From positions 47,464 through 111,463 of the IMG/VR virus record IMGVR_UViG_3300049491_001102: a stretch of 64,000 nucleotides of DNA; one strand, given 5' to 3'. Source of the DNA: a virus. Below the pieces are notes generated by a model. The model saw only the letters and a list, made by a program, of their open reading frames with translations. It did no database searches and was not told where the DNA came from. A program made the position numbers and the translations under genes. Of the stretch, positions 1 to 64,000 are shown piece after piece (within the stretch, counting starts at the first letter, position 1; every line of letters starts with the position of its first letter).

Positions 1-409
1 TACTGACAGCCGCTCTAGCCTGTTGAATCTGCTGCTGGTGCTTATCCAGTTCAACTAACATAGTTACGCTCTGTTGAAGCGCATTTATGTTTTTACCGTT
101 GGTATTAAGCACGTCAATGATTGGTTGCAGCTTAGCGTCGAGCTTTTCTTCTGTAACGATAGCCTGACTCCACAGAACAAAAGCACCTCCCAATGAAAAT
201 GCTAACGCGATCAGCGATAGTATGTTCTTTGGATTAAGCATAGCTTTTAGCCATGATTCAGGTTTAGACGCTTTTTTGCGCTCTTGGTCGAATACTTCGC
301 CGACCATCGTTGTTATCTTGGGCATCATGTTGTCCACGATAAACCCAAGCTGCGCACGAACGCGTGCGTCATCGTTGTCTGTACTAGGTTCTTGTTGAGG
401 TACAGGCAT
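1..409 (-). CDS. Single-TM membrane protein with coiled coil (holin/spanin-like candidate), 3' end beyond window
   Basis: Hand-translated open frame from ATG 409 (alternative ATG 448) to the window edge: MPVPQQEP...NILSLIALAFSLGGAFVLW...NINALQQSV. Not in the ORF track because it is truncated. Confidence 0.6.
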   Translation of the reverse strand, partial: MPVPQQEPSTDNDDARVRAQLGFIVDNMMPKITTMVGEVFDQERKKASKPESWLKAMLNPKNILSLIALAFSLGGAFVLWSQAIVTEEKLDAKLQPIIDVLNTNGKNINALQQSVTMLVELDKHQQQIQQARAAVS

Positions 410-512
410 GGTGATCACCCGAAATCGCTTATTTTCTCCGCGAATCATTGGCATCCCCACACCTAATGATTAACACGGAACAGTCAATCAGTTTGAACAG
501 TATTAGGCCGAA

Positions 513-1250
513 CTATGGTGAATTACGAACCAATCCGCTGGGCGGAATCTGGTCGGCTTTGAGACGCTTCAGGAGTTTATTCAACTTCCGCTGCACCTCA
601 TCTACTTCTACTTTGCTAATCGACAATTCTGCTTCTGCAAGAATTTTTCGATCGTCAGCGGAAAATAGATGGCTTCTCTTGTTAGCCAAAGCTTTCAACT
701 GTTGAGTTTTAGCCACATTCTGCGAGAAGTCGTCTAGTTTCCGATTGCGAATTGTCGTCGCGTCTTCGGCATCTTTTCGGACTTTCTCTGCGGATCGGAT
801 AGCCCCAATCGCTTGTTTCTCCGCTCGCACAGCAGGTGACAATGCGCGAAGCAATGCTTCTCGTTCTGCTTTATCCCCAAGAAATGTTCTCTTGTTGGCG
901 GCAGCTTGTTTTCTGGCTTTTGTACCAAGATCGTCAATTTTGTTCTTCTTATAGAACTTCTTGAGTTTGTTCTTGATGTCTGCCTCGGGCGGTGTAACGA
1001 ACTGGTCCTTTTTTGCAAGACATCCAACAAGGATACCCATGAGATTGGGTTCAATGGAGTCATCATCTGCAAAGTGCAGCGGAGCAAAACCTTGAATAGA
1101 TGAGGAACAATGAGCGCATGACCCAACGACGACAGTGTTGCATTCGGCACCACTTAGTCGAATAACATCTAGCCGCACTGTGGTTTCTTCATGACAAGCT
1201 TGGCATGAGAAAGTCACTGTTCCAGCGTCTTCATTGATTTCTGTGATCAT
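513..1250 (-). CDS. Hypothetical protein, N-terminal zinc ribbon and basic helical C-terminus
   Basis: CQAC...CAHC pairs and a Lys/Arg-rich helical tail; continues the minus-strand operon. Confidence 0.6.
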   Translation of the reverse strand: MITEINEDAGTVTFSCQACHEETTVRLDVIRLSGAECNTVVVGSCAHCSSSIQGFAPLHFADDDSIEPNLMGILVGCLAKKDQFVTPPEADIKNKLKKFYKKNKIDDLGTKARKQAAANKRTFLGDKAEREALLRALSPAVRAEKQAIGAIRSAEKVRKDAEDATTIRNRKLDDFSQNVAKTQQLKALANKRSHLFSADDRKILAEAELSISKVEVDEVQRKLNKLLKRLKADQIPPSGLVRNSP

Positions 1251-1257
1251 ATAATCC

Positions 1258-2916
1258 TTACGGGGTCACAACAACGCGCCCAACGTAGTAACTTGTACCA
1301 ACACCTGCCCGAGTTGCACCGATAACAGCCCCTTTAGTGTTTGCAGCGATCAATGCAACACTTGAAATGTTGCTAGTTGCGTCAGCCGTAAATGTGAACG
1401 TAGTCGGTGTACTGCCAAAGTTACCGGGGAAGATCACGGGGATCGCATAATTTGAGCTACTACCGCTGTCGAGGTCACCACCAGCAACCGCACAGTCATA
1501 GCGACGCGATGGTTGTCCGCTTGGAGTGACATCGAAGTTGAACCCAACAGGATCGCTCGACGTAGACCCCGTTCCCAATCGAATGAGGTTTCCATTCGAA
1601 TAAGGAGAACGAATGCTGAATATGAACCCACCAGTCAGACCGCTGCTGAAAGCATCATCATCGAAATATTCCGATGCGGCTGATTCTTGAGCGATCATGG
1701 CGAAAATAGAACCCTGGTTCGTATTTCCACCATCGATACTGTGCTTTAAGTTACCGAAGCGGAAATTCTCTTTTCCACCGGCTGTATCAGTCATATTCCA
1801 CTTACTAGTAGTGGTATTCCAAAACTGATTGATCGTAAAGCACCAACCGTAATCATCATGCGTGTAGATGCGAATACCCTGATTGCTCGTCGTTGGGCGA
1901 CGAAACAATGGTCGATACGCAGCGCCTGAAGTTGTCGTTTGATAGATTGGTGCAACACTCTCGTCGATCTGCTCTTTCGTGACAAACTTCTGCACGATTT
2001 CATCGAAAGCTTGTTGAACCGTCCCACCATCGAAAAAGCTATTGAGTGGCAACAACGGGGAAATACCCGTGATGGTCACTTCTTGCGTTTCAATAATATC
2101 CGCTCCGGACTCGCGAACATCCGTTGTCAGCCCACCGATAGCTTCAGACATGTTGGCTCCCGCCAACAAATTCGTCCACGCCATTGAATCTGGAACGATG
2201 TCGTTGTCGATCGCGGTGCCCGGATGCACACCCGTTGTACCGGCGATGTGGGCGTTTAGCTGGTCCAACGTGAATTGCATGGCCGTGGGTAAACGACCCG
2301 TGCGGACCATCGCCGGTGAAGATGCCGCGAGGTTGAAGATGTACTGGAAGCGTGAATTCGGTTTGCTTATGACATCCGCCGATTCGATCATCGCGTTTAG
2401 GATCTGAGTGGTCCCAAAGCTAAGTTTGACGTCGCCGATGAGCAACGCATCGCTGCGCAAAGCTGGGCGTGTGGCCAAGCCTGCAGTGGCCTCAGCTCCT
2501 TGGGTGACGATGAACTGGTACCCCTCGTCGTTCACGTACAGCACCGGGAGGCCGTTGCCATCAAAACGCTGATCGGTTTGCACTCGCGTGAACTGCACAA
2601 AGATCGAGACCCACTTTTCGTTCCCGCTCGACACCACGGTCGTCGGCAAGCCGTTGCTGTCCGTGCTCATGTTGAGCGTGACAGAACTCGACATCGCGAC
2701 GCGGCGTCCTAGTTGGTCGTAACCAATGCCGGGCCCACCGATGTCGACGGTCAGGTTGGGGACCGGTGCATGCTGAACGACCGAGTACCCGGTGGTGACC
2801 CCGAAGTAGGCTTGGTCCGTCATGATGCGCTGCATGGCCTCTTCAGCATTCGACTGAAGCTGATCCATGTCGCTCTCACCAACCAACTGCTCAAAATAAA
2901 AGTCTAGCCGCTTCAT
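1258..2916 (-). CDS. Baseplate-attached tail fibre / receptor-binding-type protein
   Basis: 552 aa, overlaps the stop of the gpI-like gene (ATGA); beta-rich C-terminus; position in the tail module. Confidence 0.6.
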   Translation of the reverse strand: MKRLDFYFEQLVGESDMDQLQSNAEEAMQRIMTDQAYFGVTTGYSVVQHAPVPNLTVDIGGPGIGYDQLGRRVAMSSSVTLNMSTDSNGLPTTVVSSGNEKWVSIFVQFTRVQTDQRFDGNGLPVLYVNDEGYQFIVTQGAEATAGLATRPALRSDALLIGDVKLSFGTTQILNAMIESADVISKPNSRFQYIFNLAASSPAMVRTGRLPTAMQFTLDQLNAHIAGTTGVHPGTAIDNDIVPDSMAWTNLLAGANMSEAIGGLTTDVRESGADIIETQEVTITGISPLLPLNSFFDGGTVQQAFDEIVQKFVTKEQIDESVAPIYQTTTSGAAYRPLFRRPTTSNQGIRIYTHDDYGWCFTINQFWNTTTSKWNMTDTAGGKENFRFGNLKHSIDGGNTNQGSIFAMIAQESAASEYFDDDAFSSGLTGGFIFSIRSPYSNGNLIRLGTGSTSSDPVGFNFDVTPSGQPSRRYDCAVAGGDLDSGSSSNYAIPVIFPGNFGSTPTTFTFTADATSNISSVALIAANTKGAVIGATRAGVGTSYYVGRVVVTP

Positions 2917-5078
2917 GTGGTCAAAATCGTTTCTGTGCCCAACAGATGGACACCAATGCGCCAGTACGTCTTCGTTCCCGGACCATCATCTCCAGGCGTG
3001 CCATTAGGCTCGCGAATACCAACGATATGTTCGTGAGCACACTTCATGTAGTCCGCGATCTTGAACATAATGTCTCGTTGTTCATCCGTTAAAATCGTCG
3101 TTGAGACGATGAAGAATGAATACCACAACGGAGACCCAATACCAGGACCAATGATTGTGTTGACATTTAGGTTATGAATTCCTATTTGCCAGAAATCACG
3201 GTAGTTAAAGATGTCCAATGTGACCTCTACACCAGTGAAAAAGCGAATAGCGTTTATAACGCCTTCAGCCGTTCCCTTCTGTTTGTAGATAGGGACTAAA
3301 ATTCTCCCCAATTTTCTCTTCTGAGTCAAAGAGAGGTCTACGAACAGAAATGGATTCCCGAGGTCAGTTAATATCGCATCAACGAACTGCTCAGGTGCGA
3401 TGTCAAGGTCTATAATGTCTGTCCAATGGTCTATTTCACATAGTAGAAGGTCAACGACATCTTGTAGACATAAAATGAACTTCCGAAGTGGTTGGTCCAC
3501 CGACGAATCATCATCACGTCGATTCATCTGCGGGATTTTTTCCCACAAGTTCAATGACCGCCCAGCAGGCGCTATACATCGATATGCTGAGAAATCTGCG
3601 AAGTTGGCCGATGCGTTGATAACATTTTCTTGCAGATCGTAAGCGTTGTGAACGGTAACGCGATACGTTGCTGCCATTGTCATCTCAATGTCGAGCGCAA
3701 CGTCTACAGTGTAGCTATTGATGACCGTAACTCCAATTGCTTGGAGTGGGACTGCTGGCACTGTTTGGGCTGAGAATGAATAGTATGAAGGGTCATTGAT
3801 TGACTCAATGACCATAGCTTCACTAAAGAAAACACGGACAGTTTTTAGGTCTCTAGCTTGTGCGGACAGAACTGTTGGGTTCTGAACATCCGCCATGTAA
3901 AAAACCCAAGTTGTCTCACACTGGGTTATACCCGCTGTTCCAGAGTTAACGATGACTTCGATTGGCTGTTCTGAAACAAATGGGGCAATAACGTCTAACG
4001 GCACAGTGAACAGCAAATCATGAGCATCAGTATCTGGAACTGTAATGCTGCCGCCCACAAACGGTGCCACCCATGAACCCATGTTATAGGCTATTTGTCC
4101 ATTAACAATCACTGTTGTGATTGTCAGGTCAATTGGAATACCGGATGTGTTTACGATCTCAAATTGAAAGTCCGGACGAGAATGCGGGACTGCAATCTCA
4201 TTCGGCGGCGGCAACCTATTTCCAATGAAAACTGCACTTGGGATTGTATCGAGCTCAATAAAATCGAGATAAATCCCCGGGAGTTCAACAGGTCCTGGTC
4301 GTGCAACCGTAACCGCTTGCGCATCAAGTTGAAGCCCAAGACGAAGCTTCACAGGATCGGGGAGTGTGGTGATGTTGAGCACCACATCATCCAAAGTCGT
4401 CGTGTACTTGGTCCCACCATAAAGCAAGTTCTGGTCGGGAACGGACGGACCCATCGTGTCATCGTCAGCGAAGAATCTCCAGTAGAAGAAGTTTGTTGGT
4501 AGCGATGGGGGATACCCACTCTTTAACCGTGGCCAACGCGCCTCTCCATGCACACGAACAACTTTGGCGTTGTTCCGCGGTGCTTCCTGATACGTGATTA
4601 TTCTGTCACCGTAATGCAGGAACGGCCATATTTCGTTTTTCCTGTCATTACCAAGAACGAACGAATAGTGACCTTGCGTTCCGCTAACTTTGGTCCCCGG
4701 AAAATTGAACTTGTATTGAGCCAAACCGCCGACGATTTGGATGGAAGCCAAAAGTCCGGTTTTAACTGTTGTCAGCCTAACAGCGTTGTTATCCTCGACA
4801 GCGATAAGTTCTGGAACTTCAGCTCCGATTACAGCCGCCACTTCGATCGGGGAAGCAGATGTGATGTCAACGAAATCTATGCTGTCGAACGTCACCGATA
4901 CAGCATCTGCGCCATTAACACGCAACAGCAGCGTATCACCGTCAACAAGTGCATAGTTTCCATCAGACCCAGTAACGACCGTAGCGGGCTGCGGTAGGTC
5001 ATCCTCAGAGATCACGTGATTTTGCGGGTGAACGCGCCCTTGGTCGAGACCAAAGCGATAGTCGTACGGTGTTCGCAT
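2913..5078 (-). CDS. Baseplate wedge protein with C-terminal P2 gpI-like domain and Ig-like domains
   Basis: LWEKIP...APEQFVDAILTDLG...IYKQKGTAEGVINAIRFFTG is typical of Tail_P2_I; VRVFFSEAM Ig-like strand. Confidence 0.75.
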   Translation of the reverse strand: MRTPYDYRFGLDQGRVHPQNHVISEDDLPQPATVVTGSDGNYALVDGDTLLLRVNGADAVSVTFDSIDFVDITSASPIEVAAVIGAEVPELIAVEDNNAVRLTTVKTGLLASIQIVGGLAQYKFNFPGTKVSGTQGHYSFVLGNDRKNEIWPFLHYGDRIITYQEAPRNNAKVVRVHGEARWPRLKSGYPPSLPTNFFYWRFFADDDTMGPSVPDQNLLYGGTKYTTTLDDVVLNITTLPDPVKLRLGLQLDAQAVTVARPGPVELPGIYLDFIELDTIPSAVFIGNRLPPPNEIAVPHSRPDFQFEIVNTSGIPIDLTITTVIVNGQIAYNMGSWVAPFVGGSITVPDTDAHDLLFTVPLDVIAPFVSEQPIEVIVNSGTAGITQCETTWVFYMADVQNPTVLSAQARDLKTVRVFFSEAMVIESINDPSYYSFSAQTVPAVPLQAIGVTVINSYTVDVALDIEMTMAATYRVTVHNAYDLQENVINASANFADFSAYRCIAPAGRSLNLWEKIPQMNRRDDDSSVDQPLRKFILCLQDVVDLLLCEIDHWTDIIDLDIAPEQFVDAILTDLGNPFLFVDLSLTQKRKLGRILVPIYKQKGTAEGVINAIRFFTGVEVTLDIFNYRDFWQIGIHNLNVNTIIGPGIGSPLWYSFFIVSTTILTDEQRDIMFKIADYMKCAHEHIVGIREPNGTPGDDGPGTKTYWRIGVHLLGTETILTT

Positions 5079-5079
5079 A

Positions 5080-5811
5080 CTAAGAGGGTGGAACGAATGG
5101 TGTTGCCGTCTTTGCGATAGTAATGTGGTCTACTGCGCCCACAACACCTGGAACAGCGGAATAGAATCCATATCCAGCTCTACCTCCTCCGGTAAGTCCG
5201 GGAGTTCCAGAGTTTACACCGAGGGAATCGTCGTTATACGACGCCATTCCGGGGATTGCAGTCCAAACTGGCGCAGTCACTGGATTGACAGCTAGATTGT
5301 TCTGATAGCAGTTCAGAATGACGTCACCTGAGGGATTTACGATGCAATCCAACCGCAGATGAACCCACTCATTGAGCCCAATTTGGGCAGTTGATCGGCG
5401 CAGAACACCTGAACTACCCGGAGTGTCATCAGGCAAACCGCCAATGATCGTCCCTTTGCGTAGCATGATGTACCCTGGGTCCCCCGCGGATAAACCGATC
5501 ATGTAGGCAGTGGCGGTAAGAGCATCGTTCGACTGGCACTGAATAGCCAAGAACGTGCTCATATTTGCCTCATCACCGATGTAGCGCATGACTGCACCCG
5601 TGATTTGTCCACCTTCGCCAGAATCAATTGGGTCAAACCCTGCGATTGCACAATAGTTGGCTGTTACTCCAACAACTCCGGAGTTCAAAGCTCTCCAGCC
5701 AAAAATATGGCTTGCGCCACCATTTGGCAGTGGCAAACCAGCAGTCACTCCACGAGCGACTGAAGCAAGGTCTAAGGAGTTTACGAACTCAAACCAGTCG
5801 TCTGCTGCCAT
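5080..5811 (-). CDS. Virion structural protein (beta-sandwich)
   Basis: 243 aa, Gly/beta-rich, tightly packed in the tail operon. Confidence 0.55.
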   Translation of the reverse strand: MAADDWFEFVNSLDLASVARGVTAGLPLPNGGASHIFGWRALNSGVVGVTANYCAIAGFDPIDSGEGGQITGAVMRYIGDEANMSTFLAIQCQSNDALTATAYMIGLSAGDPGYIMLRKGTIIGGLPDDTPGSSGVLRRSTAQIGLNEWVHLRLDCIVNPSGDVILNCYQNNLAVNPVTAPVWTAIPGMASYNDDSLGVNSGTPGLTGGGRAGYGFYSAVPGVVGAVDHITIAKTATPFVPPS

Positions 5812-5812
5812 A

Positions 5813-7897
5813 TTACACCAAAGATGGGTTCCAGTATTTGCCAGGCCACTTGTACGATGGCATGACGAAATGATCTTCTACTATACTTATCTCAGACGGG
5901 TTCGTCCCGTCAATTTCTACTGTCATTGGTGTTCCCGGCACTTCTTGCAGTAACACCACGTGGAAAGCAAACTGATACGCTGATGTTTGAACAGTGTTTC
6001 CATTGTTTATGTTGGAAACAAGTTCTTGTGCAATAATAAACTCTGTGTCGCCCATTTGAGCAACATAAGAGAATCTAATGCCATCTATTGTTACAGAATA
6101 AATGTTTCCTACCGTACAAGCGTTGATCAGAATATCGGTGTGTTCAGGATTAGCAGGACTAAATGTCTCCACTATTCCCGGCTGTGAAAAATCACAGTAA
6201 TGAAGTTCACGTTCTGGTCCAAGGTCGTCAATGTCGTAGATATCTCGTTCATTGCCCATAGACGGGATACTCGTCTTGAACCCCCATTCCGTGTTGAACG
6301 TCTCTTCTTCAAGTGTATCGCTATTAAACATGGCGATAACTTCGTTGAAGGGATCGCCGAGCCACGTAAGAGTCAAACGGACATCCCAGTCCACGACATC
6401 GTAATAGTTCGAAGGGTACGGACCTATATTGTACCTGTAACCATTACCAAATGTCTCCACAACACCTGTAGTGTCAGGATACGTTGTCGTATTAAAAACA
6501 ACAGCTATAGTTGCCGTTATATCTGTATAAAACGGGAACCAGTCCATTGTTTCCCATAGAAACGGCCCATCACCACTCAATCCCCAGAATGCACCTGTGA
6601 CCGTACTCCCCGAAATATCGCTGGCATCAGTGAACGCATCAGGATCGGTACTCGCAGGCCAACCTTTGGCGAACATCTCGTAGGCGGAAGGGAACAGCGA
6701 AGGTCCGCTTTCTGCGAATTCAGCCAACTCCCAGCCTTGCGACAACACCTCCATTGACCACAAACGGGCATACCCGGGGTCGGACTGGCCGCGTGAAATA
6801 ACGTTGGTGGGAAACCCAAACACCACATTGGCCGCGCCGCCGATCACTTCGATTGTCGCGATGTCCCCCTGAAGCTGAGGGAACGTCGTCAATACCAGGT
6901 AAAAACCGTCCATCACTGCGGTTAGCCCCGTGTTTGCGGCTTCCAACGCGGCCGATATCTCCGATGCCTGAACATCGTCCATGTCGGCAATCAGGTCGGT
7001 ACCATCGACGGGAAGAGCAAATGCAAACAAGGCGGCTGCTGACCCGCCGGAGATCACAACCGTGGACGTGGTGCCATACGATGCGCTGACAATGGACACC
7101 GAATCCCCGGGGCCCACAACCGAGAGTGATTGCGTGGTCGCTGTGTTCACTGCGATCACGACCTCTGCGGCACTGACTGCGGTGATGTCTTGCACGTTGC
7201 CCACGCCCGCGGTGGTGGACGCAGTGGTAAATGCACTGGCTCCTGTTCCACCCAAAATTTGAATGCTCGCCGAATCCCCGAGCAAGTCGGTGACCAACTC
7301 AATGCTGCTAGGACCCGTCGGCGCAACCGAGACACCGAGCAGCGCGAGGCTCAGAACTGCGGCGACTTCAGACTGCGTAGCTGCGGAAATATCCGCAAAG
7401 TCCTCTTCGCGGAAAACAACCGTCTTGGACGGGCTTGTGTTAACTTTAACGATCAACGTTGCACCGTGGTACAGCGCGTACGTTGGGCCAGATGATGAAT
7501 CTAGAACGAGCTCGTACGCTGTTCCTTGAACCCATTGGACAGATGTCGTCGGTAAGCCATCAAATGACACATCTAGAGTGTCACTGCCACCAGACATGTC
7601 AAATGGACCTGATACACCAGAATTGACGTACCCATGAGTTCCTGGGTAGAACGCAACGTTGTGCTCAACACCGTTAACAACGATCCTGAGGTTGTACCCG
7701 ATGCCTAAAGCGTACGGCGACGTATTATTCGCATGTAACGTCGGGTACGTGCCTTTTGGTTCTTCAAACGATAAATTGCCGAAACCTGTTGATCCCCCAC
7801 CACCACCGACGATTGCAGTTCCGGATCCAGAACCTGGACCCAACGACCCGAATGCGCCAGAACCGTGGCCATGTGTGATGACAAGAGTGGCAACCAT
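5813..7897 (-). CDS. Virion structural protein with three nested copies of a sheath-like insertion domain
   Basis: Repeated PYAL...V.V.G and DI.A.T..EV motifs also seen in the sheath gene. Confidence 0.6.
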   Translation of the reverse strand: MVATLVITHGHGSGAFGSLGPGSGSGTAIVGGGGGSTGFGNLSFEEPKGTYPTLHANNTSPYALGIGYNLRIVVNGVEHNVAFYPGTHGYVNSGVSGPFDMSGGSDTLDVSFDGLPTTSVQWVQGTAYELVLDSSSGPTYALYHGATLIVKVNTSPSKTVVFREEDFADISAATQSEVAAVLSLALLGVSVAPTGPSSIELVTDLLGDSASIQILGGTGASAFTTASTTAGVGNVQDITAVSAAEVVIAVNTATTQSLSVVGPGDSVSIVSASYGTTSTVVISGGSAAALFAFALPVDGTDLIADMDDVQASEISAALEAANTGLTAVMDGFYLVLTTFPQLQGDIATIEVIGGAANVVFGFPTNVISRGQSDPGYARLWSMEVLSQGWELAEFAESGPSLFPSAYEMFAKGWPASTDPDAFTDASDISGSTVTGAFWGLSGDGPFLWETMDWFPFYTDITATIAVVFNTTTYPDTTGVVETFGNGYRYNIGPYPSNYYDVVDWDVRLTLTWLGDPFNEVIAMFNSDTLEEETFNTEWGFKTSIPSMGNERDIYDIDDLGPERELHYCDFSQPGIVETFSPANPEHTDILINACTVGNIYSVTIDGIRFSYVAQMGDTEFIIAQELVSNINNGNTVQTSAYQFAFHVVLLQEVPGTPMTVEIDGTNPSEISIVEDHFVMPSYKWPGKYWNPSLV

Positions 7898-8640
7898 TAT
7901 CCAATCCTAAAGTAACCGCGAGTGTAGTTGATAGCCGCAGCAGAGGACACAATTTCGTCAACGTTGAATGGTTCAGTATTCAATAAATACGGCCCATCAG
8001 CCCCATACGTCATCGATACCTCCGTAATCGTCAATGCCCCCCGTATATCAAACGATGGTGAATTGTACGTGTTAAGCCACCATGACGATGTTGCCGGGAA
8101 AAATCCTGGAGAACGATATTGGGCTGTTAATATTTGAATGTCACTCAGTGACATCGTAATGTTTGACTTGAATGGATGGGCTATGCGTCCATTAAAGTAG
8201 TTAGAACCACCTGCAACGCTTTGTCCAATCCTGGCAACACCAGCAGGTGCAATAGCTCCTAAACTTGGCGGTGAAACTGTCTCAACAATTGCTGTTCCTG
8301 GACCCTGACCAACCCCAACGTACAAGTTTGTTCCGTTGTAGGAGACAACAATTGTATTCCATGTGTTTGCTACAAGCGTTGCAGAAACCGTCGTAGAATC
8401 AACTAGGTTGCCCCCGACCCAGTCGATAACTACTCGAACTTTAAGTGAACTTTTGCAGATGATGTTTAGAGCGGAAACATTCGTCCCCAAAGCACCGTGA
8501 CTGTAGATATACGCATTGGACTGTTGAGATGCATCTGGATAAACAAAAAACTGCATCAACCACCCAGTACCAGGGAGGTCTAAAGCAGCATTGTCCGCAA
8601 TGGATAGGTATGTTCCTGACCCAGTGAAAAGAGCGGACAT
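7897..8640 (-). CDS. LamG/concanavalin-A-like domain protein
   Basis: NTWNTIVVSYNGTNLYV...ARIGQ...YFNGRI is a LamG-like pattern. Confidence 0.7.
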   Translation of the reverse strand: MSALFTGSGTYLSIADNAALDLPGTGWLMQFFVYPDASQQSNAYIYSHGALGTNVSALNIICKSSLKVRVVIDWVGGNLVDSTTVSATLVANTWNTIVVSYNGTNLYVGVGQGPGTAIVETVSPPSLGAIAPAGVARIGQSVAGGSNYFNGRIAHPFKSNITMSLSDIQILTAQYRSPGFFPATSSWWLNTYNSPSFDIRGALTITEVSMTYGADGPYLLNTEPFNVDEIVSSAAAINYTRGYFRIG

Positions 8641-9132
8641 TTACACCTCCACAAGAGCTGCATTCATCAGATAGGCAAGTCCAACCATTGTATCCCCGAC
8701 ATTGGCACCTGTGCGCCCAACACGTATACGAAATCTGTCACCAGCAGCAATGCTGCTGATATTTGCCGGTGTCAGCGTTCCAAATGACGTAACGCGTGTT
8801 GATGACAGTGTAGACCCAGGCGTATCCGTTATCGGAAGTAACGTGCCCATCGTCAGTGTATCTGTTCGGTTACCGTTATGAGCCATACGTTCGAACTCGG
8901 CAGTCCAACGGCAATTACCGGTAGTTACCGTCCAACTTGCCCAATAAAGGTATAGAAGGACATTACCCCCTCCGTACCCGTTTGGCATCACACCAGTAAA
9001 AATCTGCGTCCAGTCAGCAGCATCTGAAAACGCAGCGCTCTTGTGTCCTGTTGTCGTTTGAACAACTGGGTAGGAGTTAGATTGGAAAAATGTAGCTGCG
9101 TGTCCGTCTGCGGACCAGAGTAGTTTTGCCAT
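8641..9132 (-). CDS. Putative virion/fibre-associated beta-sandwich protein
   Basis: 163 aa, abuts neighbouring genes, beta-rich (IAAGDRFRIRVGR). Confidence 0.5.
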   Translation of the reverse strand: MAKLLWSADGHAATFFQSNSYPVVQTTTGHKSAAFSDAADWTQIFTGVMPNGYGGGNVLLYLYWASWTVTTGNCRWTAEFERMAHNGNRTDTLTMGTLLPITDTPGSTLSSTRVTSFGTLTPANISSIAAGDRFRIRVGRTGANVGDTMVGLAYLMNAALVEV

Positions 9133-9137
9133 GTGAT

Positions 9138-9464
9138 TTATCCGATGATCTCTTCATTGGAGACTACAACACCGACACCGCGTTCAACTCGAACTGAGGA
9201 GTCCGCTTCTTTCAAAGCTTGTTCCTCGGTTTTCTCCACCATCTGCAGCATCGACGATAGAAGCTTCGTAAGATATGGGTACGGCATATCTTTGAGTTTT
9301 CCTTCTGGGTCACACAATGCACGAACATCGAGGGCTAAAGCATTGTTGGCAAAAACACGAAGCTCTTCTTGCAGCTCCGGTTTTGTCATCTCCACTGGAA
9401 GTGGAACGTTATTGGCGGCCAAGTAGGCAGTAACTCGCTTGTAGAGTTCGAGATGGTATTCCAT
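9138..9464 (-). CDS. Hypothetical helical protein
   Basis: 108 aa, fills the operon gap between fibre genes. Confidence 0.55.
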   Translation of the reverse strand: MEYHLELYKRVTAYLAANNVPLPVEMTKPELQEELRVFANNALALDVRALCDPEGKLKDMPYPYLTKLLSSMLQMVEKTEEQALKEADSSVRVERGVGVVVSNEEIIG

Positions 9465-9471
9465 GACTTCC

Positions 9472-12400
9472 CTATGTGATCCTTAGACTTCCGTAGGCTT
9501 CAATCTCAAGACCAGCCCATACTGTGTCTGAACCGATTGTCTCGACGCTTATAATGTCACCAGCGACAAGAGGTGTTGTTACAAGGTTTGCAGTGATAGT
9601 TGTGTTGCCCGAAGTTATAATCGGCAACGAACCGCTGATGATTGAAGTTCCATTGGCTTTGATGTCAATGGTCAAGTTTGCGCCAGCAGCCGTGTTCAAT
9701 CGTGCGCGCATGGTCGCCGGGACCCAGTTCGTCACCGCTGGGGCGATCGTTTGGCGTGGCGCAGCCGATACCCCGGCACCCGAGTTGTAGTTTGCGGGAA
9801 CCGAGAAGCAAAAAGTCCCGGGGATGCCTTTGTAAGCAAGTGCCGTAGCACCAGCGTTCACAAACGGCGCCATACCAGCGCTTCCAGCCTTCGAACTAGG
9901 AACGTCCGAAAGCTGGTTAAACGTGCGGATCCAATTCGATGGTGTTGCCCGCCAGCGCGACGATGCAATGTCGTAGAGCAGGATAACTGCCTCGTTTGGT
10001 GCGACGGCCAAATCCTGGCTGTTCGGGCAGAGAATCCGGTTGATCCCCGACGACGTGACTTCATTCGCGAGTGTAATGATCGATGAACCAACGTTGATGA
10101 AGAGTTTGAGGATTGTTCCCGCGGTCGAAGACAGCGCGCCAAATCCTGTGATGGTTTGGGCCCCCGTGGCTGCTTGGCGGATCACATCCGCAATCGACCA
10201 ATCCGTGGGTGTGTAGTTATCCGCTTGAGCAGCAAGTGCCGTGGGTGTGATCGTGTATTGGCCTTGTCCGGCGATTCGATTCCCGCCTAACGCCAACGTG
10301 CCCGTCATTGTTCGCGACCCGTCGAGTGGCAACAAGGCGATGCCACTAATCGACAAAATATTTGATGCTAGCGATTCCCCAATTCCATTGGTCCCGAGAA
10401 TCTTAGCAAACGGAAGATCGAATCCGTTCTTAGCAAGGGCAATACCGGTCCCGGAAGCACCGGCATTCGAAGTCGTGTTGACCTCCCCCATCAAGGGGAA
10501 TGCACGCCACTTCGTCGACGTTGAGTCATAGGATAACAACACCGCTCCGCCGGGCCCGACAACAAGATCTGTTCCTCCGGGACATAAGACTTGATTGGCA
10601 GTCGCTGACCCACCATTATTGTTGTTGATCGTGAACGAATCACTCGCATCGGTATTGATGAGGATCTTCCGTGTCGTCAGCAGTCCCGTTGCCAAAAAAC
10701 CGGTAAACGCTTGGCTTCCCGTGAAGCTAAACCGAATAATGTCAGCCTTGTCGAAGTCGGTAGCCGTGTAGTCGTGCTGCGTTGCCGTTATTGTCGCTGG
10801 CGATATGAGGTTGTAACCAAGTCTCTTCAACGCGAACGCGCCCATGTCCAACTCTGCCGTCATGGCGCGGGAGCCATCACGTGGCAGTAGTGCAGTTGCG
10901 TCGAGATTGACTAGCGTGTTCGCAGGAAAACTCCCCGGGTTGGCAATCGTCAAGCCGCCAAGACCCGCAAGTGTGCGCAGCTCAAAGTCAACGCCTGTCT
11001 TTTGGTGGTACAGCCCCACACCAGCGCCGACGTTGCTCATTGTATTGAACTCGCCAGCCGCCCCGGCACCACCGCCCGCAAGTTGCGATCCAAATTTACC
11101 CGCAGGGTAAAACTCCGCTTGGGCCGTGTTGTTCAACGCTGTTGCGTTGCCGATAAGGACGAGGCGTGCGCAAAGGACTGCGCCACTTAAAATAGTTGGT
11201 ACTGCAAACGTATCAGCAGCAATGCCCGCGATGGCAGCCGCCTTAGTGGTGTAGATCTTCTGACCATAGACCACGCGATACTCCGGGTTGATGCCCCCAG
11301 GTACCAAATAAATCCATTGGGTCGTCCATTCCGCTGCCGCAACAGATTGCAGAGTTCCCGACCCGTTGTCCCACGACCCCGGTGCAATCGAAGTCGCTGC
11401 TGCCGTGATGGTGTAGCCCGAGGGAGAACTGGGATTCCGGTAGACGTAGCGGAACGACGCTGCCGTGGCGGATGCGTCCGTGGTGATCGAAGGATATTCG
11501 CGCGCGGTCGAGTAGTTGGCACCCGCCAGCCAACTGGAACCTGCGGTTTTGTTCAACTGCAGGTTGGCACCATTCGCCGACCAAACATTTCCGCTTAGAT
11601 TTACAGGACCAAAAATCTCGAAGAATGACGCAAGGTCAAATCCTTTATTGTAGGCAAGCTGCGTTACCGGTGTGATGTTGTCAATCGACGTATTATTTAC
11701 GTGACTGATCTTCGCCAACGGCACAATAACGCGTCGTTGTGCTAAAGTGAACGGTGTCGCTTGTTGCACTATAGATGAGGCTGTGTCTATCCCAATCCAT
11801 GTTTGTGCATTCGTTGCCAATCCACTAAGCGTTTGTGAATTGGCCATCCCCCAAGAAATCGGCTGAATAGACGGAGGATTAAGCGTGTGGTCTACGATTT
11901 GACCAAAACCGGCAGACACGTCGAAACGTGACGTGATAGCGTCAATAGTGACAACTCCACCCGAAATAAGTCCTGTATCTTGGATGACTTGTACATCAAA
12001 TGGTGAGGATGCTAGCATCAGCATCCACGTATCAATGGATTTGATGTAACGAAAACGAATTGTACTGTTACGCCTAATAAACTCGGGCCGGTAATTGAAG
12101 TTTATAGAAGACGAGAATGTGATGTCAGTGATTTGACCTGCTGACTCAATTTCGCACTCGTCACCGTCTTGAAGGCTCGCGCTTACGCTTGGTAAGTTTA
12201 TTGTGAACGTGGAAATAGACCCGTCATTTGTATTAACGACGCGTCCTCCCCTTGGTGATGGAAATGTGTAGCTACCAGCATTAGTAAAAAAAACGTATTC
12301 TTGAACGGACCAAAGTGTCCGATACGTTCCGCCGTCATTTAACATCAGTTGATTCATATCGGTTGCCCAGTAACGGGCACCATCAATTGATGCGGCTGGA

Positions 12401-14205
12401 ATACTCGCCAGCAAACCGGATGTCAGAAGCTGACCATTGTATTGGCGCCAGTCCGTACCATCCGTAACTTCACCTTGGAGGGTGGACGTGTTGAAATACG
12501 TCGACCCAATCGGCAACGAGTTAGCTGCAGGTCGTGCACCCGTTGTTCCAAACAGTGGCGTGTATGCGAAAATCTTCCAACCGGTGTTAACCGTGTTGGT
12601 TGTTTTCACATAGACCATCAAACGCTCGTTCGCCGCCGCGTAGTCAAGGCACAAGGACCCCTTGTCCGCTGCGAGCACACCTTCTGGGGTGCCATTGTTG
12701 GAGTAGAAGCGCACGTTCCCCGACGTGCCAATCTTCAACCCACCATTTTGAGCGATCATCGTCGCCCATTGGTCAGACGACGTTGCTTTGGCCGAAAAGA
12801 CATCAGTAGCGCCAAAAGCTACGCGGAACAGATCAGCGGAGAACTCAATCAACTGGTCCGAAATTTCCCATGCATCGGTGGTCGCCAATGTGGCAGCCGG
12901 CTGCGTGGATTTTATGGTCAGGAGTTGCGTTGCGTGCACCGCTTTGGTGACATGGTTCGCAAACGAGCAACCGATGAGCTTCAACGCTTCCGACTTTGCA
13001 CACCAAATCCCGTAGCTGTTCGCATCGAACACCACGGTGTCGCAGGTCAAGTTCATCAACGAGTCGAGAACATCGTTGTCCGTAAAAATACCGCGGGAGT
13101 TCCCCGCGATGCGGCAATTCGAAACGCGGTTAGCGAGTGAAGCTACAGCCGCAAACGTGATGCGCTGGAACTGAACACCACCGCCGGTGAGCGCACCAAC
13201 GTTTCCGTTGTTCAGGATTTCCGAGTCGAGAAGTTCAATGTTGTGCGAGTCGTTGAAGATCAAGCCTGTAGGGAAATCTGAAACTTTGCACGATTGAAAC
13301 GAGGTCAACGTGTTGTCGAGCGATGGTGACCCCGCAATCCTTCCCCGGTACCCCACTGCGGTGCCGGTGTTTTGGCCCCCACCTTTGAGTGCGAGCGCAC
13401 GGAAATATGTGCCCGCCATGGTGGTGCTGGGCGACACATAGGAGAGAAAGTCCCCCGTGGTCTTTGCGTACCGCAAGATCGACACGGCCGAGCCGGCGCC
13501 AACAAAGGCTTCGGTACCCGACAATGTGAGCTCGTTCGAATACCACTCACCCGGTGGAATGAAGATCGGCAAGCCAGTCGAATTGCTCGCCGCGATTGCG
13601 GCTTGAATGGCAATCGTGTTGGCTGTGGCATAGCTGCCAGACCCTGCCACAGCGCCGAACTTGCGAATGTCGATGATGACCGCGTTGGCGCCACCGACCG
13701 CCATGACAAGCTCGTGCCACGACCGAAACCAACCCGTGTAATCGTAAGTTCCGATTGTTCCGGGGCTCCCGGCGACGAATTCATTATCTTCTGATGCTGC
13801 AACAAAAGCAGGACCTGAATTGATAAGAGAGGCTAAAGGATCAGCCACCTCGTTAAATGCCGGTATGGCTAATCCTGCCGGTGTGCGAACACGGAATAGT
13901 CTGGTCGTTACCTCGGACTCATCAGGCAATCCAACATTTGTAACGAGACGAATACGGTACGTTCCGGGGCATCCGGCGGTCGGTGTAAACGTCCATACTA
14001 ATGGATTTCCTGTTACTGCAAGAGTTGGAACAGCGGTTGTGTCACCGATAGGAATCCAAAGCAAAGAAAACGTTGCAGTGGTTGCGCCAGGATTTGTTGC
14101 GGTCAAAGTGACCACAGCACCAGTAGCCAGACCATCAGATCGCGTCCGGCCGTTTGTTCCGGCAGGAAGGCCAACCTGGTCAATTCGCATTTCCGCAACT
14201 GCCAT
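9472..14205 (-). CDS. Long tail fibre/tailspike with pectate-lyase-like right-handed beta-helix and a duplicated 189-aa module
   Basis: DIRKFGAVAG...TIAIQAAIAAS...IFIPPGEW is the Pectate_lyase_3-type start; beta-helix repeats; internal duplication. Confidence 0.8.
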   Translation of the reverse strand: MAVAEMRIDQVGLPAGTNGRTRSDGLATGAVVTLTATNPGATTATFSLLWIPIGDTTAVPTLAVTGNPLVWTFTPTAGCPGTYRIRLVTNVGLPDESEVTTRLFRVRTPAGLAIPAFNEVADPLASLINSGPAFVAASEDNEFVAGSPGTIGTYDYTGWFRSWHELVMAVGGANAVIIDIRKFGAVAGSGSYATANTIAIQAAIAASNSTGLPIFIPPGEWYSNELTLSGTEAFVGAGSAVSILRYAKTTGDFLSYVSPSTTMAGTYFRALALKGGGQNTGTAVGYRGRIAGSPSLDNTLTSFQSCKVSDFPTGLIFNDSHNIELLDSEILNNGNVGALTGGGVQFQRITFAAVASLANRVSNCRIAGNSRGIFTDNDVLDSLMNLTCDTVVFDANSYGIWCAKSEALKLIGCSFANHVTKAVHATQLLTIKSTQPAATLATTDAWEISDQLIEFSADLFRVAFGATDVFSAKATSSDQWATMIAQNGGLKIGTSGNVRFYSNNGTPEGVLAADKGSLCLDYAAANERLMVYVKTTNTVNTGWKIFAYTPLFGTTGARPAANSLPIGSTYFNTSTLQGEVTDGTDWRQYNGQLLTSGLLASIPAASIDGARYWATDMNQLMLNDGGTYRTLWSVQEYVFFTNAGSYTFPSPRGGRVVNTNDGSISTFTINLPSVSASLQDGDECEIESAGQITDITFSSSINFNYRPEFIRRNSTIRFRYIKSIDTWMLMLASSPFDVQVIQDTGLISGGVVTIDAITSRFDVSAGFGQIVDHTLNPPSIQPISWGMANSQTLSGLATNAQTWIGIDTASSIVQQATPFTLAQRRVIVPLAKISHVNNTSIDNITPVTQLAYNKGFDLASFFEIFGPVNLSGNVWSANGANLQLNKTAGSSWLAGANYSTAREYPSITTDASATAASFRYVYRNPSSPSGYTITAAATSIAPGSWDNGSGTLQSVAAAEWTTQWIYLVPGGINPEYRVVYGQKIYTTKAAAIAGIAADTFAVPTILSGAVLCARLVLIGNATALNNTAQAEFYPAGKFGSQLAGGGAGAAGEFNTMSNVGAGVGLYHQKTGVDFELRTLAGLGGLTIANPGSFPANTLVNLDATALLPRDGSRAMTAELDMGAFALKRLGYNLISPATITATQHDYTATDFDKADIIRFSFTGSQAFTGFLATGLLTTRKILINTDASDSFTINNNNGGSATANQVLCPGGTDLVVGPGGAVLLSYDSTSTKWRAFPLMGEVNTTSNAGASGTGIALAKNGFDLPFAKILGTNGIGESLASNILSISGIALLPLDGSRTMTGTLALGGNRIAGQGQYTITPTALAAQADNYTPTDWSIADVIRQAATGAQTITGFGALSSTAGTILKLFINVGSSIITLANEVTSSGINRILCPNSQDLAVAPNEAVILLYDIASSRWRATPSNWIRTFNQLSDVPSSKAGSAGMAPFVNAGATALAYKGIPGTFCFSVPANYNSGAGVSAAPRQTIAPAVTNWVPATMRARLNTAAGANLTIDIKANGTSIISGSLPIITSGNTTITANLVTTPLVAGDIISVETIGSDTVWAGLEIEAYGSLRIT

Positions 14206-14240
14206 GCCCGGAATGTACCAGGCTTCATGGCCGCGAGCGA

Positions 14241-15758
14241 CTACATCGGAAGACCTGTTTCACCATCCGTCAACGTTACAGTGCCCAAAACAGGGAACTC
14301 AAAGAGTTGCAACTGCAAATCTTCGTGTTCTCCATTCAGCATGTAATGATGAGGCGAGTCGCCGATTTTGAGCACACCAGTTGATGACTTGATGATATCA
14401 GCGATCAACGGGCCTAATAGTGGTATCTCCAAAGACGGACTTCCATCTGATTTTAAGTCCGCAAAGCCAAACCCAATCTTTGTGTTTGGAGTCCCATCCG
14501 GGTTTTTTAATGCGAAGTACGAGTCAAGTGTAGTCCGAATGGCGTTGCCAACGATAGACGCGATTGTTCCGTATCGACGGAATATCGTGGCATCCACGTT
14601 AACTATCTTGTAGACGGGGTCTTCAACGCTTAGCCGAAATGTGATGGTATGCTTCTTCGTAACAGATACAGCCGTGTAAACAGCATCTTTTAGCGTTTGA
14701 GTTGGCAGTCCACCACCATCGGGTACGATGTATAAAAACCCGCGATTCTCCGCAACCCCAGGCGCCTGGTCGGACGTCAGCATCAATGCGCGAGCAACCC
14801 CAGGAACAAGCTCAGCCTCGATCTCATAATCCTCGCGCGCGACTACCCGATCGGAAACCCGCAAAGACCTGGGCGCTTGCTCCTTGATTTGCGCCACGGA
14901 CATGCGGTCTTCGCCGCCGCTCGCTTGCAGTGGATTGTTAACGCTGACCTGAACGGGGCTCCCCAGCACGTCGGTGAACGTGCCGGGGATGACTTTGATG
15001 GTGTTGGCGTCCACGTTCCCCGCCGCACCGCCGCCAATCTTGTACCGAGCCACGATGGTGCCCGCAGGAATTTGCCCATTAACGCCATCGCCGAATACAA
15101 CGCGTGCACGATCGTTTTGGTCCACCACGATGTAGAAATCCCGATCGATCGCCGACGAATCCAAGAGGTTGTCCACCTCGGTATATGCGCCGTTGGCTGC
15201 CGTGAGGATGATCGAGCCGTCAAGGTAGGGGATCCCCGCTAGGAAGAATGACTGGTCCGCTAAATTGCTGGAAACGAACGCTTCGTCGTAGTTGGTGGAG
15301 TTCTCGACATCCACCATGGCTTGAGGCGGATTAGTGCCGCCGGGGATCGTCACGTCCGTCAAAATCTGAAACGTCACTGGGTCGGTGACGTCCTGCGTGC
15401 GCACAACTTGCTCTGCGGGAATGATGACGTCGTTAACTGGAACATCCGCGAGCGTGAGTGTGACCGTTGCTGAAGCTGCGGCCGCACCAGGTACAGAGAA
15501 ACCAAGCATCTTTGCTAATGCAAGAACGTTGGATCTCATTCTCGCATCTGTAAGGCGCGACTCAGCAGCTTGATTATCCATGTAGAAGGATAAAATATCC
15601 CCTACGTAGCTCATCAAGCCTTTCAGGATGTTACCGAAATTGGCAACTGTGTCATTGGACCAATCTGGGAACACACTCTGCGTCAGCAAAGTTAGCCGTG
15701 CATAAATGGAGTCATAATCCTTGTCAGTGTAATCAAGGTTCTGGGGTAAAACTGTCAT
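14241..15758 (-). CDS. Baseplate J/gp47-family protein
   Basis: DYTDKDYDSI...RVVFGDGVNGQIP...SGGEDR...APRSLRVSDRVVAREDYE motifs. Confidence 0.9.
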   Translation of the reverse strand: MTVLPQNLDYTDKDYDSIYARLTLLTQSVFPDWSNDTVANFGNILKGLMSYVGDILSFYMDNQAAESRLTDARMRSNVLALAKMLGFSVPGAAAASATVTLTLADVPVNDVIIPAEQVVRTQDVTDPVTFQILTDVTIPGGTNPPQAMVDVENSTNYDEAFVSSNLADQSFFLAGIPYLDGSIILTAANGAYTEVDNLLDSSAIDRDFYIVVDQNDRARVVFGDGVNGQIPAGTIVARYKIGGGAAGNVDANTIKVIPGTFTDVLGSPVQVSVNNPLQASGGEDRMSVAQIKEQAPRSLRVSDRVVAREDYEIEAELVPGVARALMLTSDQAPGVAENRGFLYIVPDGGGLPTQTLKDAVYTAVSVTKKHTITFRLSVEDPVYKIVNVDATIFRRYGTIASIVGNAIRTTLDSYFALKNPDGTPNTKIGFGFADLKSDGSPSLEIPLLGPLIADIIKSSTGVLKIGDSPHHYMLNGEHEDLQLQLFEFPVLGTVTLTDGETGLPM

Positions 15759-16570
15759 TGGATTGTTCCACTTACGTTAGAGACGATTACACCGCCATCT
15801 TTGGCATTAAGCACGTCGTACGTCAGATGTATCTGCAATGCATAGCGACCATCCGCATCGAGAGCATATTCGCACTTTGCCGTGAGAATTTTCACCCGCG
15901 GCTCATAGTTTCGCAGGGCATCAACAACACGAAGACGGGCGAGCGCAAGGGTGGCTTCGGTTGCCGGCGCATGCCGAATGCGATCTAAAAGCGAGCCGAA
16001 CTCTGGCATCCACTCCAACTCGCCGTATCCCTGGCCCGAACTGCAAATGGTCCCCAGGATTTGTCGAATATTGGCGCCAATTAGCCGGGTTCCTCCCGCA
16101 TGAGCAAAGTCCCCTTTGCCATCGCGACCGAAGGGCAAAAGCAAACCCTCGCGCAACTCTTGGGCGACAACCGATGAGCCTATCGTTGCGCCGCGCAGGC
16201 TTGATTCGGGAAACGATGTCAGGGGTTTTTGGCCCGCGAAGGTTGACCATTTCAGGTCCTGCTCGACGATATTCACCCCCGCATCGATCGCCAACACGCG
16301 GAGCATCGGAGCTTCCGGCCATTTGCCTGCGCGGAGAACTCGAAACCGGTATCCGTTGGTGATTGCGGAAAGCGTGGAGTTTGCCAAGTAGCGCGCCGCA
16401 AAAGCGCTGCCGTCGTAAACGACTTCTTGATCTCCAGACGAGTAAATTGCGTTTACTGCAATACGAACAAGGTTGTTGTCCGCGTCTGTTACAGAGAACT
16501 GTAAAATAGTGTTCTCTGAGACAGCACTGTCAACATTCGGCAGTACGTCGTCTACGACTGGAAAAGCCAT
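15755..16570 (-). CDS. gpW/gp25-family baseplate protein with N-terminal extra domain
   Basis: IRQILGT...GELEWMPEFGSLL...ALRNYEPRVKI is a gp25 motif. Confidence 0.85.
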   Translation of the reverse strand: MAFPVVDDVLPNVDSAVSENTILQFSVTDADNNLVRIAVNAIYSSGDQEVVYDGSAFAARYLANSTLSAITNGYRFRVLRAGKWPEAPMLRVLAIDAGVNIVEQDLKWSTFAGQKPLTSFPESSLRGATIGSSVVAQELREGLLLPFGRDGKGDFAHAGGTRLIGANIRQILGTICSSGQGYGELEWMPEFGSLLDRIRHAPATEATLALARLRVVDALRNYEPRVKILTAKCEYALDADGRYALQIHLTYDVLNAKDGGVIVSNVSGTIQ

Positions 16571-17307
16571 TAGCACTCGTTAGAAGCTTTAGGCAGCTTC
16601 GGTATTGGGATAGTAATGACCGACGCCAAAAAAGACAAGAAATCCGATAGTTCCCGCATGTAAGCTAAAAAGCCCTCTGATAAATTTGGAGTTGAGAACG
16701 ATGGTATGCAGGGCAACCCCAGCAGTTTTAAGAAAGCATTGATGAGATTGATAAGTTGCTCGATGGGAGCAACTTGCTTTCCCTTGTGTGCAAGCTCTAT
16801 TTCCAGATTTTTCTGCGCACAATCAATGATGACAGCGATGTCCACGTTGTACTTGGCCGCCCGATTCGTCGCCAGTCTAATCCGTAATTGGTACTCAATC
16901 ATCGCAGTTAAGTCTTCAATGAATCCTTGAAGGAATGCAATCATTGCTAGCACGAAATCGCGAATCATTAAGGGCAATGACAACTGTGGTATTAGCTTTA
17001 TTAGAGCATCAACTGCTTGTGCCAAGTCTGGGATACATGCAGCTATTTTTGACGGATTTAGCGTTGCAACTGCTTTTATGCAGTCAAACACTGCTATAAC
17101 CGCATCAATTATGTTGAACACCGGCTGAAGCGGTGCCAAAGCCGTATTGAGTTGGCCGATCAACGCGGCAACGAGCTGCGTTTGTGGAATCGGTACGGGC
17201 GATGGAATGGACGCGCAGATCTCCACACCACCTGGCATGGTGATGCACAACCCATCCGGCGTTGCTATGGATGGAACGCAGGTTTGTGTGAATCCAAATA
17301 TAGGCAT
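16570..17307 (-). CDS. Hypothetical hydrophobic/helical baseplate-region protein
   Basis: 245 aa between the gpV-like and gp25 genes, with one-base overlaps. Confidence 0.55.
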   Translation of the reverse strand: MPIFGFTQTCVPSIATPDGLCITMPGGVEICASIPSPVPIPQTQLVAALIGQLNTALAPLQPVFNIIDAVIAVFDCIKAVATLNPSKIAACIPDLAQAVDALIKLIPQLSLPLMIRDFVLAMIAFLQGFIEDLTAMIEYQLRIRLATNRAAKYNVDIAVIIDCAQKNLEIELAHKGKQVAPIEQLINLINAFLKLLGLPCIPSFSTPNLSEGFLAYMRELSDFLSFLASVITIPIPKLPKASNEC

Positions 17308-17906
17308 TAGATCGCCGCCTTTGTCGCTTGAGAAACAACACGCCCGTTAATTTCTACGAGCGGCGCTTTTATCGATATTTTGGCTGAAGACTGGATTGAG
17401 ACACCACCAATTCCAGACAGGGATACAACAGCTTGTTCACGGTCAAGTTCAATCATCAACGCCTCTCCCTCTAAGTCTTCACCCATCTCTTTGGCATTTA
17501 TAAACATCCGTCTTTTCCCTGGTCGCTCGTCCACGACAATATGGAACTCTTTTGTCTCCCAAACCTTAACTTGTAGCGATGCTGCTATCTTACCTTCAGG
17601 TGTCGTGGCCTCCTCGCGTGCCTTTTGAACTGCCGTAGGATGCTCACCACGCCCCCAATGCCCGGTGAAGTACCGTGGCTTGTCGGGGTCACCGCCCAAG
17701 AACATCACGTAAACCTCAGCTTGGATTTCAGGCACGTCCCAGATTCCACGCTGTGCAGTTCCTCCGCCTGGTGATCCTACGGGGTAGGCCCAATCGCTAC
17801 CCTCTTCCGGCAAAAGATTCGGAACACACACTCGAACGCGGCCAAGACCTTCAGGGTCTTTGTTATCGACCACGTACCCTTCCCATAAGCCAAGGTACTC
17901 GCTCAT
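17307..17906 (-). CDS. Baseplate spike protein gpV (Gp5/Vgr OB-fold)
   Basis: VVDNKDPEGLGRVRVCVP...WA...VPEIQAEVYVMFLGGDPDKP. Confidence 0.9.
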   Translation of the reverse strand: MSEYLGLWEGYVVDNKDPEGLGRVRVCVPNLLPEEGSDWAYPVGSPGGGTAQRGIWDVPEIQAEVYVMFLGGDPDKPRYFTGHWGRGEHPTAVQKAREEATTPEGKIAASLQVKVWETKEFHIVVDERPGKRRMFINAKEMGEDLEGEALMIELDREQAVVSLSGIGGVSIQSSAKISIKAPLVEINGRVVSQATKAAI

Positions 17907-19477
17907 TTTGCTCTCGTCTGGGTAATTTCGCCGTCGAAGTATCCGCGGCCGTCATAAGCTGACGTGAAGTTGGTGCGGACTTCCAGCGTCTCTTCGTCGA
18001 TGTAGAGACGCTGATCTAGCTCATTCGGATCAGCAACGTCTTTGTCATTCGGCCGGCCTTGCGCTGCATTGTCTGGGTCCAAACATGGACTGAGAAGTGC
18101 GTAAGATTGTGTCAATGATTTCTCGGCTGTGAGCGCTGGAACGTTGGTTGATAATCCCATTTTCTGGAATCTCTTCAACGCGTGAACGACGGCAAATGTC
18201 TTGTTCATGGCATTCCTGACGTTCACTGGATTGTTAGAGCTAACAGCTTCTCGAATAGACTTTGTTACAGTTGTAACAGATTTTTGGAGCTCCGCATGTG
18301 GGATACTTTTTGCGGCGGATTCCGCATCGTCTAAGAAAGCGTACACACTTGTGTCCATCGTACACTTTTTTGGCGTTGACTTCCGGAATCCATCCGTCGC
18401 AACTTTTACTGTCATATCGTAACCGGAAGTGAGCTCGTGTGTTACCTCTTTGACGTAGTATTTCCCGGATATTCTTGTTCCAAGCCCGCTAACCTTAACT
18501 ACTGTTTTAGCCAGAAGAATTGGGTTTCCAATACAATTCAATGTCATTTTTACGGCACTTAGTGTCGTAAGTCGAAACTTCTTCGTCGCCTCCGTCTGGA
18601 CAGCACCAGGCGTTTGCTCCGAACTTGGCATTGACTCATCCTGCGGAATACCACCGAGTGGTACGTCTTTTTGTGTAACAGCAAGCGTTTCCTCGTCAAT
18701 GTCCAGACGAAACTCAGTTAAAGCTTTCTCCGGTTGAAGAATGCTTCGATTTCCGTCTGTATCATTGTCAGCCTTTCCCTCGATTGTGACTTTCTCCAGA
18801 GGATCCCGTGACTTCGTCTTAATGCGACCAGGCATCCGCGTAATGTCATTTTCAATGTTGTACGTGTATATAGAGCCTTTATCTTTGTCCGTAAAATAAA
18901 CTAGCTCTAGAATAGGAGCTTGCTGCAAATCACGCGTATGCCAGTGCAAGCCATCGAAACTCACCCAGAATGAACATCCTTGGAGATCCGCCAACTTTCG
19001 CAACATCATGGCATCGGTGATGTTGTGTTGCGTTATCTGACCGAAAACTTCGGATGTATCCTCAATAATAGCTGTTGGACCAGAATAACCGTATCTCTCT
19101 GCAATCTCACGTACAACTTCAGACCGTGTTTTATTCCTATACGCTTTACGAACCTTCTTTGTGTCCATCAGCACAGATTTGGCGTTAGCCTCAACTGTTA
19201 CTTGGTCACCACCAGAAACTTTGCGTATTACGCATTCATACGTTGGTGACATTACGCCATCAGTGTACCCAAAAGAAAACTGGATTATGTTACCGTGGGC
19301 AACTAATGGGTTGTCATAAATAACAGCCTCGTAATTGTCCATTACAAGCGTAAGCTTGTCAGCTTTGGCTTCTGAATCAATAAAAGACAAGCTCAGAACA
19401 CTGTCTGACATGTCAACGAAATCAGAGTTGCTGCCACTCTTCTTAAATTTTACGACCCATCGAGGGGCTTGATTCAT
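17903..19477 (-). CDS. Late control D / baseplate hub protein
   Basis: DSEAKADKLTL...TDAMMLRKLA...GNPILLAKTVVKVSGLGTRISGKYYVKEVTH. Confidence 0.85.
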   Translation of the reverse strand: MNQAPRWVVKFKKSGSNSDFVDMSDSVLSLSFIDSEAKADKLTLVMDNYEAVIYDNPLVAHGNIIQFSFGYTDGVMSPTYECVIRKVSGGDQVTVEANAKSVLMDTKKVRKAYRNKTRSEVVREIAERYGYSGPTAIIEDTSEVFGQITQHNITDAMMLRKLADLQGCSFWVSFDGLHWHTRDLQQAPILELVYFTDKDKGSIYTYNIENDITRMPGRIKTKSRDPLEKVTIEGKADNDTDGNRSILQPEKALTEFRLDIDEETLAVTQKDVPLGGIPQDESMPSSEQTPGAVQTEATKKFRLTTLSAVKMTLNCIGNPILLAKTVVKVSGLGTRISGKYYVKEVTHELTSGYDMTVKVATDGFRKSTPKKCTMDTSVYAFLDDAESAAKSIPHAELQKSVTTVTKSIREAVSSNNPVNVRNAMNKTFAVVHALKRFQKMGLSTNVPALTAEKSLTQSYALLSPCLDPDNAAQGRPNDKDVADPNELDQRLYIDEETLEVRTNFTSAYDGRGYFDGEITQTRAK

Positions 19478-19839
19478 AACCCCAGTCTAGCGCGTTCGCT
19501 GGGATTCAGAATAGTCCCCAATACCGTATCAAGAGCCGGAATAACCACAGACGAGCCAGGTATGAGTGCGATTGTAGGATCGTGCACCGGGTCAGGTTGA
19601 AAATCAGCAATGACCCACCATAGTTGTGCGGCTGAAAATGCGCCAACCTTCGTCAGGCCAGCATAATACTTGGATGCTAACCGATGAAACGTATCTCCAA
19701 CAACTACGATATGAATGATGTTGTTGTCCAATTTCTTGTATGGGAACCGAACACGGTCAGTCAAAATCGTAGTGGAGTCGGTTCGACCAGACGACAACAT
19801 AGTTGTAGTTGTATGCCTGCTATACAAACGAGGGGGCAT
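19474..19839 (-). CDS. LysM/gpX-like tail protein
   Basis: HIVVVGDTFHRLASKYY...LWWVIADF...PGSSVVIP. Confidence 0.8.
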   Translation of the reverse strand: MPPRLYSRHTTTTMLSSGRTDSTTILTDRVRFPYKKLDNNIIHIVVVGDTFHRLASKYYAGLTKVGAFSAAQLWWVIADFQPDPVHDPTIALIPGSSVVIPALDTVLGTILNPSERARLGL

Positions 19840-20357
19840 TATCGGTTACCATTTCGTAAGAAGCCTTGTTGAATCTGGTCCTCATACGTCCAGCGGAAGT
19901 CACGACACTCCTCAATCGTGCAGGACACGACTTGCTGAACAGCAGCCAAATCACGCTGTCTGAAGCGTACGAATCGTGTGTTTATCGTCGTCACACGAGT
20001 GGTGAGCGATAGCGTATTCGGCCAAATAAACAGTAGCCGAGGCGGTGACCCAGTTCGAACCGAGTTCGCGCTCTTAAACGGGTACAAAAATCCATGAATG
20101 AAATTTAAGAACTTCAGGTTGAAATCATGATTTTCAGCAGTTTGTGTCAACAAAAAGAACTCAAGATTTATGACAGGGTTATCCGTCCCGCTATACTGCA
20201 AGTTGGCGTGTGGATGTCCAATAGGCCGCTTTCGTTCGTAGGCGGCCGCAACTTGCGTTTCAAATTCTGTGGGGTTGAAAAACGGCGACATCTCTTTCGC
20301 CGTCTCCACGCACATGCACACGCACTTCGTGATCACTCGATTGGGTGTGAGGCTCAT
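19839..20357 (-). CDS. Tube-initiator (CIS tube / gpU-like) protein
   Basis: FNPTEF...LQYSGT...SPPRLLFIW; ATGA overlap with the tape measure stop. Confidence 0.75.
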   Translation of the reverse strand: MSLTPNRVITKCVCMCVETAKEMSPFFNPTEFETQVAAAYERKRPIGHPHANLQYSGTDNPVINLEFFLLTQTAENHDFNLKFLNFIHGFLYPFKSANSVRTGSPPRLLFIWPNTLSLTTRVTTINTRFVRFRQRDLAAVQQVVSCTIEECRDFRWTYEDQIQQGFLRNGNR

Positions 20358-23032
20358 CCTTCTCCCCATTCTCCCTCAGCGAAGGAGTTCGCGGCACGAT
20401 TTCTTTCACGCCCGCGCACAAGCTGTCCAACCTTCTCGCCGTCGAGGAGCACGGCGACACTTTCCGGTTTCTTTGGGTTGTTTCGTGCATGAGCTGCCCA
20501 AGCGTTCTGCATCGCTATTTGCACGTCCTCGCGTGACAACCCTTGCTTTTGCGCTTTCGGGACAGGAACTGCCAACTGTGGCGCCTCATAGGCCAGGTTG
20601 TTGTTGGTCACATACGCTGGTGGCAACCCAGTCGTGTTGGGAACTCCCCTGTTCCCACCAACTGTAGGGAGATATGTATCCGCGTTCGCAGCTACAATCG
20701 TTCGCGGCGACTGAACAGTATTCGCTTCAACTTTAGCGATTATATCACCAGAAAACAGCTTTTTCAGGTCACCAATCTTACCGGCGACGTTATCGTATAT
20801 TCCGCGAACTTTGTCCCAAACACCTGACACTTTCTCTGCAAACGTTTCCCACTTCAGGATGAGGGAATCAACAACGCTCATTGCTTTTTCTTTAATGCCT
20901 TTGAAAAAGTCAACAACTGAGTTCCAAGCGTTTGATGTGATGTCTTGAACCTTCTTGAACATTGACGAGAAAAAGTCAACAACTTTGTCTACACCCATTG
21001 ATATTGCTGAAGTGACAATGTTGAACGCCATCTTCAACCAGTTCCAGGCGGCGGACACCCCATCAACGAGGTCTACAAAGCCATCAACAATCCTCGTGTA
21101 GGCCCAAACGATACCATCGACAATCATGCTGATGAACGACCATGCCGTGAGAAAACTTTGTGTCGTCATGTTGAACAACCACGCCAATGTACCAATAGCC
21201 CAAATTGTTCCCTCCACAACCTTTCCTACGAACATTCCGATGGCAAACCCCACCTTACGCCATTTATCACTGGAACCAATAGAGTCTGCAGCTTCCTTAC
21301 TAAAGATTCCAAGGTACTCACCGAGGTTCTCAAATGCACTCATTAAAAAGTCGAATGCAGGACCCATTGTGTCAACAGCAGCCATAAATCCTTCTCCAAC
21401 ACCAGAGAAGAATCTTTTCAACCGGAAGATATAGCCGACGACAGTGCGGACAAATCCTAGTATCCCTTCGTTTTCCTTCTTGGCGAGTTCTTTCGCAACC
21501 GAACCCCGGATGAACCCATGCTGTAAGAACTGAGCTATTCCTTGGAACGCCAGTTTAACGTTGTTGAATATTTTCATCGCCCTATCGGCGAATCCACCAA
21601 TATTCTGGTCAAACGCACGCTTAGTCGCAATGAACACGAGCGCCAATCCGGCCACAATGAGAAGAACGGGCCACGCGGCAACAAGGAGTCCTTTAAGGGC
21701 CGCGATCGCGACTGGAACCATGGGGGCGAGAACGGCGATCGCACCCCCAACAAACAGCAGGGCAGACCCAAGAATGAGGATGCCGGATGTTGCGTACACA
21801 CCAACCGCGATCATTTGTTTCACAGGTTCTGGTAACGCTTCAAATTTTTCGGTGAGTCTTGCAACGAACTCAATGAGTCTCTCTACTCCAGGTCGTAAAA
21901 ATCTGGCGAATGCGTCACCGACAACGATAGTGAATGTACTGAACGCACCACTCAGTAGTGACATCTGTCCTGGTAAAGAGTTCAAAAATGCGTCTTTGAA
22001 CTGTTTAGTGGTCCCAGTGGCGTTACCGATCTGATCCCGCAGGTATTTAACAGCATCAGCTCCCTTAACAAGTTGACCAGTTGCTGTCTCAATACCTTCT
22101 GATAGCTGGGTTGTAATCGCTGTAAACGCTGTTAGACCAAATCTTCCAGACAAGTCCTCAATTAAAGATACCCGCTTTGTTGGGCTCTCGATCTTCTCCA
22201 GTGCTTTGGCAGCTTCCATCACGATGTCGAGGAACGGCCGAAACTTCCCCGCGCCGTCCTCAACTGCAACCCCGAGTTTGGACTTCAACTTGTCGCTGTT
22301 TTTTGTGAGCTCTAACAACGCAGTCGACACCGAACTTGCGGCAACCGTGGCGTCCACACCGGTGTTTTTAACCATACCCATCGACACCAGCATCTCGTCG
22401 AGACTCTGGCGTGTGATGCTGGCGCCTCGGCTCACGGTACCCAACATCACTTCAAGGTCATGGGCTTCAACCGCGGTCGAAATGGTGAGTTTCATCAGCT
22501 TATCGCTGACCGCAACCGCGTCTTCGGCTTTTAGGCTGAAAACCTTGATAGCTGCAGCCAAAGTCGAGGCTGATCGCGCTCCCGTCAGCTCCGCTGCTGA
22601 GGCAAAATCCAATGTGCCCGTGAGTGCGCGCAGTGACTGCGAAGCGCTCAAACCTTGCTGAGCAAGTTGTTTTAGCGTCTCGACAGCTTCGATAGGGGTG
22701 AACTGTGTCGTAGTCCCAGCTTTGAGCGCGGCGGCTCGCAGTTTTTTGAGCTCTTCGGCCGTGGCGCTGGCGGAGACGCCCAACAAATTGACGCGTTGCT
22801 CGAACTGTCCGCTCGCGTTGGCGACGAACCACACTCCATCCAACAGCTTTTTGCTGGCAGCCAAACTTGCCATCGATGCGACCATCGCGGCGGTTCCTGC
22901 CTGCATGACCTTTTGGGCTATTGTATTGGCCCTCTCCAAGCGTGTAACCGACTTCGATATGTTGTCTATCGTTCGCGACGCATGATCTTTTGCCGAAAAG
23001 ATAAAACCAAGGCCAAGATTATTTAGCGCCAT
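20354..23032 (-). CDS. Tail tape measure protein (TP901-like core)
   Basis: 892 aa; LRAAALKAGTTTQFTPIEA...GTLDFASA core, central hydrophobic segment, Trp/Phe-spaced repeats. Confidence 0.92.
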   Translation of the reverse strand: MALNNLGLGFIFSAKDHASRTIDNISKSVTRLERANTIAQKVMQAGTAAMVASMASLAASKKLLDGVWFVANASGQFEQRVNLLGVSASATAEELKKLRAAALKAGTTTQFTPIEAVETLKQLAQQGLSASQSLRALTGTLDFASAAELTGARSASTLAAAIKVFSLKAEDAVAVSDKLMKLTISTAVEAHDLEVMLGTVSRGASITRQSLDEMLVSMGMVKNTGVDATVAASSVSTALLELTKNSDKLKSKLGVAVEDGAGKFRPFLDIVMEAAKALEKIESPTKRVSLIEDLSGRFGLTAFTAITTQLSEGIETATGQLVKGADAVKYLRDQIGNATGTTKQFKDAFLNSLPGQMSLLSGAFSTFTIVVGDAFARFLRPGVERLIEFVARLTEKFEALPEPVKQMIAVGVYATSGILILGSALLFVGGAIAVLAPMVPVAIAALKGLLVAAWPVLLIVAGLALVFIATKRAFDQNIGGFADRAMKIFNNVKLAFQGIAQFLQHGFIRGSVAKELAKKENEGILGFVRTVVGYIFRLKRFFSGVGEGFMAAVDTMGPAFDFLMSAFENLGEYLGIFSKEAADSIGSSDKWRKVGFAIGMFVGKVVEGTIWAIGTLAWLFNMTTQSFLTAWSFISMIVDGIVWAYTRIVDGFVDLVDGVSAAWNWLKMAFNIVTSAISMGVDKVVDFFSSMFKKVQDITSNAWNSVVDFFKGIKEKAMSVVDSLILKWETFAEKVSGVWDKVRGIYDNVAGKIGDLKKLFSGDIIAKVEANTVQSPRTIVAANADTYLPTVGGNRGVPNTTGLPPAYVTNNNLAYEAPQLAVPVPKAQKQGLSREDVQIAMQNAWAAHARNNPKKPESVAVLLDGEKVGQLVRGRERNRAANSFAEGEWGEG

Positions 23033-23044
23033 GAACTGACTCCA

Positions 23045-23311
23045 TCATTCTTCTTCAGGGTCTTCGTATTTTTTGTGTTCAGAAGACACTAAATCGTGCT
23101 GCTTGTTTACGTACCAAACTAAATCGTCAAGTTCTAGGTTCATAGCTTCTGAATACGTAAAATTCAAACCGGAACCTTGAACATTGCGAATCAATGCGGT
23201 TACGTAACTGCGTACAATACCGCGATCGAATAGGCTGAGGAGGGTGATCAACCCGGGCTCTGTCGAATCACCCTCTTGTTTTTGGAAGAAGAGGGCGGCG
23301 TTTTTATCCAA
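23045..23311 (-). CDS. Tail assembly chaperone second ORF (probable frameshift extension, gpGT-like)
   Basis: Lies in the -1 frame of the upstream gene, directly before the tape measure; frame is open from 23347. Confidence 0.55.
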   Translation of the reverse strand: MDKNAALFFQKQEGDSTEPGLITLLSLFDRGIVRSYVTALIRNVQGSGLNFTYSEAMNLELDDLVWYVNKQHDLVSSEHKKYEDPEEE

Positions 23312-24045
23312 AATCCCTCGTCGAAAGGGATGTTCACGTGCATTTCGTTACTGCAAAACGGGCAGTAAATTTCGAGTTGTGTCTCGTACCCGCCGTCGAC
23401 GGCGTCCATTTCGCTTACAAGCTCCATAGACTCTGGTACGCTAAGCGAGCGAACCCACTCAGCAATCAAATAGTAGTCAGTGAACTCTTTACCGTTGCTG
23501 ATAACTCGACTAATTCGACGTGCTAGTCCAGTAGTTACGCGCGCTCGGAAGTTCTTTTCAATGTGGTTCGCAAGCTCTCGCTCGTCTTTGCCCCGAATTA
23601 AACGGAAGAAGAACTGGTCACCATTCGCGAGCTGAGCACGGAACGGAGCGTCTTCTAATGCATTCGTTATCGATGCTTCGGGCAATTGATACTGGGGAAG
23701 AACATTAAGGTCCAATCCCCATTCGAAGTGCTTATCGCACTTGTCGTCAGAACATTTGACTCTGAAGCTATAGTCTGACCCGTGCGTTGCAATGCGTGTT
23801 GCAAGCAATGTTGAGAATCTGTCGCAAACAAGGACTTTGTCCCAAAATCCTTCTTCGTCAAACTTCAATCCGTCATACAGAGGGCCGTAGTCTTCTACGG
23901 CGACAGTGCACGCAGATAGTATCCGATTGGATATCATCTTGGACGCCACTTCTTGCTTGTTGGCGAACAAATCCATTTCGGATGCTTTGAGACCGCGAAC
24001 GACTAACTTCAGACCTGATGGGCAGATTGTGGTGTGCTCGGACAT
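23248..24045 (-). CDS. Tail assembly chaperone / T4 gp26-gp51-like hub assembly protein
   Basis: Between tube and tape measure; CSDDKC and CPFC Cys motifs; DRFSTLLATRIATHG. Confidence 0.7.
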   Translation of the reverse strand: MSEHTTICPSGLKLVVRGLKASEMDLFANKQEVASKMISNRILSACTVAVEDYGPLYDGLKFDEEGFWDKVLVCDRFSTLLATRIATHGSDYSFRVKCSDDKCDKHFEWGLDLNVLPQYQLPEASITNALEDAPFRAQLANGDQFFFRLIRGKDERELANHIEKNFRARVTTGLARRISRVISNGKEFTDYYLIAEWVRSLSVPESMELVSEMDAVDGGYETQLEIYCPFCSNEMHVNIPFDEGFWIKTPPSSSKNKRVIRQSPG

Positions 24046-24080
24046 GGTGCCTCTCGTCAGTGGCACTATTTAAGTACACC

Positions 24081-24116
24081 AAAAACAAAACCACGGCAAA
24101 CGCATGTTTACCGTGG
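24081..24116 (-). terminator. Rho-independent terminator after tail tube gene
   Basis: Minus-strand stem CCACGGTAAAC/GTTTGCCGTGG followed by TTTTGTTTTT. Confidence 0.8.
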
Positions 24117-24135
24117 CTAAGCTTAAAAATGAAAA

Positions 24136-24645
24136 CTAGCGTCCGCTCGGGCGTCCAGTTCCATTTGCCGGAATGCGCTCAAAGCCATTAATCGATAGCT
24201 CAACGCTTTCCATCGTCTTTTCAGACGTTCCATTATCCCACTCGCCTGCTTTGAACTTCTTCGGCCACGCTTCGTAGATGCGCCACCGCTTGATCACAGC
24301 TTTACGGTTGTTCCGGCACACAATGTCCATGGTCCGTTTGTAACTCCCATCAGGACCTGCGGCTTCAAGGCCAAGGTCTGAGACCAAGTTCGTCACGGTT
24401 TGTACCCAGTCATAAAGGTCGGAATCCGACGCAACCGCAGCGCGTTCAATGGTGAGATCGGAGAAATCGACAAGACCAGCATCCTTGGTCGTTGGCCGAA
24501 TATCTCCTCCTTCACGATACTTGACTTCTTCAATCTCTGCTTCAAGAGCAGAGCACTTGTTGAAGCCCATATGGACTACACCATCGATTTCGACGGTGAA
24601 GCGGAATTTATCCTCAAACAGTCTTGGTGCTCCTGCTACTGCCAT
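24136..24645 (-). CDS. Tail tube protein (T4 gp19-like)
   Basis: FRFTVEIDG...YREGG...DLTIER...LYDW...RWRIYEAWPKKF. Confidence 0.93.
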   Translation of the reverse strand: MAVAGAPRLFEDKFRFTVEIDGVVHMGFNKCSALEAEIEEVKYREGGDIRPTTKDAGLVDFSDLTIERAAVASDSDLYDWVQTVTNLVSDLGLEAAGPDGSYKRTMDIVCRNNRKAVIKRWRIYEAWPKKFKAGEWDNGTSEKTMESVELSINGFERIPANGTGRPSGR

Positions 24646-24682
24646 AATACTCCTTTTAGACTTTAGAATGTCTTAACTCGGC

Positions 24683-26935
24683 TTATCCGTTAGCCAAGAG
24701 CTGTTCTAGGGCCCGTGTATCCTTTGTGAAGTCGAGGACAACCCATTCGACGGTATCGTTGGTGTTGAGGCCAACACGAGCTTTCAGTTGGCCAGAAGCC
24801 ACGACATCAGGTGTGTTGAGGCCAATTCCTTGGACGTCAACATCGACATAGAACGCAGTGGCCGGGTTCTTCGTCTTGAACGCGCCAACTTTCATCTGGG
24901 CGAGCAAGAAGTTGGTGATCGTACGCTCCACCTCAGCACGGAGTTCTTCCGTGTTGTTCCGGTGGCGTGCGAAGTCGGTTCCGAGCTTGATGCTTTGCTC
25001 GATGAAGATCACGCCGCGGCGAGCCGCAATGTTGGTGAAGTTTCCCCCCGACCTTAGAGTTCGGGTCCCATCGAGATTAAGCGCACCTCCCTGCGTGTCG
25101 ATCGGATTGATAAGCGCCGGGTAGACGTAGTCGCGCACCTCTTCTTTGAGGACTTGGTGCCGAACATTTCCATCCGGGTCATCTTCCAGGCCAACAATCG
25201 TTGGCATACGTCCATTTTCGATGCCGCAAGGAGCAATGTAGATCCCGCCTGGCCGCGCATTGTCTTGGCGCGCGCACATACCTGCGATGAGCCCGGTGTT
25301 CGGGATCGTGATGCTGTCGGCTGCGCCAAACACCGCCTTATTCGGGTTCAAAACCTTGACCCGAGGCCAAGCGATGAAGCCGAACTCGGTCGTGTTGAAT
25401 AGCCCCGTCGTGACCTTGACGTAGTTCACGATGGCGAGAGCATTCATGCCCGCGGGACATTCGATGAGCGGGAAGATCGACTTGTTACGCGTGATTTCGC
25501 AGTACGAAACCATCGCATTGGCCACGGCGGCCGTGGCTCGCTGCGGAATCGCGAGCAACGTCGCATCATTCACCGTATCCAGTGAGCGGATACCCGTTTC
25601 AGAAGCCGAGTTGCCCACGAAGTCGATGTCTGCAAGGCCAACCAGCCCGTCATCACCACCAGTCGGGGTGTACGTGCCATTCTGTGGCCTTTCACTTCCC
25701 CCTGCATCTTGGTCTTCAGCCAAGATCAATGCGGACCCGATACCGGGCGCAGCCAGTGCTGTTTCCACATATCGTGCGTCGGCGTCATCCATCGAGCAGT
25801 TCGGGAACTGCTCCACGATCAGGCCATTGCGCCGAATGATGAGGTTGAAGTGGTCGGGATCCAAGTCTGTGGCATCGGCAACTTCGATCGTTAGATCGTT
25901 TGCGTACGCACCCGGAGTCTTGCCCCGGAAAATCAACGTCGCTACTGGCGATCCCGCGGTACCGTTCACGGGTCCTGATGCCCAGCCAACTGCAGTTTGA
26001 ACCCCTGCAGACGCCGTGATTTCGAGTTCTGACGAAACACCTGTCGTGTCGGACACGATATCCGGGATTCCAGACCCCGAAGGTGATTGCTCGACAACCG
26101 ACAGACCCGCGAGCGCGCCCACGATAGAGATGACCTCGGCTAACGTCACCGCAGCCAAGTTCGCGACGTTGCCGGTACCGGCAACCGCTGCACCAAAGCC
26201 CAGGGCGGCAGCCGCAGTTCCGCCGGTGACATTGACCAGCGACGCAGTTCCTTTTTTGTCGCTGCGTAGCGTCACTGCGCTTACGGTGGAGGTCGCAGAC
26301 ACTCCCACCAAAATCGCGTTGAGCTTGGCCGCAACTTCGGCCGGCGTGGCAGCGCCAATCGAAATGAAGTCCGCGGTCAAGAACGTCACGGTTTGCGTCG
26401 CGCCGCCGTCTACCTGCACGGTCAGGTTCAAGCCGTTGGACAGCACATAGGGCGCCGACGCGCTGGTCACCGAACTCGACGCCGTGCCATTGAACGTAGC
26501 CGTGACGGGAGAACCGCCATCAACCGCGATCGACACATTGTCCCCATGCGCGAGCGCGTAGGGAGCAGCATTGACGCCGGGAAGTTTGGCCGCCGTGGCG
26601 GCGATGGTGTTGGCCGTGACCTCGGCCGTATCTGCCGTCAAACTCAGAGCATCGGTGATGTCGGAATAGTGGGCAGTCCGCGTGAACCAGAGGTATTGAC
26701 CTCCGGCGTCAAAATACGCACTGACCGAGTTCCACGTGTCGGCACAGTCCGCAGTGACATCGCCGTAGTCGCGCCGCCATGCGTCCCATGAAAAGTAAAA
26801 CTGAGCGACACCAATAGGACCACGCTGCGTAACACCGACCATCGCCAACACTGCGGTAATCAGCGATGGGATAGTACGAATGCCCGAAGTGCTCTCCGTG
26901 ATGATAGTTTTTGAAGAAAGCAATGCGTTAGACAT
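24683..26935 (-). CDS. Contractile tail sheath protein
   Basis: VGVTQRGPIG, TPGAYANDL, WPRV...PNTGLIAGMCARQD, INPI...GTRTL...RR motifs. Confidence 0.95.
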   Translation of the reverse strand: MSNALLSSKTIITESTSGIRTIPSLITAVLAMVGVTQRGPIGVAQFYFSWDAWRRDYGDVTADCADTWNSVSAYFDAGGQYLWFTRTAHYSDITDALSLTADTAEVTANTIAATAAKLPGVNAAPYALAHGDNVSIAVDGGSPVTATFNGTASSSVTSASAPYVLSNGLNLTVQVDGGATQTVTFLTADFISIGAATPAEVAAKLNAILVGVSATSTVSAVTLRSDKKGTASLVNVTGGTAAAALGFGAAVAGTGNVANLAAVTLAEVISIVGALAGLSVVEQSPSGSGIPDIVSDTTGVSSELEITASAGVQTAVGWASGPVNGTAGSPVATLIFRGKTPGAYANDLTIEVADATDLDPDHFNLIIRRNGLIVEQFPNCSMDDADARYVETALAAPGIGSALILAEDQDAGGSERPQNGTYTPTGGDDGLVGLADIDFVGNSASETGIRSLDTVNDATLLAIPQRATAAVANAMVSYCEITRNKSIFPLIECPAGMNALAIVNYVKVTTGLFNTTEFGFIAWPRVKVLNPNKAVFGAADSITIPNTGLIAGMCARQDNARPGGIYIAPCGIENGRMPTIVGLEDDPDGNVRHQVLKEEVRDYVYPALINPIDTQGGALNLDGTRTLRSGGNFTNIAARRGVIFIEQSIKLGTDFARHRNNTEELRAEVERTITNFLLAQMKVGAFKTKNPATAFYVDVDVQGIGLNTPDVVASGQLKARVGLNTNDTVEWVVLDFTKDTRALEQLLANG

Positions 26936-26938
26936 GGA

Positions 26939-27241
26939 CTAAACTTCTCGCTCCTCAGCGACGACGAGAACCTTTTGCACACTAACTAGCGAACGAATTT
27001 GCGGGATCTTCAGTACAGCATGAGGCAGCGGTTCGCTAACCCCACCAGCCTGAATCGTCACCGATGGTGGTGTATTGACCACAACGTCGCGAAAGCGCGG
27101 TTGTCCGGATGCGGGATCAATTTCACTGATCAATCGCGGGACCTTCACCCCATGAAGATGAGGCAAAGCGCCGTCTTCCGACGAGCTTAACTGCAAAGTG
27201 ACCGGGGTACGCCCCCGATTGCGAAGAATTACGCAGCGCAT
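26939..27241 (-). CDS. Hypothetical protein upstream of sheath
   Basis: 100 aa, tight packing. Confidence 0.55.
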   Translation of the reverse strand: MRCVILRNRGRTPVTLQLSSSEDGALPHLHGVKVPRLISEIDPASGQPRFRDVVVNTPPSVTIQAGGVSEPLPHAVLKIPQIRSLVSVQKVLVVAEEREV

Positions 27242-27246
27242 GATGG

Positions 27247-28296
27247 TTACGGGGTTTTGGGTTGCAGCCTGTCAACAACGAGTTCGGTCGACCGAACCGT
27301 GTCGAGCAGGACCTCCTCGACTTCGGCAGTGTACCCTTTCGCCGCATCGAATGCGACGCCAGGAATGCCAACGAGCACAAGGTCTCGGATTCGCAGCAGC
27401 ATCGTGAAATAGTGGACGTTGCTATTCATTGCAGGGCCATATTCACGGCCCGCAGTTCCATCGCCACCAATTTCAAGTTCAATCTCATGCTCAGAATATC
27501 CCTTTGACAAATCAAGTGGATCTAATGGGATGCTTATTCGACCTGTTCGCTCAACCCATTGATTGAACAAAACCAACAGATTCATCGAGTCTGCTGGGTT
27601 ATTAGCATACCCAGTGACCTCAAATAGAACATGGACTATTTTTGGGCTTTGGATAACGTAGGATTCTGACGAGTTGAAAGGAACTGTAGTATCAACGTTA
27701 AAATCTGGATTAGTGCTTCGCTCAAAACTTGGACCAAGTAGGCTTATACCTGGAGTTGATGCCACTACAGTGTACGGTTCAGAGTCCTCGTCGCCGTAAT
27801 CCGACGACTGAGTTAAAACTACATTGTCAACAACGGCTGATTTTAAGCGCCCTATTAACTCACGGGTTAATAGTGTCAAGCTGCTTGAATTTTCAGAACT
27901 TAAATCCGGCCGATAGAACGTGACGGCATCAAGGCTTGTAACTGTCTCTGTTGGGATTAGAACACCAGAATCATCAATGTTTTCAACCGTAACATCACTG
28001 AGAACACTAGATTGTGGCTGCTCGTCCGCATCCAGCAGGCTTATAAACGGAGAGATAATCAATAGCCGTGTTGCGGACAAAACAATGGTTTTTTCCGCCG
28101 GAGTCGTACCAAAAAGCACACGAACGGATTGAGGTCGTGGCGGAACGACGCCCGTCGGTGGCGGCGGTGTCGGTAGACGGAACCCAGTCCCCACGATTTG
28201 CACCGGAGTTCCTCCCATGGATGGAACAGATATGGGACTTACGGTTGAAATCGTGGGGATCATGGGGTTCCTGGATTCTTTTGTCCTGGTTGCCAA
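27247..28296 (-). CDS. IPT/TIG-domain neck/tail-terminator-like protein
   Basis: PTISTVSP...GGTPVQIVGTGF...VLFG is an IPT/TIG start; position before the sheath. Confidence 0.65.
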   Translation of the reverse strand: MATRTKESRNPMIPTISTVSPISVPSMGGTPVQIVGTGFRLPTPPPPTGVVPPRPQSVRVLFGTTPAEKTIVLSATRLLIISPFISLLDADEQPQSSVLSDVTVENIDDSGVLIPTETVTSLDAVTFYRPDLSSENSSSLTLLTRELIGRLKSAVVDNVVLTQSSDYGDEDSEPYTVVASTPGISLLGPSFERSTNPDFNVDTTVPFNSSESYVIQSPKIVHVLFEVTGYANNPADSMNLLVLFNQWVERTGRISIPLDPLDLSKGYSEHEIELEIGGDGTAGREYGPAMNSNVHYFTMLLRIRDLVLVGIPGVAFDAAKGYTAEVEEVLLDTVRSTELVVDRLQPKTP

Positions 28297-28886
28297 CCCA
28301 TTTTTTGGGCGACAAAGTTCATCATTCGGGCTTCTACATCACCAGGCTTAAAGTGGGCTTTGAATGTTTCCCGTAAGAAACTTCTCTCCGGAATACGTAT
28401 TACAAGCGTACTCCCTGGACGGAGCTTATTAGCTGATGATTTCTTTCCGGTTGGGCCATACTTCCTAAGCAACCCCATAATGTATTTGAACTGCTTAGAG
28501 GTGACTTGCATTGTTATTACATGTCCATACTCATGCACAGCCCCAATGCGTGTCATTTTCTCCCCATTATCTGACCTCGCATTGTTCGGAATGCCTACAA
28601 AGTACGTGGATTCCTGAACCGGTATCACAATGATGGAGCCATAAAGGTCGCCTTTATCGATTAACGGCTTACTCGACTTTTTTCGTTTTATCGTCCACGG
28701 TTCGTTACGTTGCCAAGGCTTCCCATTGCTTCGTCCCGAAGTTCTAAATGCCTTTAGAACATCATTGCGAAATTTCTGGGCTTCGCGTTTGACCGCCGTA
28801 TCCATTGCACGACCAAAGCGTTGTTCCATCCCTTTGGTGATGCTCAAAGCCGCCGCCCAGTCCCCAACTTTTACAACTTGGATCAT
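28260..28886 (-). CDS. Phage virion morphogenesis (neck; Mu gpG/P2 gpS-like) protein
   Basis: W...TIKRKKSSKPLIDKGDL...AVHEYG...IPERSFL. Confidence 0.85.
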   Translation of the reverse strand: MIQVVKVGDWAAALSITKGMEQRFGRAMDTAVKREAQKFRNDVLKAFRTSGRSNGKPWQRNEPWTIKRKKSSKPLIDKGDLYGSIIVIPVQESTYFVGIPNNARSDNGEKMTRIGAVHEYGHVITMQVTSKQFKYIMGLLRKYGPTGKKSSANKLRPGSTLVIRIPERSFLRETFKAHFKPGDVEARMMNFVAQKMGWQPGQKNPGTP

Positions 28887-29383
28887 ACGGTCGCCTTTGT
28901 GTCCCGTCTAAACGATACCAGCAACAAGTTGCGGAAACCACCGGATAGACCGTAACTCCGGGGTTGCGGTTGCATAGACACTAGATTCATCGCTTCGTAG
29001 TCGTCAAGAAGTGAATAATGTTGGTCGAATATTCTCAACAGCTTGGACCCTTTTGGCATGACGGCTTTACCGTTGCTATCTACGAATCCGTTATCTTCGA
29101 GGTCCTGAAAGTGAAAGCAGAGTTTTATCTCTGTTGTGTTTTCATCGCCGAGATTCTTTACATCCAACATTTCAGTCGGGTCGTACTCGGTTTCAACTTG
29201 GCATTCGAGTTGAATCGGGGCCATGTACTGGGTTGTCTCAACACCAGTTGCACGTGAACGTGGAGTTCGAAGAATGTTGTCGTAGCCACCAGTAAATGGC
29301 GCAACTGGACCACGTGTTGCCGTTACATCCAACCTAGCTATATCCGCATACATTGGGAATATTAATCGGCCTCTGTATCCCAT
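28883..29383 (-). CDS. Head-closure/neck protein (putative)
   Basis: Position between the adaptor and morphogenesis genes. Confidence 0.55.
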   Translation of the reverse strand: MGYRGRLIFPMYADIARLDVTATRGPVAPFTGGYDNILRTPRSRATGVETTQYMAPIQLECQVETEYDPTEMLDVKNLGDENTTEIKLCFHFQDLEDNGFVDSNGKAVMPKGSKLLRIFDQHYSLLDDYEAMNLVSMQPQPRSYGLSGGFRNLLLVSFRRDTKATV

Positions 29384-30471
29384 TATGCAGCTCCTAACCG
29401 CATTGGTGCCATAAATCTGGATAGGATTTGGTCAATAGTCGGATCGCCAGTTATTCCGGCTTTGAATGACGCGTCAACACCAGTCTCATACCAAACAGTT
29501 TGGTCTCTCGTTCGCTCTTGAATCAAGTTTCCGTGAGATCCGCTCCCAGAACTACTGCCAAAGTTTTTCCATGCCGGACGTACAGATTGCATGGCCATCA
29601 GAATACACACGTACGAAATGAGATCCGGAGTTTTTCCTAACGGTGAGCCATCAGGGTCTGTATAGCCAAACCATCCAGTCATTCGAACATTTTGCTGCCC
29701 AACAGCGAATCTCGTTTGGTACGCACCTTCGCGATAGCGTGTGAATTCCTCACCTGTGTACGAATCCATCCCATAAAGGGCGTAACAATTGATGAACTCT
29801 ATTTTTGGGTTTGCACGGTCATCCGGGTTTATGAGACCACGCATATGTCGATTGTAGATTCGTAGATTCTCAAGAGCGACTGGTATTTCAGAAGGTGACA
29901 CTGAATCAAATACGTAGTCGATGTCGCAAATACCAATGATTGGGTCCTCTAACAAAATCATTGGACCACCGACACCGTCGACATCAATCGTCTTAAAACG
30001 TGGCTCAAAGAATCTTCGCGTTATGTTCTCAATTCTTCGGCTTGCAATCTCAATAGCCATCTTCAACCGAGCGTCGTTGAAGGCAACTGGAACACCTTCA
30101 TCACGCATTTGAGCAATAGAGGCATAGCCATCTGGTATGAGTGACCCAACAGCAAGGAGAGGAAAAACCGTTTTCCACGTTTCTTCGTCCGCAGTATTGG
30201 TCAACTCTGCAAACCAATTTACCGTGTAGTTTCCAAGTGGGTCACCAACCAAGAATGCGATGGTCGGTGCATAGCCACAATTAACCGCTTCAGTCGTCAG
30301 GTTGACGGCCGTGCGCGCAACCTTAACAGTGCCATCTGGGTATAGCACCTCGTACTCAAGCGAATACGGGGTAGCCATGCGGCCACCACCTGTTGGATCG
30401 CTTTTAACGTAAGCGAAGTAGATTTTCGGGTTGGTTACCGACGAAGTTTCGCCCCGTACGAGTGCGAGCAT
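29383..30471 (-). CDS. Head-tail adaptor/neck protein
   Basis: YASIAQMRDEG...IEIASRRIENITRRFF...TPDLI; start placed at ATG 30471. Confidence 0.7.
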   Translation of the reverse strand: MLALVRGETSSVTNPKIYFAYVKSDPTGGGRMATPYSLEYEVLYPDGTVKVARTAVNLTTEAVNCGYAPTIAFLVGDPLGNYTVNWFAELTNTADEETWKTVFPLLAVGSLIPDGYASIAQMRDEGVPVAFNDARLKMAIEIASRRIENITRRFFEPRFKTIDVDGVGGPMILLEDPIIGICDIDYVFDSVSPSEIPVALENLRIYNRHMRGLINPDDRANPKIEFINCYALYGMDSYTGEEFTRYREGAYQTRFAVGQQNVRMTGWFGYTDPDGSPLGKTPDLISYVCILMAMQSVRPAWKNFGSSSGSGSHGNLIQERTRDQTVWYETGVDASFKAGITGDPTIDQILSRFMAPMRLGAA

Positions 30472-30487
30472 GGGCCCATCATAGCCC

Positions 30488-30533
30488 AAAAAGAAGGCGT
30501 TGAATGAGAGAGCAAGCTCCCCCAAACAACGCC
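30488..30533 (-). terminator. Possible rho-independent terminator
   Basis: GGCGTTG...CAACGCC stem followed by TTCTTTTT on the minus strand. Confidence 0.45.
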
Positions 30534-30572
30534 AGCAGCCAGACGAGTTGGCCGAGTCGATCCTAACCCAAC

Positions 30573-31286
30573 TTAGAGCTGATCACCACGGCGACGAGGT
30601 TGCCGAGCCGGTTCGGCCGAAGTGGTGGCCGTAGGGTTACCCGCTGGTGGCGGCGAACTTTGGTCTTCGCCCGAAGTTTGGCTTCCAGGGTCTTGATCGT
30701 TCTCGCCATCCTCCGGGGTCGCATCCGCAAGCTCTTGCGCTGCCCGTTTGTCCGTTTGAGGCGTGCGAACCCGTTGCTCTTCCTCCACTTTCGCCCATGC
30801 CTTGTCATCCTCAGTTTGAACCGGTGTGCGAGGTGCCACACTCGGTTTTGACCGAACAACCGGAGGGGACAAGGGCGGAGTCGAAACGCTATTTTCCAGG
30901 TACCCGGCCGGAAGATCCGGCACGGATTCCGCATCGGGGTCATAGCGCCAAAGCGGTGCTTCTGGTTGATTAACACGACTTTCTACGGGCGCGTAAACCC
31001 GCTTATAGAGCTCAGTATCCTTCACGCGAGACGCGGACTGATTAGCGAACGGATTCCCCTCTTGGATATCGATAGCACGAGCTTGCTCTTCAGTTACAAC
31101 ATCGAAGATGCGTTTCCCGACTTCATTGCGCTGAAGAGCTAACAACTGACCGAGTTGGTCAGAAACACTGTACCAGAGGCTCTTCCCTTGAGAAGAGTAC
31201 CCTTCCACGAACACTTTCCCACCAAAGGTGTAGCGGCGACTCGTACGGCCATGACGGGGGGAATGAGGTTTGATGCGCGCGAACAT
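30573..31286 (-). CDS. Hypothetical head-region protein with disordered Pro/acidic C-terminus
   Basis: Start placed at ATG 31286 (MFARIKP) because the upstream part is a terminator hairpin. Confidence 0.6.
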   Translation of the reverse strand: MFARIKPHSPRHGRTSRRYTFGGKVFVEGYSSQGKSLWYSVSDQLGQLLALQRNEVGKRIFDVVTEEQARAIDIQEGNPFANQSASRVKDTELYKRVYAPVESRVNQPEAPLWRYDPDAESVPDLPAGYLENSVSTPPLSPPVVRSKPSVAPRTPVQTEDDKAWAKVEEEQRVRTPQTDKRAAQELADATPEDGENDQDPGSQTSGEDQSSPPPAGNPTATTSAEPARQPRRRGDQL

Positions 31287-31313
31287 AAAAAACCGGCAGG
31301 GTGTCTGCCGGTT
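31287..31313 (-). terminator. Rho-independent terminator after capsid/decoration genes
   Basis: AACCGGCAG-loop-CTGCCGGTT followed by a T run. Confidence 0.8.
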
Positions 31314-31366
31314 CACTGTAACCTGTCTCGAAAGTGTGTCAATACTGGTCAGTTTCCTGACCCAGA

Positions 31367-31711
31367 TTAGTTCGCTTCGACGTACAGGTGCAAAGTCGAC
31401 GTGCTCAAGTTCGCGTCCGCTTGAGCAGCGCCGGCGGCGATCGTGTTCAAGAAGATCGCTTTCGTGGACGGTTTGTAACGCACCAGGTGAGTGATCGCCG
31501 TGGGAGCTGCCGTAAGCACTCCATAACCGTGCACGTAGTTCACGTTCACGGCATGACCAACAACCTTTCGAACAACCGTCTCAATCTCCGAGCCATCTGC
31601 AGCGGTATACGCCGCGTCGCCGGGGATAGTGATGTAGATCCGAAAAGTCGGGCGCATGGTCGTCTGACCATCTTCACCCTGTACAACTCCAGAAGCTGGG
31701 ATAAGTGCCAT
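31367..31711 (-). CDS. Putative capsid decoration protein
   Basis: 114 aa immediately after the major capsid gene, GGAG RBS, before a terminator. Confidence 0.6.
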   Translation of the reverse strand: MALIPASGVVQGEDGQTTMRPTFRIYITIPGDAAYTAADGSEIETVVRKVVGHAVNVNYVHGYGVLTAAPTAITHLVRYKPSTKAIFLNTIAAGAAQADANLSTSTLHLYVEAN

Positions 31712-31776
31712 TGTTTGTTCTCCGGTACAAAAGTTGAACTTTGCCCGCTAAGCGGGCACGAGCTGCCTAGTTTAGG

Positions 31777-32724
31777 CTACCCAACCTTGATGCCAGTTGC
31801 CTTCACAACGGCGGGTTCGTGGGCGTATTTGACGTCAAAGCGAACCGACGTCACAATGATGAGCTCACTAGCGGTGATATCCTTGTCGGTTTCCATCGTG
31901 ATCTTGCGTTGAAAGCCGAGCACGATGTTCTTGGGGTCCAGCAAGAGCGCGTAGGACTCATCATTCCCGGAACCAAGGTTCTCCGGGAACATCGGCACGT
32001 CGATGACCTTCATGCCGTTGTAGTTGATGTTGTTCAGCGAAGCTGCGTAAGCACCCAAAGCTTGGTCGCCCACATCGGTAGCGCGATTGGCCACTGAATC
32101 GCGATAGTCGATTTCTGCCTGGTTCGACACCAAGTAGAGCATCCGCGATCGGTCCATGAACTCGCTCGGCATCGTCTTCTGCATGTCGCGAAGCGTGTTC
32201 TTGTCGAGCGACACACCGCCGGCAGCCACAACGTTGGACGCAGCCTGCTTAACGATGCCATCCAACTCTGCAAGGTCCGGGTCCGCCGAAGTGGTGTCAC
32301 CCTGGATGACGATCTCATCCATGTCCCGTGCGACCGCGCCGGAAGCCGTCTCCATGACCGTGTTGACCAAGCCACCGCGCTCGATTTGGTCCTCCAACAC
32401 TTCATTGCCAAGGCGAATCTCCGCCTTGAACAAATGAGTGGTCAAGGTGACCTTCCCCAGCGTGGGTTTGGCCCGCTGATTGCTCGACAACGCAACTTGG
32501 GGTTTCGCCGCGTGCAAGATGCGGGTCGGGAAATAGAGCTTGTCGATTTCCGCCGTCGGGCCCGACATCGTCTGCACGGAAATCAATGGCAAAACTTTTG
32601 CCTGCTTGATCGTAATGCGCAAAAAGTTTGCTGCTTGCTGTGCAACGAGCAAACCGCCGGAAGTCAAATCAGACAGTGCAAGGTCTGCTTTTTCAAGGAG
32701 AGCTTTATTCTGGAGAGTGGCCAT
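31777..32724 (-). CDS. Major capsid protein (HK97 fold, XkdG-like)
   Basis: GGLLVAQQAANF...EVLEDQIE...ARDMDEIVIQGD...LDGIVK; AAGGA RBS. Confidence 0.92.
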   Translation of the reverse strand: MATLQNKALLEKADLALSDLTSGGLLVAQQAANFLRITIKQAKVLPLISVQTMSGPTAEIDKLYFPTRILHAAKPQVALSSNQRAKPTLGKVTLTTHLFKAEIRLGNEVLEDQIERGGLVNTVMETASGAVARDMDEIVIQGDTTSADPDLAELDGIVKQAASNVVAAGGVSLDKNTLRDMQKTMPSEFMDRSRMLYLVSNQAEIDYRDSVANRATDVGDQALGAYAASLNNINYNGMKVIDVPMFPENLGSGNDESYALLLDPKNIVLGFQRKITMETDKDITASELIIVTSVRFDVKYAHEPAVVKATGIKVG

Positions 32725-32767
32725 GTGTTGTCCTTAGTATGAACGGAACTGTGACTTTTGTTGACGA

Positions 32768-33346
32768 TTACAGGCTCGACTTGCGGTCAAATTCCGCCCA
32801 TGGATCTTTCGTTGCTTCCCCAGTAGCGGCCTGCTCATCCTTAGCAACGTTAGAAGTTGCTGTACTGGGTGTGACATGCATTTTTGCAACTTGAGCCAAT
32901 GTTTCAAGTGCAGCGGTAATCTGTTGAGTTGGGACCACGTTCGATGCTTTCGTCACCACTAAAGCACCCAAACCGGCACCCTTAGCAACATCTTCCATTG
33001 GAGGAGTAACGGCTGGTTCCTGCGGTGGTGTTTGTGCTGCCGGAGGTTCAGCAGCCGCGGGAGTTGGCGCTTCATCCCCATCCTTCAGCAGGAGGTTCAA
33101 AATAGCCGTTTTTTCCCGCAAGGCTTTCAAGCCTTCAGGAGTAGACGCGTCGAGTTTTTGGAGCTCGGCGACTACCACTGCAATACCTTCTGCTGATTCT
33201 TTGCCCTTCAATAGTTTTCCGCGCATATCTGCCTTTACAACCAAGAATTCGCGCTTGTTCGCGGCGGCCGTCACCAGCGACACCTCATGAACCGTTAGGT
33301 CCTCAAGTCGATGTGTGGCATCAGCATTTCCCTTGGCCGTTTTCAT
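32768..33346 (-). CDS. Scaffold-like protein carrying the EVSLV..AAN prohead-protease segment
   Basis: RLEDLTVHEVSLVTAAANKREFLVVK followed by a Pro/Ala-rich linker; precedes the capsid gene. Confidence 0.7.
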   Translation of the reverse strand: MKTAKGNADATHRLEDLTVHEVSLVTAAANKREFLVVKADMRGKLLKGKESAEGIAVVVAELQKLDASTPEGLKALREKTAILNLLLKDGDEAPTPAAAEPPAAQTPPQEPAVTPPMEDVAKGAGLGALVVTKASNVVPTQQITAALETLAQVAKMHVTPSTATSNVAKDEQAATGEATKDPWAEFDRKSSL

Positions 33347-33379
33347 ATACCTCAAAGGTAGAGCAACTAGTGCGGCCAA

Positions 33380-35311
33380 TCAATTCTTTTCGATAGCGAC
33401 TCGTTCAGCATACCCACCGAACGAGAACCCAGTAATGGCCCCGGACTTCACCGCAAGCCACAGATCATCGTCGAGAACACGCACGGCCATTAGCCACGAT
33501 CCTTTTTTGACGTAACCGGCATCGCCGGGCGCACCCTCGTCAACTTTTGCAATGTAGGATTCGACGATCTTAACTTGAGAATTGATGAACTGCTTATGTT
33601 GCAGTCCGATATTCCGGAAGTCTTCTAGAAACCCATAAGCTGCTTTCTTCACTTCAGCAGCACTCTGGGTATCACCCTGGGTATCGGTTTCTTCCGGCTC
33701 GGCGACTACTCCCAACACGTATCGCTCGTCATTTTCCGCTTTTAGGACAACACGAACTTTTTCGGTCGCCTTATTCATCCTGTTCAGGACTGGATTCTCG
33801 GCCGGTGTTGGAACTGCCAGAATACCAAGCCGCGATTTAGCGATAGGAGTTGCACTCTCTTGATAAACGGGGAGCAAAACCTCGTGACCGAAATCAACGT
33901 TTGTAGCGAATAACCGATCGAATGCTCCGGCATCGTTAATCTTGAACAATCGCCCGATGCTACCAAGTGAAGCACGATTTTCGGCTGAATCATCAGCACC
34001 AATCACAAACTTTGATTTGGCCACAACAGCACAAACATCCGCCAGCTCATCTTGACTGGGGACATCCATCAACATCAACACATTGGATTTGCGGAAGATC
34101 GCTGCTTCTGCCCGCCAATCTTCTTCTGCAAATGGGCTCACAACCGGGATGTCTCGTGGCAGGCAATCGGTGAGTTTAGAAATCCAGGTTGGAATCCCAG
34201 CCGATGTGGTCTCATCCGGTAGAAACTCGTAAACAGCTTTGTCTACGGTAACAAGTACGAGCTCCTTACCAACAGGTTGGAAACCCATTTCCTCGTTTGT
34301 CGCGAACCCGCTCTCGACGAGCCAATCAAGTGCCTTTTGTGCTCGCTCGCGATCTTCCATCTCCCAGTAGCGAACGGCCACTGGAATCTGTTTTTCTACG
34401 CCGAATGGCAATCCGGAGATTCCTTTTGGGGGGACCCGATTCTTGGTGCAGAGGGCAAGAGGAGTGGACAAAGCAACTTTGCACACCCAGCCTGCAGCCG
34501 TTGGCGTCAACTCCAATCGTTGGGTAAAAACCTCGGACTCAGCGAAGAGCTCGACTCGATCTGGTGTCACCACACCAGCGGACAAAGAGCACTTGCTCAC
34601 CAAGGTGCCAACCCCCGGCGCCGCTTTCCCCACTGGGATTGGTCCTGCGCAAAACACCTCAGGCGTCCATGATGCCACCGCCTTTTGGAGGTCGACTTTG
34701 CCTTCAAAGTCTTTTTTCACTACCGCGGCAAGCGTGAGCGACGAATCACCAAAATCGAAATGCAGTCCTTCTTTGCTGAGTCGCAGCTCGCAAGTCCGCC
34801 CGCTCTTCGTGATCGCGGCGAGGACCGAAGCCGGCGGCGACTTAGCCTCAGCATCTTCGGTTGCAGTTTCGAACATAAGCTCATAGATGTCTTTCGACGT
34901 TAATGAGCGAAGTATTTCTCCATTGTACACAAGCGTGTGCGAATGGACGCCGTCAAAAGCGGTTGACGTTGGCTGCGGTTGATGCCCATGAGTGCCATCA
35001 ACCGATGTCCATTGCGTTGTCCCGTCTGGATACGTAACTTTGTGCGTGTGCTCGCCGCTCCACCAGATGTAAAATTCGGAACTGTAGTTATCGAGCCAAT
35101 GCTGGTGCTCGCCACCCTCTTCTGTGACGATCACTGTACCGTCGGGTAGTTGGAATTTGTGCGTGTGGGCACCATCCTTTTGCGTTTTACCGGCTTCCAC
35201 GTCCAACAAGTGGACATGAATGCCATCTTCAGCAGTACCCGACGGAAGTGACTTAGCTAGCTTTTGGCTCACGGTTGAAGTCTCCTGTACCCCAGGGATC
35301 TTTACCATCAT
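33380..35311 (-). CDS. XkdF-like (Peptidase_S78_2) prohead protease with N-terminal His-rich repeats
   Basis: C-terminal VLGVVAEPEETDTQGD...IGLQH...VESYIA...GSWLM...GAITGFSFGG; six HxH repeats near the N-terminus. Confidence 0.82.
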   Translation of the reverse strand: MMVKIPGVQETSTVSQKLAKSLPSGTAEDGIHVHLLDVEAGKTQKDGAHTHKFQLPDGTVIVTEEGGEHQHWLDNYSSEFYIWWSGEHTHKVTYPDGTTQWTSVDGTHGHQPQPTSTAFDGVHSHTLVYNGEILRSLTSKDIYELMFETATEDAEAKSPPASVLAAITKSGRTCELRLSKEGLHFDFGDSSLTLAAVVKKDFEGKVDLQKAVASWTPEVFCAGPIPVGKAAPGVGTLVSKCSLSAGVVTPDRVELFAESEVFTQRLELTPTAAGWVCKVALSTPLALCTKNRVPPKGISGLPFGVEKQIPVAVRYWEMEDRERAQKALDWLVESGFATNEEMGFQPVGKELVLVTVDKAVYEFLPDETTSAGIPTWISKLTDCLPRDIPVVSPFAEEDWRAEAAIFRKSNVLMLMDVPSQDELADVCAVVAKSKFVIGADDSAENRASLGSIGRLFKINDAGAFDRLFATNVDFGHEVLLPVYQESATPIAKSRLGILAVPTPAENPVLNRMNKATEKVRVVLKAENDERYVLGVVAEPEETDTQGDTQSAAEVKKAAYGFLEDFRNIGLQHKQFINSQVKIVESYIAKVDEGAPGDAGYVKKGSWLMAVRVLDDDLWLAVKSGAITGFSFGGYAERVAIEKN

Positions 35312-35681
35312 TTTTGACGACTGGCAGATTGTCGCTGAAGTTCGTCACTGGCGTAGCGCTGCGAGCTTCAATGACCTTGCGGGTCATTGACGACCATGCG
35401 GTCATCGATTCTACGGACATTGGCCCGGTCAACATGGGGAAGCGGAAGGAGGAATTGTCGCTCCACGACCCGCTATCCGCGAGAAGTTTGGTGACCTCGA
35501 CGACTTCGCGAATCGCCTTGAGCTGCACGATTTGGTCGCGGGTCATCATCTTTTCGGTTTCGACCAAAGCAGCTTTCAAGGTGGATTCGAACCCATCTGG
35601 CGTGAGCTCTTTCGTCAGCCCGTCGGTGAGCTGGGTAACATGAGTATCGATTTTTTGGAGGGTGCTGACGTAGTCAATCAT
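35253..35681 (-). CDS. Hypothetical head-region protein
   Basis: Helical ORF; its C-terminal KDPW motif resembles the end of 32768..33346. Confidence 0.55.
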   Translation of the reverse strand: MIDYVSTLQKIDTHVTQLTDGLTKELTPDGFESTLKAALVETEKMMTRDQIVQLKAIREVVEVTKLLADSGSWSDNSSFRFPMLTGPMSVESMTAWSSMTRKVIEARSATPVTNFSDNLPVVKNDGKDPWGTGDFNREPKAS

Positions 35682-35685
35682 AATT

Positions 35686-35997
35686 TCACCGTGCAAACCA
35701 ACCGTTACGTTTTGACACTTGGTGTTCCAACTTGTCCAAAGCAGCTTTTAAGACTTCGAACATTTGGTCACAAGCTCTTTGGAAACTGAACCCGTGGTCA
35801 TTTCTCAGACGCTTAAACGCCATATAGCAGATATTCGTGCGCCGCTTGTGCTCCGCTGCCGTTTGATGCCGCATTGGATGCGTCTCAAATGACTCGGTGA
35901 CGTCGCGAGCAATAGCGGCGATCAAAATCTTCTGCTTGGTGCCATCGGACATGTCGACGGTCGACGATGGGACAAGGACTGACGGGGTACCGGTCAT
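35686..35997 (-). CDS. Hypothetical protein
   Basis: 103 aa in operon context. Confidence 0.55.
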   Translation of the reverse strand: MTGTPSVLVPSSTVDMSDGTKQKILIAAIARDVTESFETHPMRHQTAAEHKRRTNICYMAFKRLRNDHGFSFQRACDQMFEVLKAALDKLEHQVSKRNGWFAR

Positions 35998-36020
35998 TTA
36001 TGACCCCGAGAATAGCGCGC

Positions 36021-37178
36021 CTAGAAGTCAACCTCAACCGTACTGCGACAGAACCCGTGAAGGGGCGGCATCATAATGCCGGCAGACGCTAGAGAAGCGG
36101 ATGACGCCAATTTTACGTAATCACCAGCGTCATCGATGTTCCCAACACCTGATCGTCCAATAACACCAACTTGGAACTCACTTCCGTCCAGGTACTTAAC
36201 ATACATTTCAGTTGTACCATCTGCCAAAGGTCTATTTCTAACCCATGGTAAGATGTCTTTTACCGCATCATGCGTGTACCCAGACGCCATATCCACTTGA
36301 TTAAACTTCTGGAGAGCGACACTAACTTCCCAGACTTTCCCGTGGAGCGCACGACATATATCAGTCGTCCTCTCATCCATTACTGCTACAAAGCGATAGT
36401 GAGTGAACCCTGCCTCTTTGAACGTTACTAATTGAGTATTTGTCCGCGCACGATTCATCGTGGCGTAAGAGTATATTCCCCAGTAAGACTTTGGTTTATC
36501 TATGCCCGCCAACGTAGCGGCTTTAACCAAGTCTTCTGTAATATACTCTGCGCGCAAACCGGACTGAAGTCCATCAGCTACTATTTTACGCGCTGTAGAG
36601 GAAAACGCAGTAGAATGGCGTTTATACTCATCCGTTACATAAATAGACTGCGAACGCAAAATGTTGTTTGCGATCCCAGGATGCTGAGCATCAAAACTCG
36701 CGGTCACCCCAGCGCCCGGTGTGCCGAACAATCCCCCGAGCACACCGCCGCCACCTGACGATCCTCCGCCACCAAATCCAAGAACTCCTGGTGTTGAGGG
36801 TAAGCGATCACTCGTAGCCTGGGCAGTTCCATTGATGAGGTCCGCCAACGAAGCAGCCGTTGGCGCACGCACAAGGTCAGCTACCTCAACACCTGCAGCC
36901 GTAAAAAGCTTGGACACCGCAAGAATCACGGCCGCAACTTGGTCCAACGACATGTTGGTCCAGTTCACATCAAGCATTTGCACCGCGCGGTCGACCGTAC
37001 GCTGATCGATAGGCGCTGATGCTTCGCTCAAATCCTCAGCGAACTGTTCTGCGACCAGAACAAAATCGTCGGGTTTTGTGGGGTCGTCGGCTTTCCCAAC
37101 TTTCCCATAAGCTCGCAAGATTCGAGCAGCTCCTTTTGCTGTTCGGTGTGCGTGCGTGCAACTACAGCTCGGATTCAT
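36021..37178 (-). CDS. Head morphogenesis protein (Mu gpF/SPP1 gp7 family)
   Basis: YRFVAVMDERTTDICRALHG...PPLHGFCRST. Confidence 0.9.
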   Translation of the reverse strand: MNPSCSCTHAHRTAKGAARILRAYGKVGKADDPTKPDDFVLVAEQFAEDLSEASAPIDQRTVDRAVQMLDVNWTNMSLDQVAAVILAVSKLFTAAGVEVADLVRAPTAASLADLINGTAQATSDRLPSTPGVLGFGGGGSSGGGGVLGGLFGTPGAGVTASFDAQHPGIANNILRSQSIYVTDEYKRHSTAFSSTARKIVADGLQSGLRAEYITEDLVKAATLAGIDKPKSYWGIYSYATMNRARTNTQLVTFKEAGFTHYRFVAVMDERTTDICRALHGKVWEVSVALQKFNQVDMASGYTHDAVKDILPWVRNRPLADGTTEMYVKYLDGSEFQVGVIGRSGVGNIDDAGDYVKLASSASLASAGIMMPPLHGFCRSTVEVDF

Positions 37179-39147
37179 TGGCAGTTTCCTTGCGTGATGC
37201 AAAAACACCTCCCGCAAGTTTGACTGCCCGCGCTCGGCTATGCGTTTCAACCTGTTCTAGCAGATCGAAAAACTTGGTAAACGCCGCTTTATTGACGTCC
37301 ATCATTTCTTCCGACTCCGGTGTCGCTTCTTCCTGTGGGTCTTTGGACGGCGGCAACACTCCTTGGGCTTGGTCATTGGCCCCACCCGTTGCCGCCTTGC
37401 GCGAGTTCATGCGCAACACCTCCAAGGGGATGTCGAGGTTCTCCTCGGTGTCCGGTTTTTGGAACGTGGTCTGGAACACATCCTCGGACAACCGACGCAG
37501 TTCGGGAATCGTCAAGAAGCCGCGAGCGGCTGCATGGTCGATGAAAGTCGACATCAACTCTTTGTTGGTGTTCTTCGGCGCAAGCGTTTTGAACGAGTAG
37601 AAGCGAACACCCATCGCCTCGAACAAGACATCGTTCATGAACCAATCAAAGTCCTCCCGCATCGGGCTGTAGACTTGGTTGTCGGCAATCTGCATCGCTG
37701 CGTCCGCCGTCGCGCGATTGAAGTCTTGCGTGTTTGCTCGGGCAATTCGCGGGTTGCGAAATACGGAGCCGATGCCATCGTCGTTGCGCTCCATGTACTT
37801 CATAAATTGCCCGTCGTCTGGGATGTAGTGCTGCAACGGCTTGATCTCGATGGTGACCTTGCCGTTGGTGATTCCCATGGGGTTGGATGATTCAGCCTCC
37901 AAAATCAGCACTTTGTGGAAGTTCCGTTTTCCCCGAACTTCGTTTCGGATGAAATCGCGAAGGCGGTCAACGTCACCCGTCGCCAAGCGTCCTCCCGACA
38001 CCAAGATGGCCATGGGCGGAATGGATTTGTTCTCGAAGAACGCGAGGTTGATCTCCTCGGCGTATCGATTCCCAAGGACGGCCAAGAGTTCCGATATCCA
38101 GCGAGGAATACCGTATGGTGTCGTCGCAGACTTAATCCGAAAGTGATAGACCTCCGTAGCGACAAGTGATGGATTTTTGCTCTTATTATCCTTCTCGATG
38201 GTTTCGAGCTCTTCAACGCTTTTGTACGGTCGTCCGGTAACTGACGATATAACCCTGGGGTCTCCGAACTCTTTGAAGTAGCACTTCTTCCCCTTGAGTA
38301 TCTGAATGTACGTCCGAAATTTTCGCGTTCTTGTAACTGTAATTGAGTTCAAAGGGTCAATTCGCATAACCTGCTGAATCGGTATTTCTTCCTTTGATAA
38401 CTCACATAGACGCATTGTCTGCGCCTGCATGTAACGAATCTCGTTTGGGACATTGTTTCCGTTACGCAATATCTCCCAATACGCGTTTCCTACAGCTTCT
38501 AAATCACGCGTTCTTTCTTTACGTAGTGACTTGAACGAATCAGTAAGTGAACAATACCGAATAAATAGATCTATGTTTTGTTTCTCGATCACCATCAATT
38601 GCCGCAGAGAATCGATGGTTGACAGAATGTCATCTTCGGTAACTCCAAACTCACTACTAATGGCAAGAGCCTCGGTTAGATCAGTGTCTTCCTCGTCTTG
38701 CTTCTCTTCTGCCTTCTTTAGCAGCGTCTGCGCCGTTTTCTTGAGCCTAGATGTCAAAGCTTCAATAGACTCAGTTTTAAGTCTCTCACGAAGTTTTTGA
38801 GCCACAATAGCGGTGGCAACCCGTGATTTAACATCCGGCTTATTGAGGTCAATAATTGGCTGTAGAACGTAATCGCCGCCATCGATATTCTGCTCATAGA
38901 TATCGATGTTCGTTCGCAGCGAACCGCTCATATCGTAAAGACCAAACAAGCTAGTTTGGTCAAATGGTGGTTCCAGTGCTTTCGCATCTGCAAAAAGCTT
39001 CGCCAACTCCGGGTCATCACGGACAGATCGTGTCTCGTTAAACCCAAAGTCGATAAAATGTGTCTTTATGACTGGAACGTGGTCTCTGGCTTCTTTCTTG
39101 GTTGGGGCGGCGTATGTGATCTCTTCTTCATTATTCGTGGTCGCCAA
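37162..39147 (-). CDS. Portal protein (PBSX family)
   Basis: DLEAVGNAYWEILRN...HF...YGIPRW...NLAFFENKSIP...NRATA. Confidence 0.9.
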   Translation of the reverse strand: MATTNNEEEITYAAPTKKEARDHVPVIKTHFIDFGFNETRSVRDDPELAKLFADAKALEPPFDQTSLFGLYDMSGSLRTNIDIYEQNIDGGDYVLQPIIDLNKPDVKSRVATAIVAQKLRERLKTESIEALTSRLKKTAQTLLKKAEEKQDEEDTDLTEALAISSEFGVTEDDILSTIDSLRQLMVIEKQNIDLFIRYCSLTDSFKSLRKERTRDLEAVGNAYWEILRNGNNVPNEIRYMQAQTMRLCELSKEEIPIQQVMRIDPLNSITVTRTRKFRTYIQILKGKKCYFKEFGDPRVISSVTGRPYKSVEELETIEKDNKSKNPSLVATEVYHFRIKSATTPYGIPRWISELLAVLGNRYAEEINLAFFENKSIPPMAILVSGGRLATGDVDRLRDFIRNEVRGKRNFHKVLILEAESSNPMGITNGKVTIEIKPLQHYIPDDGQFMKYMERNDDGIGSVFRNPRIARANTQDFNRATADAAMQIADNQVYSPMREDFDWFMNDVLFEAMGVRFYSFKTLAPKNTNKELMSTFIDHAAARGFLTIPELRRLSEDVFQTTFQKPDTEENLDIPLEVLRMNSRKAATGGANDQAQGVLPPSKDPQEEATPESEEMMDVNKAAFTKFFDLLEQVETHSRARAVKLAGGVFASRKETANESEL

Positions 39148-39457
39148 CTGTGTACCCTCCCAATGCGGCCTGCATTAAGTTTGCGGCTCCAGCAGTTCCT
39201 ACTACAAGGCGCATGGCTCTCCAGAACTCAGGAACCTCCACAATCGTTGCCGAGGTGACCGCAGAACCAATGTTCACGAAATTCGTACCATCGACGGTGC
39301 CTTGCAAGGTCACACTCCAACCCACAAATGTTCCCGAGAACTGAACGCGTTTTGAAGTGATATGCGAAGTCCGCTTTGCCGGGCCATTCCCCGTGGTTGG
39401 TGCACCACCGGAAAGGGGGACTTCGAATTTCATGGAGTTTTTCAATAATTCGCGCAT
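39131..39457 (-). CDS. Hypothetical small beta-sandwich virion protein
   Basis: VQFSGTF...VTLQGTVDGTNF. Confidence 0.55.
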   Translation of the reverse strand: MRELLKNSMKFEVPLSGGAPTTGNGPAKRTSHITSKRVQFSGTFVGWSVTLQGTVDGTNFVNIGSAVTSATIVEVPEFWRAMRLVVGTAGAANLMQAALGGYTVGDHE

Positions 39458-39741
39458 TACGTAGCCTTTCCCGTAACATAGACATTAATGCCACTCGGTG
39501 TCATATTAGCCGACCGAATGGTATAACCCATGTTCATAACTTTGGACTTCGCTTCAGCCAGCGCTTTATCAGCCCCAATACAAGTTACAGAAAACCGTGT
39601 GAAGGCTTTTAGTGCGCTTTTGTTGTCTTTCTGTGACAATATTCGGCGCGCAACTTCTTGGGGAGTAGAGTTTGGAGCGAGAAATACAGACACTGGATAG
39701 CTGGTTTCTCGTGCTGCAGACACTGTTTTGAAGCTACTCAT
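39457..39741 (-). CDS. Hypothetical protein
   Basis: Probable start ATG 39741; operon packing. Confidence 0.5.
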   Translation of the reverse strand: MSSFKTVSAARETSYPVSVFLAPNSTPQEVARRILSQKDNKSALKAFTRFSVTCIGADKALAEAKSKVMNMGYTIRSANMTPSGINVYVTGKAT

Positions 39742-40306
39742 CTGATGTGTCCTTCCGCATTTTCCGGATAATACGTTCGAAGTCAACGGGCTGAAATCGT
39801 GGTGGCTTCCTGAAACTACCACGTTCATCCACGTACGGCCTGTTATTGTTTTCCTTCAACAGTCCGTACTGGGGATCGACCTTCGTCATATTTGCTTGGT
39901 GGAGAACGCCCCAAAGTTCGTTAATCTGCGCAGCCGTCATCCCCGTCCGCAGTAAGCCTTGGATAGCCACATAGATCATGTCCAAGAACTCATTGCACAC
40001 GTTTGCCAAGTCACCACGGTTAAGACCCATAATGACTTCACGCTGCTCGCTCTTCAACAACAGTAGAACAAGAGCTGTAGCTTTCGGATCTAGTTTTATC
40101 GACGTTGGGATCTCCGTCCCCCCAACGCGATGGAATTCTGCAACGTCTTCGACCATTCCCATGATGTTAAGATCCGAAAATTTCTTGTTAAACGTTGTCC
40201 GGCTAATACCGAGACTCTTGGCGGCTATAGACTTGTTACCCCCGTTCAGGAGGTATGCCGCTGTCATGAACACCCGTGTTACTGCATCCAGCGATAGGTT
40301 TACCAT
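39734..40306 (-). CDS. Fis-type HTH fused to MazG-like/PRA-PH NTP pyrophosphohydrolase domain
   Basis: GGNKSIAAKSLGISRTT is HTH_8; VAEFH...EQREV...EFLDMIYV...LHQANMTK...KP. Confidence 0.75.
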   Translation of the reverse strand: MVNLSLDAVTRVFMTAAYLLNGGNKSIAAKSLGISRTTFNKKFSDLNIMGMVEDVAEFHRVGGTEIPTSIKLDPKATALVLLLLKSEQREVIMGLNRGDLANVCNEFLDMIYVAIQGLLRTGMTAAQINELWGVLHQANMTKVDPQYGLLKENNNRPYVDERGSFRKPPRFQPVDFERIIRKMRKDTSDE

Positions 40307-40622
40307 TTTTCTTTAACGGGGCAGCTACGCCCGGTAGATACACGAAACTAGTTAGAACCGCGATTTTACGAGCAGCATTTTCACCGAGGTCGATACAGTT
40401 AACGTATCCACCTGTTAGCTCTTGTAGCTTAACAGATGTCTTTACTGCCCAGCATATGTTGAGTCCACCGACAACGACACCATGAGAGATGTAAACAAAC
40501 CCGGGGATAAACCCGAGCAATAGACAAAGATCTTCAAATTCTGCGTGGTCAGCATGACTTGGCACTGCCCTACATCTGAAGTCCAAATCATCAATGTGGA
40601 CAGATAATACTTTGGAACTCAT
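40236..40622 (-). CDS. Hypothetical protein
   Basis: ATGA overlap with the ParB-like gene. Confidence 0.45.
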   Translation of the reverse strand: MSSKVLSVHIDDLDFRCRAVPSHADHAEFEDLCLLLGFIPGFVYISHGVVVGGLNICWAVKTSVKLQELTGGYVNCIDLGENAARKIAVLTSFVYLPGVAAPLKKNGKPIAGCSNTGVHDSGIPPERG

Positions 40623-41101
40623 CGACGAAACCTTTCTGGTAGCCATTTCACATAATCCTCTGTTTGTTTTGGACTTCTCACACTGTCACCGAGCAACCCA
40701 CTTAGTTCGTAGTCCGACCATCCTGGAATTGAACTGAACTTAGATTGTGCCCTATGTATTAAGGTCTCAATGTGTCGGTTGCTATACGACGACATCCGTC
40801 CTATTTGATTGTCCGCAAGAATCATCGATGCCGCTGTTTCTTCGTCGACATCTGCGAAAATGCACGCGATCGTATCATACGACGCCCGTTGCATCGCCAC
40901 GAACAGACCCGTACCCAGAATGATCACTCGGGTTGAAGTTCGCGCAACAACTGGTCGGTACTGCCCAAACATAGAAATCGAAGCTTGCAGGGCCGCGATT
41001 GACCGGTTGGTGTGTAAAACTGGGGTATTTTCATTGATCCGCAGGCTTGCGACGGGCACCCCCAGCCCGCGAAGTGCCGCCAGGATGTGCAGGTCCCCCA
41101 C
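40619..41101 (-). CDS. ParB/Srx-like N-terminal domain protein
   Basis: VPVASLR...SISMFGQYRPVV...IILGTG...MILADNQIG; start uncertain because the upstream part is a terminator. Confidence 0.75.
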   Translation of the reverse strand: MGDLHILAALRGLGVPVASLRINENTPVLHTNRSIAALQASISMFGQYRPVVARTSTRVIILGTGLFVAMQRASYDTIACIFADVDEETAASMILADNQIGRMSSYSNRHIETLIHRAQSKFSSIPGWSDYELSGLLGDSVRSPKQTEDYVKWLPERFRR

Positions 41102-41149
41102 GCCAAAAACGTACAGTTTCTGGACACTTTCCGCAAGCCTGGCGGCAAT

Positions 41150-41174
41150 AAAAAAGGCACCAATTGGTGCCTTT
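41150..41174 (-). terminator. Rho-independent terminator
   Basis: AAAGGCAC-CAATTG-GTGCCTTT hairpin with a T run on the minus strand. Confidence 0.75.
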
Positions 41175-41196
41175 ACCGCTTGCAAACGGTATGTCT

Positions 41197-41658
41197 TTAA
41201 CCTTGATTAAAGATGCGCCAAACAGTTCCTACTAGCCGGAACAAAGCATAACCTCGCCCATTACTCGTACCACCGATGGTGGTGGACGCCCCGGCGGCTC
41301 CAACCTCAGCAAACCCAGAATACGCTTCAATAGTCGTTCCTGCACCAGCTGTGATTGTAAGCAAGTTTGCACTATCTGCAATGTTCTTAAACATGATTAC
41401 ATCACCGCTAGTGGCTGTAGGAAGGGTTACCCCGATCGCACCGCCAGTAGTGTCCACGATGTAGGTATTCCCCACCGCGGGTGTGAACGTAGCCGTGTGA
41501 GCAGTCGCCGACTCCAACGGGGGGCCGCCGAGGGCGGCAAGGCCAACCAACTCGGTGCGGAGGTCATTGAGAATCGATGCGAGCGCAGCCGCGTCCTTTT
41601 CAGTCAGATGCGCGCCGCCAGAGAAATAGTCGGATTTGAGCGGGAATGAAGTTGCCAT
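41197..41658 (-). CDS. Putative virion structural/fibre-like protein
   Basis: YIVDTTGGAIGVTLP...GDVI pattern common in phage fibre domains. Confidence 0.55.
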   Translation of the reverse strand: MATSFPLKSDYFSGGAHLTEKDAAALASILNDLRTELVGLAALGGPPLESATAHTATFTPAVGNTYIVDTTGGAIGVTLPTATSGDVIMFKNIADSANLLTITAGAGTTIEAYSGFAEVGAAGASTTIGGTSNGRGYALFRLVGTVWRIFNQG

Positions 41659-41680
41659 GGTGTACCTAACGGATCTCGGG

Positions 41681-42298
41681 TTAACGACTCAAAGTTAGCG
41701 CCTGCTCGGGAGTATACCCGCGACGTCGGCGGCCTTCATACGTTGAACGAGGTATTTGTAACACGCGAAGCCAATAACTTGTAGCGCGAGTTTCACCGTT
41801 CAATGTGATCAATCTTGTTGTCCTTCTGTTTTCAGCTTGCTGTTGCTTCGTGGCCCAGCGACAGTTTGTAGGAGAATAATTCCCATTATTGTCTACTCTT
41901 TCAATAGAATAGCCAGTATCTGGTTTTCTTCCCATATCTGCTAAAAAATTTGAGTAAACGAGCCAGGACTCACAGATTTTTATTCCTCGCCCTCCGTACC
42001 GCGGATAATCTCTAGATGAAGGGTTATTACACCTGTCAAGTATATGCGACCACGATCGGTATTCACTCGTATGTTTACCCTTGCGGCTATCCCCGTGGGT
42101 TAACAACTTATTCCCACAAAGTTCACTGTGTTTGCATCCACAGCTTCTTGTGTTCCCCGTTGTTAAACTAGACCTTCTGATATTCAGTACACGACCGCAA
42201 GCACAAACACACTTGCAAGCCTTACGACCGTCATTGCTTGGCGCTTCATTTTCAAGAACCGTGAAAAACCCAAAAGTTTGCCCGACCAAATCACGCAT
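41681..42298 (-). CDS. Free-standing HNH homing endonuclease
   Basis: CVCACG...SCGC...RC.NP...YGGRGI...SIERVDNNGNYSPTNCRWAT. Confidence 0.9.
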   Translation of the reverse strand: MRDLVGQTFGFFTVLENEAPSNDGRKACKCVCACGRVLNIRRSSLTTGNTRSCGCKHSELCGNKLLTHGDSRKGKHTSEYRSWSHILDRCNNPSSRDYPRYGGRGIKICESWLVYSNFLADMGRKPDTGYSIERVDNNGNYSPTNCRWATKQQQAENRRTTRLITLNGETRATSYWLRVLQIPRSTYEGRRRRGYTPEQALTLSR

Positions 42299-42304
42299 AC
42301 GATG

Positions 42305-42332
42305 AGGTTACTGTCCTATGGCTTTTTGTCAA
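42305..42332 (-). promoter_or_regulatory. Sigma70-like promoter for the HNH gene
   Basis: TTGACA-16 nt-TAACCT, 6 nt before the ATG. Confidence 0.6.
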
Positions 42333-42334
42333 GG

Positions 42335-44932
42335 TCAGATGATAGTCAACCGACTTGGCTGTCTGCTCTTGGCCCGTTCTAACCTTGAGGCACCAAGTTG
42401 TGCCAACCATAGAGCGATTAGCCGGTCACCAGTGTGCTGGCGTCCTTCTGGAGAATAAGCCAACATTTCATCAATCAACTCAGCTACTGAGTCTTGGTGC
42501 GGCTTTAATCCTTTAGAAGGAATAATCCATTTCTTATTTGCAAACTCAGCGGCCAAGACTTCAATGCCTGTGAGTGGGTCTGCTTTCCCATTTCCAGTCG
42601 TGTACGGATAGACTGGTATTGCGGTATGCCCTTGCAAAAGCTGAACAATGTAGTCTTGACCGCCATTGTTCTCGACCATGAACAATCCACCGTACCGAGA
42701 GTGTACGTCGCGGATGTTCTTTACTATGTCATCTACTTGCCACAAACCGCCCTGAATGTTTAATAGGAACCGCTTGAAGGTTTTCCTATTAACTGCGACA
42801 GTTGCAAGTTGTGTTGTGTCTGTTGCTTTTCCTGTTGAAAGGTCAACACCGGTGATGACATCGTACCCTAGCTGTGGTGAATACTCTGCCCCTGTTATAG
42901 CTATACGAACTAATTCCGCAAGCTCCTCCATGGGCATGTCTTCGCAATCCCAGCCCATGAACTCCACCATTGAGCTGCAGTACGGAACGAAGTCGCCGGA
43001 ACGCAATGCTGTGTCAATCCAGGATTGGCGGAATGATGACATAGAGTCATCACGAACCGTGCAGTAAAGCTGCCGAGCACATTCGTACGGGTGCTGTGCA
43101 TCCAAGTCCGCTTTTTTCGTGGCGATGCGGGCTTCGGTGTAAACCTCTGGCCAACTAAGATCACCGACTCTTCGACCCCACCCGCCGCGACTTACCGGCT
43201 TTCGAATCTCGGGGAACGTCGCGATCATCTCTTTGGTGATCTTCACGGGGAAGCGATACGTGGGCCAACCGCCTCGTTCGAGGCGGTGGTAAAGGTCGTC
43301 ATTGTGCCAAGCATTGCCGAGGAAGTAGACCCACGCCTCTTCGGTAAGCCGCGAGATCAACTCCTGGTGAAACCACTCGTCCGCCTCGTCGCGCTTCTTC
43401 TTGGTGTTGGTGTTCACCGAGTCCAGAAAGTCGTCGAGAATGATGCCGTCCAGGCGCGCGCCCGAAACCGCCTTGCGGAACCCCACCGCTTGAACGGAGG
43501 GCTCCACAATCTCGCCGTCACGCTCCACGGAGAATCCAAATTTCTCTGACCACAAGTTCCCTGGGCGCAAACCGGGAAACACCGCTGGCACATCTTGGGA
43601 CCGGGCAATGTAGCCCATTTGCGTGCGCACGATCTTCACGGCCTGCTCGTGCGTTTTACTCACGATGGCCATGCGCATTCGTGGGTTCTTTCCCAACTCG
43701 TGGAGAGGAACCCCTACGGAAAACTGCTGCGTGTTGTGGGTAACCACGTAGTTTCGGCCCGCCAAATACGAATGCGTGGGCGCGTCAACGGTGATGCAGC
43801 GAACTGACGTTGGTTCCGCAGCGGTAATTCGCGTGATAACCCGAACTTCCGGACCAATAGGTTCGAAGTCTTTGCGGAATAGGTTTTTCTTCGCCTTACA
43901 TTGGAATGGGTTTTTCTCAACTTTATAAGACAAAACGCATTTTCCAGCGAAACGTCCTTCATTCGGTTGTGTCATCACAACAAGATGACCCAACGATCGA
44001 ATGAGCTCTAACATTGGCCAGGCTAAATCTGGAGTCAATGGAAGGTGGACTTTATTCACACCCCCCACAAAATCTATTGACCCCATCGAATCGCATAACC
44101 CATTAAGTAGGTCTTCGCGCTGGTCTACACTGGAAATGCAATATCTCTCCGGAACATTCTTGCGCCCGAGTATTCCTAGGTCTCTCAACCTTGTATTTAG
44201 CTTTTCTTTACCGATAGCAGCTACAAACTGTGATTTAATCGTTGAATCAGATATAGATATCTTGCTTACGCTACCATCCAAATCGCAAGCTTTAGAAAGC
44301 ATGTCAGATTGAGATAACGGACATGTGAATACAGCCCCGTCTTTATTGCCACAACCCAACCAAACACCTAAAGTGTACGGATGAATCGGCAAATCAATCG
44401 GGGCATACGCAACCGCACCACCAACTGGGATGGACCATCTACTCGGATCAAATCCTGCGACCAAATCGGCAGTTGTTAACGTTTGAAGCTCGTCGTCAAA
44501 ACCGTCGTGTACCAGCCAACGATGGTCAGCATCTGCTTCAATTTCTGTCCTATCGTGGAATTGAACACGATAGACTAGTTTATCGTGTTCAATTGGGCTC
44601 AGTGCTGTTACATGGCACTGAGCCCCAAACATATCGAATACTACGTCTCCAATATTCAGTTCGCGAAGAATCGTCCAACCTACAGATGTCGGAATCTGCG
44701 TCGTCAGTGGCAACGCTTTGCCGGCCTCAACATGGCCGATGATCACTGCTCGTTTATGTCGCCGCCGAATTTCTGTCCACAGCTCGTGCGCCATCCCTTG
44801 TTGGATTGGCTTACCCGTTCGCTGATCCTTGAGAATGAATTCCGCAAATTCGTTGTAGTCTGTCTGCGCTAGCGCAATCTTGCTTTGGCGAATCCTGGCC
44901 GCTTCCGCAATGATGTCTTCTGCCGAGCTCAC
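42335..44932 (-). CDS. terL: Terminase large subunit, intein-containing
   Basis: Walker A (EAGK|T) split by the intein; Walker B GIILDD; nuclease ITGVDLS, VENNGGQ, HTGD. Confidence 0.92.
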   Translation of the reverse strand: MSSAEDIIAEAARIRQSKIALAQTDYNEFAEFILKDQRTGKPIQQGMAHELWTEIRRRHKRAVIIGHVEAGKALPLTTQIPTSVGWTILRELNIGDVVFDMFGAQCHVTALSPIEHDKLVYRVQFHDRTEIEADADHRWLVHDGFDDELQTLTTADLVAGFDPSRWSIPVGGAVAYAPIDLPIHPYTLGVWLGCGNKDGAVFTCPLSQSDMLSKACDLDGSVSKISISDSTIKSQFVAAIGKEKLNTRLRDLGILGRKNVPERYCISSVDQREDLLNGLCDSMGSIDFVGGVNKVHLPLTPDLAWPMLELIRSLGHLVVMTQPNEGRFAGKCVLSYKVEKNPFQCKAKKNLFRKDFEPIGPEVRVITRITAAEPTSVRCITVDAPTHSYLAGRNYVVTHNTQQFSVGVPLHELGKNPRMRMAIVSKTHEQAVKIVRTQMGYIARSQDVPAVFPGLRPGNLWSEKFGFSVERDGEIVEPSVQAVGFRKAVSGARLDGIILDDFLDSVNTNTKKKRDEADEWFHQELISRLTEEAWVYFLGNAWHNDDLYHRLERGGWPTYRFPVKITKEMIATFPEIRKPVSRGGWGRRVGDLSWPEVYTEARIATKKADLDAQHPYECARQLYCTVRDDSMSSFRQSWIDTALRSGDFVPYCSSMVEFMGWDCEDMPMEELAELVRIAITGAEYSPQLGYDVITGVDLSTGKATDTTQLATVAVNRKTFKRFLLNIQGGLWQVDDIVKNIRDVHSRYGGLFMVENNGGQDYIVQLLQGHTAIPVYPYTTGNGKADPLTGIEVLAAEFANKKWIIPSKGLKPHQDSVAELIDEMLAYSPEGRQHTGDRLIALWLAQLGASRLERAKSRQPSRLTII
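43733..44716 (-). mobile_element. Intein (328 aa), class-3 type, with degenerate LAGLIDADG domain
   Basis: Begins ALPLTTQIPT; block B ADADHRW, block F VRCITVD, block G VVTHN followed by Thr. Confidence 0.9.
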
Positions 44933-44959
44933 CGCAGAACTGTACCATAGTTGGTCAGT

Positions 44960-45199
44960 TCATTCGGCCCACTCGAATACCACGTGCCCTTTATACCGGA
45001 GAACAAGAGGTCCTGCTGTTTCAATCCACACTGCAGGGTCTGCACTCGGGTCGGATATAACTTGAGACGGCCCGTTAATTGAAACGGCATCTCCTAAGCT
45101 AACACGACCATCGTCATCTGTTACGGTAACAGTCGGAAGATGAAGTCCAGACCGTTTGTTGTTCTCAATGGCGGCTCTGAGCACGTGTACTCGAATCAT
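44960..45199 (-). CDS. Conserved phage hypothetical protein
   Basis: IRVHV...INGPSQV...VWIET pattern recalled from phage small proteins. Confidence 0.6.
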   Translation of the reverse strand: MIRVHVLRAAIENNKRSGLHLPTVTVTDDDGRVSLGDAVSINGPSQVISDPSADPAVWIETAGPLVLRYKGHVVFEWAE

Positions 45200-45429
45200 G
45201 TCCTTTGTCCTCGTCGGATCGCCGTGGCCTTTGATTCTAGGTCTCCGGCAATCGTGAGTGAAACTTCTCTAGCGCTTCCACAATCTGGAGAGCACACCGA
45301 CTCCCATTCTCTGGGATGATTATCGTCGGTTACTTTCCACATGTCATTTCCAGCACTGATGACTGAGAAGCATGATTTGCAGAGGCCGAAGCTTTCACAT
45401 GTGAATGGTCCACTAATCTCGATTGCCAT
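45196..45429 (-). CDS. Small Cys-motif protein
   Basis: CKSC...CSPDC; RBS present; ATGA overlap. Confidence 0.55.
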   Translation of the reverse strand: MAIEISGPFTCESFGLCKSCFSVISAGNDMWKVTDDNHPREWESVCSPDCGSAREVSLTIAGDLESKATAIRRGQRT

Positions 45430-45476
45430 GTCTGTATTCCCTCTTAGTCCCGTTCAACATTACACAGACATTACAC

Positions 45477-46385
45477 TTAACTATGTTCTATCGCTGTATC
45501 TGGCTCTTCCAATTCATGGAGATCCGCAATTTCTTTTGCTTCCAAAACGCGCGGTGCAAGCTTGGCCAGGATTGACGCTACCACTTCGGGCGGTGTGGTG
45601 GCCTGCGCCGTCGCGGGTAACCATTGGTCCACAAGAATGCGGCGCAGGTAACCCATTTCCAGACGGTTGAACTTACCACCATACATCGATGGGTGATTGT
45701 CCATAAACGCGGCACATGCCGTGGGTGCTACGGTTTCGGCGAGGGCGAACAATGTGTGAGCGTACTCACGGATCTCTTTGAGTGCAGCTTGGTCTCGTCG
45801 TAACCCACAAAAATGCAAAAAGTTGTGTAGATCAATTTTCCACACAAAATTCGTGTAGAGGTTAACGGGCAAGCAAATCCTTGCTTGTTCGCGCGTCATC
45901 CCATTCGCTAAAGCTTCTTGATACAACTCGTAGGCAAGTTGTGAGAAGGCTAAATACTTCTGCCGATACATCTTGTTCATATCTACAGGAAGTGGGTCAC
46001 CACTTCCTTGTCGATTAACAATCGATTGCACGCGGAACTCGTCTGGAATGAAGAAGTCGTCGGGTAACTCTGAGTAACGGCCGCTCAACTCGTTGATACT
46101 CGCCGTACGGTGTCGAAACCACTCCCGAACGACGAAAAGTGGTGCAGACACGAAGAACTTCAACTCTACCATCTCAAACGGGGATGTGTGCCGATCCTCG
46201 TACAAGCGCCGCGTCAACCTCTCATCTGATGATTTCTTGGTTGTTCCTTTCTGGTACGACCTCCGGGCATCCCCGGCTACCGTTGCATCGTTGCCCATGT
46301 AATCGACGAGAGCAACAAAACCCTTGTCTAATACTCTGTACCGTCTATTTAGAATTTTCTCGGCTGCTGGTGCTTCTGGTCTCAT
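45477..46385 (-). CDS. thyX: FAD-dependent thymidylate synthase
   Basis: HTSPFE, RHRTASINELSGRY signature, REQARICLP; start placed at ATG 46385. Confidence 0.95.
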   Translation of the reverse strand: MRPEAPAAEKILNRRYRVLDKGFVALVDYMGNDATVAGDARRSYQKGTTKKSSDERLTRRLYEDRHTSPFEMVELKFFVSAPLFVVREWFRHRTASINELSGRYSELPDDFFIPDEFRVQSIVNRQGSGDPLPVDMNKMYRQKYLAFSQLAYELYQEALANGMTREQARICLPVNLYTNFVWKIDLHNFLHFCGLRRDQAALKEIREYAHTLFALAETVAPTACAAFMDNHPSMYGGKFNRLEMGYLRRILVDQWLPATAQATTPPEVVASILAKLAPRVLEAKEIADLHELEEPDTAIEHS

Positions 46386-46575
46386 AACATGCCTTACAAA
46401 TAGCTTTATGCTCGTAGTCTGTGTGGTGGAAGTAAAAATCAACAAACTCGTCTGCACCACATACTTCGCATTTCCGCATCCCATACAGTTTTGCCACAAC
46501 TGCAGGAATTGGAACCGGACCAGCTAGAATAACTGGCCGCGCAAAGTACATAGTTGACGAAGAGGTTCGGCACAT
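46345..46575 (-). CDS. Small zinc-ribbon protein
   Basis: CEVC...CKAC. Confidence 0.45.
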   Translation of the reverse strand: MCRTSSSTMYFARPVILAGPVPIPAVVAKLYGMRKCEVCGADEFVDFYFHHTDYEHKAICKACYETRSTSSRENSK

Positions 46576-46584
46576 GCGCCCAAG

Positions 46585-47046
46585 TTAGCCGCGGCGCAAA
46601 CGAAGGTCAAAAGAGGAAGAATCCGTAATGTACCGGTAGACCCAAGGTTTGGCGCTAATGATTGTCGCTTGCACTGGGTCGAGACCGCCGGAAGTTACAC
46701 GCAAACAACTCCATTGTTGCGTGTCCATTTCAGTGACATACCCAGACACTCGGCGACTCCAAACGGCGATTGTCGTGCCTTCATCGATGAAGGCGCTCAA
46801 ACAACACTTTCTGTGGTATACGCCGGGTGGCCCCCACTGACCTTCGTATTTGACACAGAGAGTCAGTGGGACGAGTTGGTGTGCGACTAGATCAATCGTG
46901 TACGATATCTCTTCGTAACCATTTCCTAGTGCATTAAGTGTTCTCAGGCGTATTGGGAGAACAATACCGATGTTCGTCGCCTGAAGTTTGATCCCTGGGA
47001 ATGTCCGAACTTGGCGCTTTTTTGTCGATGGCATCAATCTTATCAA
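46585..47046 (-). CDS. Hypothetical protein
   Basis: ORF in the minus-strand run. Confidence 0.45.
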   Translation of the reverse strand: MIRLMPSTKKRQVRTFPGIKLQATNIGIVLPIRLRTLNALGNGYEEISYTIDLVAHQLVPLTLCVKYEGQWGPPGVYHRKCCLSAFIDEGTTIAVWSRRVSGYVTEMDTQQWSCLRVTSGGLDPVQATIISAKPWVYRYITDSSSFDLRLRRG

Positions 47047-47197
47047 TCCAAGTGATTAAACTTGCCTCAAAATTGCACAGTTCACGAACACGCCCTTCTT
47101 GTTGTTCTATTAAAGCATTCCCCGCTGTTATGGCCGTGCGGGTTTGGGCGAGGACTGAGTTAAGATGATCCAGTGTGATTGTTTTTGGGTCAAACAT
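46934..47197 (-). CDS. Hypothetical coiled-coil protein
   Basis: TAATG overlap with the upstream ORF. Confidence 0.5.
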   Translation of the reverse strand: MFDPKTITLDHLNSVLAQTRTAITAGNALIEQQEGRVRELCNFEASLITWIDKIDAIDKKAPSSDIPRDQTSGDEHRYCSPNTPENT

Positions 47198-47403
47198 TAT
47201 GCACGTACTTCTTTCGGATAACGGCCAAAATCGATAGGTTCTGAAGTTGTGGTCAATATCTTCCCGTTACGATTGACCCGGATGTTCGTCAACGTAATGG
47301 GGTTTTCGACGATAAACATCGTCTTAGTAGCCCTGATTATCCTGTAGAAAACACCAGAACTATCAACGAGAAACTTTGCACCCTCCGTGGGTCCACGACT
47401 CAT
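47197..47403 (-). CDS. Hypothetical protein
   Basis: 68 aa, operon packing. Confidence 0.5.
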   Translation of the reverse strand: MSRGPTEGAKFLVDSSGVFYRIIRATKTMFIVENPITLTNIRVNRNGKILTTTSEPIDFGRYPKEVRA

Positions 47404-47650
47404 TTAGTGCTTCCCGCAAACCTTCTCGTATCAAACGACTCTTTTTTGACGTGTCAACTAAGGCCACTGACAATCGAGCACCAATAGCACAATGCACACT
47501 ATTGTTGCACCAAAACATACATTGGTCATATGTTTCTTTCTGAAAATTCGCAATGCAAATACGTTTTGGTCTTTTGCATTGCTCATAATTCTCGTCTGGG
47601 TTGCCCTTAGTTAGCAAGACAATAAACGATAGTAACCGAATAAAACCCAC
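47363..47650 (-). CDS. Hypothetical Cys-rich protein with hydrophobic N-terminus
   Basis: 95 aa, abuts the acidic protein gene. Confidence 0.4.
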   Translation of the reverse strand: MGFIRLLSFIVLLTKGNPDENYEQCKRPKRICIANFQKETYDQCMFWCNNSVHCAIGARLSVALVDTSKKSRLIREGLREALNESWTHGGCKVSR

Positions 47651-47922
47651 TATTCGCTGTCCTCTTCTCCTTCTTCGTCCTCGTCTTCGTCATCGTCATC
47701 GTCATCGTCTTCGTCGTCTCCTTCATCTTCAGCGTCCCCTTCCTCCTCGTCCTCCTCGCCTTCTTCTTCTCCTTCTTCTTCTCCTTCTTCTTCTCCTTCT
47801 TCGTCCTCATCCTCGTCCGCTGCCTCCGCGACCACTTCTCCCGTTGTTTCGGCGAGGTCCCCATTGCTGGTGACTGGGCTAGTAGATGCGTTATCGATTT
47901 TGTTTGATGTAGAGATGTGCAT
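47650..47922 (-). CDS. Extremely acidic low-complexity protein
   Basis: C-terminal ~55 aa almost entirely Asp/Glu; GAGGA RBS and promoter motif upstream. Confidence 0.6.
   Translation of the reverse strand: MHISTSNKIDNASTSPVTSNGDLAETTGEVVAEAADEDEDEEGEEEGEEEGEEEGEEDEEEGDAEDEGDDEDDDDDDDEDEDEEGEEDSE
47759..47802. repeat. 12-bp tandem repeat (CCTTCTTCTTCT x3+) encoding EEEG
   Basis: Directly visible. Confidence 0.85.
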
Positions 47923-47957
47923 GGTTCGTTCCTCTGGATCAGTGCGTGTGTACCTAT

Positions 47958-47982
47958 TTTATAGTGTTAGAACAAAAAAGTT
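47958..47982 (-). promoter_or_regulatory. Phage promoter motif copy 1
   Basis: AACTTT-N11-ACTATAAA. Confidence 0.6.
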
Positions 47983-48029
47983 CTCGAAAATTAAAGCGTG
48001 AATAACGCAAACCCTCGGCTACAACACCA

Positions 48030-48054
48030 AACTTTTATCGCTAAACGCTATAAT
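48030..48054 (+). promoter_or_regulatory. Phage promoter motif copy 2
   Basis: AACTTT-N11-GCTATAAT, 8 nt before ATG 48063. Confidence 0.7.
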
Positions 48055-48062
48055 AGGGAAAG

Positions 48063-48650
48063 ATGGAGAGCACAAGGACAATAAAGGTCGTTGAGCACCG
48101 TGTCGTTAAAAGGCAAGGATACCGCCCAAAATCGACAATAACGCGATCGTACGCAGTTGATCCTGACACGGGAATGACGACCCCATTAGGGGCAGACCCT
48201 ACCCGCGAACTCAACGGCCTGGGTGTGGGGACTACTTCATGTTCCACTGCCAAAATTGTTCCACCTGGAACGATAATTCTGCAGGAGAAGTTTACAGGGG
48301 AGCTACAGCGCCCACAACGTGTAGATTACAGCTTACACGTTTCTGATGGCAGTACGTTCCGGTTTATTGATTACCCAGATGAGTGCGACCCATCCAGTTT
48401 ACATGTGGTACATCAAGGATTGCACCTATATTTCACGGTCGGACCATGCACGGCTGATGTCCGAATCAAGCGCATGGCGAAGAAAAACGGGTTCACTGTG
48501 TTTGTGGACCATACTATTGGAAGCGAATACGAGCACATCTACGGAGACGACAATGACGACACCAAAAGAGAAGCCACAACCCTCGCAAGAATCCTCGCCG
48601 CCAGAGGTGGGTCTATTGTGCGTTCACTTAGCTGGGAAGACACCGAATGA
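48063..48650 (+). CDS. Hypothetical protein
   Basis: 195 aa behind a TATAAT-containing motif; plus-strand island. Confidence 0.6.
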   Translation: MESTRTIKVVEHRVVKRQGYRPKSTITRSYAVDPDTGMTTPLGADPTRELNGLGVGTTSCSTAKIVPPGTIILQEKFTGELQRPQRVDYSLHVSDGSTFRFIDYPDECDPSSLHVVHQGLHLYFTVGPCTADVRIKRMAKKNGFTVFVDHTIGSEYEHIYGDDNDDTKREATTLARILAARGGSIVRSLSWEDTE

Positions 48651-49062
48651 GCTTGTTCGTGAAGCTGTCGCACCACCATCCCCACTGCTCGTGGAAAAGG
48701 TCATCGACATGTTGGAATACGTGAAAGACACAGGGTTCCAACACTGGAATCAAGCGGTAATGTTTGCCCGACATGGAACCATCCGTGTCATTTGGAGTTT
48801 GCCGGGCCGGCATGTCTCCTTCGCTACTGCCATCATCGACGGTGAAGTCGTCGTACATGCTGACTTTACCATCGCCGGTCTGACGCTTCCTATTCGTGGT
48901 GACGTTGGCGAGAAGATCTCCAAACTCTGCAAACTGTTTATCTTCGAGGGTGAATCTCCGAAGACACAGTTGGAAGTTATGGCAGAAGTGACGAAGATTA
49001 CAGGTTACAAGTTTGACATTCGAACCGCTAGTCCGACTCCTGCAGGTCGTCACTCCCACTAG
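48616..49062 (+). CDS. Hypothetical protein
   Basis: Probable TTG start 7 nt after GAGGT. Confidence 0.5.
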   Translation: MCVHLAGKTPNELVREAVAPPSPLLVEKVIDMLEYVKDTGFQHWNQAVMFARHGTIRVIWSLPGRHVSFATAIIDGEVVVHADFTIAGLTLPIRGDVGEKISKLCKLFIFEGESPKTQLEVMAEVTKITGYKFDIRTASPTPAGRHSH

Positions 49063-49765
49063 TGCCCATCCACAGCGGAAAATCTTCAGATTCCCCGTAA
49101 GATGCGTACAAGTGTTGAATAAGCCCTAGGTCGGAACTCACGGCGACCACTCGACGCCGCTCGGCGAGCGCTCGCGCAGTGACACCTCGTACCGGATGCG
49201 ATTCATCGACCGTGAGGACCAAGTCGCCAAGTTTGGTGGTGTGGTCGACAACGTCGGCGATCTGCATTCGCGATGCACCGCGAAGATTACCAGCGTACCA
49301 CTGGAACTGGGCGGCATCTCGCGCGAAAACCAAAAGTGCATCATCTTGGGCAGGACCCGGCGCAAACGTACCCGATCGCATCGCGGCTTCCGGCGAGCGC
49401 AAGGGAATGTCGTTGACGAAGCTGTCGTCACCGAAGATTTCATCGACCAACAGGCGTGCGTACGCGGCCAAGTACGCGTTCACCCGCAAACACAAGATTC
49501 CGGAATCTCGCAACAACGAATGGACCAACCGCAACGCAGCTTCGTTGTCGCCCAAGAAGTTCGCGAACACCCGGCGACGGCGGAATCGATCCTCGTGGGA
49601 TGCAAAAGCGGCGTGATTCAGCGTCAGCGGTGAGATTGGCATCTCATTGTCCTGAGCAGCTAAATGCACGTAGGCCAACTTTACCGATGCCATTGCCATG
49701 CGTTTTGCGATCTCAGGAAGCTTGCCCGCAAACAATTTCCCGCACGAATCGGCATAAGGGGTCAT
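49028..49765 (-). CDS. Degenerate beta-class (Mod-like) DNA methyltransferase homologue
   Basis: SVKLAYV, RLVHSLLRDSGILC, LLVDEIFGDDSFVNDI and TKLGDLVL retained; DPPY and FxGxG absent. Confidence 0.65.
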   Translation of the reverse strand: MTPYADSCGKLFAGKLPEIAKRMAMASVKLAYVHLAAQDNEMPISPLTLNHAAFASHEDRFRRRRVFANFLGDNEAALRLVHSLLRDSGILCLRVNAYLAAYARLLVDEIFGDDSFVNDIPLRSPEAAMRSGTFAPGPAQDDALLVFARDAAQFQWYAGNLRGASRMQIADVVDHTTKLGDLVLTVDESHPVRGVTARALAERRRVVAVSSDLGLIQHLYASYGESEDFPLWMGTSGSDDLQESD

Positions 49766-50097
49766 GCTGCGGTGGACTCCTCAATATCTGGTGGTGGAAT
49801 TGGTGTGGGCGTCACATAGTGCTGGACAGCTTCCCCCACTGCGAGCACAACGGCTGCGAATTGCTGAGGATTTCGAATTTGGGCGGCCGCCCAAATCAAA
49901 GCATCTGACGCAATATTGCGCGCCGCGGCTGCGTTGAAATTGGTCGCAATCCAGAACCGCCCATAGTTATGCAACGTAAGCGCGAGCACACGCTTATTAC
50001 CCCGCGTTTGCGGTTTAATCTCTACTTGAATGTCTAGTCCAATATACTTGTCAAGAACTTGTGCTTGGGTTGCGCGCATCTTTGACCGCCTTTTCAA
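49762..50097 (-). CDS. Hypothetical protein
   Basis: ATGA overlap with the downstream gene. Confidence 0.5.
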   Translation of the reverse strand: MKRRSKMRATQAQVLDKYIGLDIQVEIKPQTRGNKRVLALTLHNYGRFWIATNFNAAAARNIASDALIWAAAQIRNPQQFAAVVLAVGEAVQHYVTPTPIPPPDIEESTAA

Positions 50098-50443
50098 GAA
50101 AGATATAGAGACCCGTGATCATCTCGTTCAACTCTTCCGCATGGTCTGCAAGAGCGCGTGGGATCGAGTCCTCGTTGCACTCTTGCAGAAAAGAATCTGC
50201 CATCCCGCGTAATTCGCTGATGGACACAACAAAACGTGGGTAAAGCACTTCGCGAAGCTGCGCTTCCACATCAGGGTCTTTGATGGCATCAGCGTCAGAA
50301 ATATCGAGTGCTAATCGATTGTCTCCTGTGGTTCGCAAGGTGTCCTTTCGGACCCAGTGGCCTTGGTCTGTGATCCAGAACTTTTCTGTTTCCTGTACGA
50401 CGGTGGCCGTCGTACCTTCGATGTGAAACCTTCGGGTGCCCAT
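50051..50443 (-). CDS. Hypothetical protein
   Basis: VVQETEKFWITDQG beta-barrel-like start. Confidence 0.5.
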   Translation of the reverse strand: MGTRRFHIEGTTATVVQETEKFWITDQGHWVRKDTLRTTGDNRLALDISDADAIKDPDVEAQLREVLYPRFVVSISELRGMADSFLQECNEDSIPRALADHAEELNEMITGLYIFLEKAVKDARNPSTSS

Positions 50444-50880
50444 AATTTCTTACCGGTGATTTGCTTTGAGTTGTCTAATGCTGCCAACGCATTGGCGATG
50501 GATCTGAACTGCGGAAGCTCCCCCATCCCCGGGATTTGAGCTGCAGCTTCGAAAACAAATTTCAGGTGCATGTAAGGGATGGGAACCCATGCTTCGCCAG
50601 CGAATTTTTCGGGCCAAGGCGGGTCAATTGCAGCATGAACTTGCACGATCGTGAACTCTTCGTAGAAGCGCACGACATGCCGCCGAGTCTGTCGCGGGTT
50701 GCCTTTGCGTCCACGCACAGATGGCGTCCACATCCCCATAAACAGTGACGGAATGACACGTTGCATTCGAACGTGGTCACCGACTTCCAGCACCTGAACG
50801 TATTCAATCGATTTTGTGGACACTGTGGATGCCCAAATCGACCCAACCTTCAAGTATTGGTCTTTGGTGCTCTTGTCCAT
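50311..50880 (-). CDS. Hypothetical protein
   Basis: GGAG RBS before the ATG. Confidence 0.5.
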   Translation of the reverse strand: MDKSTKDQYLKVGSIWASTVSTKSIEYVQVLEVGDHVRMQRVIPSLFMGMWTPSVRGRKGNPRQTRRHVVRFYEEFTIVQVHAAIDPPWPEKFAGEAWVPIPYMHLKFVFEAAAQIPGMGELPQFRSIANALAALDNSKQITGKKLWAPEGFTSKVRRPPSYRKQKSSGSQTKATGSERTPCEPQETID

Positions 50881-51236
50881 ACTCCGTACAAAACGTCATC
50901 TACTCCAAGGCAGCGAAAGTTTGTGGTGATGCGCCCGAACACAGCCAACACACCATCATCGGTCATGCACACTGCGGGCAAAATGTGGGGGACATCCATG
51001 TCCTTGTGCATTTCGATCGCGCGGTAGAGGTAGTGCCAGCGACGAGGATGTGGCCCCATGCCATAAAGAAGATCACCGCCAAGAACCATTGCCACCAAAC
51101 CTGCAGGCCAGGTGTGGAGCGCAGGTATCGTGGCGTGGATCTGAACGACCGAGGCAGGTAGCTCCACGAGCGGTTCCAGCCTCGGTAGCGTGAAAGTGTG
51201 CAGGGAAGGGAGTGTCGTCGGTGCGCGCTCTGCCAC
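50850..51236 (-). CDS. Hypothetical protein
   Basis: ORF in the minus-strand run. Confidence 0.45.
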   Translation of the reverse strand: MAERAPTTLPSLHTFTLPRLEPLVELPASVVQIHATIPALHTWPAGLVAMVLGGDLLYGMGPHPRRWHYLYRAIEMHKDMDVPHILPAVCMTDDGVLAVFGRITTNFRCLGVDDVLYGVWTRAPKTNT

Positions 51237-51254
51237 CGTGAAACTGTATCAATT

Positions 51255-51551
51255 CTAACCATTCTCGACCATGGTGTGCGCGCTCTGTACGATTTTGAGC
51301 GCGGTTTCAGCCGTGTACCCGAAACGGGCTACGATCAGTCGGTACACGTGCCTGAAGCACGCTGCCTTGAGGCCATCCACATTGAACGGCCCATATTCTG
51401 GCGTTCTTGTGTCATCGACTTGGGTTGTGTTAACCGGGACGACGGTCATCTGACAACCTTTGTCTAGGTCAAACAGAATGTGAGTCTTGTCTGATACGTT
51501 TACACCAACGTAACGTGGCATTGGGTAGCATAGATTGACATTCGCCTTCAT
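51255..51551 (-). CDS. Hypothetical protein
   Basis: GCTATTAA 6 nt upstream of the ATG. Confidence 0.55.
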   Translation of the reverse strand: MKANVNLCYPMPRYVGVNVSDKTHILFDLDKGCQMTVVPVNTTQVDDTRTPEYGPFNVDGLKAACFRHVYRLIVARFGYTAETALKIVQSAHTMVENG

Positions 51552-51580
51552 ACTTCTTTAATAGCGAATATTTGCAATTC

Positions 51581-52147
51581 TTACGCTACAAAAAGAGGAG
51601 CGAAAGCAATCGTTAGCGAATCAGCCAAAAACTTATCGCTGATAATAGGCTTGGAAGGCACGAAGGCGATTTCTCCGCGCGCCATGTACCCTGCGTAAAC
51701 GGGGTTTGGAATCCACTGCCAGTCGCCGCGAAGTTGTGCTTCTGCGGTATCTCGAACCCAATAACCCTGGACATAAGCACTCCAATAGACGTTTGCCTGT
51801 GTATCAGGAACTTCGTGCTCTAAGTACTCACGATCTAACGGGTCCATCCCAACGAGTACATACCGATGCAATTTTTGACTCGTAGACATCACAATACCGT
51901 CTTGTGACACCCAGAAGCCAACAACACCAGCTTCATACGGTATTTCCCCGTGTCTACGCCCTACCAATCTACTGGTATGGCGCTTTGCCGTGTACTCAGT
52001 GATAAACGTCTCGTGAAGCATTCGAAACATACTGCGACCGTGCCACCATGGAACGTTTGCTTCTTGGTACTGAATCGCCATATGCCTTCGCACACCGTTT
52101 TCCCCGTGCTCGATGACGCGCCGTTGGACCTGAGTTAAGTGTTCCAT
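51581..52147 (-). CDS. Hypothetical protein
   Basis: 188 aa, ATG start. Confidence 0.55.
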   Translation of the reverse strand: MEHLTQVQRRVIEHGENGVRRHMAIQYQEANVPWWHGRSMFRMLHETFITEYTAKRHTSRLVGRRHGEIPYEAGVVGFWVSQDGIVMSTSQKLHRYVLVGMDPLDREYLEHEVPDTQANVYWSAYVQGYWVRDTAEAQLRGDWQWIPNPVYAGYMARGEIAFVPSKPIISDKFLADSLTIAFAPLFVA

Positions 52148-52200
52148 AACTTTGAGTGGCCAATTGCCAAGACTTCACCCTAGCAATGGCCAGTTTTTGG

Positions 52201-52626
52201 TCAAGCGCAGCGAAGGTGCGGAATTCGCAAACTCCTTGCCTGCGCGATGCAATCCGCCGTGCCGCTATCCCCCGGAAACGAGATCAGCAAATCGGGGCTC
52301 ACCTCGCGCAGCATCACCCCATTCCGAATCGGCCCCGCACGCTTGGGTCCGTAGCGCCCCCAATCTGCATCCCATGTGCGACCAAGTACGCCCCGGTATT
52401 CTGCCCACTTCTTCGCAGCGAAGTCGGCTCCGCGGGCACCCCCTTGCGCCAAAAATGCAATCCGAAATTGTTCGTGCACGATGTCGAGGTGCTCGAAGAC
52501 CAAAGGCACGTTGGCGTACTTTCGGCCGCCGGTCACAACGACAATAAGGTCTTCAAACGTCGTCAGCGTCGGCGTCAATAGCTTCAGGGAGCATGGCTCG
52601 ATCCGCCGTCGCTTTTGCCCGTTCAT
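52201..52626 (-). CDS. SLOG-superfamily protein (DUF2493/YspA-like)
   Basis: VVTGGRKY...QGGARGAD...ADW...AGPIRNGVML...FPGDSGT. Confidence 0.85.
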   Translation of the reverse strand: MNGQKRRRIEPCSLKLLTPTLTTFEDLIVVVTGGRKYANVPLVFEHLDIVHEQFRIAFLAQGGARGADFAAKKWAEYRGVLGRTWDADWGRYGPKRAGPIRNGVMLREVSPDLLISFPGDSGTADCIAQARSLRIPHLRCA

Positions 52627-53233
52627 AGTCTGCTCGGCGCGCTAAGGTACCCAACACGGATTGCACAACGTCCTCGACCAGAATCGAAATCTGCCGATTG
52701 ATCTGCTCGGCGAGGAACGGCATGTCACTGCTAATTTTGGAACGTGTCTGGTCCACTTGCCGCTGGACGTGCGCAACAAAGGTTTTTACCGTGCCTTTAG
52801 CCGGCGGCTTGCTGCCTTGAAGTTCCCCCGCGAATGCATCCAGAATCGACTCCAACTCCTCAAAGTTGGCGGCAACCTTCTCGGCTTTTTCCTCAATCTC
52901 AACGCGAAGTTGAGCGAAAGTCGTGTCCGGTGGGCACTTGGCAACACCTTTCCGACCGATGCTTTTGATCGTGCATGGCGTTCCTTCGGCCTTGCCCAGT
53001 CGCGAAATGAGCTGCCCCCATTGCAGTTCACTAAACTCCACGGTGACAATCTCTTGGCGCGGGTTTACGCGTGTTTCATGCAAACCCCGGTAAAGGTCTG
53101 CGTGCTTGATCGAGAGGCGTACCCGATTCGCGTGCGTAATCGTCGACATGCAGAGATTTTCATCACCACCATGCACATACGACACCACGGCCGCGCCAAA
53201 GCTTTCATGTTGTAGATGTTGCTCCACTGTCAC
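52553..53233 (-). CDS. Conserved phage hypothetical protein
   Basis: HESFG...IVTVEFSELQWGQLI...GTPCTI; GGAGTG RBS. Confidence 0.65.
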   Translation of the reverse strand: MTVEQHLQHESFGAAVVSYVHGGDENLCMSTITHANRVRLSIKHADLYRGLHETRVNPRQEIVTVEFSELQWGQLISRLGKAEGTPCTIKSIGRKGVAKCPPDTTFAQLRVEIEEKAEKVAANFEELESILDAFAGELQGSKPPAKGTVKTFVAHVQRQVDQTRSKISSDMPFLAEQINRQISILVEDVVQSVLGTLARRADYERAKATADRAMLPEAIDADADDV

Positions 53234-53441
53234 ACCACTCCTTCAAAATCACGTCGAGCTCAGCCACTGTCTTTGTCTTGGCAAGCTCACACAGTTCACC
53301 AGCGCGCTCACGGTCGGCCGATTTGCGTTTCGTAAGAAACGGAAATTCTTGCTCCATGGCCAGAGCTAATAGCCCCCGGCGCTCACGCGCGGTTACGGGT
53401 GTAAGTCGTCCTAACTCTCGCAGTTTTTCGCGGACAGTCAT
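53205..53441 (-). CDS. Hypothetical protein
   Basis: Start ATG 53441 in an ATGA overlap. Confidence 0.5.
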   Translation of the reverse strand: MTVREKLRELGRLTPVTARERRGLLALAMEQEFPFLTKRKSADRERAGELCELAKTKTVAELDVILKEWCDSGATSTT

Positions 53442-53587
53442 TCGGAGGCTGCCCCTTTGAATGAGCAAATGCAGTGGGCTTCATGGTTCTTGTACCCAAT
53501 CCATGCATGGATTGCGGCGCTGCAGCACAGAGCGAAAAAGCTTGAGAGCAGCAGTGTGAGATGAAGATTGGCGCTATTGCGACTCAT
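53438..53587 (-). CDS. Small membrane/secreted protein (49 aa, below ORF-track cut-off)
   Basis: Hand translation MSRNSANLHLTLLLSSFFALCCSAAIHAWIG...; overlaps both neighbours. Confidence 0.45.
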   Translation of the reverse strand: MSRNSANLHLTLLLSSFFALCCSAAIHAWIGYKNHEAHCICSFKGAASE

Positions 53588-53798
53588 TGTTCGGGCCCTT
53601 ATTCTCTCCACCCGGAGACTCAGGCACTAACCATTCCTGATATGTCCGAAGTTTCGTTCCGCACTTTGGACAATCTAGTACTCCATTAGATAGGACACGG
53701 CAAAACTGTAGCCTGGAGTTCGGAATAACCTCCCCGCAGTCTGGACACGATGCCCCTTCTCTTTCAGTAGTCCACGACGTTGGTTTCTCAGTACTCAT
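53574..53798 (-). CDS. Zinc-ribbon protein
   Basis: CPDCG...CPKCG. Confidence 0.6.
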   Translation of the reverse strand: MSTEKPTSWTTEREGASCPDCGEVIPNSRLQFCRVLSNGVLDCPKCGTKLRTYQEWLVPESPGGENKGPNNESQ

Positions 53799-54046
53799 TG
53801 CTCAGGTCCTCGTTGCGTGCGAACCCAACAACCTTGCTCTGCCCACAGCGATCCATCAGGGCAAAGCAATTCCCGCTCACCATACTTGGTCCGCGTCATG
53901 CTCACCGCTTTGCACGGCATCTGATGTTGCACTCGATACGAGTCCGGACCCCGGCAAGGATCCCCCAGGTACATCGCCGTGATCACCAGCACGGTCACAA
54001 CCCCGATTGCTACAATTTTCACAGCTCGAAAAATCTTTGATTTCAT
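53795..54046 (-). CDS. Small membrane-anchored Cys-rich protein
   Basis: N-terminal TM segment, four Cys. Confidence 0.5.
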   Translation of the reverse strand: MKSKIFRAVKIVAIGVVTVLVITAMYLGDPCRGPDSYRVQHQMPCKAVSMTRTKYGERELLCPDGSLWAEQGCWVRTQRGPEQ

Positions 54047-55025
54047 ACTTCACCAAACCTTTTGGATTCAGCAGATATGGTGGGCGCGGCTGCCCTAAAT
54101 CCCATGTCGCCCCCAGATCATTGACCCGAGAAGTTGCCACTTCCAGATGCAACATCGACATCGGCCGACCCTTGTAGGTGCGCAGCACTTGCCGGACCCA
54201 TCCAACAACATCACCTGGGCGCACGATATCCCCAAGACCACATGCGGGCTCGATCTCCCCGTACGTCACGTAAATACCCCCATGGTCGACCACCACCGCT
54301 TCCGTGCGGTTCCACCAAGGGGACCCCACCTCTGCGCCGGTAAACTGCCCAACATTGATGACCTGCCCTGCCCGCATTGCCCACACGGGCGTGTCCACCG
54401 GGGCGTATAAATCCAACCCTGTGTGCACATCGTAGGTTCGTTCTGCCCCAAACTCGCCCTCGACAGAGCTGACCAACTCGTCCATAGGAATGGACCACGG
54501 ATTCGACAGTATATCGACCAGTTCCAATGAGGCGCCGAATCCCTGAAGCTTCGAAATCCAAGCGCGAAAATACCGATGGAGCTCATCGGCATCGGGATGC
54601 GTGCCCGCGATTGTGCGCAAAAATGCCGCATAGTTTTGTGCCTTGTCAGCTACCAGCGCGACGTTAACCTCATGCCACCGGGAGAGCACGGGCTGCCTGC
54701 CCGTTCGCGGTAAGCAAGAATTTGCGGTGCAGTGGTAGTCAAAACCTGCCGCGTGCACGCTCATTGGGAAAATCCGGGCCAACGCAGACTTTTGCTCCTC
54801 CCACTCCTTTTCCATCTGATATAGCGGATGGAGGCAGAACAGAACGCGGGTGAACTCATCAGCGCCTAAAAGGTCGAGGATCTGCAAACCCTCAGTGATG
54901 TGCCGCATGTACGGCTCGCGGGAACGTTTTGATACACGGTCCTTGAAACACGACTGGATGAACTCCAGTGCAATGGGTAGTGACACCGGTTTGAATGGGC
55001 TTGCAATATGAATGGACCAGGTCAT
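53877..55025 (-). CDS. HD-like domain fused to M23-family peptidase domain
   Basis: PYMRHI...LHP...ADKAQN N-domain; HTGLDLYAP...V..GDVVG...LHLE M23 domain. Confidence 0.7.
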   Translation of the reverse strand: MTWSIHIASPFKPVSLPIALEFIQSCFKDRVSKRSREPYMRHITEGLQILDLLGADEFTRVLFCLHPLYQMEKEWEEQKSALARIFPMSVHAAGFDYHCTANSCLPRTGRQPVLSRWHEVNVALVADKAQNYAAFLRTIAGTHPDADELHRYFRAWISKLQGFGASLELVDILSNPWSIPMDELVSSVEGEFGAERTYDVHTGLDLYAPVDTPVWAMRAGQVINVGQFTGAEVGSPWWNRTEAVVVDHGGIYVTYGEIEPACGLGDIVRPGDVVGWVRQVLRTYKGRPMSMLHLEVATSRVNDLGATWDLGQPRPPYLLNPKGLVKYEIKDFSSCENCSNRGCDRAGDHGDVPGGSLPGSGLVSSATSDAVQSGEHDADQVW

Positions 55026-55027
55026 GA

Positions 55028-55144
55028 CTACCCTTTCCACAGCGACCAAAGAAGTTCAGCAACGAATAACGCCATCACAGTGATGAGAAAATCAACGATG
55101 AGTTTTTTGAGCGGTGATGATTGCTTCTTATTTTCGCAGTCCAT
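55028..55144 (-). CDS. Small single-TM protein (38 aa)
   Basis: MDCENKK...LIVDFLITVMALFVAELLWSLW. Confidence 0.4.
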   Translation of the reverse strand: MDCENKKQSSPLKKLIVDFLITVMALFVAELLWSLWKG

Positions 55145-55146
55145 AG

Positions 55147-55228
55147 TGGTCGTGAGGGGATTCGAACCCCTGGCTGCTCGCTGTTGAAACGCTATGAACG
55201 ACAACTCACAGTCCACCGAGGCACGACC
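55147..55228 (-). ncRNA. tRNA-like element (perfect acceptor and T arms, aberrant anticodon arm)
   Basis: GGTCGTG/CACGACC 7-bp stem, AGGGG-TTCGAAT-CCCCT T arm, discriminator A, no encoded CCA. Confidence 0.65.
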
Positions 55229-55251
55229 GAACCGGCAATCGCCGGCAATCA

Positions 55252-56874
55252 CTAGTCCCATCGGTCAATGAGATATTCGTTCCAGGCATTGTCCACGCAC
55301 GCGCGCACGTGAAGTCCCGTTGATTTTTGTCCAAAAAGAAAACCGCTTGCCAATAGTTCGGGACCGTCACCACTGGATATTGGGGTTGTGCGCGAATATG
55401 CCTCAAGTGTAGCCCTAACCTCATGCAACTCAGTGCGCAGCGTCTCTGGAAACAGTGCTAATGAATTTCGTCGCTGGTCCCGTGCATCCCGAAGAACAAA
55501 CATCACCTGCTGATTGATTGCTGGGTACTCGCCATGCCAATGACACGGCAATTTGGTCAATGCCAAGACATCGACCCATCCCAGAGGCAATCCCCATTGG
55601 CGAGGCGCACTCCCATTCACGTACAAATACCAGTTCACTGGATTCCGTGATTCTGGATTATCCCACTTGAATAGTGGTGCCGCATCCTCGTGCTCTGCAG
55701 TAACGAATGCTGCATAGCTATCCATCTGGTCGACCGTTCGAAACTGGAGTGCAGTGACACTGGGCAACACGGTCTGCTGAAACTTTACCTAGGTCATTCG
55801 CTGCTGCGGCAATGCGGTTGGTGCAACCTTGGGAGCTGCATCCTTGGTAGCCACCTTCCCGAAAAGGCCAGGCTTCTCCTCCGCGGTCAGGGTAACGGGT
55901 CGCCAAAAACTTACGATCTCGTCAAGCCGCGCGAACCGTCGGCGCAACGCCGAGGCAAGCCCGAGCTCTTGAAAGAGTTGCTCTGCTCGCTTCACGTTCT
56001 GCTCGCTCGGCGCGGCTTGGGGCCGTTGGTACCGAGTGGGGTCAACCATCGTCGCCATGCGCCGTGACATCTCGCTGAAATCCGTGCCTGCTTTCACCAT
56101 CTCCACGAGCTCACCTACGATCCCCGCTTTGGGGTGACAAAACCCTGGGCCTGCATGAGCGATCGCGTGCCAAACAATACGATCGGTCGCTCGTTGATCC
56201 CGTGCGGAATCCTTCTGCTTGCGCAAGTTGAGAAGCCAAGTCGCCGACCCTTTGGCTTTCTCAGTGCCGGGCAACTGGTTGGTGTTGAGGATGCGCACCA
56301 ACTCTTGCAAATGGTTGCTGGTTACCTCGCCCAGGAAGCGACTCACATTTTCGAAGTCGTGGCGCTTTGCCGCCTCAGCCCGCGAAGGTTCGGTAGCAAG
56401 ACCAGTCCACCCCGAAGGCAGGGTCACGTGGAAATGCTCCCAAGTGCCGGTCACGGGAGTGCCAAGCACTCGCTCCTTTGCCGAGAACGTTCCCACAATG
56501 GCTGCGTGTCGCACCAAACCCCGCAGGACGTTAATCGCTGGGGCGAAGATGTTGGTGTCCGGCACTTCCGGCCAAATTGCAGAGTGTGCAACCCCAAGCT
56601 CATCAAACACCACAAGGCCGCCGTATCGCTCGAAGAAATGACGACAGCTATTGCACGTGTAGTGCTGCCGCAACTCCTCAGGCAACCGACTCAAGAACAG
56701 CGAGAACAGTAAGGGTGCATCGGTGCGAAACAAGGGTGTTTTGCTCCCCACGATTCCGTCAAAGTGGCTCTTTACGAGAGCCTTGAGCGAAACGTAATCA
56801 AACCCATGGTGTTGATGCTGTTGGTGTTGTTGCTCTTGTGCTTGTACTTGTTGATCGTTCATAGCGTTTCTCAC
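55252..56874 (-). pseudogene. Single ~540-codon gene interrupted by an in-frame TAG at 55789-55791
   Basis: ORFs 55789..56874 and 55252..55770 share a frame: ...RMT*VKFQQTVLP... Confidence 0.6.
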
Positions 56875-57473
56875 ACTCTTGAGGCATTAATCAGTATCGG
56901 ATTCTTAAACTCGGTCGCGGTCACTGTAGGTTGCTGTGAAAGTGTATTCACAACATGAAGGTATTCCAATAACTGGAGTACCGACATTGTATCTGCACTC
57001 TCTGCTAGCCCTTTTCCTAGGAGGAAAGCGGGAATTTTTGACCGCTGCTGTTCACCGGTCAAAGTCTTTGTATACCATTGAATAGCCGCATTTGTCGCTG
57101 GTGACCAATGACCAGCACTTGGTACCATCTCTGCGTATGTATCAATGGCATGTAGTTTTGCTAATGGAGAAAAGTCGAAAGGAAATAGAGGTCTAGCCTG
57201 AGGCTTAGACACAACAAATTGAACAAAATCAGCACAAACATGGAGATACTCCCCTTCATCTGATACTCGACCAACACTGGCACAGTACCTATTTATGATT
57301 GTGTTTTGGTACTCGTCAGGTTCCAGGTTAACGCGACTGTTTTTAAGAAACGACAGACGACTAGCCTCAACTAAAGCCCAAGAAACTGCTGTGTACAGCA
57401 CACAAGATTGAGGCAAGCACTGTAGCACTCTACTTATGAAAACATTGTCTGTCTGGGCTTCCTTCATACTCAC
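56871..57473 (-). CDS. Hypothetical protein
   Basis: 200 aa, abuts neighbouring genes. Confidence 0.55.
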   Translation of the reverse strand: MSMKEAQTDNVFISRVLQCLPQSCVLYTAVSWALVEASRLSFLKNSRVNLEPDEYQNTIINRYCASVGRVSDEGEYLHVCADFVQFVVSKPQARPLFPFDFSPLAKLHAIDTYAEMVPSAGHWSPATNAAIQWYTKTLTGEQQRSKIPAFLLGKGLAESADTMSVLQLLEYLHVVNTLSQQPTVTATEFKNPILINASRV

Positions 57474-58007
57474 CTAACTGGCGACAGCGTTGCCGAGAAC
57501 ATCCAGAGAAGCACGCCGAATCTCAGACTTAGATAAAGTCAGCCACGGTGTGTAATCTTCGATGATCATTTCCGTCGTTGACTCTGCGTAGCCACTGACA
57601 TTTCGTCCTAGTCGTTTAGCAACGCGGATTGACTCACAGTACGCTTGCAACTCCCAGATCAACCGTTGTTTAGGGTTAATGACATATTGACGGCGAAACT
57701 TTGCCCCGCCAACGACTTGCTGCTGCACAAGGTGAATCCTCTCGTGCGCCAGCAATCCAGCTTTCGTCTCCAACAGTTTGCTCTCAAAGTCATAGGGCAA
57801 CATCAATTGACCCGGAAGTGTTGTTGCTACACGTGAGAACTTCTTAAATAAAATTGCCTTCTTCTTTGTTGTAATCGCGTAGTCTGCCTGTCTAAAGGCG
57901 TTGAGGCAGTAGATGAGAATGTGTTCCGCGTTCGTGATGGTGTCCAGGTACGGGTCGGCGTACATGCGCGACTTTGCTTCTTTGATGTCTAGAGCTGAGA
58001 TTGCCAT
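57474..58007 (-). CDS. HExxH zinc metallopeptidase-like protein (DUF4157-like)
   Basis: LLAHERIHLVQ...WELQAY; intact HExxH plus downstream Glu. Confidence 0.7.
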   Translation of the reverse strand: MAISALDIKEAKSRMYADPYLDTITNAEHILIYCLNAFRQADYAITTKKKAILFKKFSRVATTLPGQLMLPYDFESKLLETKAGLLAHERIHLVQQQVVGGAKFRRQYVINPKQRLIWELQAYCESIRVAKRLGRNVSGYAESTTEMIIEDYTPWLTLSKSEIRRASLDVLGNAVAS

Positions 58008-58031
58008 TAGTAGTTCTCGTTCCTTGCGACT

Positions 58032-58056
58032 TTAATAGCTTGAGTCGAGGAAAGTT
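58032..58056 (-). promoter_or_regulatory. Phage promoter motif copy 3
   Basis: AACTTT-CCTCGACTCAA-GCTATTAA. Confidence 0.65.
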
Positions 58057-58360
58057 AATCCTCGACCTTCGTACACACGCCATAGATGTGCTCCAATGGA
58101 CACCACCCGTTGGCACGTCCGCGTGCGTTCTTAATGAGGTACTTACCGTCTTTAACCTCAGCAACGTAATGCAGGTACTCATTCCCAGCGACGAGGCACA
58201 ACACAACGTCGCCGACCTGCACCCGCGGCGTAAAACTCGTCGGCTGGATTGTGCACAGTTGGCCTGACCGGATCTCCGGCTCCATGGACCGACCCTGAGG
58301 TCGGCATTTCACCGTCCGCCCTTTCTTGAGAAGCTCGATTAGTGGTGTGGCCCATCCCAT
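58055..58360 (-). CDS. Stand-alone S24/S26-family peptidase
   Basis: GRSMEP (catalytic Ser)...VGDVVL...YLH; no HTH or TM segment. Confidence 0.8.
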   Translation of the reverse strand: MGWATPLIELLKKGRTVKCRPQGRSMEPEIRSGQLCTIQPTSFTPRVQVGDVVLCLVAGNEYLHYVAEVKDGKYLIKNARGRANGWCPLEHIYGVCTKVED

Positions 58361-58376
58361 TGTTTGCTCTCCGTAG

Positions 58377-58401
58377 TTAATAGCTTGAGCACGAAAAAGT
58401 T
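58377..58401 (-). promoter_or_regulatory. Phage promoter motif copy 4
   Basis: AACTTT-TTCGTGCTCAA-GCTATTAA. Confidence 0.65.
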
Positions 58402-58422
58402 CACCGCAAGATGTTGGAGAAG

Positions 58423-58484
58423 TTTTTCACGCTGTGTACACAAAGCGCGCAAATTAGTGCGCGCAAAAGATTACACGTGAAAAA
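58423..58484. promoter_or_regulatory. Nested inverted repeat in the divergent intergenic region
   Basis: TTTTTCACG...GCGCGCA-AATTAG-TGCGCGC...CGTGAAAAA. Confidence 0.6.
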
Positions 58485-58510
58485 GTTTCCACAATGTGTA
58501 CAACAAGGTT

Positions 58511-59158
58511 ATGGCCGCCACTACAAATAACCGTGCCGTCTGGCCGTTCTCGGAAAACTTCCCAAACTGGTACCTATCCCGGAAAGGTTATCGGCGATGT
58601 GACCCCACCAGTATTCGCAACATTTTGCAGAGTCGCCGACCATACCATCCCGTAGACCTGAAAGAGTTAATGCGTATTCTACAGATAGAATTTCACGCGT
58701 TCTTACCGGGAACACGTGGTGGAACCTTTTCTTACTGCCAAGGTGTCCGCATTGACAGCAAAGCGAACAAAGTCAAGTTGTCCTACAATTTCGCCGAAAC
58801 TGAAGATGTATCCCGCTTTGTCGTAGCTCATGGGTTGGCGCACGTGGTCGCCCACGGGCGACAGCCTGACATTCCTGTACTAAAAGATTGCCACCACATT
58901 AACTGCTATCTCCGGTGCGACCACACGGAGTTGCACGTCAGCGCGAACTGGTTTGCACGCGAGCTTCTAATCCCGAGCGATGAAGTCGTGGACATAGCTA
59001 AGCACCATGCCGAACTTCCAGGGTTTAAGTACAGCCAAGAAAGTAAACATGGTGTGTACGGGTTGGTCTCAACTTTAGTGCCAAAGATAGCCAAAATGTA
59101 CAATGTACCAACAGGGTGCGCACAAGCGGCTCTAGACCACAACATGGACAAACTATGA
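58511..59158 (+). CDS. ImmA/IrrE (Peptidase M78)-like protein, catalytic Glu replaced
   Basis: PVDL...RFVVAHGLAH...ANWFARELLIP...IAKMYNV. Confidence 0.8.
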   Translation: MAATTNNRAVWPFSENFPNWYLSRKGYRRCDPTSIRNILQSRRPYHPVDLKELMRILQIEFHAFLPGTRGGTFSYCQGVRIDSKANKVKLSYNFAETEDVSRFVVAHGLAHVVAHGRQPDIPVLKDCHHINCYLRCDHTELHVSANWFARELLIPSDEVVDIAKHHAELPGFKYSQESKHGVYGLVSTLVPKIAKMYNVPTGCAQAALDHNMDKL

Positions 59159-59718
59159 GTCATAACAGTGGACCTGCCCCAAAGTGGTTCGAACTCCGAG
59201 CGCAGACTGACCCCTGCACACCACAGGATGTCCTCACATTGTGCACTCGTGACCCGGGGTCCCCAGTTCCCATCGCTGAGCTAGCAGACACCCTAAATAT
59301 CGCCGTCTACGCAACCGCGATCCGGTACCCAAGCGACATCAAGTGCATCCACTCCATTTTCGGGGTCCTGGAAGGAACCCATTACGCCGGCGTCTGCCAC
59401 CTCACCAACCACGATGCGGTCACAACCCGGCGCCACATCGCCCACGGGATTGGCCACATCTTCCGTGGGACTACGGGCATTCCCCACCTCGTACGCTGTG
59501 AGGGCGACGCCGAAACATCGCCTGCCCACCAGTTCGCACTGGGGCTGCTGATGCCCGAAGACGAGGTTCGCCAAATCATCCACATCGGCATCGAAACACA
59601 GGTCGGGGGTGCGCGCATCATCACGGAGGTGGCTCGCCGCTACGAAGTCCCACACCGGGATGCCCAACTCCATGTCTTCAACCTACTGACCCGCTGGTTT
59701 TCCGATGCCAAAGTGTAA
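59155..59718 (+). CDS. Second ImmA/IrrE-like protein, catalytic Glu replaced
   Basis: PVPIAELADTLNI...IAHGIGH...AHQFALGLLMP...VARRYEV; ATGA overlap. Confidence 0.78.
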   Translation: MSHNSGPAPKWFELRAQTDPCTPQDVLTLCTRDPGSPVPIAELADTLNIAVYATAIRYPSDIKCIHSIFGVLEGTHYAGVCHLTNHDAVTTRRHIAHGIGHIFRGTTGIPHLVRCEGDAETSPAHQFALGLLMPEDEVRQIIHIGIETQVGGARIITEVARRYEVPHRDAQLHVFNLLTRWFSDAKV

Positions 59719-60025
59719 ACCATGTATGTACGTCGTGTGCTGTGACACGGTTGGACAAATCGGTGTTCTTAGACCGTGGGGAGAATTTTCGCAGATTAAA
59801 AAGCACAAGATACGACTGTTCCGAAAACAGGAAGCAGTGGCAGAAGCAGTGAGACAGTCTATGGGTGTACTGGCGGCGTTTCAACCATTCTATGTTCGCC
59901 GTGTGCGACGTTCCGAGCGAAAACAGCATAAACAGGCATTAGACGGACGTATGCCATTTTCAAACTTTACACCTGCGCTACAATCCGACGTAGTAATAAG
60001 AGTTATTCACATACGTGAAGATTGA
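59705..60025 (+). CDS. Array paralogue 1
   Basis: YVVC...L...GEF...LFRKQEAVAEAVR...FYVR. Confidence 0.7.
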   Translation: MPKCKPCMYVVCCDTVGQIGVLRPWGEFSQIKKHKIRLFRKQEAVAEAVRQSMGVLAAFQPFYVRRVRRSERKQHKQALDGRMPFSNFTPALQSDVVIRVIHIRED

Positions 60026-60028
60026 AAC

Positions 60029-60451
60029 ATGTCCAAACGTAAACAGCCACTATACGTTGTCTGCTTTGAGTTGGCAGACGGAACCATCTCTACTCTTAAA
60101 ACACACGGAGGATTTGCTATTAGCAATGTTTACCCAGAATTGTTCCTACACAAAGAGGAAGCCGAAGCAGAAACTGTTCGATTCGCACTCGTGAACGCGG
60201 GTAAGGGTAAGTTCTATACACGTCGCACGCACAAACGTGGGGACCAAACACCACGCAAACCTATTCCTGCACTTGAATCGCAAGGATCTGGCATCAAATG
60301 TGCGCGTATAGATCTGCTCATAATGGACGATAAAATCGACAACAAACTGCCGAGGGCCTTAGCTAAGCATATAAACATGATGTCTGTGTACGCGGTAAAA
60401 CCTGGAGATATCATAAAAATTCTTCCTAAAACCATTGTCCATGAAGACTAG
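60029..60451 (+). CDS. Array paralogue 2
   Basis: YVVC...GGF...LFLHKEEAEAETVR...FYTR. Confidence 0.75.
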   Translation: MSKRKQPLYVVCFELADGTISTLKTHGGFAISNVYPELFLHKEEAEAETVRFALVNAGKGKFYTRRTHKRGDQTPRKPIPALESQGSGIKCARIDLLIMDDKIDNKLPRALAKHINMMSVYAVKPGDIIKILPKTIVHED

Positions 60452-60671
60452 GAGAAATCCTCTTTTTACCGTTAACTGCACGTGGAGAAACCAAGACTAC
60501 GTTCTCCACATTAACGGACACTTTACACAATTTGGCAGTGGCCAACTATTTCATACGCGTGAAGAGGCGACAGCACGACTTGTTGCTGTCGCGCTAACCA
60601 GGGATTCCAACGAAGGTGAACTCTACGTAAAAGAGGTCACAAAGCCAAAGAGACGAAATGACAGACCCTAA
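60441..60671 (+). CDS. Array paralogue 3
   Basis: FTV...VLHINGHF...LFHTREEATARLV...LYVK. Confidence 0.75.
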   Translation: MKTRRNPLFTVNCTWRNQDYVLHINGHFTQFGSGQLFHTREEATARLVAVALTRDSNEGELYVKEVTKPKRRNDRP

Positions 60672-60918
60672 CGGATCAGGAAGCTTCTATGCCATATATC
60701 TCATATGGCAAGATACAGCGCTTGTACTGTGCAAAGACGGAAAATGGATGCCGGAAACTTTTGATAAAAGACTGTTCTACAACCGTGAAGAAGCGGTTGC
60801 AGAAACCGTCCGCCAAACGATGGCATCTGATATGACAAACAAAAAGTTCATCATTCGTAAAGTTGCCAGTGCCGAGCTACCAGTTGGTATTAATCCTGCA
60901 CTATGGAAGCAAACGTAA
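60658..60918 (+). CDS. Array paralogue 4
   Basis: YAI...VLCKDGKW...LFYNREEAVAETVR...FIIR. Confidence 0.75.
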   Translation: MTDPNGSGSFYAIYLIWQDTALVLCKDGKWMPETFDKRLFYNREEAVAETVRQTMASDMTNKKFIIRKVASAELPVGINPALWKQT

Positions 60919-61130
60919 AATATGTCATTTGTTACGAAATTGACAGTATGGAGCACGTACTAAGCTCTACCGGACGATTTGTCATCGCCAGTCCATATAT
61001 ACTGATTTTTAACAATGAAGATAGCGCACAAACTGAACTCATCCGAATAGTACTAGCGACCGGCACAACAGAAGGGTGTCAGTTCTACGTGCGCAAAGCT
61101 ACAGAGGATGAAATTCATGGTCGGTGCTAA
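60903..61130 (+). CDS. Array paralogue 5
   Basis: YVIC...VLSSTGRF...IFNNEDSAQTELIR...FYVR. Confidence 0.75.
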   Translation: MEANVKYVICYEIDSMEHVLSSTGRFVIASPYILIFNNEDSAQTELIRIVLATGTTEGCQFYVRKATEDEIHGRC

Positions 61131-61504
61131 GCCAAAAGACCGTAACAGACTGGGTGACCGCCCGCGCTGAGAACTCTCCCCCAAAAATCACAACCATGAC
61201 CGGCATCCATCCAGACACAGAGTTCTACGTCGTTCGCTACATCGTCAGCACGGACAAATACCCTGGCAATCCCTTTGAGCTCTGCCAAAACGGGGAGTTC
61301 TACAGCGTAACCGAAGCCATTCGACCCATGGACGCCTCCGGTCGATTCGTTCAGATCTTCGACACTGAAGAAGAGGCCCTTGCGGTCATTGTTCGCTTTG
61401 TGCTCACCAACCCACCAGTTCCCGGCAAGAAGTTCTTCACCCACAAAGTCCGCTGGGGTGACATCACTGGTGAGCCTACAACCCCGCGCTTCCCTTTCGG
61501 CTAG
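61124..61504 (+). CDS. Array paralogue 6
   Basis: FYVVR...ELCQNGEF...IFDTEEEALAVIVR...FFTH. Confidence 0.75.
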   Translation: MLSQKTVTDWVTARAENSPPKITTMTGIHPDTEFYVVRYIVSTDKYPGNPFELCQNGEFYSVTEAIRPMDASGRFVQIFDTEEEALAVIVRFVLTNPPVPGKKFFTHKVRWGDITGEPTTPRFPFG

Positions 61505-61571
61505 ATAACTAAAAATAGATGACCCAAACGATACGTTGATTCCGTTCCCGTTGACGAATTGTGGAATCCAA

Positions 61572-61925
61572 ATGGCGAGTCTTAAATCAGAACGAGAACT
61601 CTTCGTCGTGCGAGGCCGAATAGCCGCCAATACCGTGGTACTGCACAACGATGGGAAATTTTATCGACCTAGCCCGCGCGCTCGAATTTTCTTTACGCTA
61701 GAAGATGCAACTGCTGAACTTGTTCGGGAAGCATTAACTAACACATGCGGTCTGTACGAGGATCTACAGGTCTACCAAACAACCGTAGTGGAAATCTCAA
61801 GTTGGGCACAATCCCCACACGAGTCCACTACCATCGAGTACATAGAAGGTGGACCGATAAAGCCGCGCAAAATCGACATCGATATGGAACAGTGGGATCC
61901 ACTTAGGTGCCCTGTATATGAATGA
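61572..61925 (+). CDS. Array paralogue 7
   Basis: FVVR...VLHNDGKF...IFFTLEDATAELVR. Confidence 0.75.
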   Translation: MASLKSERELFVVRGRIAANTVVLHNDGKFYRPSPRARIFFTLEDATAELVREALTNTCGLYEDLQVYQTTVVEISSWAQSPHESTTIEYIEGGPIKPRKIDIDMEQWDPLRCPVYE

Positions 61926-62175
61926 ACAGATCTTTGTTGTCTGCTGCGTTAATGAACAACTCGTACTTGAACTGGCGACCAACGGACACTTTTACGAGCC
62001 AAGTCAACACGCCAGACGGTTCCGTACCCACGAGGAGGCAACGGCAGAACTTGTCCGGCAAGTCCTTAGATGCGAACCGATCGGGTTCAAGTTTTTCGTG
62101 CAAATGCTAACCCTGCAAGAAATCCTTGGTCGTATCACGGCGACGAACCATCCCCCCAATAACGTCTGCCAATGA
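61918..62175 (+). CDS. Array paralogue 8
   Basis: FVVC...ELATNGHF...FRTHEEATAELVR...FFVQ. Confidence 0.75.
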   Translation: MNEQIFVVCCVNEQLVLELATNGHFYEPSQHARRFRTHEEATAELVRQVLRCEPIGFKFFVQMLTLQEILGRITATNHPPNNVCQ

Positions 62176-62453
62176 CGACACCAACCACAACTCCTAAGTT
62201 CTTCGTGGTGCGCTACAACATTCGCCGCGTTTATTTTGAGCTCGCCGTCGACGATACATTCCGCGCTCCGGGTAAAAACTCAAGACGCTTTGATACTGAA
62301 GAAGAGGCCACGGCAGCACTTGTTCGTCATGCACTCGCAAACCCTAATGTGACTGACAAGAAGTATTACGTGCACCAACCAGGACACCCCGAATACATCC
62401 GCGTCTACGACCCATGGTTTCCAACCGCAACCAAATCACCAAATAACCCATGA
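62172..62453 (+). CDS. Array paralogue 9
   Basis: FVVR...ELAVDDTF...FDTEEEATAALVR...YYVH. Confidence 0.75.
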   Translation: MTTPTTTPKFFVVRYNIRRVYFELAVDDTFRAPGKNSRRFDTEEEATAALVRHALANPNVTDKKYYVHQPGHPEYIRVYDPWFPTATKSPNNP

Positions 62454-62716
62454 CCTACCACTCCACGGTGACAAAGCGCTTGATCGTGTGCGCGACCGTA
62501 TCTCGCAAAACGTACATTCTCGACAAAGACGGACAGTTCGGCCCAACAAGTGCATCCGCCAAGATTTTCCTGGATGAAGAAGAAGCAAAGGCAGAACTCG
62601 TCCGCCAGTCCCTCATCACCTGGACACCACACGCCCAATTCTATCTCCGAACCATCGATATAAACGCGCACTTCTTTCTTCTCGCGCAGGCAAAAGATGA
62701 CGACCCCAAACCCTGA
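62450..62716 (+). CDS. Array paralogue 10
   Basis: LIVC...ILDKDGQF...IFLDEEEAKAELVR...FYLR. Confidence 0.75.
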   Translation: MTYHSTVTKRLIVCATVSRKTYILDKDGQFGPTSASAKIFLDEEEAKAELVRQSLITWTPHAQFYLRTIDINAHFFLLAQAKDDDPKP

Positions 62717-62954
62717 CGATCGCATCTTTGTTCTACACGTCGAGTGGCAGGGCAATGTCCTAAAGGACGATACGTCCACCCCGGTATTCGAAACGGAAGA
62801 CGAAGCGATGGCCGAACTCGTGAGGCTATCCCTCCATTGGAACACACCAGACATTAAGTTCTCGCTGCACACCATCCGCCGCGAAGACTATTGCCCAAAA
62901 ACTATTGAGCAAATCCTTTGCCCACCCGGGATGACCACCGATGACGACACGTGA
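62697..62954 (+). CDS. Array paralogue 11
   Basis: FVLH...VFETEDEAMAELVR...TPDIKF. Confidence 0.75.
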   Translation: MTTPNPDDRIFVLHVEWQGNVLKDDTSTPVFETEDEAMAELVRLSLHWNTPDIKFSLHTIRREDYCPKTIEQILCPPGMTTDDDT

Positions 62955-63165
62955 CCTGGATGAGCGTGCGTTCGTGATTCGGATGGACGTGCGTGGCGAA
63001 ATCCTTGAACTCGATGACGAAAACGAGTTCTTCGAGCCAAGTCCGTTCGCGCAGCTTTTTGATACCGAAGATGAAGCAACCGCAGAAGTTGTTCGCCTCA
63101 TCCTCGACTGGGCAACCCCAGATATTCGGATTTACGTGCACCCCGTCCGCCTCAAAGACTACTAA
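62941..63165 (+). CDS. Array paralogue 12
   Basis: AFVIRM...LFDTEDEATAEVVR...TPDIRIYVHPV. Confidence 0.75.
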   Translation: MTTRDLDERAFVIRMDVRGEILELDDENEFFEPSPFAQLFDTEDEATAEVVRLILDWATPDIRIYVHPVRLKDY

Positions 63166-63198
63166 CCGTGCAACGCTTTCTTTTCGAACCAACAAAAG

Positions 63199-63444
63199 AT
63201 GACAGCCCAAAACCATAACGAGCAGGCATTCGTGATCTGCATGGAAATACGCGATATTATATACATGTTTAATACGGATGACTATTACTCCTTTCCTGGA
63301 CCTACTACACGTATTTTCAGCACTGAAGATGAAGCAACCGCGGAAACCGTCCGCTTACTATTTCAGTGCACAACCCCAAACACCAAGATTTACGTGCACC
63401 CGGTTTCTCGCAGTCAATATTTGCACTGGGGCGTCACCCAGTGA
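63199..63444 (+). CDS. Array paralogue 13
   Basis: AFVICM...IFSTEDEATAETVR...TPNTKIYVHPV. Confidence 0.75.
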   Translation: MTAQNHNEQAFVICMEIRDIIYMFNTDDYYSFPGPTTRIFSTEDEATAETVRLLFQCTTPNTKIYVHPVSRSQYLHWGVTQ

Positions 63445-64000
63445 ACGTTCCCCGGCTCCCACGGCGCGGCCGAATCTAATCTTCGTAGTCTTGCGCGCTT
63501 GTCGCTTTTGCGCCCCAAGCAGTGCAAGAAATCCCGGAAATCTTCCCAGCTCTCGTCGACCCGCAAGTGCACCGGCCATTCCCATATTGGGGGGATCGTG
63601 CACCCCGGGCCAAACCACTCGCGAACCCCCGCGTTCGCCCGCGCCCACATATTCTTCCACGCCCGATACTCGCTCGACCCCCCGTCGCTCCCAACATGCT
63701 CCCCATGCTTGGTGAGCCACACCTTCGGCACCAACGCCGCCGCCCGATAGCGTAACCGACACCCACAACACGTCCTCGCCCCACTCAACAGGTGGTCCCT
63801 CCGGGCGAATGTCTCCTGCCCGCAGTCGCAGATGCATCGCCAAACTCGGCTTCGCCGAACGACGGCGGCTGTCGCCGCGAAGGCGGTCAAGTAGCCGAAC
63901 TGCTCGCCGGTGATGTCGCGATTGCGCAGGTGGTACGGGAGCGGGAGTCGTGGCGGTGGCTTTGGCTTGGCAGGGGTGGTGGCTGTTGTTGGTAATGAGG
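63414..64000 (-). CDS. Degenerate HNH-endonuclease-like protein, 5' end beyond window
   Basis: Frame open to the window edge (RDITGEQFGYLTA...CICDCG...CCGC...EYRAW...PGNVHWVT); homologous to 41681..42298 but lacks RC.NP/YGGRGI. Confidence 0.7.
   Translation of the reverse strand, partial: SLPTTATTPAKPKPPPRLPLPYHLRNRDITGEQFGYLTAFAATAAVVRRSRVWRCICDCGQETFARRDHLLSGARTCCGCRLRYRAAALVPKVWLTKHGEHVGSDGGSSEYRAWKNMWARANAGVREWFGPGCTIPPIWEWPVHLRVDESWEDFRDFLHCLGRKSDKRARLRRLDSAAPWEPGNVHWVTPQCKY

Follow-up and report, generated by a model that had tools for sequence, protein, structure and literature searches.

The peptidases of the M78 family are switches that connect DNA-damage or infection signals to the induction of prophages and ICEs, and to the expression of defence operons, CBASS included. 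CapP from Thauera sp. K11 (PDB 7T5T), a CBASS-associated member of approximately 290 residues, belongs to a defence operon, adjoins a gene for a CapH-like HTH protein, and bears a C-terminal GAF domain together with a published ssDNA groove. The Glu of its HELGH motif serves as the general base, and E98Q CapP fails to cleave CapH (10.1101/2022.04.27.489752; PMC13228613). The published model of the CapP-CapH complex has the C-terminal dimerisation helix of CapH packed on the peptidase domain and the HTH in contact with the GAF domain (10.1101/2022.04.27.489752; PMC13228613). ImmA, known from ICEBs1 and from the ImmA/ImmR pairs of phages, is a short, stand-alone M78 protein of temperate elements that bears HExxH and cleaves ImmR, the product of the adjacent gene. 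IrrE/PprI of Deinococcus (PDB 3DTI, 8SLN), which has a GAF domain, is likewise catalytic; ssDNA stimulates it, and its substrate is DdrO.

Catalytically dead M78 domains have been described before. PrpR/RamB from Mycobacterium tuberculosis (PDB 6CZ6, 6D2S) is a protein of approximately 480 residues that starts with an HTH and finishes with an Fe-S/CoA (DUF2083) domain; both His residues of its motif are lost. The M78-like domain of PrpR is non-catalytic and holds CoA next to the Fe-S cluster (PMC6765138).

The two phage-encoded proteins described here, the products of genes A and B, resemble ImmA in being short, stand-alone M78 proteins of similar size borne on a mobile element, and the structural clusters nearest to them are named for the ImmA/IrrE family. 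Unlike ImmA, they have lost the catalytic Glu, adjoin no repressor gene and belong to a genome in which no integrase was detected. They differ from CapP and IrrE/PprI in being without a GAF domain and hence without the published ssDNA groove, and from PrpR/RamB in being short (215 and 187 aa) and stand-alone, with both His residues kept.

The phage and its paired M78 genes

The locus belongs to an IMG/VR record of 111,463 bp that is rated complete by CheckV, and no end repeats joining the two ends of the record were found. The window, meaning the whole stretch of DNA that was analysed, comprises the right 64 kb of this record. The phage encodes a portal, a tape-measure-like tail protein and an XkdF-type protease, along with a family-A DNA polymerase, a DnaB-like helicase, RecA, SbcCD-like proteins and a gp32-like protein. 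Given its own replication genes, its structural genes and the lack of any detectable tyrosine integrase in the genome, the record is probably that of a virulent tailed phage. Searches of viral contigs through a 361-aa neighbour protein or the portal returned no close phage relatives, and GenBank phage records hold only distant relatives of the portal, with at most ~33% identity. The full-length RecA is accompanied by a putative DUF2201 metallopeptidase that bears a VWA-like domain (L007:17469-18692, minus strand, and L008:18596-19990, plus strand). RecA matches its Pfam family with 409 bits; it was rejected as an indicator of the host, since its 50-61% identity is spread over diverse bacterial RecA proteins, mostly of Pseudomonadota, and names no single one.

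The sample, a freshwater-sediment metagenome, was assembled independently in Logan, where the identical sequence appears at 38x depth; sequencing error is therefore of no concern for A and B. Identical fragments, located outside the motif codons, also occur on contigs of a second study, a freshwater metagenome. The sequencing runs listed for this sequence include no RNA data set. The Logan assembly of the first sample stops at the same base as the contig (window 64000). The last 600 bases of the window (63400-64000) form a GC-rich island (0.59-0.67), the second in addition to that of gene B described below, and contain a Cys-rich ORF on the minus strand that runs off the contig end.

The features of the locus, in window coordinates, are as follows:

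58055..58360, minus strand: stand-alone S24/S26-like peptidase domain of 101 aa with a GRSMEP motif and no HTH (Pfam and NCBIfam, sub-threshold)
58361..58510, no strand: divergent intergenic region of 150 bp from the S24-like gene to gene A, a putative control region (sequence, repeats, hairpin)
58511..59158, plus strand: gene A, M78-fold protein of 215 aa (Pfam PF06114, 27.9 bits; Atlas M78 clusters, 0.96)
59155..59718, plus strand: gene B, M78-fold protein of 187 aa (Pfam PF06114, 20.7 bits, below cut-off; Atlas M78 clusters, 0.96)
59705..63444, plus strand: array of 13 diverged paralogues of 74-140 aa that share F-x-T-E-E-E-A-x-A-E-L-V-R (alignment)

The most likely start of gene A is the ATG at 58511, which yields a product identical to the database protein P0001. 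For gene B, the longest frame begins at a GTG at 59116, but the ATG at 59155 is the most likely start; it overlaps the TGA stop of gene A as ATGA and gives a length close to the 183 aa of P0002, the sole relative found outside this phage.

Fold and active-site residues

The M78 fold that had been proposed for both proteins is borne out by several approaches. Protein A matches Pfam PF06114 (Peptidase_M78; COG2856) with 27.9 bits against a cut-off of 22, and B falls slightly below this cut-off at 20.7; no other Pfam domain is present in either. The profile of A, B and P0002, which itself has a precomputed PF06114 annotation, matches CapP (7T5T) with an E value of 3.2e-6 and places HGxxH in register with HELGH. 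Both proteins stand among the M78 (ImmA/IrrE family) clusters of the ESM Atlas at 0.96, and the Atlas model of A aligns with TM-scores of 0.66-0.77. The AlphaFold model of B, built from a three-row alignment, has a pLDDT of 70.8 and retrieves CapP, IrrE, PprI and M. tuberculosis PrpR as its top Foldseek ranks. The portion of CapP that it aligns, residues 6-208, the last of these falling at the end of the model, comprises the peptidase domain and the HTH-like linker and excludes the GAF domain, which is absent from A and B (187-215 aa versus ~290 for CapP). Together, these comparisons of profiles and predicted structures show A and B to have the M78 peptidase fold with a helical, HTH-like linker domain.

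The details of the original prediction also hold at the level of individual residues. On the plus strand, gene A encodes AHGLAH (nt 58826-58843; H107, G108, H111) and gene B encodes AHGIGH (nt 59440-59457; H97, G98, H101), so that Gly replaces the catalytic Glu97/98 of CapP in each, and the general base is missing from both proteins as had been claimed. The Gly codon is GGG in both genes (58832-58834 in A and 59446-59448 in B), each one transition away from GAG. Also as predicted, the third zinc ligand is altered in both: in an alignment counted back from the conserved LL[IM]P, Glu129 of CapP (EAQAD) is replaced by His142 in A (HVSAN) and by Thr121 in B (TSPAH), where Glu120 stands just before it.

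Cysteine is distributed differently between the two proteins. The Cys/His-rich loop of A (C127, H128, H129, C132, C136, H138) is part of an insert, D-C-H-H-x2-C-x3-C-x-H-x3-H, that lies between the two motif helices and is absent from B. The profile alignment, drawn from sequence only, places C127 of A and a Cys of P0002 on Cys113 of CapP, and B is without that segment; Cys115 of B sits in an 'RC' common to A and B. Relative to CapP, both proteins carry an extra conserved N-terminal motif, P-x-W...R...C-x-P, which in A comprises P18-x-W20...R24...C30-x-P32.

Occurrence of HGxxH among M78 proteins

Every Pfam M78 hit in 61 prokaryote genomes was collected, and one weak match to another zincin family was removed. 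The 66 remaining hits comprise 55 with HExxH, one with HALGH and 10 long PrpR/RamB-like proteins without any HxxxH; none has HGxxH. A metagenome scan, with patterns that expressly permitted AH[GD], gave 77 HExxH and three HDxxH motifs among its 80 best confirmed loci, and again no HGxxH. The motif is therefore found in 0 of the 136 sampled M78 domains outside the long PrpR-like group (56 genomic and the 80 best metagenomic), a count in which canonical motifs are favoured by Pfam scoring and the metagenomic part represents the best-scoring loci. Among short M78 proteins, it is thus uncommon for the Glu to be lost while both His residues remain.

Other substitutions of the Glu were observed in these samples. 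The HALGH protein belongs to a bacterial genome (L154; G043:C1:4746487-4746987) and keeps the third-ligand Glu, as do three metagenome contigs with HDIGH (L187, L208 and L210). Long PrpR/RamB-like proteins (470-600 aa) with no HxxxH at the motif make up the majority of the top-scoring Pfam Peptidase_M78 hits in the sampled bacterial genomes (L090-L119, L121, L125, L128, L132, L136, L139, L140, L144, L151 and L175), and their number implies that a large share of the proteins called M78 by Pfam is non-catalytic.

Relatives and origin of the pair

The clade to which A and B belong is very small. An exhaustive phmmer search with B against 1.84 billion representative proteins returned a single relative, P0002 (183 aa, 33% identity), and nothing beyond A itself and P0002 came up in word-index homology searches that used A or the clade profile as query. 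A near-identical form of 186 aa, P0003, is encoded on a Logan contig of 17,990 bp, the contigs for P0002/P0003 being 2,695 bp and 17,990 bp long. Among 50,697 phage records, tblastn gave no match for A and only Che9c gp32 (E 0.02) for B, and two scans of viral contigs with clade alignments each produced 56 pattern stretches, none of which was confirmed. P0002 reads HDLGH and retains the third-ligand Glu (EQEAD). Across the three clade members (n=3), both motif His residues, the preceding Arg, FA..LL.P..EV and the N-terminal P-x-W...R...C-x-P are invariant, and the catalytic position is variable (G, G, D). The N-terminal motif occurs in none of the 80 metagenomic M78 relatives and is thus specific to this clade.

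These comparisons bear on how the pair arose. The original prediction had described A and B as very divergent yet intact paralogues. Their divergence and integrity stand (25% mutual identity, both frames open), but their descent as tandem paralogues is called into question by two features. BLASTP scores are higher for B with P0002 (55.8 bits) and for A with P0002 (45.1 bits) than for A with B (34.3 bits), such that each protein has its closer match in the HDxxH relative and not in its neighbour. Gene B also stands out as a GC island with sharp edges, its GC content being 0.60-0.625 where both flanks have 0.47-0.50. The combination of P0002-centred similarity and this island makes a simple, recent tandem duplication unlikely and suggests that B was acquired laterally on its own, rather than through duplication of A.

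The two Glu-to-Gly changes may accordingly have been independent events, and their coincidence had been read by the original prediction as a sign of selection. This argument loses its force here: one ancestral change fits as well as two separate ones, and in a clade of three members, with both codons GGG and one step from GAG, the two histories cannot be told apart. Recent decay from a close HExxH parent, the other concern raised at the outset, has left no sign in the sequences, since the nearest relative is itself a non-HExxH protein. A proposed association of HGxxH homologues with the array family found no counterpart among the 80 best metagenomic loci, which contain neither an HGxxH motif nor an array member.

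Operon and control region

As had been noted from the sequence, genes A and B head the operon of the array. The 13-member paralogue array is real, and the resulting 15 plus-strand genes overlap or abut, with spacings of -20 to +33 nt and overlaps of 4 to 20 nt; the first array gene overlaps the end of B by 14 nt. A pI near 10 marks the first three array proteins as basic. A model of an array protein (pLDDT 80.4) has a small beta-beta-(beta)-alpha-beta fold for which Foldseek found no match in the PDB. The profile of all 13 proteins likewise found no PDB sequence match, and the three members scanned belong to no Pfam or PHROG family.

Upstream of A, the divergent region contains a direct repeat of 29 nt, with one copy at 58417-58445 and the other, which ends 4 nt before the ATG of A, at 58479-58507, as well as a GCGCGCA-N6-TGCGCGC hairpin at 58445-58464. 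Two TGTGTACA / TGTACACA palindromic boxes are also present in 58361-58510. These elements look like candidate operator sites; no sigma-70-like promoter for the plus strand was found in this interval. The S24-like gene on the other side scores 21 bits against the Pfam Peptidase_S24 cut-off of 23.3 and matches the NCBIfam archaeal signal peptidase I with an E value of 1.5e-5, also below its cut-off. Further along the minus strand, 57474-58007 encodes a protein of 177 aa with an intact HExxH (HERIH) and no Pfam, NCBIfam or significant PHROG family.

No XRE/HTH gene adjoins A and B, and the neighbours that were scanned are without an HTH family. Across the whole 111 kb, HTH_3 exceeds its cut-off just once, at genome position 46598-46882, ~59 kb from the pair, in a gene for an XRE-type protein of 94 aa.

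Possible functions of A and B

Because Gly offers no side chain to act as a base, and B is also without the third ligand, canonical zincin proteolysis by either protein is very unlikely. Open frames at 25% mutual identity, ATGA coupling and the tightly packed operon argue for the long-term maintenance of both genes. The chances are about even that A and B are non-catalytic binding proteins, kept for a binding role after catalysis was lost. In such proteins, the His pair might still bind a metal together with His142 or a conserved Cys (C30 or C127), in a site that would be closed and structural and not open and catalytic; the candidates for the remaining ligands would be His142 of A, Cys127 of A and the invariant N-terminal Cys.

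By analogy with CapP, the favoured target is an XRE-type regulator, which would be bound without being cut, and this regulator might be that of the phage itself, of its host or of a resident element. A GAF-less, dead copy could still grip the C-terminal helix of a CapH-like protein, and this grip would either break the repressor dimer without cleavage or cover the cleavage site, which would make the protein either an anti-repressor that needs no proteolysis or a cleavage blocker. That the target is a repressor is nonetheless rather unlikely. In the ImmR/ImmA, DdrO/IrrE and CapH/CapP pairs an XRE gene adjoins that of the peptidase, which is not so here, and without the GAF domain, part of the published CapH-binding surface is gone together with the ssDNA groove. 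The fullest version of this proposal portrays A and B as phage-made dead mimics of host CapP/ImmA-type sensor peptidases, which would engage an XRE repressor (CapH, ImmR or a prophage CI-like protein) and leave it uncut. They would thereby disconnect the sensing of DNA damage from induction, whether of defence operons or of rival prophages, or else inactivate the repressor without proteolysis. As a whole, this picture, drawn by analogy, is quite improbable. The two copies might be tuned to separate targets.

Binding partners could instead be sought within the operon, where A and/or B might serve the 13 small array proteins as an antidote, chaperone or assembly platform, comparable to the ImmA-type antitoxins of toxin-antitoxin systems. 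The single, tightly overlapping operon, in which B runs into the first array gene, and the basic character of the first three array proteins would suit such a partnership. It is unlikely all the same, as two M78 genes would have to serve 13 very diverse small proteins, the array family is missing from all 80 metagenomic M78-relative loci, and gene neighbourhood is by itself weak evidence. A different kind of ligand is suggested by the Cys/His-rich insert of A, by the N-terminal Cys that is invariant in the three clade members and by the precedent of PrpR, namely that the M78 scaffold has become a metal, redox or small-ligand sensor. Such a role is very doubtful given that the insert is missing from B, that neither a DUF2083 or Fe-S domain nor a fused HTH is present, and that there is no evident output domain.

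That A and B are decaying relics of formerly active ImmA-like peptidases, now functionless, is suggested by the loss of the catalytic Glu and of the third ligand, by the near absence of relatives from public data and by the GC island of B, which may be a recent arrival. Against this, both frames run uninterrupted through 187-215 codons and are coupled to each other, the fold can still be recognised with confidence, both His and the framework residues being retained at such low mutual identity, and the nearest relative has also departed from HExxH (to HD) but is intact. Dead genes, moreover, are rapidly purged from phage genomes, and we regard decay as quite unlikely. Hydrolysis through a non-canonical base, or on a non-peptide substrate, would draw on the two retained His residues, on what may be a three-His site in A and on the existence in nature of HDxxH M78 proteins whose third ligand is intact (P0002, L187, L208 and L210). 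It is set against the absence of a side chain for water activation, the additional loss of the third ligand in B, the lack in both proteins of any acidic residue adjoining the motif that could substitute as the base, and the inactivity of CapP upon E-to-Q replacement, which together render it highly improbable.

Implications for the M78 family

Dead M78 domains being known from PrpR, what is particular to A and B is their short, stand-alone, GAF-less and CapP-like form, with both His residues kept and a clade-specific N-terminal Cys motif, and the fact that a single phage has two of them leading a paralogue array. At present, they are a documented pair of pseudo-enzymes in an orphan phage, and their value is that of a lead. 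The non-catalytic M78 domains known so far would gain a form that is stand-alone and borne by a phage, and a phage with two dead, GAF-less M78 copies would be a natural candidate for interference with such switches by binding alone. If A and B did act as dead mimics of host sensor peptidases, they would represent a pseudo-protease principle of anti-defence or anti-repressor action that is so far undescribed for the M78 family.

What the first reader, a model, noticed from the sequence alone, without database searches (positions are those of the whole stretch)
59705..63444. Tandem array of 13 diverged paralogues of one small domain
Seen: 13 consecutive plus-strand ORFs of 74-140 aa, mostly overlapping or abutting. 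All share the pattern [YF]VV-x-hL-xxx-G-x-F-x-FxTEEEAxAELVRxxL-x-FYV while the intervening positions are highly variable. Copies 11-13 are most alike, and copies 12 and 13 still share DNA (GAAGATGAAGCAACCGC, GATTTACGTGCACCC), which suggests serial duplication at the distal end. No copy is interrupted. Inference: a conserved scaffold with diversified surfaces, kept intact as one operon, is what an expandable panel of host-interaction proteins would look like (anti-defence inhibitors, decoys or adaptors). I do not recognise the family.
Basis: partly seen in the sequence, partly recalled or inferred. Interest (0 to 1): 0.9.

Follow-up and report, generated by a model that had tools for sequence, protein, structure and literature searches.

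The report
Orphan 13-gene paralogue array in phage
An uncultured 111-kb tailed phage carries 13 old, very diverged copies in a row (plus two more nearby) of one small protein that was found nowhere else in public data; it looks like a panel of binding proteins, but its function is untested.

Summary
Thirteen intact plus-strand ORFs (59705-63444) form one family. Each copy is found by a profile of the other twelve at E <= 1e-11, and the quoted motif and the DNA words shared by copies 12 and 13 are present. Two more members lie on the opposite strand at the other end of the 111,463-bp virus record, probably about 1.5 kb away if the genome is circularly permuted.

Conserved positions are core hydrophobics plus a helix cap, and nothing looks catalytic. 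pI runs from 10.2 to 4.2 along the array. Synonymous sites are saturated, so the duplications are old.

The array is one tightly packed operon behind two paralogous ImmA/IrrE-like genes that read H-G-x-x-H. My best guess is a co-expressed panel of non-enzymatic binders aimed at host or defence targets (about 0.4).

This scan has already noted paralogue arrays of other families in other phages, so the kind is known. This family is new.

The parts
58511..59158 (+). ImmA/IrrE-like (Peptidase_M78) gene a, first gene of the plus-strand operon. The zinc motif reads H-G-L-A-H, so the catalytic Glu is absent.
   Evidence: Pfam PF06114 at E 2.2e-6, above the cut-off. PHROG 1914. The motif was read in the translation. 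Paralogue of the next gene.
59155..59718 (+). ImmA/IrrE-like gene b, paralogue of gene a. The motif reads H-G-I-G-H.
   Evidence: PF06114 at E 3.9e-4, just under the cut-off. phrog_87 metallo-protease. 25% identity to gene a, E 5e-7.
59705..60025 (+). Copy 1 (106 aa, or 99 aa from the ATG at 59726). pI 10.2, with a basic C-terminal tail.
   Evidence: Leave-one-out E 8e-12.
60029..60451 (+). Copy 2 (140 aa). Core domain plus a C-terminal extension of about 70 aa with no confident fold. pI 9.5.
   Evidence: Leave-one-out E 4e-12. AF2: core pLDDT 85-98, tail below 55.
60435..60671 (+). Copy 3 (78 aa, or 76 aa from the ATG at 60441). pI 10.0.
   Evidence: Leave-one-out E 1e-12.
60658..60918 (+). 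Copy 4 (86 aa). pI 7.8.
   Evidence: Leave-one-out E 3e-14.
60903..61130 (+). Copy 5 (75 aa). pI 4.8.
   Evidence: Leave-one-out E 5e-13.
61196..61504 (+). Copy 6 (102 aa from the ATG at 61196; the longest ORF starts at GTG 61124). It has a 10-residue insertion in the loop between strands 2 and 3.
   Evidence: Leave-one-out E 2e-12. A 102-aa gene call is in the protein library.
61572..61925 (+). Copy 7 (117 aa from the ATG at 61572; the longest ORF starts at TTG 61536). It has a C-terminal extension.
   Evidence: Leave-one-out E 2e-14. A 117-aa gene call is in the library.
61918..62175 (+). Copy 8 (85 aa). pI 6.0.
   Evidence: Leave-one-out E 1e-20. The ESM Atlas holds it with pTM 0.67.
62172..62453 (+). 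Copy 9 (93 aa). pI 9.3. ATGA overlap with copy 8.
   Evidence: Leave-one-out E 1e-19.
62450..62716 (+). Copy 10 (88 aa). pI 6.8. ATGA overlap with copy 9.
   Evidence: Leave-one-out E 1e-15.
62697..62954 (+). Copy 11 (85 aa). pI 4.4. It lacks 13 residues of the strand 2-3 region.
   Evidence: Leave-one-out E 4e-13.
62941..63165 (+). Copy 12 (74 aa). pI 4.2. This is the bare domain and the copy that was modelled.
   Evidence: Leave-one-out E 6e-22. AF2 mean pLDDT 89.9, pTM 0.76.
63199..63444 (+). Copy 13 (81 aa). pI 5.1. Last gene of the operon; its 3' end overlaps the convergent HNH gene by 31 nt.
   Evidence: Leave-one-out E 3e-21.
63414..64000 (-). Convergent HNH endonuclease gene that runs off the contig end. 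It is context, not a family member, and it separates the array from the two minus-strand members at the other contig end.
   Evidence: phrog_374 at E 1.3e-23. Paralogue at window 41681-42298. The frame stays open across the joined contig ends.

Best explanation
The region is an old, lineage-specific tandem expansion of one orphan domain of about 70 residues. There are 13 copies in one plus-strand operon and at least 2 more on the facing strand. The domain has four strands and one helix, in the order strand-strand-strand-helix-strand.

Shown:
- The copies are real protein-coding paralogues kept under purifying selection.
- They share a hydrophobic core and a helix cap.
- They differ almost everywhere else, including net charge.
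- They have no detectable relative outside this genome.

Inferred:
- The copies are made together from one polycistronic transcript. That transcript starts at the divergent promoter region near 58400, ahead of two catalytically degenerate ImmA/IrrE-like genes.
- The proteins are not enzymes. They act as a panel of small binding proteins in which each copy presents a different surface on the same scaffold.
- The most likely targets are host proteins, for example defence or takeover targets. This would make the array a phage counterpart of bacterial 'homogeneous polyimmunity loci'.
- A conserved exposed stripe on the helix (E45, E49, R52 in copy 12) may be either intrahelical stabilisation or a docking face for a partner common to all copies. 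I cannot tell which.
For: Family and selection:
- Leave-one-out profile E-values of 8e-12 to 6e-22 for all 13 copies.
- Observed alignment scores far above shuffled controls.
- All frames are open although synonymous sites are saturated and pN (0.32-0.51) is below pS (0.60-0.86) in every pair tested.

Scaffold and fold:
- About 20 conserved columns are core hydrophobics, one Gly, a T-E-E-E helix N-cap and an E/R pair. No conserved Cys, His, Ser or Asp pattern is present.
- Confident AF2 models of two copies that are 22% identical (alignment identities) give the same order of elements: pLDDT 89.9 for copy 12, and 85-98 for the core of copy 2.
- pI runs from 10.2 to 4.2 across copies.

Co-expression:
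- Same strand, with overlaps of 4-20 nt.

Genome position:
- It is the only sizeable plus-strand unit at the non-structural end of a genome otherwise read on the minus strand. Replication genes lie at 10-35 kb and structural genes at 47-105 kb.

Orphan status:
- No match in Pfam, PHROGs, PADLOC or NCBIfam.
- The word-indexed search of 5.8 billion proteins and the exhaustive HMM search of 1.84 billion representatives return only the contig's own genes, plus one spurious repeat protein.
- The array is by far the largest paralogue family of this genome.

Precedents for the kind:
- Tandem arrays in phages G and 121Q (PMC5646251).
- Polyimmunity loci made of distantly related tandem paralogues read from one message (PMC3482391).
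Against: - There is no expression or timing evidence.
- No plus-strand promoter was recognised upstream, and Shine-Dalgarno motifs are absent before the starts. SD-like motifs are also rare genome-wide (10 of 43 long ORFs).
- Positive selection cannot be assessed because dS is saturated.
- The copies are old and no relative exists for comparison, so there is no sign of the copy-number turnover expected in an active arms race.
- The host is unknown.
- The conserved acidic helix start could point to a shared ligand rather than diversified targets.
Confidence: 0.4

Rival explanations
1. The copies are small nucleic-acid-binding or regulatory proteins, for example modulators of transcription or translation, or RNA binders with a HicB-N/dsRBD-like strand-strand-strand-helix-strand fold. 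They would have been duplicated to act on different phage or host sites.
For: The order of secondary-structure elements is the one I recall for HicB N-terminal domains (own knowledge, not tested by superposition). Copies 1-3 are strongly basic (pI 9.5-10.2) with Lys/Arg-rich tails after the last strand. A conserved Arg sits on the helix.
Against: Five copies are strongly acidic (pI 4.2-5.1), which does not fit a shared nucleic-acid-binding role. The Pfam HicB-like model finds nothing in the genome at E <= 1, and no Pfam family matches any copy at a meaningful level: at E <= 1 there were only two single-copy chance-level hits, E 0.073 and 0.2. No HicB or dsRBD chain appears among the 50 best structural rows.
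Confidence: 0.15
2. The array is an immunity or antitoxin-like battery. Each copy would neutralise a different toxin: host abortive-infection or toxin-antitoxin toxins, or toxins of competing phages or bacteria. This would be a true phage polyimmunity locus. It is a special case of the main reading with a narrower class of targets.
For: The architecture matches the definition of homogeneous polyimmunity loci: tandem, distantly related paralogues of one small alpha+beta family read from one message (PMC3482391). The array is co-located with ImmA/IrrE-like genes, a family I recall as often linked to toxin-antitoxin-like and stress modules (own knowledge).
Against: No Imm family, antitoxin family or toxin domain was found in the copies or in the neighbours scanned. 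No toxin gene lies beside the array.
Confidence: 0.15
3. The copies are virion-associated or injected proteins (internal, decoration or ejection proteins) that were duplicated for structural or early-entry roles.
For: Some phages package families of small proteins, such as the T4 internal proteins (own knowledge). Many copies begin alike with M-T.
Against: The array lies outside the structural, packaging and lysis block and is read in the opposite direction. No conserved N-terminal targeting or cleavage tag exists beyond M-T; column entropy at positions 3-9 is high.
Confidence: 0.07
4. The copies are functionless remnants of past duplications that drift neutrally.
For: No homologues, no known function and very low identity between copies.
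Against: Thirteen frames of 74-140 codons are all open. The core motif is kept in every copy although synonymous sites are saturated, and pN is below pS in every pair. Start/stop overlaps are tight and maintained.
Confidence: 0.03

Closest known systems
Tandem multi-copy gene arrays of large phages (phage G and 121Q; Hua et al. 2017, mBio, PMC5646251)
   Same: A long run of same-strand paralogues of one small protein of unknown function in a large tailed phage, interpreted as tandem duplication.
   Different: [quoted passage not shown] Here there are 13 (+2) copies at only about 20-45% identity, with saturated synonymous sites, in a 111-kb genome. The family is unrelated by sequence.
Homogeneous polyimmunity loci of bacteria (e.g. 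SUKH arrays; Zhang et al. 2012, PMC3482391)
   Same: Tandem, distantly related paralogues of one small non-enzymatic family, packed so that they are probably read from one message. The logic is a fixed scaffold with many specificities.
   Different: Those loci are bacterial, belong to named Imm/SUKH families and are linked to polymorphic toxins. Here the element is a phage, no Imm family matches and no toxin gene is nearby.
Anti-CRISPR chain A of PDB 8G9S (AcrIC8 or AcrIC9 bound to type I-C Cascade; Hu et al., bioRxiv 10.1101/2023.08.05.552134)
Uncharacterised small phage proteins of similar predicted fold (BFVD hits, e.g. Cellulophaga phage phi18:3 R9ZZQ6, Sinorhizobium phage phiM12 S5MDG1; ESM Atlas clusters including DUF2849 and DUF7336)
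   Same: Similar size and predicted fold (TM 0.6-0.73, Foldseek probability about 1.0).
   Different: E-values are only 6e-3 to 0.1, identity is 8-21%, none has a known function, and none is reported as an array.

Membership tests
HicB-like antitoxin N-terminal domain (Pfam PF15919) | Match to the family profile | tested here: not met
   No PF15919 match in any copy at E <= 1. No match in a six-frame search of the whole genome at E <= 1, while the same search found matches in 11 of the 14 control genomes, 3 of them above the family cut-off.
HicB-like antitoxin N-terminal domain (Pfam PF15919) | Shared strand-strand-strand-helix-strand fold shown by superposition on a solved HicB | tested here: inconclusive
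   The order of elements in the models agrees with what I recall for HicB. No HicB chain is among the 50 best rows of either VIA-align search, but absence from a list does not exclude the fold.
HicB-like antitoxin N-terminal domain (Pfam PF15919) | Adjacent HicA toxin gene | tested here: not met
   Neighbours on both sides are ImmA/IrrE-like, S24-like and HNH genes or other copies. No HicA-like family was reported.
Anti-CRISPR proteins (AcrIC8/AcrIC9 type) | Sequence or clear structural relationship to a validated Acr | tested here: inconclusive
Anti-CRISPR proteins (AcrIC8/AcrIC9 type) | Linked Aca (HTH) regulator gene | tested here: not met
   No HTH family was found in the ten neighbours scanned against Pfam.
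Anti-CRISPR proteins (AcrIC8/AcrIC9 type) | Inhibition of a CRISPR-Cas effector | not testable with these tools
   This needs an interference assay, and the host and its CRISPR type are unknown.
Phage tandem multigene arrays (phage G / 121Q type) | Ten or more same-strand adjacent paralogues of one small protein in a tailed phage | tested here: met
   13 adjacent plus-strand copies. The genome encodes sheath, tape measure, portal and TerL.
Phage tandem multigene arrays (phage G / 121Q type) | Copies 'very similar' to each other, implying recent duplication | tested here: not met
   Identity is about 20-45% and pS is 0.60-0.86, i.e. saturated.
Homogeneous polyimmunity locus (Zhang et al. 2012) | Four or more tandem, distantly related paralogues of one small family in one transcription unit | tested here: met
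   The definition was read in PMC3482391. The single transcript is inferred from the gene overlaps and is not shown.
Homogeneous polyimmunity locus (Zhang et al. 2012) | Membership of a known immunity family, or linkage to a toxin gene | tested here: not met
   No Pfam or NCBIfam family matches any copy. No toxin domain was found in the neighbours.

The most novel reading that the evidence does not exclude
The family is a phage-born binder scaffold with no relative elsewhere, diversified into a panel of at least 15 members. Each copy neutralises a different host defence or takeover target. The conserved E45/E49/R52 helix face docks all copies onto one shared partner. This would be a phage 'polyimmunity' or adaptor library built on a new fold family.
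Probability: 0.2. Interest if true: 0.75.

Novelty: new variant of a known kind. Interest (0 to 1): 0.45.

Why it matters
Diverged multi-copy families in viruses are a recurrent marker of host-virus conflict, yet almost none in phages has an assigned function. This one is compact (bare domain of 74 residues), folds confidently in silico, spans a wide range of charge and has no homologues. If the copies prove to be inhibitors or adaptors, they would add a new small scaffold to the anti-defence repertoire and offer a natural set of 15 variants on one frame for studying how binding specificity diversifies. If they do something else, they still mark a poorly sampled phage lineage. The value is limited for now by the unknown host and the lack of relatives.

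Tried and rejected
- HicB-like idea. I first read the motif as HicB-N/UPF0150-like. Pfam scans of all copies and a six-frame PF15919 search of the genome found nothing, and no HicB chain appeared in the structural lists. I dropped it as a membership claim. Only the fold-order resemblance remains, and that rests on memory.
- Known-family scans. Pfam, PHROGs, PADLOC and NCBIfam gave nothing for any copy.
- Homologue searches. The word-indexed search and the exhaustive profile search returned only the contig's own proteins. The one outside hit, P0013, is a 919-residue translation of a simple tandem repeat with 11 short partial matches, which I judge spurious. Caveat: the two minus-strand members score only about 21 bits against the 13-copy profile. 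Equally distant relatives elsewhere would therefore be invisible at whole-library E-values.
- Isolate phages. tblastn of copies 8 and 12 against 50,697 phage records gave one chance-level hit (E 0.6) and none. blastn of the locus gave no match.
- Related phages. The search for related loci failed with the family alignment because no stretch was conserved enough. It found no close relatives with the M78 gene, the PF26675 neighbour or the sheath protein. A profile of the PF26675 neighbour then fetched 80 distant IMG/VR loci. The family HMMs found nothing in their 19,136 ORFs; the best E was 0.29.
- ESM Atlas. Only unnamed clusters and DUFs, at scores under 0.9.
- dN/dS among the closest copies is not interpretable because dS is saturated or undefined.
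- Complex prediction of M78 gene b with copy 12 returned 'no answer' (score 0.00). This is no evidence either way.
- Promoter, terminator and Rfam scans of the locus gave nothing above background.
I used secondary structure and helix periodicity instead.

Full report
**What is there.** The window is the last 64 kb (positions 47464-111463) of a 111,463-bp IMG/VR virus record that CheckV rates as complete and that has no end repeats. From 59705 to 63444 the plus strand carries 13 consecutive open reading frames of 74-140 codons. Under the longest-ORF starts, neighbours overlap by 4-20 nt or lie 3-33 nt apart. For copies 6 and 7 the internal ATGs at 61196 and 61572 are the likelier starts. They reproduce the common M-T/M-A beginning and the 102- and 117-residue gene calls held in the protein library. 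These starts leave two gaps of about 66 nt.

**Is it more than chance?** Yes.
- Pairwise BLASTP E-values are mostly 1e-4 to 1e-21.
- Smith-Waterman scores average 64, against 23.6 +/- 4.2 for shuffled partners.
- Each copy is recovered by a profile built from the other twelve at E between 8e-12 and 6e-22, with all 1581 ORFs of the genome as search space.
- The two DNA words it quoted occur exactly twice each, once in copy 12 and once in copy 13.
- Copies 11-13 are the closest (43-45% identity), and similarity falls with distance along the array (Spearman -0.40, Mantel p = 0.001). This fits serial tandem duplication.

**More members outside the window.** The 13-copy profile also finds two ORFs on the minus strand at the start of the record, at genome positions 910-1155 and 1152-1502 (E about 1e-5). 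A third ORF at 1390-1716 aligns by eye but is not found independently. The HNH endonuclease gene that converges on copy 13 (window 63414 onward, phrog_374 at E 1.3e-23) has no start codon before the contig ends. Joining the contig end to its start keeps the frame open and supplies an ATG. The record is therefore probably a circular permutation. If so, the two minus-strand copies lie only about 1.5 kb from copy 13, reading towards it. No further member exists in the genome, and this is by far its largest paralogue family.

**Age and selection.** Even among the closest copies the proportion of synonymous differences is 0.60-0.86, which is saturated. Non-synonymous differences are 0.32-0.51. dN/dS values are therefore not meaningful. 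Still, pN is below pS in every pair, and all frames and the core motif are intact. The copies have been kept as coding genes for a long time. Nothing indicates recent or ongoing expansion.

**The protein.** AlphaFold2 with the 16-row family alignment gives a confident model of copy 12: mean pLDDT 89.9, pTM 0.76, strands at 9-17, 20-25 and about 30, helix at 43-56, strand at 62-70. Copy 2 is only 22% identical (alignment identities) and gives the same order of elements for residues 1-70 at pLDDT 85-98. Its 70-residue C-terminal extension is not confidently folded. Both models use the same alignment, so they are not independent. The ESM Atlas separately holds copy 8 with pTM 0.67.

The conserved columns fall into four groups:
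- the hydrophobics of the strands and the inner face of the helix;
- one Gly;
- a T-E-E-E stretch at the helix start, which fits a helix N-capping box (established knowledge of helix capping);
- an E/R pair on the outer face of the helix.

There is no conserved Cys, His, Ser or Asp pattern of the kind enzymes or metal sites show. Mean column entropy is 2.0 bits in the secondary-structure elements and 2.6 in the loops. The loop between strands 2 and 3 and the region before the helix also vary in length. Predicted pI runs from 10.2, 9.5 and 10.0 in copies 1-3 to 4.4, 4.2 and 5.1 in copies 11-13. This is what a fixed scaffold with diversified surfaces looks like. It argues against one shared electrostatic ligand such as DNA.

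**Is the family known?** No.
- Pfam, PHROGs, PADLOC and NCBIfam give nothing.
- The word-indexed search of 5.8 billion proteins returns only the contig's own genes.
- The exhaustive profile search of 1.84 billion representatives returns 12 of the contig's own copies plus one 919-residue translation of a simple tandem repeat, which I judge spurious.
- tblastn against 50,697 phage records gives nothing.
- Foldseek finds no solved relative.
- Among predicted viral structures, many uncharacterised small phage proteins share the fold at TM 0.6-0.73.

One caveat applies. The two minus-strand members score only about 21 bits against the 13-copy profile, so equally distant relatives in other genomes would not pass a whole-library threshold.

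**Context.** The phage is a myovirus-type tailed phage with sheath, tape measure, portal and an intein-bearing TerL. Its replication and recombination genes lie at 10-35 kb. Nearly everything is read on the minus strand. It has no close relative among isolates: the portal is about 30% identical to Bacillus, Rhizobium and Agrobacterium phages, and the sheath about 24%.

The array belongs to the only sizeable plus-strand unit. This unit starts after a 135-bp divergent region near 58400. It opens with two genes that match Peptidase_M78 (ImmA/IrrE) and are paralogues of each other. Both read H-G-x-x-H where the family has H-E-x-x-H, so the catalytic Glu is missing (read in the translations). The unit faces a small S24-like gene and an H-E-x-x-H protein on the other strand.

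The neighbour gene of family PF26675 is widespread in phages. In 80 loci fetched around its homologues, none of the 19,136 ORFs matches the array family. The array is thus not a conserved companion of that gene.

**How it most likely works.**
- Shown: a co-oriented, tightly packed set of 13 (+2) old paralogues under purifying selection, with a confident small alpha/beta fold, a conserved core and no catalytic signature. The surfaces and charges are diversified, no relatives were found, and the array sits outside the structural and replication blocks.
- Inferred: the copies are made together and act as non-enzymatic binders with different specificities, most likely towards host proteins (defence or takeover targets). 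The nearest concept in bacteria is the homogeneous polyimmunity locus: tandem, distantly related paralogues of one small family read from one message, thought to cover many toxins (PMC3482391). The nearest precedent in phages is the tandem gene array of phages G and 121Q (PMC5646251), although those copies are described as very similar.

I put this reading at about 0.4. Rivals are nucleic-acid-binding regulators (0.15), a strict immunity/antitoxin battery (0.15), virion or injected proteins (0.07) and neutral remnants (0.03). The remainder is 'something else'.

**Verdict.**
- The kind, a diverged multigene array in a large phage, is known, and this scan has already noted arrays of other families in other phages. 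This family is new and so far unique to one genome.
- Interest is moderate. It is a clean, compact and well-folding orphan family, but the host, relatives and expression data needed to take it further are all missing.

Noticed in passing
window 58511-59718 (+): The two ImmA/IrrE-like (Peptidase_M78) genes at the head of the operon are paralogues (25% identity, E 5e-7). Both read H-G-x-x-H instead of H-E-x-x-H, so they probably bind but do not cleave.
   Followed up: partly
window 55252-56874 (-): The PF26675/phrog_1735 gene is split here into a 361-aa ORF (N-terminal part) and a 172-aa ORF (C-terminal part). Its 80+ homologues elsewhere are mostly single proteins of about 520-545 aa.
   Followed up: partly
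window 63414-64000 (-) and genome positions 1-270: The HNH endonuclease gene has no start codon before the contig end. Joining the contig end to the contig start keeps the frame open and supplies an ATG, which suggests a circularly permuted, complete genome. A paralogous HNH gene lies at window 41681-42298.
   Followed up: partly
genome positions 1814-6250 (L011, minus strand): The ORFan region next to the two minus-strand family members holds two more paralogue pairs: 3420-3914 with 4704-5078 (E 2e-18), and 1814-2179 with 5198-6250 (E 4e-5). None has a Pfam match.
   Followed up: partly
window 2913-5078, 5813-7897, 24683-26935 (-): Three large proteins share sheath-like similarity (phrog_15814; BLASTP E 5.5e-8). 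The genome therefore encodes two extra sheath-related paralogues near the tail-fibre end.
   Followed up: no
window 47958-47982, 48030-48054, 58032-58056, 58377-58401: The motif AACTTT-N11-RCTATWAW occurs four times exactly. At least at some genes it abuts the annotated ATG. SD-like motifs precede only 10 of 43 long ORFs. This suggests unusual promoters and possibly leaderless or SD-poor translation, which is a clue to the host.
   Followed up: partly
window 59705-61130 versus 61196-63165: Copies 1-5 have a low GC3 (0.38-0.46) compared with the genome's long genes (0.575) and with copies 6 and 10-12 (0.59-0.68). The array is compositionally heterogeneous, for unknown reasons.
   Followed up: no
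window 60029-60451 and 61572-61925: The C-terminal extensions of copies 2 and 7 share a short motif (G-x-I-K-x-x-[RK]-I-D-[LI]), and copies 1 and 2 end alike (H-I-R-E-D / V-H-E-D). The extension of copy 2 is not confidently folded.
   Followed up: partly
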